Notes: generated by a model from the sequence alone, not told the origin. DNA of 53,339 nt from a virus (IMGVR_UViG_3300032321_000329:1-53339), one strand, 5' to 3'. Positions 1 through 53,339 are shown, numbered from the stretch's first letter. Translations and numbers: made by a program.

Positions 1-1566
1 AGACCTAATCATGTCAATATAGTGGTTCATATTGGTAATCAACATCTGAGTCTTAGATGCTCCTGAGTTAGATGTCAACTGAGTAATAGGTATTCTTGCA
101 TTATTAAAGTCACCATCTTGAGTAAAACTTCTACCAATTACACTACCTGTTTGGAAATATAATCTTAAAGCATCCTCAGGATTGTATGCATTACCTGTAC
201 CTAAGTCAATCTCATTCAACCCATCAGCGTCAATAAACACACCATCAGGCACAACCCTTGCAATTACTTGTTGTAATTTCAAGTGAGTTATCTGAATTAA
301 GTCGGCAAATGGTATCATTCTGCGACATAAAGACTCAATAACACCTTTATACATACGAGGAGCACAAGCTACATAGTTTGGTAATGCGTGTTGAGTAGCT
401 GACTTAGGACGTACCATATTCTCTGACAACTTCCATTGTAATAAAATATTAGTACCCATAACCATAATACCCTCATACCAAACATCAATAACTTTTTCAA
501 TCTTTTCAAAGTTTCCTTCCTCCATCATTTCAGCCGGAGGATTAAAAGTCTCATCTTTCTCGATAACACGAGAGCCACCACCTTCAAGTATCTTCTTCTT
601 ATAAACAACTTTTTTAGTTGACTTATAGTTGAAATACATTAAAGTACAAGTATCACGATAGAACATACTATTCTCATAGAACTGTGCTACGTTATAATAA
701 TCGTACCAAGATTGACTGTATTGTGTAATTTCTTGTAAATTTTCTTTAGTTAAAGATTGGTCTATCTTCATTAACTCAGTTAATGACATAGTTTTAATCT
801 CTCCCCAATAAAAACAATCTCTAAAATATGGGTCTTCTGTATAACTATAAACAATATTAGCAGGGTCAACATATGATAACTTAACACCTGCTCCTTGTAA
901 AAATTCATGCTTTGCAACACCAATGCCAATTACAGTAACATCATAATCAGTTCTTTTACGAATATCTTCGTAATGATTATTGTCAAATATAGTATTGATA
1001 GCTTCTTCTTCTGCTATCTCAATAGCAGGTTTGTAATTTAGTTGCATATATAAAGACAACTCATCATCAGTCTCAGGAAGTTTTTCAGGGTCCATTAAAA
1101 ATGGATTAGCACCTGTAAGTTCTTGAATTTTAGATAGAACAGGCTTACCTGCCATTTGAGTCTCAAGCATATCTTGATATTTGTTTCTCTTAGCTTGAGA
1201 CATAGCATCTTGTGCATACGCTTTAACTTTAAACAATCTATCAGACATACCGTTTACAACGATATCAATAAACTTAGGTAAAATAGGTACAGGAGTCCAA
1301 TCTAAATTTAGATAAGACAAATCACCATCAATAGCTAATTCATTCTTATACTTTGAAATAGGTTGCTCACCTCTTGCATATAACCTTAATCTTCTAAAAT
1401 CTTTCCATTGACTATAGTATCTGCAAGATGAACCGTCTTTACGGAACCACTCATATTGAATACTCTGACCAACTTGTAATCCAAATTCCTTTGATGCCTT
1501 TTCTGCATCAGTTACTAACTGACTTGGAAATGATGCGGCATTTATTTGTACTGTTAAATTTTTCAT
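1..1566 (-). CDS. Portal protein (3' end runs off the window)
   Basis: Not in the ORF track. ATG at 1566 overlaps the terminase TGA (ATGA). Frame reads MKNLTVQINAASFPSQ...LRLYARGEQPISKYK...LDWTPVPILPKFIDIVVNG and ends NHYIDMIRS at base 1. Position after TerL and these motifs resemble Bacteroidota podophage portals. Confidence 0.8.
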   Translation of the reverse strand, partial: MKNLTVQINAASFPSQLVTDAEKASKEFGLQVGQSIQYEWFRKDGSSCRYYSQWKDFRRLRLYARGEQPISKYKNELAIDGDLSYLNLDWTPVPILPKFIDIVVNGMSDRLFKVKAYAQDAMSQAKRNKYQDMLETQMAGKPVLSKIQELTGANPFLMDPEKLPETDDELSLYMQLNYKPAIEIAEEEAINTIFDNNHYEDIRKRTDYDVTVIGIGVAKHEFLQGAGVKLSYVDPANIVYSYTEDPYFRDCFYWGEIKTMSLTELMKIDQSLTKENLQEITQYSQSWYDYYNVAQFYENSMFYRDTCTLMYFNYKSTKKVVYKKKILEGGGSRVIEKDETFNPPAEMMEEGNFEKIEKVIDVWYEGIMVMGTNILLQWKLSENMVRPKSATQHALPNYVACAPRMYKGVIESLCRRMIPFADLIQITHLKLQQVIARVVPDGVFIDADGLNEIDLGTGNAYNPEDALRLYFQTGSVIGRSFTQDGDFNNARIPITQLTSNSGASKTQMLITNMNHYIDMIRS

Positions 1567-3845
1567 CTAATCAATTGACTTGTTGTTCCTTCGTTTTTAT
1601 ACTTAGCGAAGTTAATAATTAATTTTGATTCTTTTTTCTCCGGAGTGTATAAATGCTTCTGATTAGCCATTATACAAAGACCCGAGCTGATAGAGGCATC
1701 AAATTTTGTTCTATCATTTATATCGAATTTTGCCCAATCCTCAAGTGTTCTTGTAAAAGGCATTGTACCCATTTCCTCAGGGTCTCTATACTTTGCCTCT
1801 AAGTCAAACCCTATAAACTTCTCAATGTACGACTCAATTGCAGAAGCGTGTGCCTGCTTTACATCTTCTGAAGAGTTTGGAATACCACCTAACTCACGCT
1901 CAGTCTTTGTTAGTTTAGCCATCTGTTTGTCAGGTCTATTAATCGAGTATCCTCTATATCCCCTATTTTTTAAATGATATAAAAGCCTTGGTTTATTATT
2001 CTCCACAAGTATTGGCATTCCGTAAAATACAATAGCCATTAATACTTCCTCAAAAAATATCTCTGCAGTCTGCGGACGAGCAATATACTCTAAAAAAAAC
2101 TCATTAACAGGAGCATCGTCAATATGGAACTTAGTCATGCCATGCAATGCACCATTAGAGCCTCTTCCTCCCACTACTGCAGATATATCGTATGAGTCAC
2201 ACCCAAAAGACCCAAGGTGCTCATTTCCGGGATATTTGATGCCATTACGCACGTGCACATTGTTTTGCATATGCTTAGGAGGAGCCCAACTTATATTAAA
2301 CCTACCACGTTGGTCAGGAGTCCATATAACTTGCGTATCCTTAATGCCATCTTTCCACGAAAAAGACCCACGAGTAAGATAGTGTTCCTTAATCATTGAG
2401 TCATTATAGTCAATTTGCTGATATAACTTTGTTAAATTAAATAGAGCTTGCTTGCTTTCATCTCTAAATGCGTGAGACTGAGTTCTTGGAAACTGACGAT
2501 AAAACTCGTTTAATGCATCAGCATCACTCTTAAGTGACTCAACCTCAGCCTCCCAATAGTCAATAGCTCCATTTTTTATCCAAATATTGTCAACACCCAT
2601 TATAGGTTGTTCAGGTTTTCTAAATACAGGATGACCATATCTATCAATAAATCCTTCCATATTCCACTCCATCGGAATAAATATGGCATATAGTCCACTC
2701 TTAGTCTGTCCGTTAGCGTTACGATTCTTTACATTTGAATCCTCGTAAATATCTTTATAGTTCTGACCTCCTTTACTTAATGCATTAGAAGTAGAACCCA
2801 TCATACACTTTCCGATAATCTTACTACCTAAACGTAAACAAGTCTTGGTTACACGCCAATTCTCTTTAATGTTTACAGGCTTAGTCCATTTTGCAGACTC
2901 ATCATGAGCTAAAAAAAGTAATTTCTCTCCATCATATGAGTTATCCTCAGTATTCTTCCAATCTATTGATGTATCCAATCCATCTACATCATTGTCATCG
3001 GTTTCATACATATTTTTTTTGGTAATCTTGGCTGCCGGAACTCTATAAGCAAGTTCAGTCTTTGGTTTGTCCATACCATCCATAATAGGCTTAAAGAAAA
3101 ATGGTAAACGACTATTAATAGGTACTACCTTATCAGTAAACATTTTTTTAGCATCAGCACCCGTCTTAGACAAGATACCTATACGTGCGTCACGTGCGAG
3201 CGTACCTATGTTAACGCACTCTGAAGATGACATAAACGAGAATCCTGAACGTCTAATCTTTAAGTATATCATACCAAAAGACCTTGGGTCAGCACGACAC
3301 GCTTCCCAAAATATCCAATAAATACGATTTGCCTCACGGAAGTCAGGGTATCCTACGTCAATACTTGACCACTGTAAGTACATATAATGAGACCCTGTTA
3401 TGTAGGTTTTAACGCCATTGTTCATAAACCAAATACCTTGCTCTCTGCTATCAAACTCTTGCTCGATATAGTCAACCCAACGGTCTTTAAATTCTTTTGG
3501 TTTTTCGTTCCATTGAAATATGGATTGTATTCTTGAGAGTTCTTTTGGTAGTTCTTGGCGTTCCCAATACTGCTCAGCTTTTGACGAGTGTCTTTGAAGA
3601 CACTTATCGGGTGTTATAGGTAATGCAATCTTTAACCCCTCTATCTCAACTATCTGCCCTATCTGCCCTGATTTTGAAATGACTACAACGTCATATTGGT
3701 CGTTATATCCATATAGCCATGACCTCACTCTATTTTTATTAGAAATGACGGCAGGTGGTATATAGTTCTCTATCACCTGACATAAACTATTGTTTTGACC
3801 TTCTTTCTGCAAATCCTTGTTTTGTATCTGTTTTAGAGACTCCAC
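1563..3845 (-). CDS. terL: Terminase large subunit
   Basis: ATPase motifs YLKIRRSGFS, LFLAHDESAK and MMGSTSN; nuclease motifs FGCDSYD, ILVENN and FDASIS; adjacent to portal. Start codon uncertain. Confidence 0.88.
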   Translation of the reverse strand: MESLKQIQNKDLQKEGQNNSLCQVIENYIPPAVISNKNRVRSWLYGYNDQYDVVVISKSGQIGQIVEIEGLKIALPITPDKCLQRHSSKAEQYWERQELPKELSRIQSIFQWNEKPKEFKDRWVDYIEQEFDSREQGIWFMNNGVKTYITGSHYMYLQWSSIDVGYPDFREANRIYWIFWEACRADPRSFGMIYLKIRRSGFSFMSSSECVNIGTLARDARIGILSKTGADAKKMFTDKVVPINSRLPFFFKPIMDGMDKPKTELAYRVPAAKITKKNMYETDDNDVDGLDTSIDWKNTEDNSYDGEKLLFLAHDESAKWTKPVNIKENWRVTKTCLRLGSKIIGKCMMGSTSNALSKGGQNYKDIYEDSNVKNRNANGQTKSGLYAIFIPMEWNMEGFIDRYGHPVFRKPEQPIMGVDNIWIKNGAIDYWEAEVESLKSDADALNEFYRQFPRTQSHAFRDESKQALFNLTKLYQQIDYNDSMIKEHYLTRGSFSWKDGIKDTQVIWTPDQRGRFNISWAPPKHMQNNVHVRNGIKYPGNEHLGSFGCDSYDISAVVGGRGSNGALHGMTKFHIDDAPVNEFFLEYIARPQTAEIFFEEVLMAIVFYGMPILVENNKPRLLYHLKNRGYRGYSINRPDKQMAKLTKTERELGGIPNSSEDVKQAHASAIESYIEKFIGFDLEAKYRDPEEMGTMPFTRTLEDWAKFDINDRTKFDASISSGLCIMANQKHLYTPEKKESKLIINFAKYKNEGTTSQLIR
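3588..3603. repeat. 16-bp palindrome copy 1 (inside terL)
   Basis: GTGTCTTTGAAGACAC, which is GTGTCTTCAAAGACAC on the minus strand; encodes part of KCLQRH. Confidence 0.9.
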
Positions 3846-4074
3846 TGTTTGCGGAATCTAAATTTTCTTTCTCTAATTCTATTCTGCTAAGTATCTCAAA
3901 TGCATCAAATATGGCTAATTTCTTAGCTGCTGCTGCGTTTTTCAACTTATCTGCAGACACATCGCTATCTGAGTCGGTATTAATAATATCCTCTTCAGCC
4001 ACCTTGACAAGATGGTTGACAGCTTTGTAACCTGCCTCAATAATCCTCATCTTTATTTGTCGAGTATCGTTCAT
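3787..4074 (-). CDS. Putative terminase small subunit
   Basis: 95-aa helical protein immediately upstream of and overlapping terL; positional inference only. Confidence 0.45.
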   Translation of the reverse strand: MNDTRQIKMRIIEAGYKAVNHLVKVAEEDIINTDSDSDVSADKLKNAAAAKKLAIFDAFEILSRIELEKENLDSANSGVSKTDTKQGFAERRSKQ

Positions 4075-4547
4075 TATTTTGATGTCAAAAATATTATTTG
4101 AACTAATCGAGCAGACTCAGCCTCTCCAAAGTTATCAAAAATATTCCTTGAGTGCTTGGAAGCTGAATCAAACGCTATCATACGATTAAACTTAGAATAC
4201 ATGGTAAGAAGCGGTTTAGCATCCTCATCATATACTGTTGTACCATCCTCATCAGGTGCGTCCTCGTTTAAATACAAAAGACAGGTAATATCACCCATCA
4301 TCTCGTCCGTATGTATAAAATTTGGTTCTTCTTGGTTTAAAGGAGACTTTCTAACAAAGTTAAAAGCTACCTTGTAACCAAAGAATAAGTCAGTAACGTA
4401 TTTTGCGAACTCATCGTTACCGTCTCTTGGCTGAATGTTCCTGAATACGTATTCGCCATCTTCCACGTCTTGAAATTGGTGCAAGTGTATATCTGATACA
4501 TAGGCTTTTGGGTCTTTAATAATGTTGTCAAATGTGATTAGATTCAT
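4074..4547 (-). CDS. 2OG-Fe(II) oxygenase-like protein
   Basis: HxD (FIHTD), LLYLN, FNRMIAFD..KHSR and distal R (ARLVQIIF) match the double-stranded beta-helix dioxygenase pattern. Confidence 0.65.
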   Translation of the reverse strand: MNLITFDNIIKDPKAYVSDIHLHQFQDVEDGEYVFRNIQPRDGNDEFAKYVTDLFFGYKVAFNFVRKSPLNQEEPNFIHTDEMMGDITCLLYLNEDAPDEDGTTVYDEDAKPLLTMYSKFNRMIAFDSASKHSRNIFDNFGEAESARLVQIIFLTSK

Positions 4548-5107
4548 AATTTCATTGTTATTTGGTGGTCATACATTCTGTATAATTTCTCTCCATCAAC
4601 AGTAAATTCGTATTCGCTATCAGGGGAAAAACAAACACTATCCCCTGCTTTAATACCACGTTCAAGTAAATAGTCATTAGGATACTTCATTATTCCCATA
4701 AGAGGCTCCTCGCTAAATGGCTTTTTAATATAACTTTCAGTAGTTGCTATAGGTTTTACAAAGCAGTACCTATCATAAGCGTTCCACGTGGAACAATGCT
4801 TATACATAAAGAATTGCTCAGTCTCAATAAAGAATAGGTCATCTTTAAAAAAAGACTTACCACTCTTTTGCCTACCTCTCATATCGTTATAGAACTTAAA
4901 TACGTTATGATGGACAAGCAGTGTATCACCTTGTTGGATTGGTCCTGTGTAGCCTAATGGTAGTTCAACGACTTCTGCAAATCGATTAGAGAACTTATAG
5001 TCCTCTTCAGAAGTGCTGACAATAAGTTCAACACCTCCTATCTCTTTTGTATTATCGTATCTCTTTCCATTTACCGGTTTGGCTATAAAATAGAATGGAG
5101 ACTTCAT
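4544..5107 (-). CDS. GroES-like (tandem domain) protein
   Basis: Two GroES-like segments: AEVVELP..IQQGDTLLV and GIKAGDSVCFSPDSEYEFTVDGEKLYRM. Confidence 0.5.
   Translation of the reverse strand: MKSPFYFIAKPVNGKRYDNTKEIGGVELIVSTSEEDYKFSNRFAEVVELPLGYTGPIQQGDTLLVHHNVFKFYNDMRGRQKSGKSFFKDDLFFIETEQFFMYKHCSTWNAYDRYCFVKPIATTESYIKKPFSEEPLMGIMKYPNDYLLERGIKAGDSVCFSPDSEYEFTVDGEKLYRMYDHQITMKL
4780..4795. promoter_or_regulatory. parS-like site
   Basis: CGTTCCACGTGGAACA, 15/16 match to the palindromic parS TGTTCCACGTGGAACA; lies within a CDS (CSTWN). Confidence 0.6.
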
Positions 5108-5334
5108 TAAATGTTTATATTATATTCAATTGAAATTGGGATAGTCTGAGTAAATTCTTTCCAAAGAACTACTTCATCCTTATCATTTATAATATATATT
5201 TTAATTGAATGCTTAACGCCATCAAACTTGATAAGGTGTATTTCATAAATATCACCAAGAATCCTTTGCCCTACAATATAGTGCATAGCACCGCCTTTGT
5301 AGTCGGGTCCTATTGATATTTTACGAATTTCCAT
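5107..5334 (-). CDS. Hypothetical protein
   Basis: 75-aa ORF coupled to both neighbours by stop/start overlaps. Confidence 0.7.
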   Translation of the reverse strand: MEIRKISIGPDYKGGAMHYIVGQRILGDIYEIHLIKFDGVKHSIKIYIINDKDEVVLWKEFTQTIPISIEYNINI

Positions 5335-5480
5335 TATGCTTCAGTTACCTCTTCTTCTTTTGGTAAGTTATCCTGAGATACTTTTTGGAAGAATTGAATT
5401 AATTGAACTCCGTACAATGTAGGGATTCCGTTGATGATGTTTTGTAACTCCTGAACTTGTTGCTCGTTTAATTGTATCAT
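5334..5480 (-). CDS. Small hypothetical protein (48 aa)
   Basis: MIQLNEQQVQELQNIING...EEEVTEA; fills the gap with a TAATG overlap; below the ORF-track cutoff. Confidence 0.6.
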   Translation of the reverse strand: MIQLNEQQVQELQNIINGIPTLYGVQLIQFFQKVSQDNLPKEEEVTEA

Positions 5481-5538
5481 TTTATTAGATTTTATTTGAT
5501 GTAAAAATAGTAATTTTTATTGTAATAATAAACTATTA

Positions 5539-5895
5539 TTATACAATTGGTTCAGGAGGTGTTGGTTGAGGAGCCCAAGGTAGAGGCAATACGATAATTG
5601 GTGGGTTGATTATATTGTCTATTTGTTGTTGTAAACTTGAATCAATTACTGTTACATCAAGACCTGCATCCAACCAAGACTCAACTTGAGCCTGTGTTAA
5701 ATCAGGATAAGCCGTAAAGTCCGTTGAACTTGGAGTTGTGCAACCCATTGTTCCGTAACCTGAAACTAAGATAGGTTCTCCACCTACAAATTGTTCAGCC
5801 GTGCGAGTCCAATGTACTGTTACTACTACATCAGTTAAGCCATCTTCGGTTGGCTTTGTATCCATTTGATTAATTACCCAATTATAAGTTGCCAT
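5539..5895 (-). CDS. Tail-fibre-associated protein
   Basis: Directly downstream of the tail fibre; VVVTVHW, FTAYPDLTQAQVESW and LPW motifs are typical of such accessory proteins. Confidence 0.55.
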   Translation of the reverse strand: MATYNWVINQMDTKPTEDGLTDVVVTVHWTRTAEQFVGGEPILVSGYGTMGCTTPSSTDFTAYPDLTQAQVESWLDAGLDVTVIDSSLQQQIDNIINPPIIVLPLPWAPQPTPPEPIV

Positions 5896-5896
5896 A

Positions 5897-8800
5897 TTAT
5901 TTATTTTCTAATGTTTTTAATCTTGCTTCTAATTCTTTTATTGCATTTACTAAAACATATATTAATTCGTGTCCATTAAAATTTAATATATCAGTTTCTT
6001 CATTATCGGTTTCATTTAATTTAGCTTTTATTGAACTAACACTATTTGGTAAAATATTAATAATTTCTTGCGCTATAATACCAACGCCACCAATACTTTT
6101 TTTAAACCCACCTAAACCATTATAATCATAAGTAATTGGGTTTATTTGTAATAATTCTTGCAAACCTTTATTATATGGTTTTATATTTTCTTTTATTCTT
6201 ATATCGGAAGCAATAGTCCATAACGCACTTGTTGGTTTTGCTGCGCTATCGGTTGATAATTGTAATTGATAACCCGGACTTGTTGTTCCAATACCTACGT
6301 TTCCTGCGGTAGTAATAATAAAAGGAGTTATTGTATCGGATAAAATTGCAAATCCATTAAAAGTTGGTGAATATACATAAGCACCTGAAACACTATTAGC
6401 TGCAAATCTTGCCTTTTCAGTTCCACTTTGTCTAATACTTAAACCGCCGTAATATGTACTTGTACCATTTGCAATAAATATAGGACTTGTATTATCTAAT
6501 TGAACGTTATCAGTAAATCTTCCTGTACCTGTAACATCTAATTTATAAGTAGTATTGGTATTACCTATTCCTACGTTAGTTCCATTATCCCATATTAAAC
6601 TATTTCCTATTGTGCCACTTGCAGTAAATTTAGGATGGTAGTTTATTGTTCCTGTTCCGGTTATTGGATTTGTTAAAGCACTTTGTTTTCCGTTAAATGT
6701 GTTCCAATCAGTTGAACTTAAATATCCATTTGTACTTGTTGTAGCTTGAGATATTGATATTACATTTGAAGTAATACTTAAAGGACTTGTTGCACTTGAT
6801 ATTCTTAATGAATAAGCTGTATTCCAATTTGCACTATTATCAGTTATTGAAGTTGTCCAAGCTGTACCTGTTGAAACCGCTATCCCCGCACTTGGATAAA
6901 CCATTGAATTAATTGTCCAAGACCTATCCGCACTTAAATCGTATGTTGTTCCGTTTATTGTAAGTGTTCTACTTGGAGGTACTTTATTATTAAATGTAGT
7001 CCAATCAGAACTTGATAAGTAACCGTTTGTACTTGTTGTAGCCTGAGATATTGAAACAGTTGCAGCACCTGAAATAGTAGAAACACTTATTGGTGCTGTT
7101 CCTGATACGGATGATATACCTGCTGTTATTGTCCAACTTCTATCAGCACTTAAATCATAACTAACACCATTAATAGATAATGTTCTGCTTGTTGGCACAT
7201 ATCCACTTAATGCTGATGGAGCAACGTAGTCAGTACCTGCAACTGCTGCTGTAAATATTCCGCTTGAGTCAGCCTTAACTATTGCAGCCGTAACTGAACT
7301 TTGTTGTATTGCTCCTGTAATTTGCAATGCTGCTAATCCACTGTCTGTTGTTTTATTAATTAATACAGCTCCACCACTCGGCTGAAGTCTTAAAGCACCT
7401 CCAACAAGTGACGTACCATAATATGTTTGTAATGAACCATATGAACTTATACTTGTACCTCCTGCTGTCATTTGCACAAACCCATTATTACCACCACCTG
7501 AAGGGTCAGCATCTATTAATGTTAATACTGCCGTAGTTCCTGAAGTATTTTTTATAAGTAATCCACCATTAACATCTAATTTAAAAGAAGATGGTGCATA
7601 TGGAGCTGTCGTGTTAATTCCAATACTACTACCTCCATCATAAGCAATACTATTTCCAATTGTTGAACTGCCTGTAAACTTAGGTAAATAATTAGTTGTT
7701 CCCGTTCCGGTAACAGGATTAGTTAAAGCATTTTGCTTATTATTAAATGTATTCCAATCAATTGAACTTAAATATCCATCTTGTCCTGCAGTTGCAAGTT
7801 GTATTGTTAAATTAGGAGTTGACCCACCACTTGAAAATAATGGACTTGTTGCACTAACTGAAGATACACCCGCAGTAATAGACCAACTTCTGTCAGCACT
7901 TAGGTCGTATGTTACTCCATTAATAGTTAAAGTTCTACTTGTTGGAACATAAAAAGCTAAATCAGAAGTTAATGCTAATGTTCCCGATGCACTTGGAAGT
8001 GTATATGAATAAGTTCCATTGCTAATAGTTGAACCTAATGTAATTTGTCCTGTTGCTCTAAAACTTCCATTAACATCAAGCGTAAAAAAAGAAGGAGTAG
8101 TTGTTCCAACTAAAATTTGACCTCCACTTGGTTGTAATCTTAAAGCTCCATCAGGAACTGACAACCCATAATACGTTTGAATTTGACCCCAAGAAGCAGA
8201 ACTTGTTCCTCCAACTGAGTTTATAATAAATGCTTCATTACCCCCACCTGCAGGATTTGAATTAATTAAAACAAACTGAGCTGTAACTCCTGAAGTATTT
8301 TTTACAATTAATCCTCCGTTTACATCTAATTTGAATTGAGAAGAATCATATGGAGCATTTGTATTAATACCTATGCTACTTCCTCCATCATATGCAATAC
8401 TATTTCCTACAGCAGATGAGCCTGTAAATTTAGGTAAATAGTTTATAGTGCCAATTCCACCTATTTTATCATTGAATGTTGTCCAATCACTTGTGCTTAA
8501 TGCTCCTCTATTTGCCGCACTTGCTGTTGGAAGATTGAATGTATGTGTATCAGTTACACTATTAACTGCAAAGTCAGTACCTGCTGTACCTGCTGCAAAA
8601 TATTGCACTTGTGCAGTTAGTCCATTTAACGCCAATATACCTGTTGAAAATGTAGTAATAACTTGACATAAAGTACTATTTTCAGTATGTAAAGTAATTG
8701 TTCTACCGCTATGCGTTACATAAACTCTAACCGCTAACCTATCAGTTACAGTTAACGAAGTAGTTGGTACGGCTAAAGCAGTTGTATATAAATCAATAGT

Positions 8801-11248
8801 AGTTCCATTTGTTATTCCTTCGGGTGCGGCTGAACTACTTGCAATTAATGTAAATGTACTTCCGTTATATTTATAAAGTTCAACATAAAAAGATGGAGTT
8901 CCACCGCCCGATGAAGCACTAAAATACATTTCAAAGTTCCAATTACCGCCCGGAATTTCTAATAAAGAAGGGTCGTTAGCGTCCGTAATAAATTGAGAAA
9001 TATACCCATTTGCATTTATTGTAAAATTAGTTCCGGCACCAATAACAGGTACCTTACTCATTTCATAATAAGTATTGCCACCAAAAGTTCCTTGATTAAT
9101 ACTTCCGTTTAAATAATAAGAAACTGAACTACCACCACCGCCTGATGAAGGAAAATTTGCTAATTGACCATCTCCTCTAATATATTGAGATGCAACACCT
9201 GCTCCCGTAACTGCAATTGTACCATTTGAAGTTAATGGTGAATTGGAAACAGTAAATGCTGATGGCATACTAATACCTACTGATGTTAATCCGCTATCTG
9301 AACTATTAATCCATTCAGTTCCACTATATTTTAATATTTGACCTGCTGATGGTGTTGTTAAAGTAACATCACTTAATTGAGTCAATGAATAATCACCTTC
9401 TTGTGCTACTACGTTACCTGTTCTTCCAAATACTGAACTAACACCTGCAACAATTGTCCATGCTCTATCAGCAGATAAGTCATAAAGAACTCCATTAATA
9501 CTTAATGTTCTTGAAGTTGGAACATATCCGTTTAAATCACTTACTAAAGCCAATGTACCTGTTGCACTTGGTAAAGTATAAGTATATGTACCATTACCTA
9601 ATGTACTTGCAAAGTTTACATTTTGATAGAAATTATTATTAGTACCATCATATCTATATCTTAAATTGCCATAACCATCAGATAATACAACATTATTAGA
9701 AGTTATACTATCACCCAACCAACCACCAACAATAGTATTACCACTTCCCGTAAGAATATCACCACCTGCAAATCTACCAATAAATGTATTATTAATTCCT
9801 GTTTGAATACCTGAACCTGCACTTGCTCCTAATGCTGTATTTTGATAACCTGTAGTAACAGCTATTAAAGCAGAACCACCAACTGCAATATTACTATATC
9901 CTGATGTAAGATAAGGTAAAGTAGTATTACCAATAGCAATATTTGAAGCTCCTGTTGCAGTAAAAACACCCATTGTGTTACTATTACCTATTGCTATATT
10001 ATTTACATTTGTACTTGTACCTCTACCTATAACAACACTATTAACAGTTAAATTATAAGGTCCTAAATTAACAGGTCCCGTAGCACCTGTGTAAGGAACA
10101 TATCCTGTTAGTACACTGCCATAATCAGGTATATTTAATGTACTTCCAATTAATGTAGATGGACCACTTGTACCTGTTGTTGTTAAAGTGATTGTATCTT
10201 GCTTGTCATTAAACGTATCCCAATCTGTTGAACTTAAATATCCATCAGTTGAAGTATCTGCTTGACTTATACTTATAACAGGATTTCCACCACCCGTAGA
10301 AGATAATGGAGCAGTTGCACCAACTGAACCAACTCCTGCTGCTATTGTCCATGTTCTATCTGCTGATAAATTATAACTAACTCCATTGATTGTAAGTATT
10401 CTTGATTGAGGAACACCTCCTAATCCTGCTAATGTATAGTTAGGAACATTTATTGTATTACCAATAAAAGTAGATGCTCCGCTTGAACCGGAAGTTGTTA
10501 AACTAATAGCATTTTGTTTACCGTCAAAAGTTATCCAATCAAGACTTGATAAATAACCATCTTGAGTACTACCTGCTTGTTGAATAGAAATTACTTTAGT
10601 AATACTATCAATGCTTAATGGAGATGTTGCTGTATAGACAGGTAAATTAACCCATGCTACCGCAGAACCTGTACTTGAAAGTACTTGACCTGCTGCACCT
10701 ATATATCCATTATAATCTCTTAAAGAACCATCTAAAATTAATTGATTAAAAATACTTGCAGTATTAACACTGATATCCAATGCCTCAATATTAGCATCTA
10801 ATATAATGTCAACGTCAGCCGTATTACCTGACGTAAGAACTTGTTGTAAATTTGGAATAACAGTAGGAATGGTGTACCATTCTACTTTAGTTCCTGTACT
10901 TCTTAAAAATTGACCTGCTGTTCCTATTGAATTTAGTCTATCATATAATCCACCTGTAATATGAGTCTCTCCTGTTAAATAACTATTTAAAATAGTAGCC
11001 GTAGCTCCTACATTTATATTAGTAGTATTAATAGTACCCGTAAGATTAATGTTCTGAGTAGCTGTATTACCGTAATCCAAAACACCTTGTAAAGTATTTT
11101 GTGGAATATTTGGGATGAATAAAGTTAATAATTCTTGTAACGTAAAGTTATAAGTTATATCCTCAATTACACCTCCAACACTTGTTCCGATTAGTTTATC
11201 GGCTAACTTAGGTACAGGAGTTACCTCGTATATACTAATCTTTGACAT
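5897..11248 (-). CDS. Tail fibre with internal repeats and C-terminal intramolecular chaperone (peptidase S74-like)
   Basis: Thr/Gly/Ser-rich; GNVGIGTTSP motif; SDIRIKENIK cleavage motif; terminal coiled coil LVNAIKELEARL. Confidence 0.85.
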   Translation of the reverse strand: MSKISIYEVTPVPKLADKLIGTSVGGVIEDITYNFTLQELLTLFIPNIPQNTLQGVLDYGNTATQNINLTGTINTTNINVGATATILNSYLTGETHITGGLYDRLNSIGTAGQFLRSTGTKVEWYTIPTVIPNLQQVLTSGNTADVDIILDANIEALDISVNTASIFNQLILDGSLRDYNGYIGAAGQVLSSTGSAVAWVNLPVYTATSPLSIDSITKVISIQQAGSTQDGYLSSLDWITFDGKQNAISLTTSGSSGASTFIGNTINVPNYTLAGLGGVPQSRILTINGVSYNLSADRTWTIAAGVGSVGATAPLSSTGGGNPVISISQADTSTDGYLSSTDWDTFNDKQDTITLTTTGTSGPSTLIGSTLNIPDYGSVLTGYVPYTGATGPVNLGPYNLTVNSVVIGRGTSTNVNNIAIGNSNTMGVFTATGASNIAIGNTTLPYLTSGYSNIAVGGSALIAVTTGYQNTALGASAGSGIQTGINNTFIGRFAGGDILTGSGNTIVGGWLGDSITSNNVVLSDGYGNLRYRYDGTNNNFYQNVNFASTLGNGTYTYTLPSATGTLALVSDLNGYVPTSRTLSINGVLYDLSADRAWTIVAGVSSVFGRTGNVVAQEGDYSLTQLSDVTLTTPSAGQILKYSGTEWINSSDSGLTSVGISMPSAFTVSNSPLTSNGTIAVTGAGVASQYIRGDGQLANFPSSGGGGSSVSYYLNGSINQGTFGGNTYYEMSKVPVIGAGTNFTINANGYISQFITDANDPSLLEIPGGNWNFEMYFSASSGGGTPSFYVELYKYNGSTFTLIASSSAAPEGITNGTTIDLYTTALAVPTTSLTVTDRLAVRVYVTHSGRTITLHTENSTLCQVITTFSTGILALNGLTAQVQYFAAGTAGTDFAVNSVTDTHTFNLPTASAANRGALSTSDWTTFNDKIGGIGTINYLPKFTGSSAVGNSIAYDGGSSIGINTNAPYDSSQFKLDVNGGLIVKNTSGVTAQFVLINSNPAGGGNEAFIINSVGGTSSASWGQIQTYYGLSVPDGALRLQPSGGQILVGTTTPSFFTLDVNGSFRATGQITLGSTISNGTYSYTLPSASGTLALTSDLAFYVPTSRTLTINGVTYDLSADRSWSITAGVSSVSATSPLFSSGGSTPNLTIQLATAGQDGYLSSIDWNTFNNKQNALTNPVTGTGTTNYLPKFTGSSTIGNSIAYDGGSSIGINTTAPYAPSSFKLDVNGGLLIKNTSGTTAVLTLIDADPSGGGNNGFVQMTAGGTSISSYGSLQTYYGTSLVGGALRLQPSGGAVLINKTTDSGLAALQITGAIQQSSVTAAIVKADSSGIFTAAVAGTDYVAPSALSGYVPTSRTLSINGVSYDLSADRSWTITAGISSVSGTAPISVSTISGAATVSISQATTSTNGYLSSSDWTTFNNKVPPSRTLTINGTTYDLSADRSWTINSMVYPSAGIAVSTGTAWTTSITDNSANWNTAYSLRISSATSPLSITSNVISISQATTSTNGYLSSTDWNTFNGKQSALTNPITGTGTINYHPKFTASGTIGNSLIWDNGTNVGIGNTNTTYKLDVTGTGRFTDNVQLDNTSPIFIANGTSTYYGGLSIRQSGTEKARFAANSVSGAYVYSPTFNGFAILSDTITPFIITTAGNVGIGTTSPGYQLQLSTDSAAKPTSALWTIASDIRIKENIKPYNKGLQELLQINPITYDYNGLGGFKKSIGGVGIIAQEIINILPNSVSSIKAKLNETDNEETDILNFNGHELIYVLVNAIKELEARLKTLENK

Positions 11249-11261
11249 CCGCTATAAAATT

Positions 11262-11525
11262 TTAGTGTACTATCTTCAATGCATCTCCTGTTCTATAGAT
11301 TTGACCTATTACTAACCCTCCTGCTAATGCTGCAGCATTATCTGCATACACGGGTGTAGAAGCTATAACAATAGCAGGAGCATTAAAATTAGCTTCAAAT
11401 AATTCTAATAACTCTGCCGGAGTAAAGTTATAAGTACCATTTGGAGGCGTACCATCAACGCTTGTTCCGACAAGTCTATCATCTAATTTAGGAAGAGCAA
11501 CAATAGTATATGAGTTAATTTTCAT
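11262..11525 (-). CDS. Short paralog of the tail-fibre N-terminus
   Basis: MKINSYTIVALPKLDDRLVGTSV..TYNFT..ELL aligns with the fibre start MSKISIYEVTPVPKLADKLIGTSV..TYNFT..ELL. Confidence 0.7.
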   Translation of the reverse strand: MKINSYTIVALPKLDDRLVGTSVDGTPPNGTYNFTPAELLELFEANFNAPAIVIASTPVYADNAAALAGGLVIGQIYRTGDALKIVH

Positions 11526-11526
11526 T

Positions 11527-11868
11527 TTAAACTAATGTTAAAAGATATAAAGTCTCATTTACAAGACCTAACATCTCGTCCATAATATTTTGTAAGTCTG
11601 AAGCATAGTTATCTCTTTCAGCCTCAATAGTTGCTTGCATACCTTTTAAATGGGTAACAGCATCTTGCTTTTTGGATTCAGGGATAGTTATCTCAAGACG
11701 ACCACTGCGACCAAATAACTTTTCAGTAAATGAATCAGTCAAATCTAAGATTTTATCATAATAAGCTCCAAGTGCCTTATGCTCTGCAAAAGACCTTGTA
11801 TCCAAATGAGTCAAATGCATTGCATCTCTTGACTGAAATAGGATTCCTAAAAATTTATTTGGTGCCAT
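11527..11868 (-). CDS. Ferritin/Dps-like four-helix protein
   Basis: HLTH..SFAEHKALGAYYD..LTDSFTE..DLQNIMDEM..YLLTL pattern of phage Dps-like proteins. Confidence 0.6.
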   Translation of the reverse strand: MAPNKFLGILFQSRDAMHLTHLDTRSFAEHKALGAYYDKILDLTDSFTEKLFGRSGRLEITIPESKKQDAVTHLKGMQATIEAERDNYASDLQNIMDEMLGLVNETLYLLTLV

Positions 11869-11871
11869 AGT

Positions 11872-12111
11872 TTAATTTTTTTCTTGTTCTTTTTTAGTTA
11901 CCTCACCCGTTTGCATATTAATAACTGAATCTGCTCCGTATTTGTCAATAAGGAACTGCTCGTTAGTTGTAAAGGCATCAACAATGCTGTGTGCTTGTTT
12001 GATTAACCCTTGCTTTTGTAATTCAAGTTCACCAAGACCTATCTTTATCTTAGTGTACTCTGCTGAACCTGTTTTAATAAATTCTAATTCTTCGTTTGTT
12101 AAATTTGCCAT
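11872..12111 (-). CDS. Hypothetical coiled-coil protein
   Basis: 79-aa ORF in the operon, ending in a KYG..INMQTGEV motif. Confidence 0.65.
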   Translation of the reverse strand: MANLTNEELEFIKTGSAEYTKIKIGLGELELQKQGLIKQAHSIVDAFTTNEQFLIDKYGADSVINMQTGEVTKKEQEKN

Positions 12112-12130
12112 AAATTAAGTTTAATTTTTA

Positions 12131-12138
12131 CAAATATA
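12131..12138 (-). promoter_or_regulatory. Bacteroidota sigma70-type -7 element
   Basis: TATATTTG on the minus strand, 20 nt upstream of the ATG at 12111. Confidence 0.55.
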
Positions 12139-12152
12139 GTAAATAAAAATTA

Positions 12153-12608
12153 TCATTTAAGCAAGAACTTCCAAACCAACCAAGCTATTAAGGCTATTAA
12201 CAACAACCATAAATAAATAAAGTAATTGGCTTTTTTGTCAACTTTCTTTTCAAAAACCTCGGATTTAACATCTTTTTGTACTGATATCTTATTCTCAACA
12301 GACTTAGACACCATAGATTTTGACGTATCCACTACATGTCTGCGTGTTTTTTTAAGTCTAACTGTAGCATTATAGTACTTCTTATCACCTATAATAATAG
12401 GTTTAGTAGTATCAATTGGTACTATCTCAACCTCGTCAATGTCCTCTTTAATAGAAATAGCGTTCTGATTTACAGATACGCTATCCTTCTTTTCGACAGC
12501 CGTGCTGTCAATATGTGTTTCTATCTGTGTTTTTGTAACTGCTACCTTTCTTGAAGCACAAGAGAATAATAAGAAACTAAGTAATATTAGTGTAAGATGT
12601 TTTGCCAT
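12153..12608 (-). CDS. Putative unimolecular spanin
   Basis: N-terminal lipoprotein signal (LLFSC), beta-rich middle, C-terminal TM (YFIYLWLLLIALIAWLVW); follows the endolysin. Confidence 0.6.
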   Translation of the reverse strand: MAKHLTLILLSFLLFSCASRKVAVTKTQIETHIDSTAVEKKDSVSVNQNAISIKEDIDEVEIVPIDTTKPIIIGDKKYYNATVRLKKTRRHVVDTSKSMVSKSVENKISVQKDVKSEVFEKKVDKKANYFIYLWLLLIALIAWLVWKFLLK

Positions 12609-13041
12609 TTGATTTGGTTGCTTTTAATTTTTGACCCCTGTTTTTATCTTTATTATAAGAAACATGAACCCAATCAGGGTTAGAATCATTTCCAAACTCC
12701 CAAATTAATTGGTCAAATTGTAAATTATCTTTAATGTAATCGTAAATCATTTTGTTAGTAACTCCATTTGGACTACCATCCATATCTATATCAATGGCTT
12801 GACCCTTACAGTGTTGTGAAGATAAACTTCCTCCAATAAAAATATTTAAGTCTTTTGACCTATAACCACTTGAAATATGAATAGGACATCTAAAATTATT
12901 GCGAATAGGTTCAAATACCTTTTCAGCTAATTCCTTAAAGTTTGCAATATGCTCTTCTGTAGGCATATTACTAATTCCATTACGTTTTGCTGAGTCGCTT
13001 CTGATTAATTCAGATAAGTCTAAATGTTCTGAAATTCGCAT
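12577..13041 (-). CDS. Endolysin, peptidase M15 family
   Basis: ISSGYRS, SQHCKGQAID and WVHVSY zinc-peptidase motifs. Confidence 0.85.
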   Translation of the reverse strand: MRISEHLDLSELIRSDSAKRNGISNMPTEEHIANFKELAEKVFEPIRNNFRCPIHISSGYRSKDLNIFIGGSLSSQHCKGQAIDIDMDGSPNGVTNKMIYDYIKDNLQFDQLIWEFGNDSNPDWVHVSYNKDKNRGQKLKATKSNGKTSYTNIT

Positions 13042-13043
13042 AT

Positions 13044-13304
13044 TTATTCTTTTTTATCTGTTCCTTTAAATCCTTTTACAAGAGTTGTTACTGATTCAAT
13101 AGTAGTAAGACCTAATGCTACTGCACTAAGTGCAAAAGTTGCCCACACAAGAGAATCTGCCGGAGCAAAGTCACCATGTGATTTTGAGTTGTCATATAGA
13201 GTATAAAACAATGCAAACGCACCAATTATACCTACTAATCTTTTGCTTGACGTTCCACTCTCAGAGGAAAAAAATCCACTTAGCCAAGTAAATATCTTTT
13301 TCAT
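13044..13304 (-). CDS. Putative holin
   Basis: SSKR followed by two hydrophobic helices and a charged tail; directly upstream of the endolysin. Confidence 0.6.
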   Translation of the reverse strand: MKKIFTWLSGFFSSESGTSSKRLVGIIGAFALFYTLYDNSKSHGDFAPADSLVWATFALSAVALGLTTIESVTTLVKGFKGTDKKE

Positions 13305-13307
13305 TTA

Positions 13308-13661
13308 TTAATTATTTGTAGTGTCAACTTTTGTTTTACCCCAAAAACTCTTTTTTTCTTTAATCTGAATAGTGTCATGTATATACACTGTATCTACTTT
13401 AACCTTAATCTCACTAATCTGACTAATTTCACTTTTTAATTCTTTTACTTCTTCGTTTAAAGTTACAATTTTGCTAATTGTTTGAGCAACCAATTTATCT
13501 TCTTTTGCTTTAGCTTTTTTATGAACTTCTTTAAATTTGTTTTGATTATCAGTTACACTACTAATTAGTTTATTAAACTCAGCATCTTTTTGCTGCTCAG
13601 CACTTTGTTGTTGAGCACTTAATGTGCAGCCTGTTAAAAAAATAAAAAATAAATATTTCAT
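13308..13661 (-). CDS. Lipoprotein, possible o-spanin
   Basis: Signal MKYLFFIFLTGC with lipobox; coiled coil; in the lysis cassette. Confidence 0.45.
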   Translation of the reverse strand: MKYLFFIFLTGCTLSAQQQSAEQQKDAEFNKLISSVTDNQNKFKEVHKKAKAKEDKLVAQTISKIVTLNEEVKELKSEISQISEIKVKVDTVYIHDTIQIKEKKSFWGKTKVDTTNN

Positions 13662-13954
13662 TATTTAATTCTTTGAATTTTACCTAATTGTTCTAATGTG
13701 CTTAATTTTGAAGTAGCTGCAGCTAATGACGAGTCTGTCTTTCTAAGTACAAATTGCATTACCTCAACCTTTACTTCTAACTTCTCAACTTTTACATTTT
13801 GAGATACTATCTGCTCTTTAAATGTTGACTTAACATCTATATATAGGTAAGATATTGCTATCAATACCAAGAATAACGTAGCTACAATTGGATTCTTTGC
13901 AAATGTCTTGAAATCCATTATACTCGTTATAGGGTTTAAATTTTTTGCTACCAT
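13661..13954 (-). CDS. Membrane-anchored coiled-coil protein, possible i-spanin
   Basis: N-terminal TM (IVATLFLVLIAISYLYI) then heptad repeats; coupled to the lipoprotein gene. Confidence 0.45.
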   Translation of the reverse strand: MVAKNLNPITSIMDFKTFAKNPIVATLFLVLIAISYLYIDVKSTFKEQIVSQNVKVEKLEVKVEVMQFVLRKTDSSLAAATSKLSTLEQLGKIQRIK

Positions 13955-13965
13955 AGTATTATTAT

Positions 13966-14097
13966 TTATCGTCCTTGACCTCTATATTGTTTCTTATAAA
14001 GTTTACTTGTCTTAGTCTTACTTGTTTGAGTTTTAGCTGCTAAACCTCTTTTCTTTGGTTTCTTAATATAAGAACTACCACTTGTTGCCTTTGCCAT
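13966..14097 (-). CDS. Small Lys-rich protein (43 aa)
   Basis: MAKATSGSSYIKKPKKRG...YKKQYRGQGR; TAATG overlap with the upstream gene; not in the ORF track. Confidence 0.6.
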   Translation of the reverse strand: MAKATSGSSYIKKPKKRGLAAKTQTSKTKTSKLYKKQYRGQGR

Positions 14098-14387
14098 TAT
14101 TTTCTAAGTATATATTCAGTAATAACTTTTAATGCTCCTAAGCCAACCAATGTAACCAACGCATAGAAATAAGATTTGTATTTTTTTAACTCAGCCTTTA
14201 ATTCGTAAACTTCTTTCTTAATCTCTTTAAAGTTACCAATTAATCCACTTGACTCTTTGTCTATTGGATTACCTGCTAACAAAGTATATACATCTTTAAG
14301 CATCGCTTTCATTTCAGATACCTCAGTCTTAATAGACTCTAATTCTTCTGCCATAATATCAAGTCGGCTATTATCTTGGTGGTTCAT
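14097..14387 (-). CDS. Coiled-coil protein with C-terminal TM helix
   Basis: Heptads followed by YFYALVTLVGLGAL; near lysis genes. Confidence 0.6.
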   Translation of the reverse strand: MNHQDNSRLDIMAEELESIKTEVSEMKAMLKDVYTLLAGNPIDKESSGLIGNFKEIKKEVYELKAELKKYKSYFYALVTLVGLGALKVITEYILRK

Positions 14388-14396
14388 AATACGTTA

Positions 14397-14888
14397 TTAC
14401 CAAAGTGCGTTAATAAGTGTTGCTGTTGTTCCGCTGCCTACTGAAAATACTTTTATTACTTGAATTGGTAATACTGTACCTGCAGGAACTCCTGAAAATG
14501 TAATTATATCTTGACCTATAGTTGTAACTCTTACATTACCTGCACCACCAACATATAAAAAACATCCTTGATTACCTGAGCCTGTTTGAGGAGACGCTTG
14601 ATATATAGTATATGCTTTTCCCGATGCTGCAAATATGTCTATGTTAAGAACAATTACTGTAGCACTTGTTACAGATACCACAGTTGCAGTAGTACTATCA
14701 GTTGTGTTGTAAACAATATCACCTGTTTTAACATTTGCATTAATAAAATCTCCTGATGTATTTACAAGTTGATTTGTTACAGCACTTGTATTTGTTCCTG
14801 AAGTAACAACTGCAGGAAATGGTACATTTGAATTATTACTTGGTATAACTGATAATGACCTCGAAAATGTTGTTTTAAAAACTGACAT
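14397..14888 (-). CDS. Putative virion structural protein
   Basis: Thr/Val-rich beta protein ending LYVGGAGNV..GVPAGTVLPIQV..TTAT..ALW. Confidence 0.55.
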   Translation of the reverse strand: MSVFKTTFSRSLSVIPSNNSNVPFPAVVTSGTNTSAVTNQLVNTSGDFINANVKTGDIVYNTTDSTTATVVSVTSATVIVLNIDIFAASGKAYTIYQASPQTGSGNQGCFLYVGGAGNVRVTTIGQDIITFSGVPAGTVLPIQVIKVFSVGSGTTATLINALW

Positions 14889-14893
14889 ATTTT

Positions 14894-15064
14894 TTATTTT
14901 TTATCTTGATAAGGGAATGCCTTATTTAATGCTTCTTTTCTTTTTTTACACCCACAATCACTATTTGTTGCTTTCGCTACAATATCTACTACTTTTTTAA
15001 TTCCTGTAACAGTTGTAATTTTCTCAACCGTATCACCAAATCCTCTACTTTTTTTTTGTTCCAT
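14894..15064 (-). CDS. Small hypothetical protein (56 aa)
   Basis: MEQKKSRGFGDTVEKITTVTGIKK..DCGCKKRKEALN; preceded by TATCTTTG at 15092-15099; not in the ORF track. Confidence 0.65.
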   Translation of the reverse strand: MEQKKSRGFGDTVEKITTVTGIKKVVDIVAKATNSDCGCKKRKEALNKAFPYQDKK

Positions 15065-15099
15065 TTGATTTAATTTTAAATTCTAATAAAACAAAGATA

Positions 15100-15369
15100 T
15101 TAAATATTTCTAATGATTTTTGCAGCATTTGTTTTAGGGTTATAGGAAAACTCACCTTTCGGTTTACCTGTTGCTTTTGACGCTCTATCTATCGCCCTTT
15201 CTGCTGCTGTCATCTCATTACGTCTTTCTCCTTCAGCAGTAAAAGTTTTTCCATCTGCTTTTAAGTGACCACGCTTTTGCAATAATGCTATTGCTGTTTC
15301 TCTACTTCCTACTTGCATTGCCAATCTATTTATCAATTGACCTTTGCCTAAAAACTGTTGAGTTTTCAT
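15100..15369 (-). CDS. Hypothetical basic protein
   Basis: ORF track; coupled to the upstream gene. Confidence 0.65.
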   Translation of the reverse strand: MKTQQFLGKGQLINRLAMQVGSRETAIALLQKRGHLKADGKTFTAEGERRNEMTAAERAIDRASKATGKPKGEFSYNPKTNAAKIIRNI

Positions 15370-15659
15370 TAGTATTTTCCTTTACGACCTTTTGGGTTAC
15401 TTGTTGTTGAACCACCGGGACCTGCCCATAAGTTTTTACAAGCCCAATATCTTGGTGTCAATTTATCATTTGCTGTGTCGCAACTATGTCTTGCTTTAAA
15501 ACTCTTACGAGCTGCAGCACTATAGTTGTTACCATAGCCCTTTGCTCCAAAGTGGAGGAGTTTCTCCTCCCCATTGGAACAGGCTTTAACCATTTTTTTC
15601 TTTCCCGGTCTATCAGACGGAACAGGATGGTTGCATTTCATTTTTGACTTATCAGCCAT
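15369..15659 (-). CDS. Basic phage protein
   Basis: KLLHFGAKG..RKSFKARH.C..RYWAC..LW motif, common in phage virion-associated proteins. Confidence 0.7.
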   Translation of the reverse strand: MADKSKMKCNHPVPSDRPGKKKMVKACSNGEEKLLHFGAKGYGNNYSAAARKSFKARHSCDTANDKLTPRYWACKNLWAGPGGSTTSNPKGRKGKY

Positions 15660-15664
15660 ATAAA

Positions 15665-15847
15665 TTAATGTCTAAAATCTCTTCTTGAATGACCCGGAGT
15701 TTGAACCTTGTCTTTTTCTTTTAACTCAGGAAGTGCATAAGCATCCTTTGCAGCTTTTGCTTTTGGAATCTCAGCTAATACTTCTTCTGAAATTTGAACG
15801 TCATCTTGGATGATATCATCCTTAGATTTTTTTAATCCGTTTGCCAT
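15665..15847 (-). CDS. Hypothetical protein
   Basis: 60-aa ORF with an A-rich leader. Confidence 0.55.
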   Translation of the reverse strand: MANGLKKSKDDIIQDDVQISEEVLAEIPKAKAAKDAYALPELKEKDKVQTPGHSRRDFRH

Positions 15848-15864
15848 AACTTCTGTTTTTAAAA

Positions 15865-16047
15865 TTAATACATCATTTTTTTAGTAGCACCTTTGCCTGC
15901 ACCTTTGATAGGTCCTTTAGAAGGAACACCACCACTCATGCCTAATGGTTTAACTTTAATAGGATTCTTGATAGATGGACCACCACCTGTAGGGGGTTTT
16001 AATCTTGAAGATGCCGGTAAGTTTGGAGTTGACTTAATGTTTGCCAT
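15865..16047 (-). CDS. Small Lys/Pro/Gly-rich protein
   Basis: 60 aa with no acidic residues. Confidence 0.55.
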   Translation of the reverse strand: MANIKSTPNLPASSRLKPPTGGGPSIKNPIKVKPLGMSGGVPSKGPIKGAGKGATKKMMY

Positions 16048-16059
16048 TTTTTTTATTTT

Positions 16060-16290
16060 TTAATTGTTTATTAAAGGAGTTGTATCTAACGGTTTCATGT
16101 TCTGTCTGCCTAAAGTATTTTTAATTGTCTCAAGACCTTGAACTCTTGGACCTTCAGCAACTCTTCTTTTATAACGACCCAATGAATTTTTTAATTTTTC
16201 ACGTCCTTCTTGCACAGCTTTTATCTTTTTAACCTGTGAATTTTTGAATGTAATTGCGTCTAATTTCTGTTGAAGTGTCTCGTTTGCCAT
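16060..16290 (-). CDS. Hypothetical basic protein
   Basis: 76-aa ORF preceded by TACATTTG (16313-16320, minus strand). Confidence 0.6.
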   Translation of the reverse strand: MANETLQQKLDAITFKNSQVKKIKAVQEGREKLKNSLGRYKRRVAEGPRVQGLETIKNTLGRQNMKPLDTTPLINN

Positions 16291-16335
16291 AATTATTTAT
16301 AACTTTACAGTACAAATGTAATAAAATTTAATTAA

Positions 16336-16800
16336 ATGAAAACACCACCTAATGATTATTTAAAATTTTGGAGGGTCATAAGATACTACATGAAGGCAAA
16401 ACATGGCTTAGGACAAGCCGACTTGGACATTATTTTATTTTTATACTCAGAAGGATACTTTGGTCAGGATAAGTTTGACGAGTTTGCTGAACTTGTAAGT
16501 TGGGAAGTCGGAAGATTTAAACGACTTCGTAAGGAAGGATGGATTGAAACATTCAGAACAAGAATGAAAAATGGCAAGGCACTTTATCAGCTAAGCTATA
16601 AATCAACTCGTCTTGTGCTTGACATTTACCGCAAACTAAACGGTGAAGAAATTCCATCAAGTCTTTCTGCAAACCCTATGTTTTTAAAGAATGTCTGCTA
16701 CAGCGATAAGGTTTACAGAAATATGATATTGGAAATGAATGCGTATAACAAGACACACAAATACGCCAAGCCTAAAGCTGAAGAAGTAGAAGAAGACTAA
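16336..16800 (+). CDS. Winged-helix (MarR-like) DNA-binding protein
   Basis: LGQADLDIILFLY..FKRLRKEGWI..YQLS pattern; the only plus-strand gene in the left arm. Confidence 0.55.
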   Translation: MKTPPNDYLKFWRVIRYYMKAKHGLGQADLDIILFLYSEGYFGQDKFDEFAELVSWEVGRFKRLRKEGWIETFRTRMKNGKALYQLSYKSTRLVLDIYRKLNGEEIPSSLSANPMFLKNVCYSDKVYRNMILEMNAYNKTHKYAKPKAEEVEED

Positions 16801-17054
16801 AGAACCACTACTACGTCACGCTCAGAAATGATAGTGAATTGTATATCATTTATCAGCATCGTAAAGCTATGAGCTTTGTCGTAGTATAACTCATCTCCTT
16901 CCTCAATGACAGTTACGTCAGTTCCCGATGCTACTACTGAAGCACGTTTGTACCTAAGTTGATTGGTATCTTCACCTGACAATATCAACCCACTCTCTGT
17001 TGTCACAGTTTCTTGTATGTCCTTGACAATTATGTATTTACCTATTGGTTTCAT
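16797..17054 (-). CDS. groES: Co-chaperonin GroES
   Basis: From ATG 17054: MKPIGKYIIVK..TTESGLIL..VVASG..EGDELYY..ISERDVVVVL. The ORF-track start at 17135 is too long. Confidence 0.85.
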   Translation of the reverse strand: MKPIGKYIIVKDIQETVTTESGLILSGEDTNQLRYKRASVVASGTDVTVIEEGDELYYDKAHSFTMLINDIQFTIISERDVVVVL

Positions 17055-17064
17055 GTATTTTGTT

Positions 17065-17583
17065 TTATTTCCAATGATTATTATGCATCTCCCACCAAAA
17101 AGTAAGGTCTTCTTTACTATCGTCATAGTACTCACCTACATAGTCAGACTTGTAAACAGACCCTATGTTCTCAAACATAGCAACGGTGTATATATTTGTA
17201 ATCCCTCTTTTAACTAAGTAGTCATCTAAGAAAGTATAGTTACCACCCCTAATGATACCTGCTTCTACTAATAAAACTTTCTTATTTTGTAGTTTATGCC
17301 CGAATACAGAGATAACTTTATTAAGCTCACCTATGTATGCGTCATCCCAAGTCTCATCAGGATAGGGTACATCAACTCCAAACCCATCGCATATCTCACC
17401 GTTAAAACTTAGTAAGTGTCTTAGCGTTTGACCAATGATGGAAGAGTAATCTGTAGATACAGTTACTACAACTGTATTGTCAGCATTAAACCCATCATTA
17501 GTTAGCTCAATACTTATTTTGTCTATTAAGAACTGCTCGTCATGAAACGATACGTTCATTATATCTCTATTGTTGTTGCTCAT
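17065..17583 (-). CDS. Type I phosphoribosyltransferase-fold protein
   Basis: KKVLLVEAGIIRGGNY resembles a PRPP-binding loop; C-terminal SDYVGE..LTFWWE as in gpt/hpt-like proteins. Confidence 0.55.
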   Translation of the reverse strand: MSNNNRDIMNVSFHDEQFLIDKISIELTNDGFNADNTVVVTVSTDYSSIIGQTLRHLLSFNGEICDGFGVDVPYPDETWDDAYIGELNKVISVFGHKLQNKKVLLVEAGIIRGGNYTFLDDYLVKRGITNIYTVAMFENIGSVYKSDYVGEYYDDSKEDLTFWWEMHNNHWK

Positions 17584-19183
17584 ATGTGCGTGCCATTGTG
17601 ATTATTGCATTAGTGCTTAGAATTGTTACAGCTACACTGACAGCATTTTGTAAAGCTGACCTTGTAACTTTTAATGGGTCAATAACACCCAACGCCACTA
17701 AATCACCCATCTCACCTGTCTTTAAATTGTATCCATGACCAACAGGCGTACTATCTTTATACACGTCACTTGGTTTCAGTCCTGCGTTAGCAAGTATCTG
17801 TTGGAACGGAGCCATTAATGCATTACGAACAATATTTAATGCAGCATTGTACTCAGCACTACTCGTCTCAGCTCCCAACTCAGCACTCTCATCGAGTAAT
17901 GCTTTGCCGGCTCCCGGTAGTATCCCTTCCTCAAGTGCTGAACGAACTGCACACACTGCGTCATCAACACGGTCATACAACTCTTTTTGCTCAAGGTCAG
18001 TTTGACCACCAACAAAGATTACACCAATGCCACCTGTAAGTGATGCAATTCTCTCCAAGATAAAGTCTTTGTCACCTTTTTTAGTTGCTTCTTTGTGTGC
18101 ATCCCATAATTGTTTTACTCTCTCCTCAATCACAGCCTCGTCAGACTTAGCTGCACTTCTGATAATGACAGTCTTGTCTTTGCTAACAATAACTTTTGCA
18201 GCATGACCCAAGTCACCATAGTTGACATGGCTTAAGTCATCACCTGTCTTCTCACTATAGTATGTTGCACCAACACTAATGGCAATGTCTTGCATCAACT
18301 CGTGTTGCTTGTATCCAAAATTAGGAGGAGGTACAGCTACCACCTTAAGATTCCCCTTAACTGAGTTAGCTGCAAGTGTGTTCACCACATTTGTATTACA
18401 TGGAGAAATTATCAATAACTTTTTTCCTTCAGAAATAATTGGTTTCAATACATTCTCAATCTGTAAGATATTTGCTATCTCCATATCACATACCAAAACC
18501 ATAGTGTCTTCAAAGACACACTCGTCTTTCTTTTGGTCATTTATAAAAAGCGGACTCAAATAACCTCTGTCAATTTTCAATCCCTTAGTCGTCTCAGCAT
18601 ATGTCTCTGCCGTTTGGCTTCTCTCTACTGTAACAATGCCGGTCTTACCCACGTCCTTATAAACCTCTGAGATGATTCTACCAATCTCTCTGTCATTATT
18701 TGCTGAGATACTCGCTACGTCTAATAGCATTGTGCTACTGACCTTTTTAGCTTTACGTCTTAACTTGTCCACCACTTTACTGCTGATGTCCACCATGTGT
18801 CTTAAAACCTCAGTTCTGTTCATATCCTCTTTGATATGCTCAAGACCTCCTAAGACTAATCCTTCTGTTAAGACAATTGCTGTAGTGGTACCATCACCTG
18901 CTGAAGTAGCAGTCTTGTCTGCCGCCTCCTTCATCATCTTAACCGCAAGGTTCTCCGATGGGTCAATCAAGTCAATTGCCTTAGCAACTGTTACACCATC
19001 CTTAGTTACTGTGATACCGTGCGTGTGATGTGGACTCTCAATTAGTACAGTGTTACCACTTGGTCCGAGTGTTGACTTAACAGCCTTTGACATTTTAACA
19101 ACACCACTGATAAGTTTTTTTCTACCTTCTGAACCAAACTGCAAATCTTTGGGTGAGTACCCAATACCTGATGTTTCTACCAT
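17567..19183 (-). CDS. groEL: Chaperonin GroEL (phage-encoded)
   Basis: AVKSTLGPSG, VTKDGVTVAK, AGDGTTTA, DRGYLSP, RVDDAVCAVRSALEEG and GVIDPLKVTRSALQNA; no GGM tail. Confidence 0.95.
   Translation of the reverse strand: MVETSGIGYSPKDLQFGSEGRKKLISGVVKMSKAVKSTLGPSGNTVLIESPHHTHGITVTKDGVTVAKAIDLIDPSENLAVKMMKEAADKTATSAGDGTTTAIVLTEGLVLGGLEHIKEDMNRTEVLRHMVDISSKVVDKLRRKAKKVSSTMLLDVASISANNDREIGRIISEVYKDVGKTGIVTVERSQTAETYAETTKGLKIDRGYLSPLFINDQKKDECVFEDTMVLVCDMEIANILQIENVLKPIISEGKKLLIISPCNTNVVNTLAANSVKGNLKVVAVPPPNFGYKQHELMQDIAISVGATYYSEKTGDDLSHVNYGDLGHAAKVIVSKDKTVIIRSAAKSDEAVIEERVKQLWDAHKEATKKGDKDFILERIASLTGGIGVIFVGGQTDLEQKELYDRVDDAVCAVRSALEEGILPGAGKALLDESAELGAETSSAEYNAALNIVRNALMAPFQQILANAGLKPSDVYKDSTPVGHGYNLKTGEMGDLVALGVIDPLKVTRSALQNAVSVAVTILSTNAIITMARTYEQQQ
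18504..18519. repeat. 16-bp palindrome copy 2 (inside groEL)
   Basis: GTGTCTTCAAAGACAC; encodes part of CVFEDT. Confidence 0.9.
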
Positions 19184-19208
19184 TTAATTACGATTTAATT
19201 GTATGGTA

Positions 19209-19216
19209 CAAATATA
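19209..19216 (-). promoter_or_regulatory. Bacteroidota -7 element for groEL
   Basis: TATATTTG on the minus strand about 25 nt upstream of the groEL ATG; no clear -33 TTTG. Confidence 0.5.
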
Positions 19217-19243
19217 GTCAACTTGCGGTATATAACTACCTAT

Positions 19244-19548
19244 AATGTCGATATTTTTTTTCAATGTCAATGTAATGTCGATTTTAATTTAGATATAAAA
19301 TGAATAAGTAATTGATAATCAAATACATAAGTGTAGTCAATGTCAGAAATGTCGGAATGTCGAATTTATTCCCCTACTTCTTCTTATATATATATTCCCT
19401 CCTTATTATTTTTTTATATTATATTTTCTCTTAAAAATCGACATTTTCGACATTAAAGAAATAAAGTATTAATAATCAATAAGATAGAAAAATAAAATCG
19501 ACATAAAAACGACATGAAAACGGCATGAAAATGTCAATATTGACATTT
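19244..19548. repeat. Iteron-like array A (ATGTC/GACAT repeats around an AT-rich core)
   Basis: AATGTC(G/A) repeats on the left, (C/T)GACAT repeats on the right, and a terminal palindrome AAATGTCAATATTGACATTT; non-coding. Confidence 0.75.
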
Positions 19549-19554
19549 ATGGGC

Positions 19555-19584
19555 AAAAAGAAACCCAACAAGTTAATGTTGGGT
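19555..19584 (-). terminator. Intrinsic terminator
   Basis: Minus strand reads ACCCAACA-TTAACT-TGTTGGGT-TTCTTTTT, downstream of ORF 19617..19874. Confidence 0.65.
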
Positions 19585-19616
19585 CAGTCAAAGGATGCTA
19601 TCCTAAGAGCGGTTCT

Positions 19617-19874
19617 TTAGTCCATCTCAGGACCTTCCATCATCTCTGAACGAATGTTCCCTAAGAAAACTGCTTCAGACATTCTCTGAATTTTCTCAGC
19701 ATTGTAAACTGCCTTCTTTGCTTGGGCAGCTTGTTGGATTCCCGTTTGACCATCAGGACGATTGTTAATTAACATACCCTTGTTTACAGTTAACCCAAAA
19801 TTAGCACCGCTTTGTTGATAGATGCTATTTGATAAGTCTGCCTTGTAAACAGAGTTTCCAAATTTTAGTTTCAT
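19617..19874 (-). CDS. Hypothetical protein
   Basis: 85-aa ORF, first gene of the left arm, with its own terminator. Confidence 0.65.
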   Translation of the reverse strand: MKLKFGNSVYKADLSNSIYQQSGANFGLTVNKGMLINNRPDGQTGIQQAAQAKKAVYNAEKIQRMSEAVFLGNIRSEMMEGPEMD

Positions 19875-20072
19875 AAAAACGTTTTTATAGTGAAGTAATA
19901 TTACAGAGTAAAGATAAGAAGTTTTTTAGATAGTATCAGTGTTTGGGCTATATAGCGGTTCTGCGAAGCGGACCGCAATCCGAAACTGATTTTTTTTTGA
20001 GGGGGTGGGGGTGCATTTTCAATCGCTCCTCGCAAATATTTTAGCTTTTTGCTCACGTGTATATGTACGGGC

Positions 20073-20143
20073 GGAGGCGTAAGGCTCACGCCTCCCCCCG
20101 TCCCCGTCTCACGTTCCCCGTTACCCGTACCCGTCCCCCGTTC
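20073..20143. repeat. GC-rich hairpin and (CCCGT)-type C-tract repeats at the strand switch
   Basis: GGAGGCGT-N7-ACGCCTCC hairpin, then six C-runs between 20094 and 20139. Confidence 0.7.
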
Positions 20144-20174
20144 CTTTGTACCTCCGCTCCGCTCCGTTCCCTTT

Positions 20175-20190
20175 GTGTCTTTAAAGACAC
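20175..20190. repeat. 16-bp palindrome copy 3
   Basis: Perfect GTGTCTTTAAAGACAC; intergenic. Confidence 0.9.
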
Positions 20191-20340
20191 TACCAATCGA
20201 GAGAGAGAGGGAACAAGAGAGAGGAGTTAGCACCCGCTCCATCCTTTGCCTGATTAAATTTTTTAACGCCTCATCGCCCGTCTCAATTCCTTTGCTGTAT
20301 TGAAAAGAAAAAATATTTTAAAAAAAAGATAAAAAAAAAG

Positions 20341-20370
20341 TTTGTTGTATTGACTATTGTACTATATTTG
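20341..20370 (+). promoter_or_regulatory. Early promoter, Bacteroidota sigma70 type
   Basis: TTTG (20341-20344), 18-nt spacer, TATATTTG (20363-20370), with long upstream A-tracts. Confidence 0.7.
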
Positions 20371-20431
20371 AACTGAAAATGAACGGGCAATAAGCACGTT
20401 TATCACTTAAATCATTAAAAATCAATCAGTT

Positions 20432-21073
20432 ATGACAAATTTACTCGCAATTGAGAGTAGTTTCCTTAACCTCCCTGAGGTTAAGACAGCATTGAACCTC
20501 ACTGAAATCAGGAGCGTTCAAAGAACAATTACTAATGCAAAAAAGAAAAAGTTCGAGCAAACGCTCACTCTTTCAAAGTTAGTTACTAACGTGTTAACGT
20601 GGTTTCAATCAGAGGACGGAAAGCGTAAATGTTCGGAGGAGGGCATAACGTGGTCAAATGAGGAAATCGGAAACAAGGTTTTCGGATGGCAAAAGTCTTT
20701 TTTCTACAAAGTAGTGAAAGCGGGAAAATTGGAGGAGAGCGTGGTGGACACGTTCAAGGCAAAATGTGACGAGGCGGAGGCTCAAGGTAACGAACCGAAC
20801 CGCTCACTCGAGGGATTATTGAAATTTGCAAAGCAAGTGGAAACGGGCACACAAACGGGTGGAGAGAGTGAGGGCGAAATGGGAGACCCTGAGACAACGG
20901 GAGAGGCACAAATTGAGGTTCGTGCTGAGAATGTGTTCACATTGAAATGCAAGGTTGATGGCGTTAACGTGAGCGTGAAAATAGACGCAAACGGAAATTT
21001 AACTACCAACAATTCAAAGGAGCAAATCGAGGAGGCAATCGCAATTTTATCAATTCAATTAAACAACCTATAA
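20432..21073 (+). CDS. First early protein, possible HTH DNA-binding
   Basis: SNEEIGNKVFGWQKSFFYKVVKAG looks HTH-like; acidic linker; short C-terminal beta domain. Function is tentative. Confidence 0.55.
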   Translation: MTNLLAIESSFLNLPEVKTALNLTEIRSVQRTITNAKKKKFEQTLTLSKLVTNVLTWFQSEDGKRKCSEEGITWSNEEIGNKVFGWQKSFFYKVVKAGKLEESVVDTFKAKCDEAEAQGNEPNRSLEGLLKFAKQVETGTQTGGESEGEMGDPETTGEAQIEVRAENVFTLKCKVDGVNVSVKIDANGNLTTNNSKEQIEEAIAILSIQLNNL

Positions 21074-21084
21074 ATTTTAAAACT

Positions 21085-21945
21085 ATGCAAACGGGAATCA
21101 TTTACACCACAACGGGACAAAGGGAGAGAGGCGAGGTCTCAAGTTACCACCGCAAACCGCAACCGCTATTTTTAAATAAGACTAAGCACGCAATTGACGT
21201 GAGCGGTCTTAAAAAATCAGTGCAACGCTCCGCCATTAAGTTCGAGGGCGGGGATTACGAAGCTAAGTTTACAATTGGCTTCGAGGTTGAGAAAAATCAA
21301 CTTTCACGCAATGCGGTTAAGGAATACGAACTATTTTGTGGGTTCGAGCGTGACGGGTCGTGTGGATATGAGGCGGTGACCCACGTGCTCCCTTTATTGC
21401 CATCGGGCAAATGGAGGACGAAAGTATTCGACCTAATGCACAAAGCGGAGAAAATTATCGATGATAGGTTTAGTCCGTCCGATAGGAGGTGCGGAGGTCA
21501 CATTACGATAGCGTGTGACGGGTTAACAGGTGAGGAGCTAAGAACAGCCATCCGCAAAAATTGTGGTATTGTGTTAGCGTTATTTCGCAATCGTCTTAAC
21601 AATTCATATTGCGGTGAGAATAAGAGACTTGAGAATATTTATAATAGCTCACGCTATCAAGTTACACTATCGAAGGGTGATTGTTTAGAGTTTAGATTGC
21701 CATCAAGGTTCGAGAGTGTTAAGCAAATGATGAGACGATACGAGTTAATGTATGAATTAGTTAATTACAGCATAACTAAGCCTAACGGGTCGCATGATGG
21801 CTTTTTAAAGGTTATTACGCCAATTATCCTTTCAATGTACAATGGTGACACAACAAAGGTTGAGGAGGTATTAAGGCTATCAAAATTGTTCAGAGCCTAT
21901 ATTCTTAAGGGTGAGATACACGCTGATATTAGAACTTTCCTTTAG
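21085..21945 (+). CDS. Putative amidoligase (COOH-NH2 ligase family)
   Basis: TIGFEVE, ERDGS, YEAVT, CGGHI and LEFR motifs in the expected order. Confidence 0.7.
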   Translation: MQTGIIYTTTGQRERGEVSSYHRKPQPLFLNKTKHAIDVSGLKKSVQRSAIKFEGGDYEAKFTIGFEVEKNQLSRNAVKEYELFCGFERDGSCGYEAVTHVLPLLPSGKWRTKVFDLMHKAEKIIDDRFSPSDRRCGGHITIACDGLTGEELRTAIRKNCGIVLALFRNRLNNSYCGENKRLENIYNSSRYQVTLSKGDCLEFRLPSRFESVKQMMRRYELMYELVNYSITKPNGSHDGFLKVITPIILSMYNGDTTKVEEVLRLSKLFRAYILKGEIHADIRTFL

Positions 21946-21958
21946 TACGTGGTGGAGG

Positions 21959-21974
21959 GTGTCTTTAAAGACAC
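21959..21974. repeat. 16-bp palindrome copy 4 (before ribozyme 1)
   Basis: GGAGG-GTGTCTTTAAAGACAC-TCTCC. Confidence 0.9.
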
Positions 21975-21980
21975 TCTCCC

Positions 21981-22031
21981 ACTGTAGGGGGATGAGTATC
22001 CCTCCTGATGAGCTCAAAAGAGCGAAACAGT
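21981..22031 (+). ncRNA. Type III hammerhead ribozyme 1
   Basis: ACUGUA / GGGGGA-UGAGUA-UCCCUC / CUGAUGA / GCUC-AAAA-GAGC / GAA-ACAGU. Full core and three stems; predicted cut after A21986. Confidence 0.92.
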
Positions 22032-22074
22032 ATTTTAAACCGGAGGTTTTAAAACCTCCACAAATTTAATCAAC

Positions 22075-22179
22075 ATGGGAACGCACATTTCAATTTTAGA
22101 ATTTTTAGCCATCTCAACACTTTGTGTTTTGGCTTACGCCTTTATCAAAACATTATTTGAAACCTTTAAAAACAAGTAA
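22075..22179 (+). CDS. Small membrane peptide (34 aa)
   Basis: MGTHISILEFLAISTLCVLAYAFIKTLFETFKNK; AATCAAC leader; ends 3 nt before the next ATG. Confidence 0.55.
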   Translation: MGTHISILEFLAISTLCVLAYAFIKTLFETFKNK

Positions 22180-22182
22180 GCA

Positions 22183-22773
22183 ATGAGACAAATTACACGT
22201 GAAATCGTGAACGCCTTTGAGAATAGTCGTTCACTTACAATCGGGAACAGCCGTACAAACGGGGAAAGTTTATGGCTATTCGGCAATAAGATTGCGGAGA
22301 TTAGGAGGGATGGTTTATGGATAACTAATGCAGGGTGGAAAAGTGTCACCACAAAGGAGAGGTTAAACGGGTTGAGTGGAGTTCGTATTCAACAACTACG
22401 TGGTAAATGGTTTTTGAATGAGAATGAGTGGGACGGGACATGGGTACACGTTGACAATTGGAATCAGTATGGGAATACTATTCAGTACGTGAGTCAAGAA
22501 CAATCGGAACAGGTGGCAAATGAGCCCGAGTTTGACGTGACAAGCGAGTGGACGGAGCATGGGTACAGCCGTCCGGTATATTCAATCTTTCATACGTTGG
22601 TGGATACGGAAATTAATTCGGTGGAGTCATTATTGAACGAGCAAGGGATACCATCAAAGCGAATGGAGTCCGACACTGATGGAATGTATCGACCTAATTA
22701 CTTTGTAGTGGTACGCCCTGAGGACGTTGAGAGAGCTGTTAATATTTTAGCTGAGTCGTATTGTATGGCTTAG
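22183..22773 (+). CDS. Hypothetical early protein
   Basis: 196 aa; LFGNKIA..ITNAGW.SVTTKERLNG motif recurs in phage early proteins. Confidence 0.75.
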   Translation: MRQITREIVNAFENSRSLTIGNSRTNGESLWLFGNKIAEIRRDGLWITNAGWKSVTTKERLNGLSGVRIQQLRGKWFLNENEWDGTWVHVDNWNQYGNTIQYVSQEQSEQVANEPEFDVTSEWTEHGYSRPVYSIFHTLVDTEINSVESLLNEQGIPSKRMESDTDGMYRPNYFVVVRPEDVERAVNILAESYCMA

Positions 22774-22782
22774 TAAGTGGGG

Positions 22783-22798
22783 GTGTCTTCAAAGACAC
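22783..22798. repeat. 16-bp palindrome copy 5 (before ribozyme 2)
   Basis: GTGTCTTCAAAGACAC, abutting stem III of the ribozyme. Confidence 0.9.
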
Positions 22799-22850
22799 TC
22801 CGTCCCTGAGTGTATCGCTTAGGCTGATGAGTCCTAAAGGACGAAACGGA
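22799..22850 (+). ncRNA. Type III hammerhead ribozyme 2
   Basis: UCCGUC / CCUGAG-UGUAUCG-CUUAGG / CUGAUGA / GUCC-UAAA-GGAC / GAA-ACGGA. Canonical GUC site; predicted cut after C22804. Confidence 0.95.
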
Positions 22851-22871
22851 AACCACTTAAATCAAATCAAA

Positions 22872-23051
22872 ATGGAAAAAAAAGTAAAACTAATTGTGTC
22901 AATTGACACATGGGACAAGTATGCCGAAATCAATGGCATAACTATTCATGAGGCAATCGAGACGCAAGAAAATGGCAAATGGTTTATTCAAACGAGCGAG
23001 AGTATCGCAAATGTATTAATCAATAACAAAATGGCTGAAGAAACAATCTAA
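22872..23051 (+). CDS. Hypothetical protein
   Basis: MEKKVKLIVS...; ATG follows AATCAAATCAAA. The ORF-track start at 22761 would read through the ribozyme. Confidence 0.65.
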   Translation: MEKKVKLIVSIDTWDKYAEINGITIHEAIETQENGKWFIQTSESIANVLINNKMAEETI

Positions 23052-23062
23052 ATCAAATCAAA

Positions 23063-23260
23063 ATGCAACAGAGCAAATTTTCATTCGAGGCACAAGAACG
23101 TAACGAAATTTTACAGCCTATCATTGATAGGTTGTTATACCTACCTAAATCAGAGTTGGGCACCTACAAGGAATATTTAAAAATCCTTGAGGAGTTTTAT
23201 CCGATTGATGTGCAGATAAAAGATGGAATCAGAATTTATAAATTAAGTAAATCAAAGTAA
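23063..23260 (+). CDS. Hypothetical protein
   Basis: 65 aa with an AATCA leader. Confidence 0.65.
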   Translation: MQQSKFSFEAQERNEILQPIIDRLLYLPKSELGTYKEYLKILEEFYPIDVQIKDGIRIYKLSKSK

Positions 23261-23261
23261 A

Positions 23262-23552
23262 ATGACAAAAGCAAATGATATATGGGAGTGCTCACAATGT
23301 GGGCACCCACAAGGACGACACGATATGTGGTTTGAGGATAACCTATGCGAGAGGTGTTATGATAGGCTCCCGATGTGTAGGGGTTGCAATACGAAGGATA
23401 CAAAAGAAATAGTCGAGAGTAGGTGCGATTCATACGGATTCGGGACGGGTGATTGGTGCGACAAATGTTATGATAGTGAGAAGTACCCATATCGAAAAGA
23501 TAGGTATTTTGATGAGTCGTATGCAGGTGAAAGATTGGAGGATGATTATTAA
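23262..23552 (+). CDS. Cys-rich zinc-binding protein
   Basis: Four CxxC pairs. Confidence 0.7.
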   Translation: MTKANDIWECSQCGHPQGRHDMWFEDNLCERCYDRLPMCRGCNTKDTKEIVESRCDSYGFGTGDWCDKCYDSEKYPYRKDRYFDESYAGERLEDDY

Positions 23553-23569
23553 TTTAAAAATCAAATAAA

Positions 23570-23728
23570 ATGGAGCAAGAATATTTTTTTAAAGTTTACT
23601 ACGAGAAAACTTTTGTGCTGTCGATGATTGCCCACACAAAGTGGGAGGCTATCGACAAAGCATTCTATAAATTTATAGGAGAGCACCCTTACTTAGATAG
23701 GAAAAAATTTAAGGCAATCAAAAAATAA
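23570..23728 (+). CDS. Small hypothetical protein (52 aa)
   Basis: MEQEYFFKVYYEK...KFKAIKK; AATCAAATAAA leader. Confidence 0.6.
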   Translation: MEQEYFFKVYYEKTFVLSMIAHTKWEAIDKAFYKFIGEHPYLDRKKFKAIKK

Positions 23729-23729
23729 A

Positions 23730-23761
23730 TTTGGTTATGTCTAATTTATGTCGTATCTTCG
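23730..23761 (+). promoter_or_regulatory. Internal early promoter
   Basis: TTTG (23730-23733), 20-nt spacer, TATCTTCG (23754-23761). Confidence 0.55.
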
Positions 23762-23789
23762 TTCAATATCAGTTCATTAACCGAGTCCT

Positions 23790-23805
23790 GTGTCTTCAAA
23801 GACAC
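23790..23805. repeat. 16-bp palindrome copy 6
   Basis: GTGTCTTCAAAGACAC between the promoter and ATG 23828; no ribozyme follows. Confidence 0.9.
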
Positions 23806-23827
23806 TGCTCACAAATCAAATCGCTGT

Positions 23828-24946
23828 ATGTGTGTAATTATTATTAAGCAGAAAGGGAAGCACGTTCCCCAAGAGGTTGCAAAGACCTCCGCAAGAATCA
23901 ACCCTCATGGATTGGGTGTGATATGGCTCGACACGTTCGAGGTAACTTATCATAAATCGGCAGAGTACAAAGTACTTGACACAAAAAGACCTTTCATTGC
24001 TCACTTTAGATATGCGACCATTGGAGCAATCAATAAAGAGAACACGCACCCGTTCAGATGTGGGAGCAACAAACAAGAATGGCTTATGATGAATGGTACC
24101 ATAAGTAAATTAGGAGACCACAAGAAAAGTGACTCACGTGTGCTCGCTGAGAACTTAGGGGACATTCCACGTCATACGTGGAAAAAAGAACTTGAGCAAT
24201 ATGGCTCAAGGTTTGTGACCATCAACACGCATAGTCGCACGTATCAAATTTATAACAAAGAGTTATGGGTACAAAAAGATGGTGTGTGGTATAGCAAGGA
24301 CAATGTCCTTGAGGACACGTTGGTTGCGGTGTATGGCACGTTAAAGAAGGGATATAGCAATTACAATCATTACCTAACAAGTTCAAAGTATATAGGTAAA
24401 GGAGCGACAAAAGAAAAGTATCCTTTAGTCATTAAGGGGTTGCCCTATTTAATTGAGAACATTGGACAAGGTTTTAACGTGGAGGTGGATGTGTTCAAAG
24501 TAAGTCCATCAGTCTTAAAAGATTTAGACGCATTAGAAGGGCACCCAAATTGGTATAGGAGAAAAGAGATTCAAATCAAAATGAAAGATAAAACGCTGAT
24601 GTGTTGGATTTATTTTAATATCAGAGAGAAAGGCAACGGGGAGTTATACCATCAAACGTACACGCAGGAACCGAGTAGGGTCAAGTGGTACGAGCAGGAG
24701 GATATAATCGAGAGTGATAGATATGTTAGTATATTCAGTAACTTAGGGTACGAAAAACCAAAGAGTATTTTCTTATCTAACATAGCAGATGATGAGTGTG
24801 CCGATTGCGAGTTTGACATAGAGAATGAGAAACCTATTTGTGTTAATTGCTTTCATGACTTAGAACATGACATGTTTGCAAATTACCATTGTAGTAGTTG
24901 TGACGAGTGGTTCAACGAGGCGGAGGTATTAAGATTTCAGCCTTAG
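23828..24946 (+). CDS. Class II glutamine amidotransferase fused to gamma-glutamylcyclotransferase-like domain and zinc ribbon
   Basis: N-terminal MC, NPHGLG, HFRYAT, NTHPF, MNG and SDS (Ntn-GATase); VAVYGTLKKG..LDALEG (GGCT/AIG2-like); C-terminal CxxC..CxxC. Confidence 0.85.
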   Translation: MCVIIIKQKGKHVPQEVAKTSARINPHGLGVIWLDTFEVTYHKSAEYKVLDTKRPFIAHFRYATIGAINKENTHPFRCGSNKQEWLMMNGTISKLGDHKKSDSRVLAENLGDIPRHTWKKELEQYGSRFVTINTHSRTYQIYNKELWVQKDGVWYSKDNVLEDTLVAVYGTLKKGYSNYNHYLTSSKYIGKGATKEKYPLVIKGLPYLIENIGQGFNVEVDVFKVSPSVLKDLDALEGHPNWYRRKEIQIKMKDKTLMCWIYFNIREKGNGELYHQTYTQEPSRVKWYEQEDIIESDRYVSIFSNLGYEKPKSIFLSNIADDECADCEFDIENEKPICVNCFHDLEHDMFANYHCSSCDEWFNEAEVLRFQP

Positions 24947-24961
24947 GCTTGACTTGGGAGG

Positions 24962-24977
24962 GTGTCTTCAAAGACAC
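24962..24977. repeat. 16-bp palindrome copy 7 (before ribozyme 3)
   Basis: GGAGG-GTGTCTTCAAAGACAC-TCTCC. Confidence 0.9.
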
Positions 24978-24982
24978 TCTCC

Positions 24983-25034
24983 TCCGTATCGGGATGAGTT
25001 GTCCCGACTGATGATTCCTAAAGGATGAAACGGA
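24983..25034 (+). ncRNA. Type III hammerhead ribozyme 3
   Basis: UCCGUA / UCGGGA-UGAGUUG-UCCCGA / CUGAUGA / UUCC-UAAA-GGAU / GAA-ACGGA. Predicted cut after A24988; U-U at the base of stem II. Confidence 0.88.
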
Positions 25035-25053
25035 AAATTTTAAAATAAACAAA

Positions 25054-25359
25054 ATGAACTTCAACCACAAAAAAGAAGTTATCACTGAGTCCTTTGGTAT
25101 TAAAGGAAGCACTCAAGATATAGCAGACAATGTAACTGAAATTGTAAAGCAGTGGCTCATGTCCAAAGACTCCGACAAGATAAGTGTCTTAGGGGAAAAG
25201 ATACACGAGCAGTTGCCATACGAGGTTATTCTATTTTTAGCTACGCAAGAGGTGTACGGAAAAGTGGAGCAGACCTTTGAGGAGATGGAGAACATAATCG
25301 AGAAGATGATTAAATCGGTTGGCGGGTCAATTAATGACGACAGAGCACAGATGAATTAA
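25054..25359 (+). CDS. Hypothetical protein
   Basis: 101 aa; starts 19 nt after ribozyme 3. Confidence 0.7.
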   Translation: MNFNHKKEVITESFGIKGSTQDIADNVTEIVKQWLMSKDSDKISVLGEKIHEQLPYEVILFLATQEVYGKVEQTFEEMENIIEKMIKSVGGSINDDRAQMN

Positions 25360-25384
25360 ATTTTTATAATCAAATCAAATCAAA

Positions 25385-25609
25385 ATGGACGTATTTAAAA
25401 TCAACACAAGTGCATGGGGAGAAGAAGACTTTTACCTCATGACCTCACTAAGTGAGGAGCAAGTAAAGAAAATTATTCAACCAATGGTTGACTATGAAAG
25501 GGAGAATGACATATTGTACGACAATGACGACTATGTCTCAGCCTTACAAAGTAAGCACCCTAAGGCAACGATTGTAATGTATCACGATTTCCAAACAATA
25601 ACTTTTTAA
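25385..25609 (+). CDS. Hypothetical protein
   Basis: 74 aa with an (AATCA)3 leader. Confidence 0.7.
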   Translation: MDVFKINTSAWGEEDFYLMTSLSEEQVKKIIQPMVDYERENDILYDNDDYVSALQSKHPKATIVMYHDFQTITF

Positions 25610-25724
25610 CCATGAAAGAAAATTTTTATTTCTTATTGGGCATTATCTACTTTACGATGGTGTCCGTTCCATTGGCTGTATTAGTATTTTCGGTATTAAA
25701 TTTAGTAATCTTAATCAAATTTTT

Positions 25725-26039
25725 ATGCAAAAAAATCACTATGAGATGAGTGAGCGTGCGACAGCACAAATTGAAATCGACTACCTAAGGGGAGAGGTGG
25801 CAAAATTAAAGGAACAATTGAAAGATGTTTCAATGGCAAGGGAATTGCTTAAACGTAATGGATATTATGTAAACAATCTATGGACTACCGAAGATGTCAA
25901 TCAGAACTACAAGTGTAGTGAGGAAGTGGCATATGAGATACTTGATAGAGCAATGCACAATGACGCTACAATGCAACAAATATTTTTTGCTATTGATGAT
26001 GTATGTGATGACTTAAATATTAAACAATTAAAAGATTAA
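25725..26039 (+). CDS. Hypothetical protein
   Basis: 104 aa; coiled coil then a LWTTEDV motif. Confidence 0.7.
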   Translation: MQKNHYEMSERATAQIEIDYLRGEVAKLKEQLKDVSMARELLKRNGYYVNNLWTTEDVNQNYKCSEEVAYEILDRAMHNDATMQQIFFAIDDVCDDLNIKQLKD

Positions 26040-26043
26040 TCAA

Positions 26044-26265
26044 ATGGAAAATGTATTAAACGGTACGCCTAAAGCGACCTACTATCTAAACGAGTTGGCA
26101 TCAGAATTGTCAGCACTAATCATTGACAAAAAGTATGAGAATACAGGAGTAAATACAATGGTTCAAAAAGGTGGTTCAATGGTTTATAGTGGGCACATTC
26201 AATACGAGTATGATGACATATATGATGAGGTATTTCAATATTTACAATCAAATCAAATCAAATAA
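26044..26265 (+). CDS. Hypothetical protein
   Basis: 73 aa, tightly packed between neighbours. Confidence 0.65.
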   Translation: MENVLNGTPKATYYLNELASELSALIIDKKYENTGVNTMVQKGGSMVYSGHIQYEYDDIYDEVFQYLQSNQIK

Positions 26266-26266
26266 A

Positions 26267-26665
26267 ATGGAAATCAAAATCATTCAGGGAGTAAAACGAG
26301 AAACTTTAGAAGATATTTTCGTAACAGCATTAGAGGGAGGAAGTAATTATTGGTATTTTTTACCTCCTCAATCAATCAGGGCAATCAGAAACGCAGTACC
26401 TAAAAGCGAAGACCCTTATCTAAGTACGGCAATTCTAAAAGCAATCTTAGACCATGATGTAAAAATAGCTATCAATGACGCAGAGAACGAAGAGGATGTC
26501 GTTGGAGTCATCACTCGTGGAACTATGCAGGCACGCCTTCAATTATTAGCAGACAGCAAAGAAAACAAATGGGCGTTGGAAAGACACATGAACGATAACG
26601 GAGACGCAGGGTCGGCTGATGTAGTGTTCCAATATATTGCTATGGGGGAGGTGGTGTACGGATAA
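26267..26665 (+). CDS. Hypothetical protein
   Basis: MEIKIIQG..TALEGGSNYW..DAGSADVVFQ..GEVVYG; likely ATG at 26267 after an (AATCA)n leader. Confidence 0.7.
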   Translation: MEIKIIQGVKRETLEDIFVTALEGGSNYWYFLPPQSIRAIRNAVPKSEDPYLSTAILKAILDHDVKIAINDAENEEDVVGVITRGTMQARLQLLADSKENKWALERHMNDNGDAGSADVVFQYIAMGEVVYG

Positions 26666-26705
26666 GATAATTCAATTCTTTTTTATTTAAAAAATATAAA
26701 TATAA

Positions 26706-26927
26706 ATGGAGGACAATCAATTAACATTACTTGACAGGTTCAAGAAGTTGCAACAAGAGTTGCAGGAGGCACACGTACAAGTGAGCAATTTAATAGCAGA
26801 GTTGGAGGCAAATGAAAACTTTCCCGATGGTCATATCATTACGAAAGAGTCATGGAATAGCTCCGACAAAATAACACAGGACGGTTTTGTTTATGTAAAA
26901 TATACAGACCTTGTGTTTTATAAATAA
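26706..26927 (+). CDS. Hypothetical protein
   Basis: 73 aa coiled coil. Confidence 0.6.
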   Translation: MEDNQLTLLDRFKKLQQELQEAHVQVSNLIAELEANENFPDGHIITKESWNSSDKITQDGFVYVKYTDLVFYK

Positions 26928-26942
26928 ATTGCACTATCTTTG
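26910..26942 (+). promoter_or_regulatory. Bacteroidota-type promoter
   Basis: CTTG (26910-26913), 21-nt spacer, TATCTTTG (26935-26942). Confidence 0.55.
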
Positions 26943-26972
26943 TACGAAATTTAATCAAATCAACATAATCAC

Positions 26973-27194
26973 ATGGAAAAATTTATCAACAGTGGCAGGT
27001 TTATTTGCAAGGAAGCGTTCCTTGACAAAAATCCAAATGAAAATTTAAAAGAAGAATGCACGGATGTCGTGCAGTATAACGGTGGAGTTTATATACAAGT
27101 ACTAAAGTCGGGATTGTTTTATGTAGATGAGAACTTTAGCAGTAAATCCCTTGACGAATCAGAAGTAAAATTGTGGGAAAAAATTAACAAATAA
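26973..27194 (+). CDS. Hypothetical protein
   Basis: 73 aa. Confidence 0.65.
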   Translation: MEKFINSGRFICKEAFLDKNPNENLKEECTDVVQYNGGVYIQVLKSGLFYVDENFSSKSLDESEVKLWEKINK

Positions 27195-27248
27195 ATGAAC
27201 TATGTATGAACATATTCACTATATTTGTTGCCAAATTAAATCAGAATT

Positions 27249-27551
27249 ATGAAGCACGATGTTTTTAATCAGTATGTAGAAAGAGTTGCTGACTTATTCA
27301 GTATCACTAAAGACAATATATTTTCAAAGTCAAAGAAAAGAGAGTTTGTGGACGCACGTCACTTGCTTTATTATCTATGCTCAAAGAGACCTATGCAAAT
27401 CACGTACATTCAAAAGTACATGAACGAAGCGGGGTACGATATTAAGCACTCATCAATTATCCATGGCATTACAGCAGTGGAGCAGAAGATTGCAGGAGAC
27501 AAAGATTATGTCTCAGTAATCAAGGATGTAGAGCGAGCAGTTTTTATTTAG
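27249..27551 (+). CDS. DnaA C-terminal (domain IV)-like HTH protein
   Basis: VADLFSI..IFSKSKKREFVDARHLLYYLC..KHSSIIHG; preceded by TATATTTG at 27220-27227. Confidence 0.75.
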   Translation: MKHDVFNQYVERVADLFSITKDNIFSKSKKREFVDARHLLYYLCSKRPMQITYIQKYMNEAGYDIKHSSIIHGITAVEQKIAGDKDYVSVIKDVERAVFI

Positions 27552-27612
27552 TCGAGTCAATCAATCACTCGCACCTTTAGGTGAGAGAAATTCAAATCAA
27601 ATCAATAATCAA

Positions 27613-28260
27613 ATGGAAAACAAAAAAACAGTTTTCGAGAGGCTATCTGCCATCAACGTAAATGAGCACGTTGAAAAAAAATCTAACTTAACTTACTTGT
27701 CTTGGGCGTGGGCATGGTCAGAGACTAAGAAGGCTTGCCCTGACGCAACTTACAAAATTGGCGAGACGGAGTATGACGAAGCACTTGGCTTTATGTGTCA
27801 CACTACAGTTACAATTGAAGGTGAGACATTAGAGATGTGGTTGCCTGTTATGGATGGAGCAAACAAATCTATGAAGAAGGTTGCTTATTCTTACAGCAGT
27901 CGATACGGAGACAAGACAGTTGACTCTGCAACTACCTTCGACATTAACAAGACAATTATGCGTTGCTTAGTTAAGAACTTGGCTATGTTCGGCATGGGTA
28001 TTTATATCTATGCAGGAGAGGATATGCCTGAGACTGACTCAGTGGCTACAAAGGTTGAGGCTCCTAAGAAGCCTGCCAATGACACAGCAGACACATTAAT
28101 TGACCTTAAGAAAGGTACGGCTAATTGGGACGCAGTAGTTAAGTACGTTACAACGAACAAGGCTTTAGGTATCGAGAAGATTGGTGCACAGCTTGTTCGT
28201 AAGTATAAGGTAAGCCCTGCCTTAAAGAAAGAAATTGTTAACCTAATAAACGCAGAATAA
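27613..28260 (+). CDS. Sak/Rad52-like single-strand annealing protein (DUF1071-like)
   Basis: INVNEHVEKK..LTYLSWAWAW, MWLPVMD and DINKTIMRCLVKNLAMFGMGIYIYAGED. Confidence 0.85.
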   Translation: MENKKTVFERLSAINVNEHVEKKSNLTYLSWAWAWSETKKACPDATYKIGETEYDEALGFMCHTTVTIEGETLEMWLPVMDGANKSMKKVAYSYSSRYGDKTVDSATTFDINKTIMRCLVKNLAMFGMGIYIYAGEDMPETDSVATKVEAPKKPANDTADTLIDLKKGTANWDAVVKYVTTNKALGIEKIGAQLVRKYKVSPALKKEIVNLINAE

Positions 28261-28994
28261 TGGAAGATATATTAATTAAACTACGTGATGACAATGAGTA
28301 TTATAGCGGTATAGGTAAGAACTATTTATCCAATTCAGACATTGGCACATTGCTTAGCAATCCTCAAGACTTTGGTAAGCCACGTGAGGACAATAAAGCG
28401 TTCATGGATGGAAGATACTTTCATCAGTTAATATTAGAACCTGAGAAGGCTAAGGAGATGCTGTCGGTTGATGTGAGCACACGTACCACTAAGGAGTACA
28501 AAGCATTTTGCGAGACGAACAACTTACCGTTTTGTATGTTGAAGAAAGAGCAAGACGAGATTCAAAACCTTGTGAATATTATCAATGGGAACATTGCGTT
28601 CTATGATGAGATTTATAAAGCAGGTAATGTTTATGAGACTCCGGCAGTAGGTATGATTCAAGGTATGATGTGGAAGGGTAAGTCTGATATTGTTACCGAC
28701 AATGCAGTGATTGACCTTAAGACAACAAGTGACATACATAAGTTTAAATATTCAGCTAAGTCTTATAACTATGATTCTCAGTGTTATATCTATCAAGAAC
28801 TATTTGGTAAGCCATTAGTGTTCTATGTAATTGACAAAGGAACAGGAGTTTTAGGTATCTTTAGACCAACGGAGGAGTTTGTTAAAGGTGGCGAAATCAA
28901 AGTAGGCAAAGCCATTGAGGTATATAACAAATACTTTAGTGCTACACCAACTGATGACATAGTGAACTACTATATTGACGAGTACTTGTTATAA
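28260..28994 (+). CDS. PD-(D/E)xK exonuclease (RecE/DUF3799-like)
   Basis: LSNSDI, GRYFHQLILEP, KGKSD..VIDLKTT and YNYDSQCYIY; coupled to the annealase gene. Confidence 0.8.
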   Translation: MEDILIKLRDDNEYYSGIGKNYLSNSDIGTLLSNPQDFGKPREDNKAFMDGRYFHQLILEPEKAKEMLSVDVSTRTTKEYKAFCETNNLPFCMLKKEQDEIQNLVNIINGNIAFYDEIYKAGNVYETPAVGMIQGMMWKGKSDIVTDNAVIDLKTTSDIHKFKYSAKSYNYDSQCYIYQELFGKPLVFYVIDKGTGVLGIFRPTEEFVKGGEIKVGKAIEVYNKYFSATPTDDIVNYYIDEYLL

Positions 28995-29000
28995 AATATT

Positions 29001-29016
29001 GTGTCTTCAAAGACAC
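29001..29016. repeat. 16-bp palindrome copy 8
   Basis: GTGTCTTCAAAGACAC 6 nt after the exonuclease stop. Confidence 0.9.
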
Positions 29017-29022
29017 TACAAT

Positions 29023-29076
29023 ACTGAGTGGTGACTTAGTCCCAAAGGTCATTGCTTAGTTTAAACAGATTGGGAC
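29023..29076 (+). ncRNA. Predicted pseudoknot in the SSB leader
   Basis: 15-bp stem 29023-29037/29046-29060 (5 G-U pairs); loop GUCCCAA is complementary to UUGGGAC at 29070-29076. Confidence 0.55.
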
Positions 29077-29095
29077 AAAAATAAATTCAAAAAAC

Positions 29096-29404
29096 ATGGC
29101 ACAAGACGAAAAAATCTTTGCAGACGGATTCTCATTTAAGAGAAACGAAAAAGCTCCTGACTTTGTAGTTGGGAGGTTATCAATGAAGGTAGATGAAGCA
29201 GTAGCTTTCATACGCCAACACGAGAAGGGTGGATGGGTAAACCTTAACATTAAGACTGCACGCAGTGGCAATCATTATGTTGAGTTAGATACCTACGAAC
29301 CTTCTAAGGATGGCGGTATGCCTAAAGCAGAAGCTAAGCCAAAGGCGAAGCCAAAAGCTGAGGTAGTAAATGACAGCGATGACGATGGTTCGTTGCCGTT
29401 TTAG
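29096..29404 (+). CDS. Putative single-stranded DNA-binding protein
   Basis: Small beta protein (KAPDFVVG, GWVNLNI), flexible linker and acidic tail DDDGSLPF; sits between recombination and primase genes. Confidence 0.7.
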   Translation: MAQDEKIFADGFSFKRNEKAPDFVVGRLSMKVDEAVAFIRQHEKGGWVNLNIKTARSGNHYVELDTYEPSKDGGMPKAEAKPKAKPKAEVVNDSDDDGSLPF

Positions 29405-29426
29405 ACTAAGCCCACTAAAAACAAAT

Positions 29427-29452
29427 AGGGGAAGTTCGCTTCCCCTTTTTTT
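29427..29452 (+). terminator. Intrinsic terminator
   Basis: AGGGGAAG-TTCG-CTTCCCCT followed by a T run. Confidence 0.85.
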
Positions 29453-29463
29453 GGCTGTAAGCC

Positions 29464-29625
29464 ATGACGAAAATGTCAATAATTTTTCCATATATTCTCT
29501 ATAGGTGTTTTTATATTCTTCTTCTTTTTTTTAAATTATATTTAGAAGAAAAAATTGACATTATCGACATTAGTATTAGTAATCAAATAGTTAGATACTC
29601 AAAAATGACATAAAAACGACATAAA
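29464..29625. repeat. Iteron-like array B (putative origin)
   Basis: AATGTC, AT-rich core, then GACATTATCGACATTA and GACATAAAAACGACAT; directly upstream of the primase ATG. Confidence 0.7.
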
Positions 29626-32052
29626 ATGGTACATAATGTGACGATATTCCAAAATATTAGAGATACTGACACTCCTTTCTTCCGAGATGTACGCACAATA
29701 CTTGATAGAATAAAGGATGGGACGAGTTCAACTAAAGATTTGGTTAAGAAAATACGCTTAGAAAAGCGTAAGCCTGAGAGACAGGAGTTAAAGAAGCAGT
29801 TACCTGCAATATGTTTCAGTGGTACGTTCAACAAAAGAACAGATGCATCACTGATGGAGCATAGCGGACTTATATGTTTAGATTTTGATGGGTACACAAA
29901 GCAGAAAGAACTACTGCAGGACAAAGAGAACTTATCAAAAAACAAATACGTATTCTCAGTGTTCATATCCCCTTCGGGTAATGGCTTAAAAGTATTGGTA
30001 AAGATTCCTGCAGATGAGGAGAACCACACGATGTACTTTAATTCGTTAGAGAAGTACTTTAACAGCCCTTATTTCGATAAGACGAGTAAGAACCTCAGCA
30101 GAGTATGTTACGAGTCATATGACCCTTTAATTGCGATTAATGAGAATAGCAGTATTTGGGATGTAATTGAGGAGCCTGAGTACACTGAGGTAAGTAAGAC
30201 AAGAGATAAGGCAACAATACCAATTACTGATGAGAATAAAATTGTTGAGATACTTGTTAAGTGGTGGGAGAAGAAATACCCAATGAGTGAAGGACAACGA
30301 AATCAAAATGCGTATGTACTTGCTATGGCGTTTAATGACTTTGGTGTTAACAAGAGTCTTGCGTCTTATGTGCTTAATCAGTTTGCGTCAGATGACTTTA
30401 CACTCAGAGAGATTGCTACAACAATTGACTCAGCATATAAGCATACAGCGAACTTTGGTACAAAGTACTACGAGGATGAGGAGCGTATCAATACCATTAA
30501 AGCAAAGTTAAGGAGGGGTGTATCAAAAAAAGAGATTCGCATCCAATTGCAGGACTCCAACTTGGATAGCGATACGATTGATTCAGTGCTCAACAAGGTT
30601 GAGGAAGAGAATGCAATGCAGACTTTTTGGGACAGAAACGATAGAGGAGTTATAAGAGTTATACATATTCAGTTTAAACAGTTTTTGGAGGACAATGGAT
30701 TCTACAAGTATTGCCCTGAGGGTGGTAAGAATTATATTTTCGTAAAGGTTACGAACAATCTAATAGACCATACCTCCGATAAAGAGATAAAAGATTTTGT
30801 CCTTGCTCACTTATTGGACTTGGATGACATTGCTGTTTATAATTACTTTGCAGATAACACAAGGTTTTTTAGAGAAGAGTTTTTGTCTTTACTATCAACG
30901 ATAGAGATTTATTTTATAGCAGATAATAAAGACGCATCATACTTGTACTACAAGAATTGTGCTGTGAAGATTACAAAGGAAGGTACCACAACGCTCGACT
31001 ACTTGGATTTGGGAGGGTACGTGTGGAAAGACCACGTGATAGACAGGAACTTTAATATGTGCGATGTAACAGAGAGGTGTGATTTCAAAAAGTTTGTCAG
31101 CAATATCAATGGTGGAGATGAGCAGAGAGTTAAATCAATGGAGAGCACGATTGGATTTTTAATGCACGGATATAAGAACTTATCATTTTGTCCTGCCATT
31201 ATTTTGAATGATGAGGTTATTAGCGACAACCCTGAGGGCGGAACAGGTAAGGGATTGATTATGAACGCACTTAGCAAGATGAAGAAGTTAGTTGTTATTG
31301 ACGGTAAGTCATTTGCTTTTGAGCGTAGTTTCGCTTATCAATTGGTGTCAGCAGATACGCAGATACTTTGCTTTGATGATGTAAGAAAGCATTTTGACTT
31401 TGAGCGTTTGTTCAGTGTAGTAACTGAGGGTCTAACGCTTGAAAAGAAAAATAAGGACGCAATAAAAATTCCTTTTAGTCGTTCTCCTAAGATAGCAATC
31501 ACAACGAACTATGCTATTAAAGGTGCGGGTAATTCATTTGCAAGAAGGAAGTGGGAGTTAGAGTTGCATCAGTACTATACTAAGGAGTACACTCCACTTG
31601 ATGAGTTTGGCAAGTTGATGTTCGGGGATTGGAACGATGACGATTGGTGCGAGTTTGACAATTACATGATAAGATGTCTAAGTAATTACTTAAGAACGGG
31701 TCTTGTTAAAAGTAAGTTTGTCAATCTTAAGATTCGTCAGTTGTCAGCAGAGACTTGTCACGAGTTCATTGAATGGTGTGGTTTAGTTGATACCCATCAT
31801 AATAGGGAAGTAATGATGCAAACAGATATGAGGCTTTATAAGAATGAGCTGTATGCTAACTTTGTGGATGAGTATCCTGACTACGGACCGAGAGGTAGGA
31901 TGAGCGTAAGTAGGACTAAGTTTTACAAATGGTTGATAGCTTACGGTATTTACAAAGAAGGTGTGATGCCTCAGGAAGATAGAGACCAACAAGGACGATG
32001 GATAATCATTAAAAGCAAAAACAACGAGGGACTTGAAGAAGCACCTTTTTAA
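29626..32052 (+). CDS. Primase-helicase (VirE-N/BT4734-like AEP, PriCT, P-loop helicase)
   Basis: LKKQLPAICFSG, SGLICLDFD, FISPSGNGLK, EGQRNQ, Walker A EGGTGKG, LCFDD and ITTNY. Confidence 0.88.
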   Translation: MVHNVTIFQNIRDTDTPFFRDVRTILDRIKDGTSSTKDLVKKIRLEKRKPERQELKKQLPAICFSGTFNKRTDASLMEHSGLICLDFDGYTKQKELLQDKENLSKNKYVFSVFISPSGNGLKVLVKIPADEENHTMYFNSLEKYFNSPYFDKTSKNLSRVCYESYDPLIAINENSSIWDVIEEPEYTEVSKTRDKATIPITDENKIVEILVKWWEKKYPMSEGQRNQNAYVLAMAFNDFGVNKSLASYVLNQFASDDFTLREIATTIDSAYKHTANFGTKYYEDEERINTIKAKLRRGVSKKEIRIQLQDSNLDSDTIDSVLNKVEEENAMQTFWDRNDRGVIRVIHIQFKQFLEDNGFYKYCPEGGKNYIFVKVTNNLIDHTSDKEIKDFVLAHLLDLDDIAVYNYFADNTRFFREEFLSLLSTIEIYFIADNKDASYLYYKNCAVKITKEGTTTLDYLDLGGYVWKDHVIDRNFNMCDVTERCDFKKFVSNINGGDEQRVKSMESTIGFLMHGYKNLSFCPAIILNDEVISDNPEGGTGKGLIMNALSKMKKLVVIDGKSFAFERSFAYQLVSADTQILCFDDVRKHFDFERLFSVVTEGLTLEKKNKDAIKIPFSRSPKIAITTNYAIKGAGNSFARRKWELELHQYYTKEYTPLDEFGKLMFGDWNDDDWCEFDNYMIRCLSNYLRTGLVKSKFVNLKIRQLSAETCHEFIEWCGLVDTHHNREVMMQTDMRLYKNELYANFVDEYPDYGPRGRMSVSRTKFYKWLIAYGIYKEGVMPQEDRDQQGRWIIIKSKNNEGLEEAPF

Positions 32053-32103
32053 AAAACTATATCCGATTATATGCGTATATATACGATAAAATAACCAATA
32101 ATT

Positions 32104-33561
32104 ATGGAAGAAATAATTGAACGCATATCAGGGTATGACGACAAGTCAATGTGGGAGTACTGCGAGACACTCAAAAAAATTACCTACCAAACCAAAGAGG
32201 TAAAGAGTGGTAGAGGTAAAGCCATTGAGATACGTAAAATATTAAAGTATGAGACCAACAAAGAAGTATTAGATAGAATCACAAGAAGCTGTGAGTACTA
32301 TAAAGACTTACACGAATCACAAGGGAAGTTTAAATTTAGACCTTATCAAGTTGAGATAATAAACAAGGCATATGAAATTATTAAAAACTCCCGATTTGTA
32401 TATCTTGCTATGGAAGTGCGTACCGGCAAAACACTTACGAGTCTTGGCATAGCTACACTTTGTAATGTTAAAAATGTTTTATTTATAACAAAGAAAAAAG
32501 CAATTGGCTCAATCTCAGATGACTACACTGCTCTTAGCCCATCCTATTATATGCAGGTAATTAACTACGAAAGCCTTCATCTTGTCATGGATGATAAGAA
32601 GTGGGACATGATTATTTGTGATGAGGCACACGGGATGGGAGCATTCCCTAAGCCGAGCAATAGGTCAGAAATTGTTGGAGATTTAATTAGTAAGTACAAA
32701 CCGCTTGTTATTTTACTATCAGGTACACCAACCCCCGAGTCATACTCTCAGATGTATCATCAGGTATATAAGATACCAACCAACCCATTCAGGGAGTTTA
32801 AAAACTTTTACCGTTTCTGCGACACGTATGTAAATGTAAAGCAAAAAAAGATTAACGGATTAATTGTTAAGGACTATAGTCATGGATTGGATACCATATT
32901 GAAAGCAATGGAGCCTTACACACTAAACTATACACAAGAGGAAGCAGGATTTTTGTCAAAGACAGATGAAGAAGTTATAGAAGTTGAGATGAGTGAGTTA
33001 ACTTATAAGTTAATTAAGAAGCTAAAGCGAGAACTTGTGATAGAAGGTAAGACACAAATCATATTGGGTGATACGCCTGTGAAGTTAATGTCAAAAGTTC
33101 ATCAGCTTTGCTCAGGGACTATTAAGTTTGAGAACGGTGAGTCAATGGTGATAGACACAAGTAAGGCTGAGTTTATAAAAGAACATTTCAGAGGTTGTAA
33201 GATTGGTATATTCTACAAGTTCAAAGAAGAGTTGAATGCTCTGCTTAAAGTGTTTGGTAACGAAAACTTAACCTCTGACTTGAGTGTCTTTGAAGACACC
33301 GAAAAGAGTATTGCATTGCAAATTGTCTCAGGACGTGAAGGTATATCTTTAAGAAAAGCTGAGTATTTAGTTTATTATAATATTGATTTTAGTGCTACAA
33401 GTTATTGGCAGTCAAAAGATAGGATGACTACGAAGGAACGTCTTGAGAATAAGATATATTGGATATTCTCTCGTGGAGGTATTGAATATGACATATATAA
33501 AGCTGTTACAAAGAAAAAAGATTATACTTTAAAACATTTTGAACGAATGTTGTCCGAATAA
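32104..33561 (+). CDS. SF2 (SNF2-like) helicase
   Basis: RPYQ, MEVRTGKT, INYESL, ICDEAH, LSGTP, SGREGISL and QSKDR. Confidence 0.85.
   Translation: MEEIIERISGYDDKSMWEYCETLKKITYQTKEVKSGRGKAIEIRKILKYETNKEVLDRITRSCEYYKDLHESQGKFKFRPYQVEIINKAYEIIKNSRFVYLAMEVRTGKTLTSLGIATLCNVKNVLFITKKKAIGSISDDYTALSPSYYMQVINYESLHLVMDDKKWDMIICDEAHGMGAFPKPSNRSEIVGDLISKYKPLVILLSGTPTPESYSQMYHQVYKIPTNPFREFKNFYRFCDTYVNVKQKKINGLIVKDYSHGLDTILKAMEPYTLNYTQEEAGFLSKTDEEVIEVEMSELTYKLIKKLKRELVIEGKTQIILGDTPVKLMSKVHQLCSGTIKFENGESMVIDTSKAEFIKEHFRGCKIGIFYKFKEELNALLKVFGNENLTSDLSVFEDTEKSIALQIVSGREGISLRKAEYLVYYNIDFSATSYWQSKDRMTTKERLENKIYWIFSRGGIEYDIYKAVTKKKDYTLKHFERMLSE
33284..33299. repeat. 16-bp palindrome copy 9 (inside helicase)
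   Basis: GTGTCTTTGAAGACAC; encodes part of SVFEDT. Confidence 0.9.
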
Positions 33562-33577
33562 TATTAATTTTGTGTAT

Positions 33578-34549
33578 ATGAAAATAAGAGACCAATTAGC
33601 TGTAGAGTACTTAAATAAGTTTCCTTCTATAAGCAAAAGTTCAATCGCTGCAAAACTTTATAACGACCATTCTCACGTTTTTAATAGCGTAGAAGATGCA
33701 CGAATGAAAATAAGAAAGTTAACAGGTTCAGCAGGAACAGAAGCGTCAAGAAAAATAAAAATTGCTCACACTCCTGATTTGCCACCAACAAAAATGAAAA
33801 ACAGAGAGTTTATTGACTTGCCTGTAAGCAGTAATAAAATCTTATGGTTAAGTGATATTCATATTCCTAATCAGGATAATGAAGCATTAGCTTTAGCTAT
33901 CGAGTATGGTGTTAAAAATAAAATTAATTGTATTGTATTAGGTGGAGATTTATTGGATAACACTCCATTTACTAATCACGATGCACCACCCCCATCAGCA
34001 GATGATGTAGTAGAATGGTTTGAGTATTGCCAAATATTTTTAAGCCACTTAAGAACAAAGTTCCCAAAGGCTCATATAGTTTGGATAGAAGGAAACCACG
34101 ACAATTGGTATGTAAGATATTTAATGAAGAAAGCTCCAATGCTTTTTAATGATGACTACTTTAGATTACCACAGAGACTTGACCTTAAAAAATTCAGCGT
34201 TGACTTTTATGAGCAACACATTGTAGTACGTGCAGGAAAGTTGCATATGCTACATGGTCACACGATTGTAAGAGGCTTCATGGCTCCTGTTAACGCTGCG
34301 AGAGGCGTGTTCATGAGAGCAAAGAGCTCAATGATTATTGGGCACGTTCACTCAACAAGCAATCACTCTGAGACAAACATAAAGGAAGAACCTATATCAT
34401 GTTGGAGCACAGGATGTTTATGTACGCTTGCTCCTGACTATGACCCGCATAACACCAAACACAACGTAGGATTTGCTCATATATTAGTTGAACCAAATGG
34501 AGAGTTTGAAGTAATAAATAAAAGAATAATCAATAATAAAATTTTATAA
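33578..34549 (+). CDS. Calcineurin-like metallophosphoesterase
   Basis: SDIH, GGDLLD, EGNHD, LHGH and GHVH; likely start MKIRD. Confidence 0.88.
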   Translation: MKIRDQLAVEYLNKFPSISKSSIAAKLYNDHSHVFNSVEDARMKIRKLTGSAGTEASRKIKIAHTPDLPPTKMKNREFIDLPVSSNKILWLSDIHIPNQDNEALALAIEYGVKNKINCIVLGGDLLDNTPFTNHDAPPPSADDVVEWFEYCQIFLSHLRTKFPKAHIVWIEGNHDNWYVRYLMKKAPMLFNDDYFRLPQRLDLKKFSVDFYEQHIVVRAGKLHMLHGHTIVRGFMAPVNAARGVFMRAKSSMIIGHVHSTSNHSETNIKEEPISCWSTGCLCTLAPDYDPHNTKHNVGFAHILVEPNGEFEVINKRIINNKIL

Positions 34550-34550
34550 A

Positions 34551-34742
34551 ATGAAGTTCCCTAAAACTTGGAATAAAATGAAACTACACGAGCAAGAAGA
34601 ATTTTTGGTCAACAAGTTGAACCAAGTATATGAATTAGAAATAGCAATTAAAAAAAACCTTGCCTCTATAAGAGGAGGTCAAAGTATTCACATTAGCGAT
34701 GAGATTTCAAGACCTGATGAAGCCATATTAAAAGATGCTTAG
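34551..34742 (+). CDS. Hypothetical protein
   Basis: 63 aa, coupled to neighbours. Confidence 0.65.
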   Translation: MKFPKTWNKMKLHEQEEFLVNKLNQVYELEIAIKKNLASIRGGQSIHISDEISRPDEAILKDA

Positions 34743-35166
34743 AGCAAAAAAAATATTCAGTTTCGGTATAGTATTAAACGAGTCACTATACGAGCGTGTT
34801 CAGATAATGGACAAGAATATTTTTTATGGTTGCAATAATGAGTTTCACACTAATAGAGAATGGTGGGTATTTTTAGATGATAAAGGTAGAATAGGAGCAT
34901 ATTGTGGTTCAATATATGTAAATAACATTTGTATATTAATTAGAGCGTGGGTTAAAAAGCAGTACAGAGGTAAGGGGTTGCAAAAGAAACTTATTAAAAC
35001 AAGAATCAAATTTGCAATAAAAAATAATTGTCATACGGCTATAACATATACCACAAAAGATAATTACCCAAGCTCTAACAACTTAATATCACAAGGTTTT
35101 AAGTTATATTTCCCTCAATATGCGTATGGAGGTAACGAGATGCTGTATTGGACTAAGGCTTTATAG
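34735..35166 (+). CDS. GNAT acetyltransferase
   Basis: WVKKQYRGKGLQKKLI motif A; DNYPSSNNLISQGF. Confidence 0.85.
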   Translation: MLRAKKIFSFGIVLNESLYERVQIMDKNIFYGCNNEFHTNREWWVFLDDKGRIGAYCGSIYVNNICILIRAWVKKQYRGKGLQKKLIKTRIKFAIKNNCHTAITYTTKDNYPSSNNLISQGFKLYFPQYAYGGNEMLYWTKAL

Positions 35167-35366
35167 CTCATTTATGAGCTGAATATAGCTCAGAATCGGC
35201 TCATTTTGACCTATATTCATGTAATACGTATCAAATTGACATATGCATACGTATAAAGTAAAGGTAAAACTTTACAAAAGTTGGTATAAAGTAAAGTAAG
35301 TAAAGGCAAAACTTTACTTTGTTCACTTTTATAAACCGTTCACGAAAACGTGAACAAATAAAAAAC

Positions 35367-35609
35367 ATGACTGAACAGCAAATACAGGCTAAGAAAATAA
35401 AAGAACTTGAGGCTAAAGGCTTTTACGTTATCAAATTGATTAACACCAATAAGAACGGAATCCCTGACCTTATAGCTATACCACCTGACTCTGACGTGCA
35501 GTTCATTGAGGTTAAGAAACCTGACGGTAAAATGTCAAAGCTACAGGAGTTTAGAAAAAGAGAATTGGAAAATCACGGAGTAAAGGTAGAAATATATAAA
35601 GGAAATTAA
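35367..35609 (+). CDS. VRR-NUC / Holliday-junction resolvase-like nuclease
   Basis: MTEQQIQ..GIPDL..FIEVK..MSKLQ. Confidence 0.85.
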   Translation: MTEQQIQAKKIKELEAKGFYVIKLINTNKNGIPDLIAIPPDSDVQFIEVKKPDGKMSKLQEFRKRELENHGVKVEIYKGN

Positions 35610-35620
35610 AATCAAATCAA

Positions 35621-36133
35621 ATGCAAGAAACAAAAGAAATGGATGAATTGGCTGACATTATCAAGAGTGTCTTTGAGGTAGATATAAGTAAGAAGTCAGG
35701 GAAAAGACAATATGTGGATGCAAGATATGTGTTCAGTAAGATTATGACAGATAGGGGATATACTATAACTTTTATAAGCAGTTATTTGAAAAAACACCAT
35801 TCATCAGTAATCTATTACCGAAATTCTGCCTCTGACCTAATGGAAACAAATGAAGTATTTCTTAAAAAATACATCATATGCAGGGATAAGTTCTTGTTTG
35901 ACAAGAGTGGCAGTATCAGGATATCCAAAAAAGAAGAGTTAATTAATCGCATAGATGCACTAATTTTGGAAAAGGTAAACCTTGAGAAAAGGTTTAAAAG
36001 TTATAAAAGGCTTGAAAATATAATTGAGTTAATAGATAGTAGGACACCAAATGGCAAAGAGTCTTTTATATTTAAAAAAATTAACTTAATGTTTAACGGG
36101 ATAACCGACTATGAACAAGATAACAAATATTGA
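35621..36133 (+). CDS. Second DnaA C-terminal-like HTH protein with coiled coil
   Basis: KRQYVDARYVFSKI..ISSYLKKHHSSVIYY. Confidence 0.65.
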   Translation: MQETKEMDELADIIKSVFEVDISKKSGKRQYVDARYVFSKIMTDRGYTITFISSYLKKHHSSVIYYRNSASDLMETNEVFLKKYIICRDKFLFDKSGSIRISKKEELINRIDALILEKVNLEKRFKSYKRLENIIELIDSRTPNGKESFIFKKINLMFNGITDYEQDNKY

Positions 36134-36305
36134 GAACGCTCGTGCTGAGCGTATCGCATTTAGAATTAATGAACAGCATCTGCTGTTAGCAAATATCTAC
36201 GAGAATTTAGTGGACAGGGAGTTTATTCCTGCAGAAAAAGACATACGAAACTTAATCGTTGATTTACGATTAATATTAAAATCAATAGAAGATGATGACT
36301 TTTGA
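36111..36305 (+). CDS. Hypothetical protein
   Basis: 64 aa, overlapping neighbours. Confidence 0.6.
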   Translation: MNKITNIENARAERIAFRINEQHLLLANIYENLVDREFIPAEKDIRNLIVDLRLILKSIEDDDF

Positions 36306-36708
36306 GAAAGAGATAGACCTAATCAGAGAGAAGAAAGCAATTGAATTATTTGTCAGCATCTTTGGAGGGTCGTTTAAAAAGTTAGACCCGCATGATATTG
36401 ACTACAAGGTATTTGACAAAGATAACAACCTAATAGCCTACGCTGAGGTTAAAGGTCGCATCAGAACAATGCACTCAGCTTATCCATTACCTATAGCTGC
36501 AAGGAAGTTAGTTAAACTAATTGACAAAAGAATCACTCCTGTATTAATATGGGCTTGCGAGGATGGAATCATTTATGGCAAAGCTGATAAACTGCAAGGA
36601 GAGATTAAATGGGGAGGAAGACCTCCCCGTGATGGTGCAGTTAATGATAATGAGATGATGGTTTATTATGATAAGCAGAAAGAACTAAAGTATATTAGGT
36701 ACGCTTAA
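36292..36708 (+). CDS. PD-(D/E)xK-fold nuclease-like protein
   Basis: E...IDY...YAEVKGR motif spacing. Confidence 0.55.
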   Translation: MMTFEKEIDLIREKKAIELFVSIFGGSFKKLDPHDIDYKVFDKDNNLIAYAEVKGRIRTMHSAYPLPIAARKLVKLIDKRITPVLIWACEDGIIYGKADKLQGEIKWGGRPPRDGAVNDNEMMVYYDKQKELKYIRYA

Positions 36709-39700
36709 TTGTTCCGTCTGAGTTTCTTTTTCTTGTAGTTCCTCTGTATCCTTGTTCCATATCTTCTATTTTACGAATTTCTTTGTTCAGTTTTTTCTGA
36801 ACTTCTTTTTCCGCTTTATTCTCTTGATACCATTCAGACCTTACGCCAAAGTTTTTTTGATATAATCTTGGATTGTATCTTTTAAGTTCCGTTTCGTTGT
36901 CGTACTTCTCTCCTGTATCAGGGTCAGTAAGCAAGTCATCTTTTTCAGCTTTTTTAGCAGCTCGTTCTTCTTTCATTGCTTGCTTTTCTTCATCGCTTGC
37001 AGTTAAATCAGAAACCTTTTTTTCAATTACATCAATTTCTTCTTGACTTCTTGCCTTCTGTTCTAAGTTATCAAGAGCCTCTAATTTTTGGTCAAGCTCC
37101 ATTTGTTTTTCAGGAGATAGTTGTTTCTCTTTACCTTTATTTTTATCAAGGTCTTTGTAAATGTCATTCATCACAGCCTTTCTAATATCTTTATAGAAAG
37201 GAATAAGACCTGCATTACCTGCAATTTCTAAAGGAATACGCATAGTATTTTCTTTCTCTCTTCTTTCTATAGCAGATTCTGTTTTAGGCTCCTTGGCAGA
37301 TGCGTTCTTGATAATTAAATCAGTTGTTTTAAGCAAAGGAGTAAAAGCTCCTCCCATATTTTGAACGTAATCCCACACTCCTGTTTGTCTGCCTTTTTTC
37401 TCAGGAGGTACTAAAGAGTTTTGGATATTATCTTTATATCTATCATACTCACCTTCTCTTAAAAATCCAAGATACTCTTCATTTGCACGCTCAATACCCT
37501 CGTTAATAAATAGCTTAGTAGCATTTCCAAAGTCACGACCAAACATTATTGATGAGAATGCTGATGCAAAAGCCTGACCAATATTTTGTAATATTGAATC
37601 ATCATCTTCCTCTTCTTCATCATCAAAGAATAGACCCATTAAACCTGTACCTAAAGTCTGTAATACTAATGTATATACCATCATGCGAGTAGTAACGGCA
37701 GCAACCAAAGCAGCACCTTGTTTTTTAGTAAGTGTACCATTGCCAATTGCGGCATTAATACCTGTACGTGCAGTAGCATATTCAAATATTAAGAAGCGAG
37801 TCATAAAATTGTTAAAGTTATTAAACGCTCTCAACCATCCACTTTGATTAGGCTTAGGTGTTCCTTTTAATATTCCCATAAACGCATTGTCAGTAGCACC
37901 TGTAAATACAGAACGCTCATCCGCAGTTGTTTTTGCTTTATTAATAGCATCTTTATACTTTGACATATACGCTTCGTCATTAGCTGCAATCTTATCAAAA
38001 TTAATATCTTGACCTGTAATTTTTTTGAACTCATTTGCAAAAGAGCCAAACCAAATTGGACGCATCACAACCTTATCCGGAGTAGATATTAATGCATCTG
38101 CTGTTAACTCTACACTATTTATGTATTTCTTACCGCTACGATTAAATATTTGTTGAATTTTATTGGCAATATATCCTTTAGCTTTTCCTCCTTTGATTCC
38201 ACTTGCTTGCTTAAGAATATTTGTATCAATTAATTTACCTGATAATGTATCTGTAGGAAAAATTCTATTTGTTTCTGTACTACCAACATTATTCATAATA
38301 GTAGGAGCATCCACAGACATAATAACATCTTTGTAATCATATCCTGTTTTAGCTGCGGCAGGGTCAGAAATAACAGCAAATCCCATATTAGAAGTAAGCT
38401 CTGCTACCAATCTACTTGTTCCTGCAAGTACAGAACGGTATCCCTGCTTGCTTATATAATTAATTGCATCATCTAAGAATGCATTAGATATATAAGCATT
38501 GGTTAACAAGTTGTCAACAGACTCCTCAAACGCATCTCTAACAGCATTAAATATTTGTCTATTCTCTTTTGGCACTCTGCCCTCTTCTTCCATGTTTGAT
38601 ATTGCCTCATTAAGCGTCTTGCGAGCAGTTCTAATTGGCTCAGTCAAGTTATAATCCATCAATACAAACTTAGCACCACGTTGAGCAGAAGCAAATACAT
38701 CAAAGTTTAACGGAGACACTTTACCTGTTCTTGCTATCAAAGATTTAGCTTTTGTAGATGGTCTCATTGAATCGTTATACTCTGTAATAAATGCAGAGCC
38801 TGACGTTAATTCATTAGGCTTAGTCTCATGAAGCACGTTTAAATGCACATAGTTATTTAAAGGACTAATTTTGTCTCCACGAATAATTGCTGCAGTATAT
38901 TCAGCTTTACCTCTAAGAGATTCATTAAGTTTGCGAATATCGCTTATTGCACTTTTTTCTGCTTGATTAAATGAATTAAGTAATTTACTATTGTCAATAT
39001 TTCCTTCTGCATCAGTATATTTATCAAGTATATCTTGTAACATTTCTGCATCCTTTTCTCCAAAACTTGACTTCCCTTCGTCAATATGTTTAATAGTAGC
39101 TTTTAAATAATCTGATGCAGGATTAACTTGCTTATCTCCAACGTTTGATTCATACTCAAGTTGAATCATGTAAGTCATCATCTTAAATTTAGACATCAAT
39201 GTTTTATTCGGGTCAAGTTTAAATGATTGAGCCACTTTTTCTTCTGCTTTCTCTAATATATTTTGAATCTTTTTTAGTTCAGAACTAAATCTTGCTTCTG
39301 CTTCGGCTGATGGTTTTAACAAAGAATTAAATATTTCTTTTGTTTTAAAATCTCCAAATACTTGGTCAATATAATAAAGAGGATTTCTTCTTATCATCTC
39401 AAGAACAGCACCCTTACCTGTAAATAAGTTTTTAAACTTAGCATACAAAGTAGATAATTTAGGAAGTTTCCCTTTGCCAAATGCGGAAGCTAAGTTTTTG
39501 CCTCTATTAATGGCGTTCATTTTCTCAACCATTATCTGAGCATAATGAGGGAAATAGTTATTATTGATATTACTAATTACTTTAAGCAAGTTTTTTAATT
39601 CAGTATTGCTTAATTTATTAATCGCTTCTGTTTTAATTAATTCTTTTAACTTATTAGCTGTTGAACGCTCATCTACAGTAGGTAAACCGCTACCGTCAAC

Positions 39701-42700
39701 ATCAACATCTTCAATCTCTTTAATAAGACCTTCTTTTTCTTCTGCAATTTCTTGCTCAGTCATTTTTTTTGGTTCAACCTGAGGCATAATGTCTGACTTA
39801 TACTTACGCATAATATCAGCTTGCTCTTGAGTAATCTCTCCTTGCTTAAGCATTTCTTTGATGGACTCGGCAAAATCTAATTTACCCTCGTCACCAAATA
39901 CTTTATTCGGAGATTCATTAAACAAATCAGCTAACTCATCTGCAACAGATTGCTCCTCAGCAATAGCATCTAATATTTTTTCAGTTGAATTTTTAACTTG
40001 AGACTTTTCTTTAAGGTCTAATACAGCTTGTCTTTTTCCAAACATATCAACCAACTCTAAGTAACTATCAAGCACTGAGTCAGGAATCAATGAAGGGTTA
40101 ATAGAGAATAATTTATTCAAGTCAGCATATAAACTATCTGCAATACCAATTTTTGTATTAATGTTATTTTTTGCTGTCTTTAACATGCTTCTTGCAAACT
40201 CAAGTTTATTTGCGTATTCAGCATCACCAAATACCTTAACCATGTAGTCAACAAACTTGTCTATTGACTTCTCATTAAACATATCTACGGATGAGAACTT
40301 ACGTAAAACTGTAGCCATTTGCTTGGCTGTAATCTTTCCTGAAGATGCTAATTCCTTAATCTCTTTAGTTAAACCACCACTAACTTGTCTCCATAATTTT
40401 TTAGCGTCTTTTGCTCCTCTCGCCAAGTCTTTAATTTGCTTATTAAATAACTGCTTTTCAGTCATTGTAATCTTAGTAACATCCTGTATTAATCCAAGTA
40501 GTCTTTGAGCCAATGGTGCTGACTTCTCTCTGATACCAAGTTTTTTTCTTAACTCACGTACTAACTTTTCTTTTTGTATGTCAGTAGCGTTTGTATATTC
40601 TGCTGAATTTTTTAAAGTACTAAGAATGCTTTTTAAAGATTCACCTTGCTTAATTAATGAATCAATCTTAGACATTAATCTCTCATATCCCGGAAGCATT
40701 TCTTCAGTAATATTTACTTTACCTGCAGCTTGAGTTTCACTTGCCATTGCCTGAGCAATCTCTTGGCTTGTAAGACCTTTACCTTCTAAGAATGTTTTTA
40801 TAGCACTTTCAGAGAATCCTTGAGCTCTTGCATCTTTGATTACTTTGTTTATTTTACTTGCAGCATTAAGTTGAGCTTTTGTTACTGATTTAATTTTAAC
40901 AGCATTCTCATCAAATACAACGTAATTAGAACCTTTAGTTTTTTCATTTGAAATAGTAGTAGTTGGATACTTTATACCATCTATACCGGCTCTTAATAAA
41001 AATTCAGAAGCCTTTCTATCAGAACCTAACTCATTAGACAAACCTGCGTACAATGATTTTGTATTAAGGTTTCTAAATGTATATAAGTCAAATGCATCTT
41101 GGATATTCTTTTCTGTGGTATTACTATCTGAAGCAACCTTTTTAATTGCTTCTTCCCTACTCATGCCATCATTTACTAATTTTACTACTTTATTTGCATA
41201 TAACTTAGTTTGAACATAGTTTTTTATGTTAGATAATATGCCTGCTTTCATACCAAGTTTATTGGAGAAGTCTTCTAATACCCCTTCTTTTTTAGCCTGC
41301 TTTCTTATTTTATTTTTTACGTCATCGTTAACTTTCTCATCCCAATTTAAGAATGTGTATTCGCTTGGATTTTTTCCTTCATGTATAGATACATCATATA
41401 CATACTTACCTTCAGTTTTTTTATCTTTAGATATTGCATCAGCGTAATATTTTGCTATTTCTTTTATGTTAGTAAAATATAATCCCCAACCAAACTCTTG
41501 AGCACCTTCTCCTGTTCCTACTTTTTCAGTGCTAAATTGAGTTATGTTATAAGGAGTTCCGTGGTAAGCATCTATCTGAGCCTTTGAGATTGGAAATTCT
41601 TCTTTTAAATTCTGAACCTCTTCTGAAAATAATAACTTACTATTATCAAACATGATTTGGTCTTCTCTATCAATGTTCTCAGTTTCAGATAATAATGTTT
41701 TTCTTCTTTCTTCAGGACTTAAATTTGTTCTATTTTCAACATTTCTTGCTTCAACTTCACCGGCTACTCTATAATATAAATTAAAAGCACTCGCAGCTTT
41801 TTTGCCAAATATATCTTCAATAGAAACATTCTTTCCTGTACTGTCACCTAATTCTTTGACTTGTTTTTTTATATCTTTTTTCTTTTTTTCAAAAGATAAA
41901 TCTTTAACTTTTGCGTAACGGTCTTTAACAGATTTATAAAAATCACGTGCTTTTTTAATAGCTTCTTTATTGTCAGGGTACATTGATTTTACATAATCAT
42001 ATACTCTCTTTTCAGAATCAACTTTACTCTTAAATTCTTTTATAATATACTTCATCATCAAAGGAGCATTTGCCTGATTTGCACCACTTTCAAAAAATTC
42101 TTTTTCTTGCACGTAATGTTGTATCTCGTGAAGCATTGTTAAATCAGCTTCAGGTCTATTATTATTATATAAATCTTTGTTTACTCTAATTTTATTTTCT
42201 GAAATACTAAATGAACCAAGATTATTTTTAGCTAAATCTGCAAATGACACTTTTATATCTTTTGCTTCAGGATATGCTTCATATAATTCAGGAGCATCAA
42301 ATACATCAGATAATTTAGCTGACCTAATAACTGTACCATTAGATTGTATTTCTCTTTTTAAATCATTTATATCAAGGTCTTTGAATTTACCATCAGGAAT
42401 TTCATACCTCCACTTTCCATCTAATCCTTTTTCCCAACCCGTAGCTAATCTAATATCTTTTGCAGACATTTTATTCTTATCCATTTCCTCAGCTATGTTT
42501 AAGTTAAACTTAACAGTTGCAGATAATTGTGCATTTTTACCAATCAATTGAGCTTTTGTTTTTCGCTCAGACTTTGTTTGTTTTGTTTCTTTTGTTTTAA
42601 TAGCAATGTCAGATTCCCTTACAGCTTCTCCTTTACGAATAGATTCGGATATATTTTTGAAAAACTCTATAGTTTGCTTGGTATCTTTAATATCTTCAAA

Positions 42701-45700
42701 TGGAATTATTGCTCCATTGGTAATCTTAGATACAAACTCATTAATTAAAGCCGCTATCTTTTGCAATGTAGTTGTATCTATCTTCCCCTCTTGTTGCTCT
42801 AATGCAGCAGTTAATTCAGCAAGGTACTCCTCGTATGAATCAACCTCAGCATATTGGCTTGCGAAGTCCATCAATTGCTTGTTAGAACTTTCGCTTAAGA
42901 TTGATGCCATTCTATTTTTAAATGTCTTAAATGTCTCTACGTTCTCTCCAAACGCCTTAAGCATAATAGCATGAGCCACCTCGTGTGCCACTGTTCTCTG
43001 ATTGGCTTTAGTTAAATTGATATTAATTGTGCCCTTAAAAGAACCATCAGGATTTTTTGAGTACGTAAAACTACCGGCAGAATCACGATTTGCTTGATTC
43101 TCATCCATAGCAGCAACATAACTTTCATTGGTATCGTGTATTACAATTTCAAAGTTTGGAAATACAGACTTTAATGTATTCAAAGCTCTTTGTGCAGAAT
43201 CAATAATAGACAACTTCTTAGCATCTTTTACCTTAGATTTAACTTGCCCTAATGCAGTTGCATTAGACACCAATACACCTTTATTCTCAGCAGTAGCTTG
43301 AGGAGCCTCCTGTTCAGCAAACATTTTCTCCATGCTTGCAATTTGCTCTTCCTCTGATAATGCATCTCTTTCTTCCAATCCTTCAGGACGCATAGTAATA
43401 TCACCTACTTCTTCCTCATCAAACTGAGAGAACTCTTCAGGAAGTAAACCAATTTTTTGCTCTGCAAAAAGTCCTTCTTGATATATTTTATCTACAATGG
43501 CTTTAGCACCCGCCTCATCACCTTTCTCACGAAGTTGTCTTGCCTCTTCTCTCATTTTGTCAATCTTCTCATTAACACCTGAGAAGTTTACATATGAGTT
43601 TTGACCACGTGTCTCAGTAGTCATAGCTCTTCTTGCAAGTGGAGAAAACATACGTGCATGGATATTCCAAGCATTCTCTTCTCCCTTAGGACCAAATGAG
43701 TTACCTAACTCAGCATGACCGTAGAAGTCATGTATAGCACGAAATACATCATTAATTAATAATGGATTTCCCTTAGCATCTTTAAGACCCGAATCTCTTA
43801 ATAAAGGATTGCGTTGTCTTTGCTCTTCTGTTATAGGGTTACTTCCAAATCCCGCTTCTGTAGAGAATATTTTAATACGATTATTGTTTCTCAAATCATC
43901 AATCATCTCTTGAGAGTTAGCATATGGTTCTTCATTATCTACCTCAATAGTAAACCCTGCATCTGCAAAGTCTTTATATTGTTCTAATGTTTCTTTAGCT
44001 AACTCGTCATAAGCTGCTTTTACTTCAGGATTATTGGGGTCATCCTTCATGGCTATATAAGCATCAGCTATTCTTTTGGCTCTTGCTTCGTCAAGTTTTC
44101 TTGTGCCGGCAAACTTTGGTCTTTCGGTATTGAAAACTCTTTGATAATATCCATTCGCAATTTCCTTAGCTTTCGTGAGTGGCTTATTGAAAAGTCTGTT
44201 TCCTGCGATAGGTCTTCCTGTTGTTGTTTTTGTTGGTTCTCCATTTTCTTGAATTTGAGTTGTTATTTCTTGCGTGCCCTGAGGCGTGATGGTTTCTTCG
44301 GTCCCTGTGGTAACGATTTCAGGTTGGACGTTTCCTTCGCCCACTTGCTGCAATCCCACTTCGGGTTGCCCTGTGCGTAGCACGCTTTCACTTGTTGCTT
44401 GCTCTTGAATGGCATCTTGTTCGGTTTTTATTGTTTCTGTTACAGCTTCTTCTTGTAGCTGATTCTCTTGAATATTTTTAATCTGCCCTCTAATAGCGGC
44501 AGCTTTATCTTTACCTGTTTGTGTTGTATTGCCTTCTAACTTTTTTAATTCTTTTTCTAACTCAGTTATGGCATTAAGACTTGGCTCATTTAACTCAGGA
44601 TTCCCTTGTCTTACTTGCTCTTTAATTGAGTTAGTTACAATCTTATCTTGTATTTTAAATTTACGACCTTCATAATCATTTTCAATATCTATTTTGGTCT
44701 TTACTAACTCATCAGGTGTCATTGTCTCAATAAGATTATCAACCTCCTCTGCCGTTACTTTTGCTCCGTTTACTTTATATGTAGGCTTAGCAAATCTTGC
44801 TTGAATAGTAGAGCGAATACCACCCGGCAATTCTGCAACTCCTTCCATTAAAATCTCACCTGTATCCATTTTTTGACCTATAGCCGCTCTTGCTGCTGCC
44901 TCACCTACAGAACCACCAACTGCTTCTATTCCTGCACCTGTTGCTATTGATTTTGTTACAGCTTTTTTTGTTGCCTGACCTACTGCTGATTTTGCTGCTG
45001 ATTTGCCTAATATTTTAGCACCAATTTTACTTGCTAATTTATTTGTATATGCATCAACGGCACCAATAATCGCTCCTCTTGCTACTGCTTTATTCCTTAA
45101 TGAATTAAATTTCTCAGGGTTCTCAAGAATTGCTTTTACATTCTCCTTAGTCATTTCTTTATCACCCAATTCTTCTTGCAATCCCTCTGCAACATATGAG
45201 CCCAATTCCATAATACTTCCTGCCAATCCCATAGCATATGGAACAGCAGAAGTTGCTCCTGCTATAGCTCCGGGTATTGCTCCAACACCTCCTGCTGCTA
45301 ATCCTGTAGTTGCTCCTGCTGCGGCTCCTGTTCCAACACCTGTAATACCTGCTTTTAATGCATCAGTATTAGTTGCCAATCCAACAAGAGAACTTGCCAT
45401 AACTTCTCCGAGATAACTTGGATTATTGGCTATTCCTTTTACAAATCCCCAAACACCGCCACCCTCTTCATCGTAAATTTTATTAAAATCTTGTGCTTCT
45501 TTTGATGTCCCTAAATTTTTAACATTTTTATTAGCGTCAATAAATTTTTGAAGTTGTTCGTCAGTTGGCTTAGTTCCTTGTAATAATAAGTTATCAGCTT
45601 CAGTTGCAGCCGTTCCTTGTCTATAACCTTGAGCAACAGAACGAGCCATGTCATCTATAAAGTCACCAATACCAATTGGAGAATATTTATCAAATCCTCT

Positions 45701-46075
45701 TAAAAAATCGCCAAATGCTCCTTGAAAATAATCAGCTTCATCTTTTTGTTCAATAGGTTTTTGTGAAGCCAAAGAACCAACTGCCGAAGGTAAAACCGTA
45801 GTATCTTTTTTTTTAAAATCAATATCTTGCTGAGGTACCATTGGTTGTGCTTGTTTTGCAACAAACTGCTCAGGCTTAGGAGCTACATTAGCTACTGAAT
45901 ATTTTTGAAAAAATGAATCTTTATCTTTTGTATAAAGACCATCTCTTGAAACAACATCATATACTTTATCTTTATAAGTTTGGTCTTGACTCCACTTAGT
46001 CTGAAACTCTTCAAAAGACTTAGTGTATTTACCATCTCTAACTAATACATCGTACAATTTCTGTAACTCGTCCAT
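36695..46075 (-). CDS. Giant polyvalent (probably ejected) protein
   Basis: Gly/Ala-rich hydrophobic N-region; zincin motifs HEVAH and HEIQH; LPD23-like TGWEKGLDGKWRYEIPD; ART-like AYHGTP..GEGAQEFGWGLYFT; long helical C-terminus. Confidence 0.75.
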   Translation of the reverse strand: MDELQKLYDVLVRDGKYTKSFEEFQTKWSQDQTYKDKVYDVVSRDGLYTKDKDSFFQKYSVANVAPKPEQFVAKQAQPMVPQQDIDFKKKDTTVLPSAVGSLASQKPIEQKDEADYFQGAFGDFLRGFDKYSPIGIGDFIDDMARSVAQGYRQGTAATEADNLLLQGTKPTDEQLQKFIDANKNVKNLGTSKEAQDFNKIYDEEGGGVWGFVKGIANNPSYLGEVMASSLVGLATNTDALKAGITGVGTGAAAGATTGLAAGGVGAIPGAIAGATSAVPYAMGLAGSIMELGSYVAEGLQEELGDKEMTKENVKAILENPEKFNSLRNKAVARGAIIGAVDAYTNKLASKIGAKILGKSAAKSAVGQATKKAVTKSIATGAGIEAVGGSVGEAAARAAIGQKMDTGEILMEGVAELPGGIRSTIQARFAKPTYKVNGAKVTAEEVDNLIETMTPDELVKTKIDIENDYEGRKFKIQDKIVTNSIKEQVRQGNPELNEPSLNAITELEKELKKLEGNTTQTGKDKAAAIRGQIKNIQENQLQEEAVTETIKTEQDAIQEQATSESVLRTGQPEVGLQQVGEGNVQPEIVTTGTEETITPQGTQEITTQIQENGEPTKTTTGRPIAGNRLFNKPLTKAKEIANGYYQRVFNTERPKFAGTRKLDEARAKRIADAYIAMKDDPNNPEVKAAYDELAKETLEQYKDFADAGFTIEVDNEEPYANSQEMIDDLRNNNRIKIFSTEAGFGSNPITEEQRQRNPLLRDSGLKDAKGNPLLINDVFRAIHDFYGHAELGNSFGPKGEENAWNIHARMFSPLARRAMTTETRGQNSYVNFSGVNEKIDKMREEARQLREKGDEAGAKAIVDKIYQEGLFAEQKIGLLPEEFSQFDEEEVGDITMRPEGLEERDALSEEEQIASMEKMFAEQEAPQATAENKGVLVSNATALGQVKSKVKDAKKLSIIDSAQRALNTLKSVFPNFEIVIHDTNESYVAAMDENQANRDSAGSFTYSKNPDGSFKGTININLTKANQRTVAHEVAHAIMLKAFGENVETFKTFKNRMASILSESSNKQLMDFASQYAEVDSYEEYLAELTAALEQQEGKIDTTTLQKIAALINEFVSKITNGAIIPFEDIKDTKQTIEFFKNISESIRKGEAVRESDIAIKTKETKQTKSERKTKAQLIGKNAQLSATVKFNLNIAEEMDKNKMSAKDIRLATGWEKGLDGKWRYEIPDGKFKDLDINDLKREIQSNGTVIRSAKLSDVFDAPELYEAYPEAKDIKVSFADLAKNNLGSFSISENKIRVNKDLYNNNRPEADLTMLHEIQHYVQEKEFFESGANQANAPLMMKYIIKEFKSKVDSEKRVYDYVKSMYPDNKEAIKKARDFYKSVKDRYAKVKDLSFEKKKKDIKKQVKELGDSTGKNVSIEDIFGKKAASAFNLYYRVAGEVEARNVENRTNLSPEERRKTLLSETENIDREDQIMFDNSKLLFSEEVQNLKEEFPISKAQIDAYHGTPYNITQFSTEKVGTGEGAQEFGWGLYFTNIKEIAKYYADAISKDKKTEGKYVYDVSIHEGKNPSEYTFLNWDEKVNDDVKNKIRKQAKKEGVLEDFSNKLGMKAGILSNIKNYVQTKLYANKVVKLVNDGMSREEAIKKVASDSNTTEKNIQDAFDLYTFRNLNTKSLYAGLSNELGSDRKASEFLLRAGIDGIKYPTTTISNEKTKGSNYVVFDENAVKIKSVTKAQLNAASKINKVIKDARAQGFSESAIKTFLEGKGLTSQEIAQAMASETQAAGKVNITEEMLPGYERLMSKIDSLIKQGESLKSILSTLKNSAEYTNATDIQKEKLVRELRKKLGIREKSAPLAQRLLGLIQDVTKITMTEKQLFNKQIKDLARGAKDAKKLWRQVSGGLTKEIKELASSGKITAKQMATVLRKFSSVDMFNEKSIDKFVDYMVKVFGDAEYANKLEFARSMLKTAKNNINTKIGIADSLYADLNKLFSINPSLIPDSVLDSYLELVDMFGKRQAVLDLKEKSQVKNSTEKILDAIAEEQSVADELADLFNESPNKVFGDEGKLDFAESIKEMLKQGEITQEQADIMRKYKSDIMPQVEPKKMTEQEIAEEKEGLIKEIEDVDVDGSGLPTVDERSTANKLKELIKTEAINKLSNTELKNLLKVISNINNNYFPHYAQIMVEKMNAINRGKNLASAFGKGKLPKLSTLYAKFKNLFTGKGAVLEMIRRNPLYYIDQVFGDFKTKEIFNSLLKPSAEAEARFSSELKKIQNILEKAEEKVAQSFKLDPNKTLMSKFKMMTYMIQLEYESNVGDKQVNPASDYLKATIKHIDEGKSSFGEKDAEMLQDILDKYTDAEGNIDNSKLLNSFNQAEKSAISDIRKLNESLRGKAEYTAAIIRGDKISPLNNYVHLNVLHETKPNELTSGSAFITEYNDSMRPSTKAKSLIARTGKVSPLNFDVFASAQRGAKFVLMDYNLTEPIRTARKTLNEAISNMEEEGRVPKENRQIFNAVRDAFEESVDNLLTNAYISNAFLDDAINYISKQGYRSVLAGTSRLVAELTSNMGFAVISDPAAAKTGYDYKDVIMSVDAPTIMNNVGSTETNRIFPTDTLSGKLIDTNILKQASGIKGGKAKGYIANKIQQIFNRSGKKYINSVELTADALISTPDKVVMRPIWFGSFANEFKKITGQDINFDKIAANDEAYMSKYKDAINKAKTTADERSVFTGATDNAFMGILKGTPKPNQSGWLRAFNNFNNFMTRFLIFEYATARTGINAAIGNGTLTKKQGAALVAAVTTRMMVYTLVLQTLGTGLMGLFFDDEEEEDDDSILQNIGQAFASAFSSIMFGRDFGNATKLFINEGIERANEEYLGFLREGEYDRYKDNIQNSLVPPEKKGRQTGVWDYVQNMGGAFTPLLKTTDLIIKNASAKEPKTESAIERREKENTMRIPLEIAGNAGLIPFYKDIRKAVMNDIYKDLDKNKGKEKQLSPEKQMELDQKLEALDNLEQKARSQEEIDVIEKKVSDLTASDEEKQAMKEERAAKKAEKDDLLTDPDTGEKYDNETELKRYNPRLYQKNFGVRSEWYQENKAEKEVQKKLNKEIRKIEDMEQGYRGTTRKRNSDGTIKRT

Positions 46076-46099
46076 AGTATATTTTTATGTCGTTTATTA

Positions 46100-47932
46100 T
46101 TAATCTAATTCACCTGCTTCACCACCACCTTTTATAACACCTGCCTTAATAAGTCTTTTTATGTTTGCCTTTTTCTCTACATCTGTTTTACCTGATGGAT
46201 TAGCTTTAATCCAATTTTTAATTTCATCAGCAACATTAGGATTTGTTAAATCAAATGTAGATGATTCTTTTTTATCATCAGTAACAACAAATACTTTTTT
46301 ATTAAATGGAACTGCAGAAGGCTTAACAGTAACACCTAATCCTGATAATTTACTATTTAATTCAGCAGATACTTCATCTTTATCTTTACCCGAAATATCT
46401 GAACTTGAAAATACTTTATCAATAGTAGTTCCATAAACAGTAAGAGGGTCAGTTGGTGCTTTAGGAGCTATAGAACCTGACGCAGAAGTTTTTAATTCTA
46501 TTGGTCTGCCACCTATAAATCCACTTCCAAATTTAATAATTGCATCTTCAGGTAATTTTGTACCAAATGCAGGAATAATTGATTTAAAAATTTTCATAGC
46601 GTCAGTTGGCTTTCCACCTTCTGTAAAGTTGAAAGGAATAGGCTTACCTGTTTCATCTGTAACAGTAATTCCTGTAGCTGTTCTTACAACTTTAACTTTT
46701 GAAGTTGCTTCCAAGTACTTAATCGCATTACCAATAGCAACAGGGTCCGTACCTGTTAATGCTGTAGCCAAGTTTTCAGCAAAGTTTTTTGCAGCAAGTT
46801 CTTTTTCTTTAGCATCTATTTCAGGTGCAGTACGAGCTCTTGGCTCTTCTAATGGAGCAGTAACTTTAAGGTCTTCTTTATAATCATACTTAGCACGAGC
46901 CTCATTACGCATAAAATCTTGAGAAACCTTTTTTTGCTCCTCACTAAATTGTGGTGTTGCTTGACCTGAACTTGGGTCTAATTTTAACAAAACTTTATCA
47001 GGATTACCTTTAGCTTCAGCCTCATCATATGTAAAACTATATTGTTTACCATTTGGTGCAAACTTCTTACTATTAGTTAAGACAGATAAACGATTATATG
47101 GATTTGCAAGAGATGCATCAATCATTTGATTCTCAGCATCTATAAATTTAAACATTACCTTTTTTGTTTCAGGGTCAATGTCTGTTCTACTTGTAATGTC
47201 AGCAATTGTTACTATCTCACCTGTTTTACCAATTTTTGCAAGTTTTGTTTGCGTTGCCTTCATCTCATCGCCCAAACCTTTTGCAAATGCGTCAGTTACC
47301 GCATTGGTATCAAACCTATCAAACTTACCTGTTATTTGATTTCTTAATGTATTAATAGATGTAAATTGATTAGGATTGCTATTCATTGCATAAACCTCTT
47401 TGCCATCTATGACTTTCTTTTCTTTCATTGCCACACTAACTGAACCGTCAGTTGGATTAATATATAATTGAGACTTATTAAAGTCTGAGTATCCTTCCGC
47501 TTGAGCCATAAGCCACTGCTCTATATCTTGTGACTTACCTGTTTTGTATCTCTCCATTTTATCAGCAAATACTGCTTGATAGTCTTTAGTAAGTTTAAAT
47601 GCTTGGTCAGTTCCATCAAGTAAATTTTGACGTGCAACAGTGTAGTCTTTTAACTTCATATTACCTGACTTCAACAATCTATCTTGCATCAACATAAACT
47701 GAGATGCATTGTCACCATATTCTAATGCCCATTGATTAGCTCCTTTATGTTCTCCTTGTGGAGGGTTAGCTAATGTCTGACTAAACTCACGAGACGCAGC
47801 GTCAATTGCAGCTTTTTTTTGCTCACGAACCTTGCTCTCCTGTTGGAGCATATCAGTCATGTTCTTACCTACCTCTGCCCAATTTATCTGCGAGTCTGCA
47901 GTTCGCTCTACGTAATTATAATATGTAGCCAT
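46100..47932 (-). CDS. Putative ejection/internal virion protein
   Basis: 610 aa; between the pilot-like gene and the giant protein. Positional inference. Confidence 0.5.
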   Translation of the reverse strand: MATYYNYVERTADSQINWAEVGKNMTDMLQQESKVREQKKAAIDAASREFSQTLANPPQGEHKGANQWALEYGDNASQFMLMQDRLLKSGNMKLKDYTVARQNLLDGTDQAFKLTKDYQAVFADKMERYKTGKSQDIEQWLMAQAEGYSDFNKSQLYINPTDGSVSVAMKEKKVIDGKEVYAMNSNPNQFTSINTLRNQITGKFDRFDTNAVTDAFAKGLGDEMKATQTKLAKIGKTGEIVTIADITSRTDIDPETKKVMFKFIDAENQMIDASLANPYNRLSVLTNSKKFAPNGKQYSFTYDEAEAKGNPDKVLLKLDPSSGQATPQFSEEQKKVSQDFMRNEARAKYDYKEDLKVTAPLEEPRARTAPEIDAKEKELAAKNFAENLATALTGTDPVAIGNAIKYLEATSKVKVVRTATGITVTDETGKPIPFNFTEGGKPTDAMKIFKSIIPAFGTKLPEDAIIKFGSGFIGGRPIELKTSASGSIAPKAPTDPLTVYGTTIDKVFSSSDISGKDKDEVSAELNSKLSGLGVTVKPSAVPFNKKVFVVTDDKKESSTFDLTNPNVADEIKNWIKANPSGKTDVEKKANIKRLIKAGVIKGGGEAGELD

Positions 47933-47938
47933 TGTTTA

Positions 47939-48706
47939 TTATTTTGTTATATATCCTCCTACTGATGGATTATTATATAATGTAGAAAGTGGGTTATTAT
48001 TTGGATTTAAAAGCGGATTAAAATATTCTAAGTTATTAAGTTGTTGTTGATATTGTTGTTGCTGTTGCTGAGTTACTCTATTTTCTAATGCATATTTACC
48101 TGTAGTAGGTCTTTGTGTGACAGCATAACCATTAGCATCTATACCTTGCTTGTCATACAATGGAACAAATTGCATAGCTTGTTGACCCATACTTGTTAAT
48201 CCTTGAAATCCTTGTTGCATTGATTGTGCTTGTAATTGCTGTGCATTTGCTGCAGCTAACTGAGCTCCTGATACTTCACCTAAATCTAACTGAACACCAA
48301 CGTCACGTAAACGACTTTGCTCTTGCAATTGTTTGTTTTCTAATGCAGTTAACTCCTGACCCATTGCAGTTCTTATTCCTGCTTGTCCTTGTTGTTGTGC
48401 TAATTGAACACGACCTGCTGTTGCTGCCGCACCTCTTTCACTTTCAACTCCTGCTTGTATAGCCTGAGCACCCTGAGCAAGCAATGCTTCTCTTTCTAAT
48501 TCATAAGGTTCTTTTTGAATGCCTTGTGCAGCATAAAAATTAGTTTCTAATTTCTTACGTGCTTGTTGCATTGCTTCATCAGCATCACGCTCTGCATTAC
48601 GCATAGCTTTTTTTTGTTGACCTGCTTGCACAAATGATGCTGTAGTGCCTGCTGCTCCTATTGCCAATCCACCTAATGCTATTGCTGTTGATGTTGCTAT
48701 TGCCAT
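47939..48706 (-). CDS. Putative ejection/pilot protein
   Basis: Hydrophobic Gly/Ala N-terminus followed by a Gln/Ala-rich helix. Confidence 0.6.
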   Translation of the reverse strand: MAIATSTAIALGGLAIGAAGTTASFVQAGQQKKAMRNAERDADEAMQQARKKLETNFYAAQGIQKEPYELEREALLAQGAQAIQAGVESERGAAATAGRVQLAQQQGQAGIRTAMGQELTALENKQLQEQSRLRDVGVQLDLGEVSGAQLAAANAQQLQAQSMQQGFQGLTSMGQQAMQFVPLYDKQGIDANGYAVTQRPTTGKYALENRVTQQQQQQYQQQLNNLEYFNPLLNPNNNPLSTLYNNPSVGGYITK

Positions 48707-48707
48707 A

Positions 48708-49118
48708 TTATAATTTTTTAATCATTTCACTGTTATAAGTATCCCCTTTAATGTAACCTAATTGTTCGTAGGTTTCAATAAGACTTGTATGCTTTATTAA
48801 TGCATACACATATTTACTTCCTGTTTTACCGCATATATCTGTTAACGCTGACACCAATAACTTAATGGCATCTTTTCTTTGTGGTTTCTTTGTATATTCC
48901 TTATTCGATATTATCCAATCAACCCAAGCCGCTTTGGAATTAGTCAAATACATAAATCCGGCACATACAGGCGTTTCATCATCATAAATAATTATACCAC
49001 CTTTACCATCATTAGGAAGAAAGTCTCTTTGAGGAGCCTCCCATCCCCACTGCTTCCACCATCCTACAAGAATTTCATCGTAGTCTGTTTCGTTCAGTTC
49101 TCGTATATATAATTCCAT
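48708..49118 (-). CDS. GNAT-fold protein
   Basis: IRELNETDY..AWVDWIISN..LIETYEQLGY; precedes the ejection genes; TATCTTTG at 49126-49133 (minus). Confidence 0.55.
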   Translation of the reverse strand: MELYIRELNETDYDEILVGWWKQWGWEAPQRDFLPNDGKGGIIIYDDETPVCAGFMYLTNSKAAWVDWIISNKEYTKKPQRKDAIKLLVSALTDICGKTGSKYVYALIKHTSLIETYEQLGYIKGDTYNSEMIKKL

Positions 49119-49139
49119 ATTCCTACAAAGATATTAAAT

Positions 49140-49943
49140 TTAAGGAAAACTTTTCATAACTTCTGACTGAACCGCAAATAATTCTACTTTGCTTGTAGAG
49201 GTATTTGATAGGCTAAAGGTACAATAATGTCCTAACACTCCATGAGATTCAGCTACTGAGTTTTTAATATACAAGAAGAACGCATCCTGAATAGGTATAA
49301 CCGTAGTTCCCGGAATTGTCGTATCTATGGTCAATTGGTTTACAGATGTCGGCAAATCGACTGTAATAGCCGTTACTTTACCTGCAAGAACAGGAGTAGT
49401 ATATGGAGGAAGCGAGTAGTATAAATAGTCTCCTATGCTAATAATGCTTCCTATAGATACCGCAACATTAAATTTTATAATATTGCCACCTGTAACCTGA
49501 TAGCTTCTACCTATACCATTTACACTTCGTAGAGCTAATTGACCCGTTGAGTTGTTTCTAATAAAGGCAAAATATGCTGCTTCTTTCTTTTCAAACCATG
49601 TTTCTTGAATAAATCCCGAATATTGTAAGTCAGTCTCTAAGGTTGCAGCCCATTTGGCATCACCTTGAAGGTTAATTGTCTTAAATAATTTATTCTCAAG
49701 AGGTGCTGTATTAAACACACTTTGAAGAGTAGCAGGCTCAAATGCTAAATTTGGGGTACCAACTTTAGTCCACCACTGCTTATAAAATGTATTTCTTTCT
49801 GCATTTGTATTATGTCTATACAAATCTCCTCCTTTAAATGTATAAAAATAGTTATTCATCCCTAACATAAAGTCAGGATGAAAAGAATAGAAGGATACCC
49901 AACCTCCAACCATGTCACTATATGATAGTGTATTATTTGCCAT
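49140..49943 (-). CDS. Tail protein
   Basis: GWVSFYSFHPD..YFYTFKGGDLYRH..NKLFKTINL resembles the C-terminal part of podophage tail stabilisation proteins. Confidence 0.5.
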   Translation of the reverse strand: MANNTLSYSDMVGGWVSFYSFHPDFMLGMNNYFYTFKGGDLYRHNTNAERNTFYKQWWTKVGTPNLAFEPATLQSVFNTAPLENKLFKTINLQGDAKWAATLETDLQYSGFIQETWFEKKEAAYFAFIRNNSTGQLALRSVNGIGRSYQVTGGNIIKFNVAVSIGSIISIGDYLYYSLPPYTTPVLAGKVTAITVDLPTSVNQLTIDTTIPGTTVIPIQDAFFLYIKNSVAESHGVLGHYCTFSLSNTSTSKVELFAVQSEVMKSFP

Positions 49944-49952
49944 ATTATTTAT

Positions 49953-50510
49953 TTATAAACAAGTTTTACCAATATATATTGTAAATAAAATTCCCGAAAT
50001 AGTTACGGTAGCTCCATTAGCATAAGATGTTGTACCACCACCATTTATAACTAAAGGAATAGTAAGTGAAGAAAAACTATAAGGAGTAGTTGTACCCCAT
50101 GTTCCACTAAAAGTAGTTGAAGGTTTAGAATCTGTCATTCCGGTAACATTCAATCCAAGAATACCACCTGTTAATGTAGCACCTGCAACTGCAGTTCCTG
50201 CACCGCAAGCATTATTTGGATATCCATCTACTGCTACTGAACCAACAAAAACAGTTTGAGGAACAGGTACAGTTGATAGAATCGTAAACGATTTATCAAA
50301 TGAATTAAAAGAAACTGTAATGCTTCCTGTAGTAGGTGCAGCAACGCACTCTTGTTGTGGTAATAATACCCCACTAACTTGCTCTCTTGATATAACTCCA
50401 TCTGAATAAAACCCATCTGCAGCAAGTGTAGCCAAAGTTGAATTTGTAAACACAGCCGTTGCAGAACCTAAAGATGGAGCATTGAGATAATATGTTGAAC
50501 TTATAGCCAT
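49953..50510 (-). CDS. Putative tail-associated beta protein
   Basis: ATAVFTNSTL.TLAADGFYSDG motif; Thr/Ser/Gly-rich. Confidence 0.5.
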   Translation of the reverse strand: MAISSTYYLNAPSLGSATAVFTNSTLATLAADGFYSDGVISREQVSGVLLPQQECVAAPTTGSITVSFNSFDKSFTILSTVPVPQTVFVGSVAVDGYPNNACGAGTAVAGATLTGGILGLNVTGMTDSKPSTTFSGTWGTTTPYSFSSLTIPLVINGGGTTSYANGATVTISGILFTIYIGKTCL

Positions 50511-50523
50511 ATATTTATTTTAT

Positions 50524-53339
50524 TTAAGCACAATTAAAACAAGAATCATTTGAACTCACTGTTGAATAACATAATGTAACAGCAGTAGCTTGTCTAAAAT
50601 CCCATATCAAATATAGATAATCTTGAAGAGCAGGCACTACAAATTCAGCATAGTTAAATGTTCCACTTCCTTGATTAGGTGTAGCTGTTGTAGCTAATCC
50701 TAATAAAGTATTCAAGTTAGCACTATTGTTATTATATAAAGTATCAGAAGTATAATACTTAAACTCATCTTCTGCTGCATTAAATACAAATGTATCGGTA
50801 GCAAATTGATTTGAAATCAATCTTAATGTGCTACCTGCAGGAGGAAATGCTCCTGTACCAACTAAATCAGTTGTTATATTATATCTTGATACAAGAGGAC
50901 TATCTGTACCTGTTACAAATGTTACAAGACTTGATTGTAATGGAGAAACAAATCCATCATTTGTATATCTATACTGTGTATGAACCGTATCTCCTGACTC
51001 ATAATCATTAGTCAAAACTATTTGTACTATACTAAGTGAAGCTGCATTACAACAATCGGCAAGAACATCTAATACAATATCTCCTGTATAATTAATTGTA
51101 ATAGCTACTGTTTCTGCTGATATATTATCCTTATCAAAAGTTAAAGTGCCACTTGTACTAATAAATCCTGTAGTATCAGTTGTACCATTATAGTCAATTG
51201 CTATTTCAAATAAACCACCTACAGATATTGAAGCCACATTGAAATTAATATCAGTCAATCCTACTACCGGACCTAAGTCAACACAATAGTTAATTGTTTT
51301 TGTTTCTTCCGCCAATGTACTTAAAGTAAATGTCTGAGATATACCACAACCTAAACATTGAGGATTATACGGAAGTTCTATGTCATTATTTGATAGTACA
51401 TATTCATTCATATAAGGGTCAAATCCACCAAGTTTTTGAGTATTAAAAGATGTATTAAATTCATCTCTAAACCAAGTTCTCATATTCATTTCAGAAACAA
51501 CTTTAAGTTCTTCATTAGAATAAGACGTACCTCTTAATTGTATAACTACACCTCTTTTTGTATCAGTGAAATATCTATCATATCCCCACTGAATATAACT
51601 CTCAGGATTAAAACTAATACCATACTTTTCACTACGAGCAATTTGAGTACCTAAAACCTCAGGTACAGATGCTATAGCACCACCACCTGTTGAGTCTGAT
51701 AGCAAATTCTTGTCAGCTAATACGTATGAAATTCTATCTTCTTGTAGTACAAGCACGTCAGTCTGACGACCATCTAATACGAATATCTCACCAAATGACG
51801 TTTCTAAATTTTTATAGTTTAAGAGTCCTAAATTAAATTCATTTAACTTATTCACATTTGATTCAGCATTATATATACCACTATAAGTAATATCAGCAAA
51901 TCTATCTGCTGCTTTATAATCTTGTGCAGATACACTTGTTACTCTATTACCAAAATTAAATGAGTTACCAACAATTGAATCACGAATCTTATAACTCTCT
52001 GCTCCGTTTCCAAAAGCAAAACAGTTAAAGAATTTGGTATCAACAATTGCAGAAACTCCTGTGCTATAGTTTTGATTTTGAATGTTACCCATATGGTTAC
52101 CATTGGTAATTGCAAATGACATTTCATTTTCAAAAAAGACATCAGGTAAAGCATCGCTTGGTTCAGTCTCAAATATTAAAGTTTTATCAGAACGAAATAC
52201 TGTAATATTAACTTCAACACTTGATGCACGACCATTTGGATAACCAACACCCGTACAAGATTTGGTTCCTGTTACCATCAATTGTAATTGAAGTGTTGAA
52301 GTGTTTCTATAAAATTTATAATAGTTAGTGCAAAAAGCTGTAGGTATATCTCCTGCTGTGGTTGTAATTCCTGATACAAATTCATTGTCAGGAACGCAAG
52401 CACCTCCTCCTGCGTATCTTACACCATCATTTAAAAATTGTTCTACATTATCTCCTACCCACCAATCATACATATTATCATAAGTATTAGAAGAAACTAA
52501 TGTTTTTTCTAAATTACTTTTTCTTTGTTCACAAGAATCACCTCCTCCTCCTCCTCTAAATTGAGTAAAACTTAATACAATTCTACTTCCTGCAGGAACA
52601 GTATAGTCAACCCAAGCAGATGTAGCTGTATCATATCTATTCATTGGGTAATATAAAATAGGATAATTGCCTCCTCTTGGAACAGTTTCTTTAATTTTAC
52701 CCGGAGCAATGATAGCTAACTCATCTTGAACGACATTAAAACTATTAGGGTTTATTTTCATATAAACACCTGCAGGTATTGGTATATTTACCGTTGGGTC
52801 TAACTCACTTGGTATTTCTAAGAATCCTGAAGTCTGAGAAGATTTCTCAAGAACAGTTGCATACACACAAGTAGTAGTTGCACCACCTGAATCAGCTTTA
52901 ACAATTAATCTATCTCCTGCTTCAACCTTACGTGCATTCTCACCTTCAAGTAAAAAATACGCATTATTAGTTATTGGGTCCTCAAAAAATATGCTACAAT
53001 ATATTGTCTCATAATTTTCTTCATCAGGTTTAATCACAAACTTATATCGTGTTGCCCAAGCCGGAGGAAGTTGAGTTGGTGGTATTGTTACTTGAATTGA
53101 ATTTTTAAATGCAGATAATCCGCAAGGAATGTGTTCTGTATTATTAGGACTTACCAATGCCGTAGTTGCTCTATTAAACTCATCCATATATACAATACCA
53201 ATCTCGTAATCTCTATTACTATGTAAACTTTGAGGATTTGCTATTTCTTGAAATGTAGCCTCTGCTAATGTCACTTCATAATACTCGTAGAATGTTTGAG
53301 TTGGAGTTGTAGTATTATCTACATATCTCATTGCAGGAA
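50524..53339 (-). CDS. Tail stabilisation/nozzle-like protein (5' end probably off the window)
   Basis: YEIGIVYMDEFNR, NCFAFGNGAES and YGISFNPES motifs; frame stays open to the window end. Confidence 0.65.
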   Translation of the reverse strand, partial: PAMRYVDNTTTPTQTFYEYYEVTLAEATFQEIANPQSLHSNRDYEIGIVYMDEFNRATTALVSPNNTEHIPCGLSAFKNSIQVTIPPTQLPPAWATRYKFVIKPDEENYETIYCSIFFEDPITNNAYFLLEGENARKVEAGDRLIVKADSGGATTTCVYATVLEKSSQTSGFLEIPSELDPTVNIPIPAGVYMKINPNSFNVVQDELAIIAPGKIKETVPRGGNYPILYYPMNRYDTATSAWVDYTVPAGSRIVLSFTQFRGGGGGDSCEQRKSNLEKTLVSSNTYDNMYDWWVGDNVEQFLNDGVRYAGGGACVPDNEFVSGITTTAGDIPTAFCTNYYKFYRNTSTLQLQLMVTGTKSCTGVGYPNGRASSVEVNITVFRSDKTLIFETEPSDALPDVFFENEMSFAITNGNHMGNIQNQNYSTGVSAIVDTKFFNCFAFGNGAESYKIRDSIVGNSFNFGNRVTSVSAQDYKAADRFADITYSGIYNAESNVNKLNEFNLGLLNYKNLETSFGEIFVLDGRQTDVLVLQEDRISYVLADKNLLSDSTGGGAIASVPEVLGTQIARSEKYGISFNPESYIQWGYDRYFTDTKRGVVIQLRGTSYSNEELKVVSEMNMRTWFRDEFNTSFNTQKLGGFDPYMNEYVLSNNDIELPYNPQCLGCGISQTFTLSTLAEETKTINYCVDLGPVVGLTDINFNVASISVGGLFEIAIDYNGTTDTTGFISTSGTLTFDKDNISAETVAITINYTGDIVLDVLADCCNAASLSIVQIVLTNDYESGDTVHTQYRYTNDGFVSPLQSSLVTFVTGTDSPLVSRYNITTDLVGTGAFPPAGSTLRLISNQFATDTFVFNAAEDEFKYYTSDTLYNNNSANLNTLLGLATTATPNQGSGTFNYAEFVVPALQDYLYLIWDFRQATAVTLCYSTVSSNDSCFNCA

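What the first reader, a model, noticed from the sequence alone, without database searches (positions are those of the whole stretch)
21946..25053. Three palindrome-plus-hammerhead cassettes punctuate the early transcript
Seen: three intergenic cassettes share one layout. Each has a stop codon, 9-15 nt, the GTGTCTTYAAAGACAC palindrome, 0-6 nt, a type III hammerhead, an A-rich leader and an ATG (ribozymes at 21981, 22799, 24983). Cores are invariant (CUGAUGA, GAAAC, GUH) while stems I-III differ yet still pair, which points to selection on structure. Loop I starts with UG and loop II ends in A, as in loop-loop-activated natural hammerheads. Established: cleavage leaves a 2',3'-cyclic phosphate and a 5'-OH. 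Inference: a protein-free system that cuts the early polycistronic mRNA, analogous to RNase III sites in T7 early mRNA. It would leave a 3' hairpin on the upstream piece and a structured 5'-OH end on the downstream piece. Hammerheads in phages are known; I do not know of this fixed coupling to a dispersed palindrome.
Basis: partly seen in the sequence, partly recalled or inferred. Interest (0 to 1): 0.93.

Follow-up and report, generated by a model that had tools for sequence, protein, structure and literature searches.

The report
Hairpin-plus-hammerhead cassettes in a phage
Three self-cutting RNA motifs (hammerhead ribozymes) sit between early genes of a Flavobacteria-type phage, each fused to a strong hairpin just upstream; the pairing recurs in about 55 related phage contigs and suggests how such phages cut and stabilise their early messenger RNA.

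Summary
Three type III hammerheads lie at 21981-22031, 22799-22850 and 24983-25034, with predicted cuts at 21986/87, 22804/05 and 24988/89. Rfam RF00008 scores them 35.6-40.6 bits, below its 48.5 cut-off.

In 66 IMG/VR loci I found 86 distinct relatives. Their stems covary strongly: 97.9% of cells are paired, against 36-48% when partners are slid.

Each ribozyme is fused to an upstream hairpin. Of 130 distinct hammerheads, 125 have one. The hairpin base abuts stem III, so the upstream product would keep only a 3-7 nt tail in 73 of 86 cases.

- The 16-mer is a dispersed repeat. The window has 9 copies, 6 without a ribozyme. Relatives have 277 sites, 170 without one.
- 16 of 21 hammerheads lacking the 16-mer carry unrelated hairpins.
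- HH3 has a U·U mispair in stem II, as in the Pseudomonas phage PaP3 hammerhead (94% identical).

Processing of phage polycistronic RNA by several hammerheads was proposed in 2011. The hairpin-hammerhead module and the punctuating palindrome appear undescribed. No cleavage data could be obtained.

The parts
21954..21979 (+). Cassette 1 hairpin: 5-bp G-rich/CU-rich extension (one G·U) around the 16-mer at 21959-21974
   Evidence: Sequence. RNA fold shows the hairpin; the three cassette folds have z -3.6 to -5.0. Extension of 5 bp.
21981..22031 (+). Hammerhead 1, type III; predicted cleavage after A21986
   Evidence: RF00008 39.9 bits, E 2.2e-6. Part of alignment A1 with covarying stems.
22042..22059 (+). 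Extra hairpin between HH1 and the ATG at 22076 (34-codon ORF 22076-22180)
   Evidence: Fold -10.3 kcal/mol, z -3.2. Similar hairpins follow hammerheads in four relatives' leaders.
22780..22801 (+). Cassette 2 hairpin: 3-bp extension around the 16-mer at 22783-22798; its 3' arm overlaps HH2 stem III
   Evidence: Sequence; fold; extension 3 bp, gap -3.
22799..22850 (+). Hammerhead 2, type III; predicted cleavage after C22804
   Evidence: RF00008 40.6 bits, E 1.4e-6; alignment A1.
24956..24983 (+). Cassette 3 hairpin: 6-bp extension (two G·U) around the 16-mer at 24962-24977
   Evidence: Sequence. The minimum-energy fold gives this hairpin plus the full hammerhead. Extension 6 bp, gap -1.
24983..25034 (+). 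Hammerhead 3, type III, with a U10.1·U11.1 mispair; predicted cleavage after A24988
   Evidence: RF00008 35.6 bits, E 3.9e-5. Positions 24985-25032 are 93.8% identical to the hammerhead of 65 PaP3-like Pseudomonas phage records.
23790..23805 (+). 16-mer without a ribozyme, 22 nt upstream of the ATG of the GATase/GGCT-like gene; sits on an internal loop and a short lower stem
   Evidence: By eye in the listing, the lower stem differs yet stays complementary in relatives (GAG/CTC, GAGG/CCTC, GGG/CCC, GTAG/CTAC, ATGG/CCAT, GGAT/ATCC).
29001..29016 (+). 16-mer without a ribozyme, 6 nt after the stop of the PDDEXK-like exonuclease gene; followed by a separate 15-bp hairpin (about 29023-29060)
   Evidence: No Rfam family matches here.
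20175..20190 (.). Symmetric 16-mer in the divergent region between the leftward and rightward gene blocks, next to a GAGA-rich tract
   Evidence: The same arrangement is seen in several relatives (listing).
3588..3603 (-). 16-mer inside the large terminase ORF
   Evidence: The encoded residues differ from MW202828.1 at this spot.
18504..18519 (+). 16-mer inside the GroEL-like ORF (gene on the - strand; the CA-centred reading is antisense to the gene)
33284..33299 (-). 16-mer inside the helicase ORF (gene on the + strand; the CA-centred reading is antisense to the gene)
20363..20370 (+). TATATTTG, a match to the Bacteroidetes-type -7 promoter box (consensus recalled from memory), 62 nt upstream of the first rightward gene
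   Evidence: Pattern scan. Promoter function is inferred only.
23726..23733 (+). TAAATTTG, a second promoter-like -7 box, upstream of the 23790 palindrome
   Evidence: Pattern scan. The flanking leader is conserved in relatives (listing).

Best explanation
The three elements are functional type III hammerhead ribozymes, each built into a fixed four-part module: stop codon; reinforced RNA hairpin; hammerhead; about 22 nt of G-poor, A-rich leader followed by the ATG.

Proposed mechanism: as the rightward early/replication gene block is transcribed, each ribozyme cuts itself.
- The upstream mRNA piece ends in an 11-13 bp hairpin, a 3-7 nt tail and a 2',3'-cyclic phosphate. This is a 3' end that exonucleases engage poorly.
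- The downstream piece starts with a 5'-OH on the folded ribozyme body, then an unstructured leader ready for Shine-Dalgarno-independent initiation.

The result would be protein-free cutting of the transcript into separately stable and separately translated segments of roughly 0.8-2 kb.

The hairpin re-uses a 16-nt palindrome that punctuates gene boundaries across this phage lineage. At ribozyme sites it is lengthened by 4-6 extra pairs.

Shown here: the ribozyme fold, its covariation, and the geometry and recurrence of the module. Inferred: cleavage in vivo, and the stabilising role of the hairpin.
For: Ribozyme identity:
- RF00008 matches all three, full length.
- 86 distinct relatives align without ambiguity.
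- 97.9% of 1182 pair cells are standard pairs, against 72.0% in shuffles and 36-48% with slid partners.
- 13 of 17 pairs show double changes. Covariation score is 0.643 against 0.211.
- All six stem I pairs are 100% paired although every one varies.

Module:
- A model built from these (R1) finds 145 hits, 130 distinct, in 708 kb. All score at least 54 bits, and nothing falls between E 6.7e-12 and the 0.1 reporting limit.
- Of the 130, 104 have the exact 16-mer within 70 nt upstream, 3 have it with one mismatch, and 2 are edge or overlap artefacts that do have it.
- Of the remaining 21, 16 have an unrelated hairpin of -9.4 to -18.2 kcal/mol ending at the ribozyme.
- At the orthologous gene end in L010, L013 and L040 an unrelated hairpin replaces the 16-mer while the hammerhead stays.

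Geometry:
- The hairpin base lies -1, 0 or +1 nt from stem III in 64 of 86 cassettes.
- The predicted 3' tail is 3-7 nt in 73 of 86.

RNA-strand signature:
- At ribozyme-coupled sites the extension is at least 4 bp in 72 of 107.
- Positions 1-4 hold 113 G·U pairs against 8 A·C.
- 81 of 110 ribozyme-free sites have no extension.

Leader:
- 74 of 86 have the ATG 15-30 nt after the ribozyme.
- Leader composition is A 55%, T 26%, C 17%, G 2%.

Position in the transcript:
- No promoter-like box lies between the upstream stop codon and any cassette.
- No T-run terminator follows the hairpins on the sense strand.

Activity by proxy:
- HH3 is 93.8% identical to the PaP3 hammerhead.
- PMC3088659 lists PaP3 among active hammerheads with core variation (Figure S6 legend). 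It also says a U10.1-U11.1 mismatch supports more activity than other mispairs (passages read).
Against: - No cleavage or transcript-end data exist for this phage.
- All three Rfam scores are below the curated cut-off.
- Part of the pairing statistics is built in. My extraction required at least 3 stem I and at least 2 stem III pairs, and it set stem III length by pairing. The CUGAUGA core and the 16-mer were fixed by the search pattern.
- Relatives are not independent, so counts overstate the number of events.
- The shuffled control for the hairpin extension is itself high at positions 1, 3 and 4 (75-81%) because the flanks are G-rich and C/U-rich. Clear covariation is seen mainly at position 2 (92% against 47%).
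- Minimum-energy folds of cassettes 1 and 2 do not form stem III. In cassette 1 the upstream hairpin takes two of its bases; in cassette 2 the hairpin extension overlaps it. The hairpin could therefore compete with the ribozyme rather than help it.
- Five of 130 hammerheads have no strong upstream hairpin.
- The stabilising effect of a short tail and a cyclic phosphate rests on recalled knowledge of 3' exonucleases in other bacteria, not on Flavobacteria data.
Confidence: 0.55

Rival explanations
1. The hairpin is mainly a folding insulator or buffer. It keeps upstream coding RNA and terminating ribosomes from disturbing co-transcriptional folding of the ribozyme, possibly stacking on the short stem III. 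It is not a 3'-end protector.
For: - The hairpin abuts stem III within one nucleotide in 64 of 86 cassettes.
- Stem III is short: 3-5 bp in 74 of 86.
- The stop codon lies 9-17 nt before the 16-mer at ribozyme sites, against 0-4 nt at 25 ribozyme-free sites. This would keep a terminating ribosome off the ribozyme.
- Any stable hairpin will do.
Against: - It does not explain why the hairpin is always on the 5' side, as close to the cut as the fold allows.
- In cassettes 1 and 2 the hairpin competes with stem III in predicted folds.
- It is not exclusive of the stabiliser model.
Confidence: 0.2
2. The GUGUC...GACAC hairpin is first of all a recognition site for a trans-acting factor, such as a phage RNA-binding regulator or nuclease. 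That factor marks every intercistronic junction, and the hammerheads are an add-on at a few junctions.
For: - The 16-mer is exact at 277 distinct sites in relatives and mostly ribozyme-free (170 of 277).
- Five full records carry 10-15 sites each, against 0 for a reversed control pattern.
- At ribozyme-free sites it sits 17-23 nt before the ATG in 50 of 95.
- The sense strand reads CA (71) or TA (20) far more often than TG (20).
- MW202828.1 carries 14 copies of a variant with the same outer arms, a compensatory inner pair (U-A to G-C) and a UUAA loop, and no hammerhead.
- It is not a host repeat.
Against: - No candidate protein emerged from the PHROG or Pfam scans or the Atlas look-ups.
- In further relatives the inner six bases vary within one genome. 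Loci L206 and L210 each hold six different inner hexamers, and several break the inner pairs. Strict sequence reading is therefore doubtful.
- 52 of 277 sites lie inside ORFs, some antisense to the gene.
- Exactness may reflect shared descent or gene conversion.
Confidence: 0.2
3. The palindrome acts at the DNA level, as an operator for a dimeric regulator, a promoter element or a replication site. Its contact with the ribozyme is incidental.
For: - It is a perfect 16-bp palindrome.
- One copy lies in the divergent control region next to a GAGA-rich tract, conserved in relatives.
- Copies occur inside ORFs.
- Ribozyme-free copies lack any stem extension.
Against: - Orientation follows gene direction.
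- At ribozyme sites the flanks pair, with 113 G·U against 8 A·C. This fits a sense-strand RNA, not duplex DNA.
- A start of transcription at or after the palindrome would remove the 5' strand of stem III, yet that strand covaries.
- The giant 3126-aa ORF shows polyvalent-protein domains and no polymerase match.
Confidence: 0.08
4. Palindrome-plus-hammerhead units are selfish, mobile or recombination-spread cassettes with no benefit to the phage.
For: - Cassettes lie between different gene pairs in different contigs.
- HH3 is 94% identical to a hammerhead in unrelated Pseudomonas phages.
- The phage encodes Sak-type annealing and PDDEXK nuclease proteins that could recombine short repeats.
Against: - Positions are often syntenic. 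For example, a cassette follows the GGCT-like gene in at least 10 loci.
- Stems diverge with compensatory changes, which indicates purifying selection on the fold.
- Spacing to stop and start codons is tightly kept.
Confidence: 0.05

Closest known systems
Multiple hammerheads flanking genes in prophages (Perreault et al. 2011, PMC3088659; passages read)
   Same: Several hammerheads lie close together between phage genes. The authors proposed that long phage transcripts are processed into operon- or gene-length mRNAs. They showed in vitro cleavage for three such arrangements.
   Different: - Here every ribozyme is fused to a 5'-adjacent hairpin, usually built on a dispersed 16-nt palindrome.
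- The host range is Flavobacteria-type phages known only from metagenomes.
- The main text has no passage on an upstream hairpin or terminator. Its supplements, including the alignments, could not be opened.
Intergenic hammerhead of Pseudomonas phage PaP3 and relatives (Bruynoghevirus)
   Same: It is type III with the same U10.1·U11.1 mispair, the same stem II and loop II, and a near-identical stem I. It is 93.8% identical to HH3 over 48 nt in 65 records. It sits directly before an ORF.
   Different: - One copy near a genome end.
- Only a weak upstream hairpin (-7 kcal/mol).
- No 16-mer.
- Unrelated host and gene content.
RNase III processing sites in T7 early mRNA (recalled)
   Same: Intercistronic cuts in an early polycistronic RNA leave a hairpin at the 3' end of the upstream message.
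   Different: - The cut is made by a host protein within the duplex and gives 5'-phosphate and 3'-OH ends.
- Here an adjacent ribozyme would cut outside the hairpin, giving 5'-OH and a cyclic phosphate.
REP-type intercistronic palindromes of enterobacteria (recalled)
   Same: A dispersed, sequence-conserved palindrome between genes can shield the upstream mRNA from 3' decay.
   Different: - REPs are chromosomal host repeats.
- This 16-mer is phage-borne, absent as a repeat from bacterial genomes, 19% inside ORFs, and 39% coupled to a ribozyme.
RiboJ-type synthetic insulators (recalled)
   Same: A hammerhead plus a hairpin removes upstream context and standardises the 5' untranslated region.
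   Different: - RiboJ is engineered.
- Its hairpin lies downstream of the ribozyme.
- Only cassette 1 and a few relatives have such a downstream hairpin as well.

Membership tests
Hammerhead ribozyme, type III (Rfam RF00008) | Conserved core C3-U4-G5-A6-N7-G8-A9, G12-A13-A14, the A15.1-U16.1 pair and a non-G at position 17 | tested here: met
   All three have CUGAUGA, GAAA, the U-A pair and A or C at position 17.
Hammerhead ribozyme, type III (Rfam RF00008) | Three helices around the core, with stems I and II closed by loops and stem III open | tested here: met
   cmscan alignments are full length, 1-54 of 54. HH3 has a U·U at 10.1/11.1.
Hammerhead ribozyme, type III (Rfam RF00008) | Helices supported by compensatory changes in relatives | tested here: met
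   13 of 17 pairs show double changes; 97.9% paired against 36-48% when slid.
Hammerhead ribozyme, type III (Rfam RF00008) | Score at or above the curated gathering threshold | tested here: not met
   35.6-40.6 bits against 48.5. The shortfall comes from the short stem II loop and the longer loop I, not from the core.
Hammerhead ribozyme, type III (Rfam RF00008) | Site-specific self-cleavage | not testable with these tools
   The only proxy is the 94%-identical PaP3 ribozyme, reported active (PMC3088659 legend).
Intrinsic (hairpin plus U-tract) terminator | GC-rich hairpin followed by a T-run on the transcribed strand | tested here: not met
   No palindrome is flagged on the sense strand. Only 29001 is flagged, and in the antisense direction.
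REP-like host repeat | High copy number in the host chromosome | tested here: not met
   120 stretches in bacterial genomes were almost all single hits in unrelated taxa. The one multi-copy contig is a 56-kb phage-like contig.
Hairpin promoter of an injected virion RNA polymerase (N4-like) | A virion RNA polymerase gene, and transcription starting just after the hairpin | tested here: inconclusive
   The 3126-aa ORF has LPD23, SprT-like and ART-PolyVal domains, no polymerase match and no PDB relative. The covarying 5' strand of stem III argues that the RNA starts upstream.

The most novel reading that the evidence does not exclude
The GUGUC-arm hairpin is a lineage-wide punctuation signal of these phages, read on the mRNA by a dedicated and still unidentified factor that cuts or protects at every gene junction.

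The hammerheads are the protein-free version of the same cut. They would be used in the first few kilobases of the early block, which are transcribed before any phage protein exists.

The MW202828.1 lineage, with a compensatory change in the stem and no ribozymes, would then rely on the factor alone.
Probability: 0.15. Interest if true: 0.85.

Novelty: new variant of a known kind. Interest (0 to 1): 0.6.

Why it matters
What genome-encoded hammerheads do in bacteria and phages is still open. A 2019 review says more work is needed to define their purpose (PMC6765202, passage read).

This phage lineage offers more than 100 natural cassettes with a fixed geometry: hairpin, ribozyme, G-poor leader, ATG. 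That geometry makes a concrete prediction that can be tested in vitro. The ribozyme would create a hairpin-capped, cyclic-phosphate 3' end upstream and a structured 5'-OH end downstream.

It also shows that standard Rfam thresholds miss these ribozymes. Finally, it reveals a phage-borne intercistronic palindrome family whose role is unknown.

Tried and rejected
- **Decayed fourth hammerhead at 29001.** I suspected one after the palindrome. Folding shows a plain 15-bp hairpin and Rfam finds nothing. Rejected.
- **Giant 3126-aa ORF as an N4- or crAss-like virion RNA polymerase**, which would make the palindromes hairpin promoters. It has polyvalent-protein domains and no PDB relative. Not supported.
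- **Canonical terminator.** Rejected.
- **Cultured relatives with the cassette.** None at E ≤ 1 in GenBank phages. The Flavobacterium 'elemo' phage has one hammerhead in the leader of its first early gene and no dispersed palindrome.
- **MW-type 16-mer coupled to a hammerhead in IMG/VR.** 0 stretches.
- **Search for a trans-acting protein.** 29 different window ORFs were scanned against PHROGs or Pfam, and two were checked in the Atlas. No RNA-binding or nuclease candidate emerged.
- **Literature.**
  - No paper in the library holds any of the 16-mers.
  - Four word searches gave nothing on a hairpin-hammerhead module.
  - Subscription journals and supplements were not searchable.
- **Rows dropped or mishandled.**
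  - One cassette (L043) failed my script's stem parser and is missing from the 86, though R1 finds it.
  - Duplicates were collapsed: 102 matches to 94 to 86, and 145 hits to 130.
  - In one search, 59 of 277 sites could not be oriented.
  - In one search several of the new loci are chance matches inside ORFs (for example L196, L197, L201, L205), and I did not count them as cassettes.

Full report
**What is there**

The window is a 53,339-base IMG/VR virus record, estimated 88% complete. Its large terminase is 78.7% identical to that of the uncultured podovirus MW202828.1 and 44% identical to Flavobacterium 'elemo' phages. Cellulophaga, Tenacibaculum and Maribacter phages also match.

Genes left of about 19.9 kb run leftward and include terminase, tail, lysis and GroEL/GroES genes. 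Genes from 20,432 to about 36.7 kb run rightward. These are small ORFs followed by a Sak annealing protein, a PDDEXK nuclease, a primase-helicase, a helicase and a phosphoesterase.

The three cassettes lie in the first 5 kb of the rightward block.

Rfam's Hammerhead_3 model matches exactly these three places, full length:

| Hammerhead | Coordinates | RF00008 bits | E-value (4-kb search) |
|---|---|---|---|
| HH1 | 21981-22031 | 39.9 | 2.2e-6 |
| HH2 | 22799-22850 | 40.6 | 1.4e-6 |
| HH3 | 24983-25034 | 35.6 | 3.9e-5 |

All three fall under the 48.5-bit gathering score, so a default scan of the window returns nothing. HH3 opens stem II with a U·U mispair.

**Are they real ribozymes?**

A scan of IMG/VR for the 16-mer followed by a hammerhead core gave 66 stretches from about 55 contigs of 16-65 kb. 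From these and the window I extracted 86 distinct hammerheads, which align cleanly. On the hammerhead secondary structure:
- 97.9% of 1182 pair cells are standard pairs, against 72.0% in shuffles and 36-48% with slid partners.
- 13 of 17 pairs show changes on both sides.
- The covariation score is 0.643 against 0.211.

Caveats:
- My extraction demanded a minimum of pairing in stems I and III and set stem III length by pairing.
- The CUGAUGA core was fixed by the search.
- The sequences are related to one another.

Even so, every one of the six stem I pairs varies and is 100% paired. Other features of the 80 distinct sequences:
- Loop I starts with UG in 78.
- Loop II is NAAA in 69 of the 78 shown in the printed top-12 tally.
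- 24 of 80 have a non-standard 10.1/11.1 pair: U·U in 15, A·A in 8 and U·C in 1. One more has a G·U wobble.

HH3 is 93.8% identical over 48 nt to the hammerhead of 65 PaP3-like Pseudomonas phage records, including the U·U pair. Perreault et al. (PMC3088659; passages read, supplements not seen) list the PaP3 ribozyme among active variants. They also note that U10.1-U11.1 is the best-tolerated mispair.

**The module**

A covariance model built from the 86 (R1) finds 145 hits, 130 distinct, in the window plus the 66 loci. All score at least 54 bits, and nothing falls between those and the E = 0.1 reporting limit.

What lies just upstream of the 130:

| Upstream element | Count |
|---|---|
| Exact 16-mer within 70 nt | 104 |
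| 16-mer with one mismatch | 3 |
| Edge or overlap artefacts that do have the 16-mer | 2 |
| Unrelated GC-rich hairpin (-9.4 to -18.2 kcal/mol; locus background about -3.8) ending at the ribozyme | 16 |
| A conserved non-hairpin motif | 5 |

So 125 of 130 hammerheads have an adjacent upstream hairpin. At one orthologous gene end (L010, L013, L040 against the window's cassette 1), an unrelated hairpin replaces the 16-mer while the ribozyme stays.

Ribozyme-coupled palindromes are lengthened:
- The extension is at least 4 bp in 72 of 107, giving stems of 11-13 bp in 50 of 86.
- Positions 1-4 hold 113 G·U pairs against 8 A·C. This fits a sense-strand RNA hairpin rather than duplex DNA.
- Ribozyme-free palindromes have no extension in 81 of 110.
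- The shuffle control for the extension is high at most positions because of flank composition. Only position 2 shows clear covariation (92% against 47%).

Geometry of the cassette:
- The hairpin base lies within one nucleotide of stem III in 64 of 86.
- Cleavage would leave a 3-7 nt tail in 73 of 86.
- Downstream, the ATG follows the ribozyme by 15-30 nt in 74 of 86, through a leader with 2% G.
- In five full records there are 3-4 hammerheads each, clustered within 2-6 kb on one strand.

**The palindrome is more than a ribozyme partner**

The window has nine copies: three with ribozymes, three intergenic without, and three inside the terminase, GroEL and helicase ORFs.

In the loci there are 277 distinct sites. 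Of these, 107 have a hammerhead core within 75 nt and 170 do not; 52 of the 170 lie inside ORFs of at least 100 codons. Five full records hold 10-15 sites each, and a reversed control pattern gives 0.

Where orientation could be assigned, the sense strand reads as follows:

| Site type | CA | TA | TG |
|---|---|---|---|
| Ribozyme-free | 71 | 20 | 20 |
| Ribozyme-coupled | 86 | 20 | 1 |

The search pattern itself excluded TG for the index cassettes, and 59 of 277 sites could not be oriented.

At ribozyme-free sites the 16-mer tends to lie 0-4 nt after a stop codon and 17-23 nt before the next ATG.

The closest GenBank relative, MW202828.1, has none of the window's 16-mer and no hammerhead. It does carry 14 copies of its own 16-mer. 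These share the same outer arms and have one inner pair changed on both sides. By eye, at least nine lie in the same stop-palindrome-ATG position between early genes.

More distant IMG/VR relatives couple hammerheads to hairpins with the same arms but varied inner bases, several variants per genome.

It is not followed by a T-run on the sense strand. It appears in no paper of the searchable library.

**How it most likely works**

The rightward block probably starts at a promoter-like box at 20363. A second box lies at 23726. No such box lies between a stop codon and a cassette, so the cassettes are internal to transcripts.

I infer that each ribozyme cuts co-transcriptionally.
- The upstream product ends in a long hairpin, a very short tail and a cyclic phosphate.
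- The downstream product begins with a 5'-OH on the compact ribozyme body, followed by an unstructured leader.

A folding-insulator role for the hairpin is a serious alternative and could coexist with it. What the 16-mer does at the 60% of sites without a ribozyme is unknown.

**Comparison and novelty**

Hammerheads in phage intergenic regions, several per operon, and the processing hypothesis are known from PMC3088659. Their function is still called unresolved in PMC6765202.

I found no description of the following:
- the near-obligate 5' hairpin;
- its minimal-tail geometry;
- its construction on a dispersed phage palindrome;
- the lineage-specific variants of that palindrome.

I therefore rate this as a new variant of a known kind.

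**Limits**
- No expression or cleavage data were available.
- No cultured member of the lineage was found.
- Supplements that may list these ribozymes could not be read.

Noticed in passing
L194+L071 (MW202828.1), e.g. record positions 44541, 44808, 45596, 45886, 47653, 48929: The closest GenBank relative has 14 exact copies of its own 16-nt palindrome. It shares the outer arms of the window's 16-mer, has one inner pair swapped on both sides, and lies mostly 3 nt after a stop codon and 16-23 nt before the next ATG. The record has no hammerhead.
   Followed up: partly
Alignment A1, e.g. L011:2875-2925, L012:11418-11468, L018:9884-9936: Eight of 80 distinct hammerheads have A·A at the 10.1/11.1 position (CUGAUGA-AGYC...GRCA-GAAAC). 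The passages I read of PMC3088659 mention only the U·U mispair.
   Followed up: no
window 29023-29060: A 15-bp imperfect hairpin lies directly after the ribozyme-free palindrome at 29001. A similar sequence follows the palindrome in L065. No Rfam family matches.
   Followed up: partly
window 23726-23827: The leader of the GATase/GGCT-like gene is conserved. It holds a promoter-like box, then about 55 nt that recur in many relatives, then the palindrome seated on an internal loop and a lower stem. By eye, the lower stem differs but stays complementary in six versions.
   Followed up: partly
window 20100-20260: The divergent region holds a symmetric copy of the palindrome flanked by C-rich repeats on one side and a GAGA-rich tract on the other. 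The same layout occurs in several relatives. It is a possible control or replication region.
   Followed up: no
window 22799-22803/22846-22850 and 24983-24987/25030-25034: HH2 and HH3 have the same stem III (UCCGU/ACGGA). The 2.2-kb fragment between their cut sites could therefore re-form a hammerhead across its own ends, the geometry used for ligation to circles in viroid-like RNAs. This is pure speculation; PMC3088659 reports finding no circular products.
   Followed up: no
L018:7786, L034:5048, L045:9653, L031:5673, L020:669: Five hammerheads in relatives lack an upstream hairpin. They share a conserved 25-nt motif ending in AAACUGCU directly before stem III.
   Followed up: no
window 21085-21945 and 23828-24946: The 286-aa ORF resembles phage clusters in which 12% of members carry Amidoligase_2 (a weak Atlas lead). 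The 372-aa ORF joins a class-II amidotransferase-like part to a GGACT (gamma-glutamyl cyclotransferase-like) domain. Together they may form a peptide-modifying gene set.
   Followed up: no
window 36695-46075 (- strand): A 3126-aa ORF carries LPD23, SprT-like and ADP-ribosyltransferase-like 'polyvalent protein' domains. It has no relative in the PDB by sequence.
   Followed up: partly
L093, L129 (WTJX01000555.1, 56,458 bases): A contig binned into a Cytophagales MAG carries at least 5 copies of the 16-mer and one hammerhead. It looks like a phage of this lineage, which gives a weak hint about the host.
   Followed up: partly
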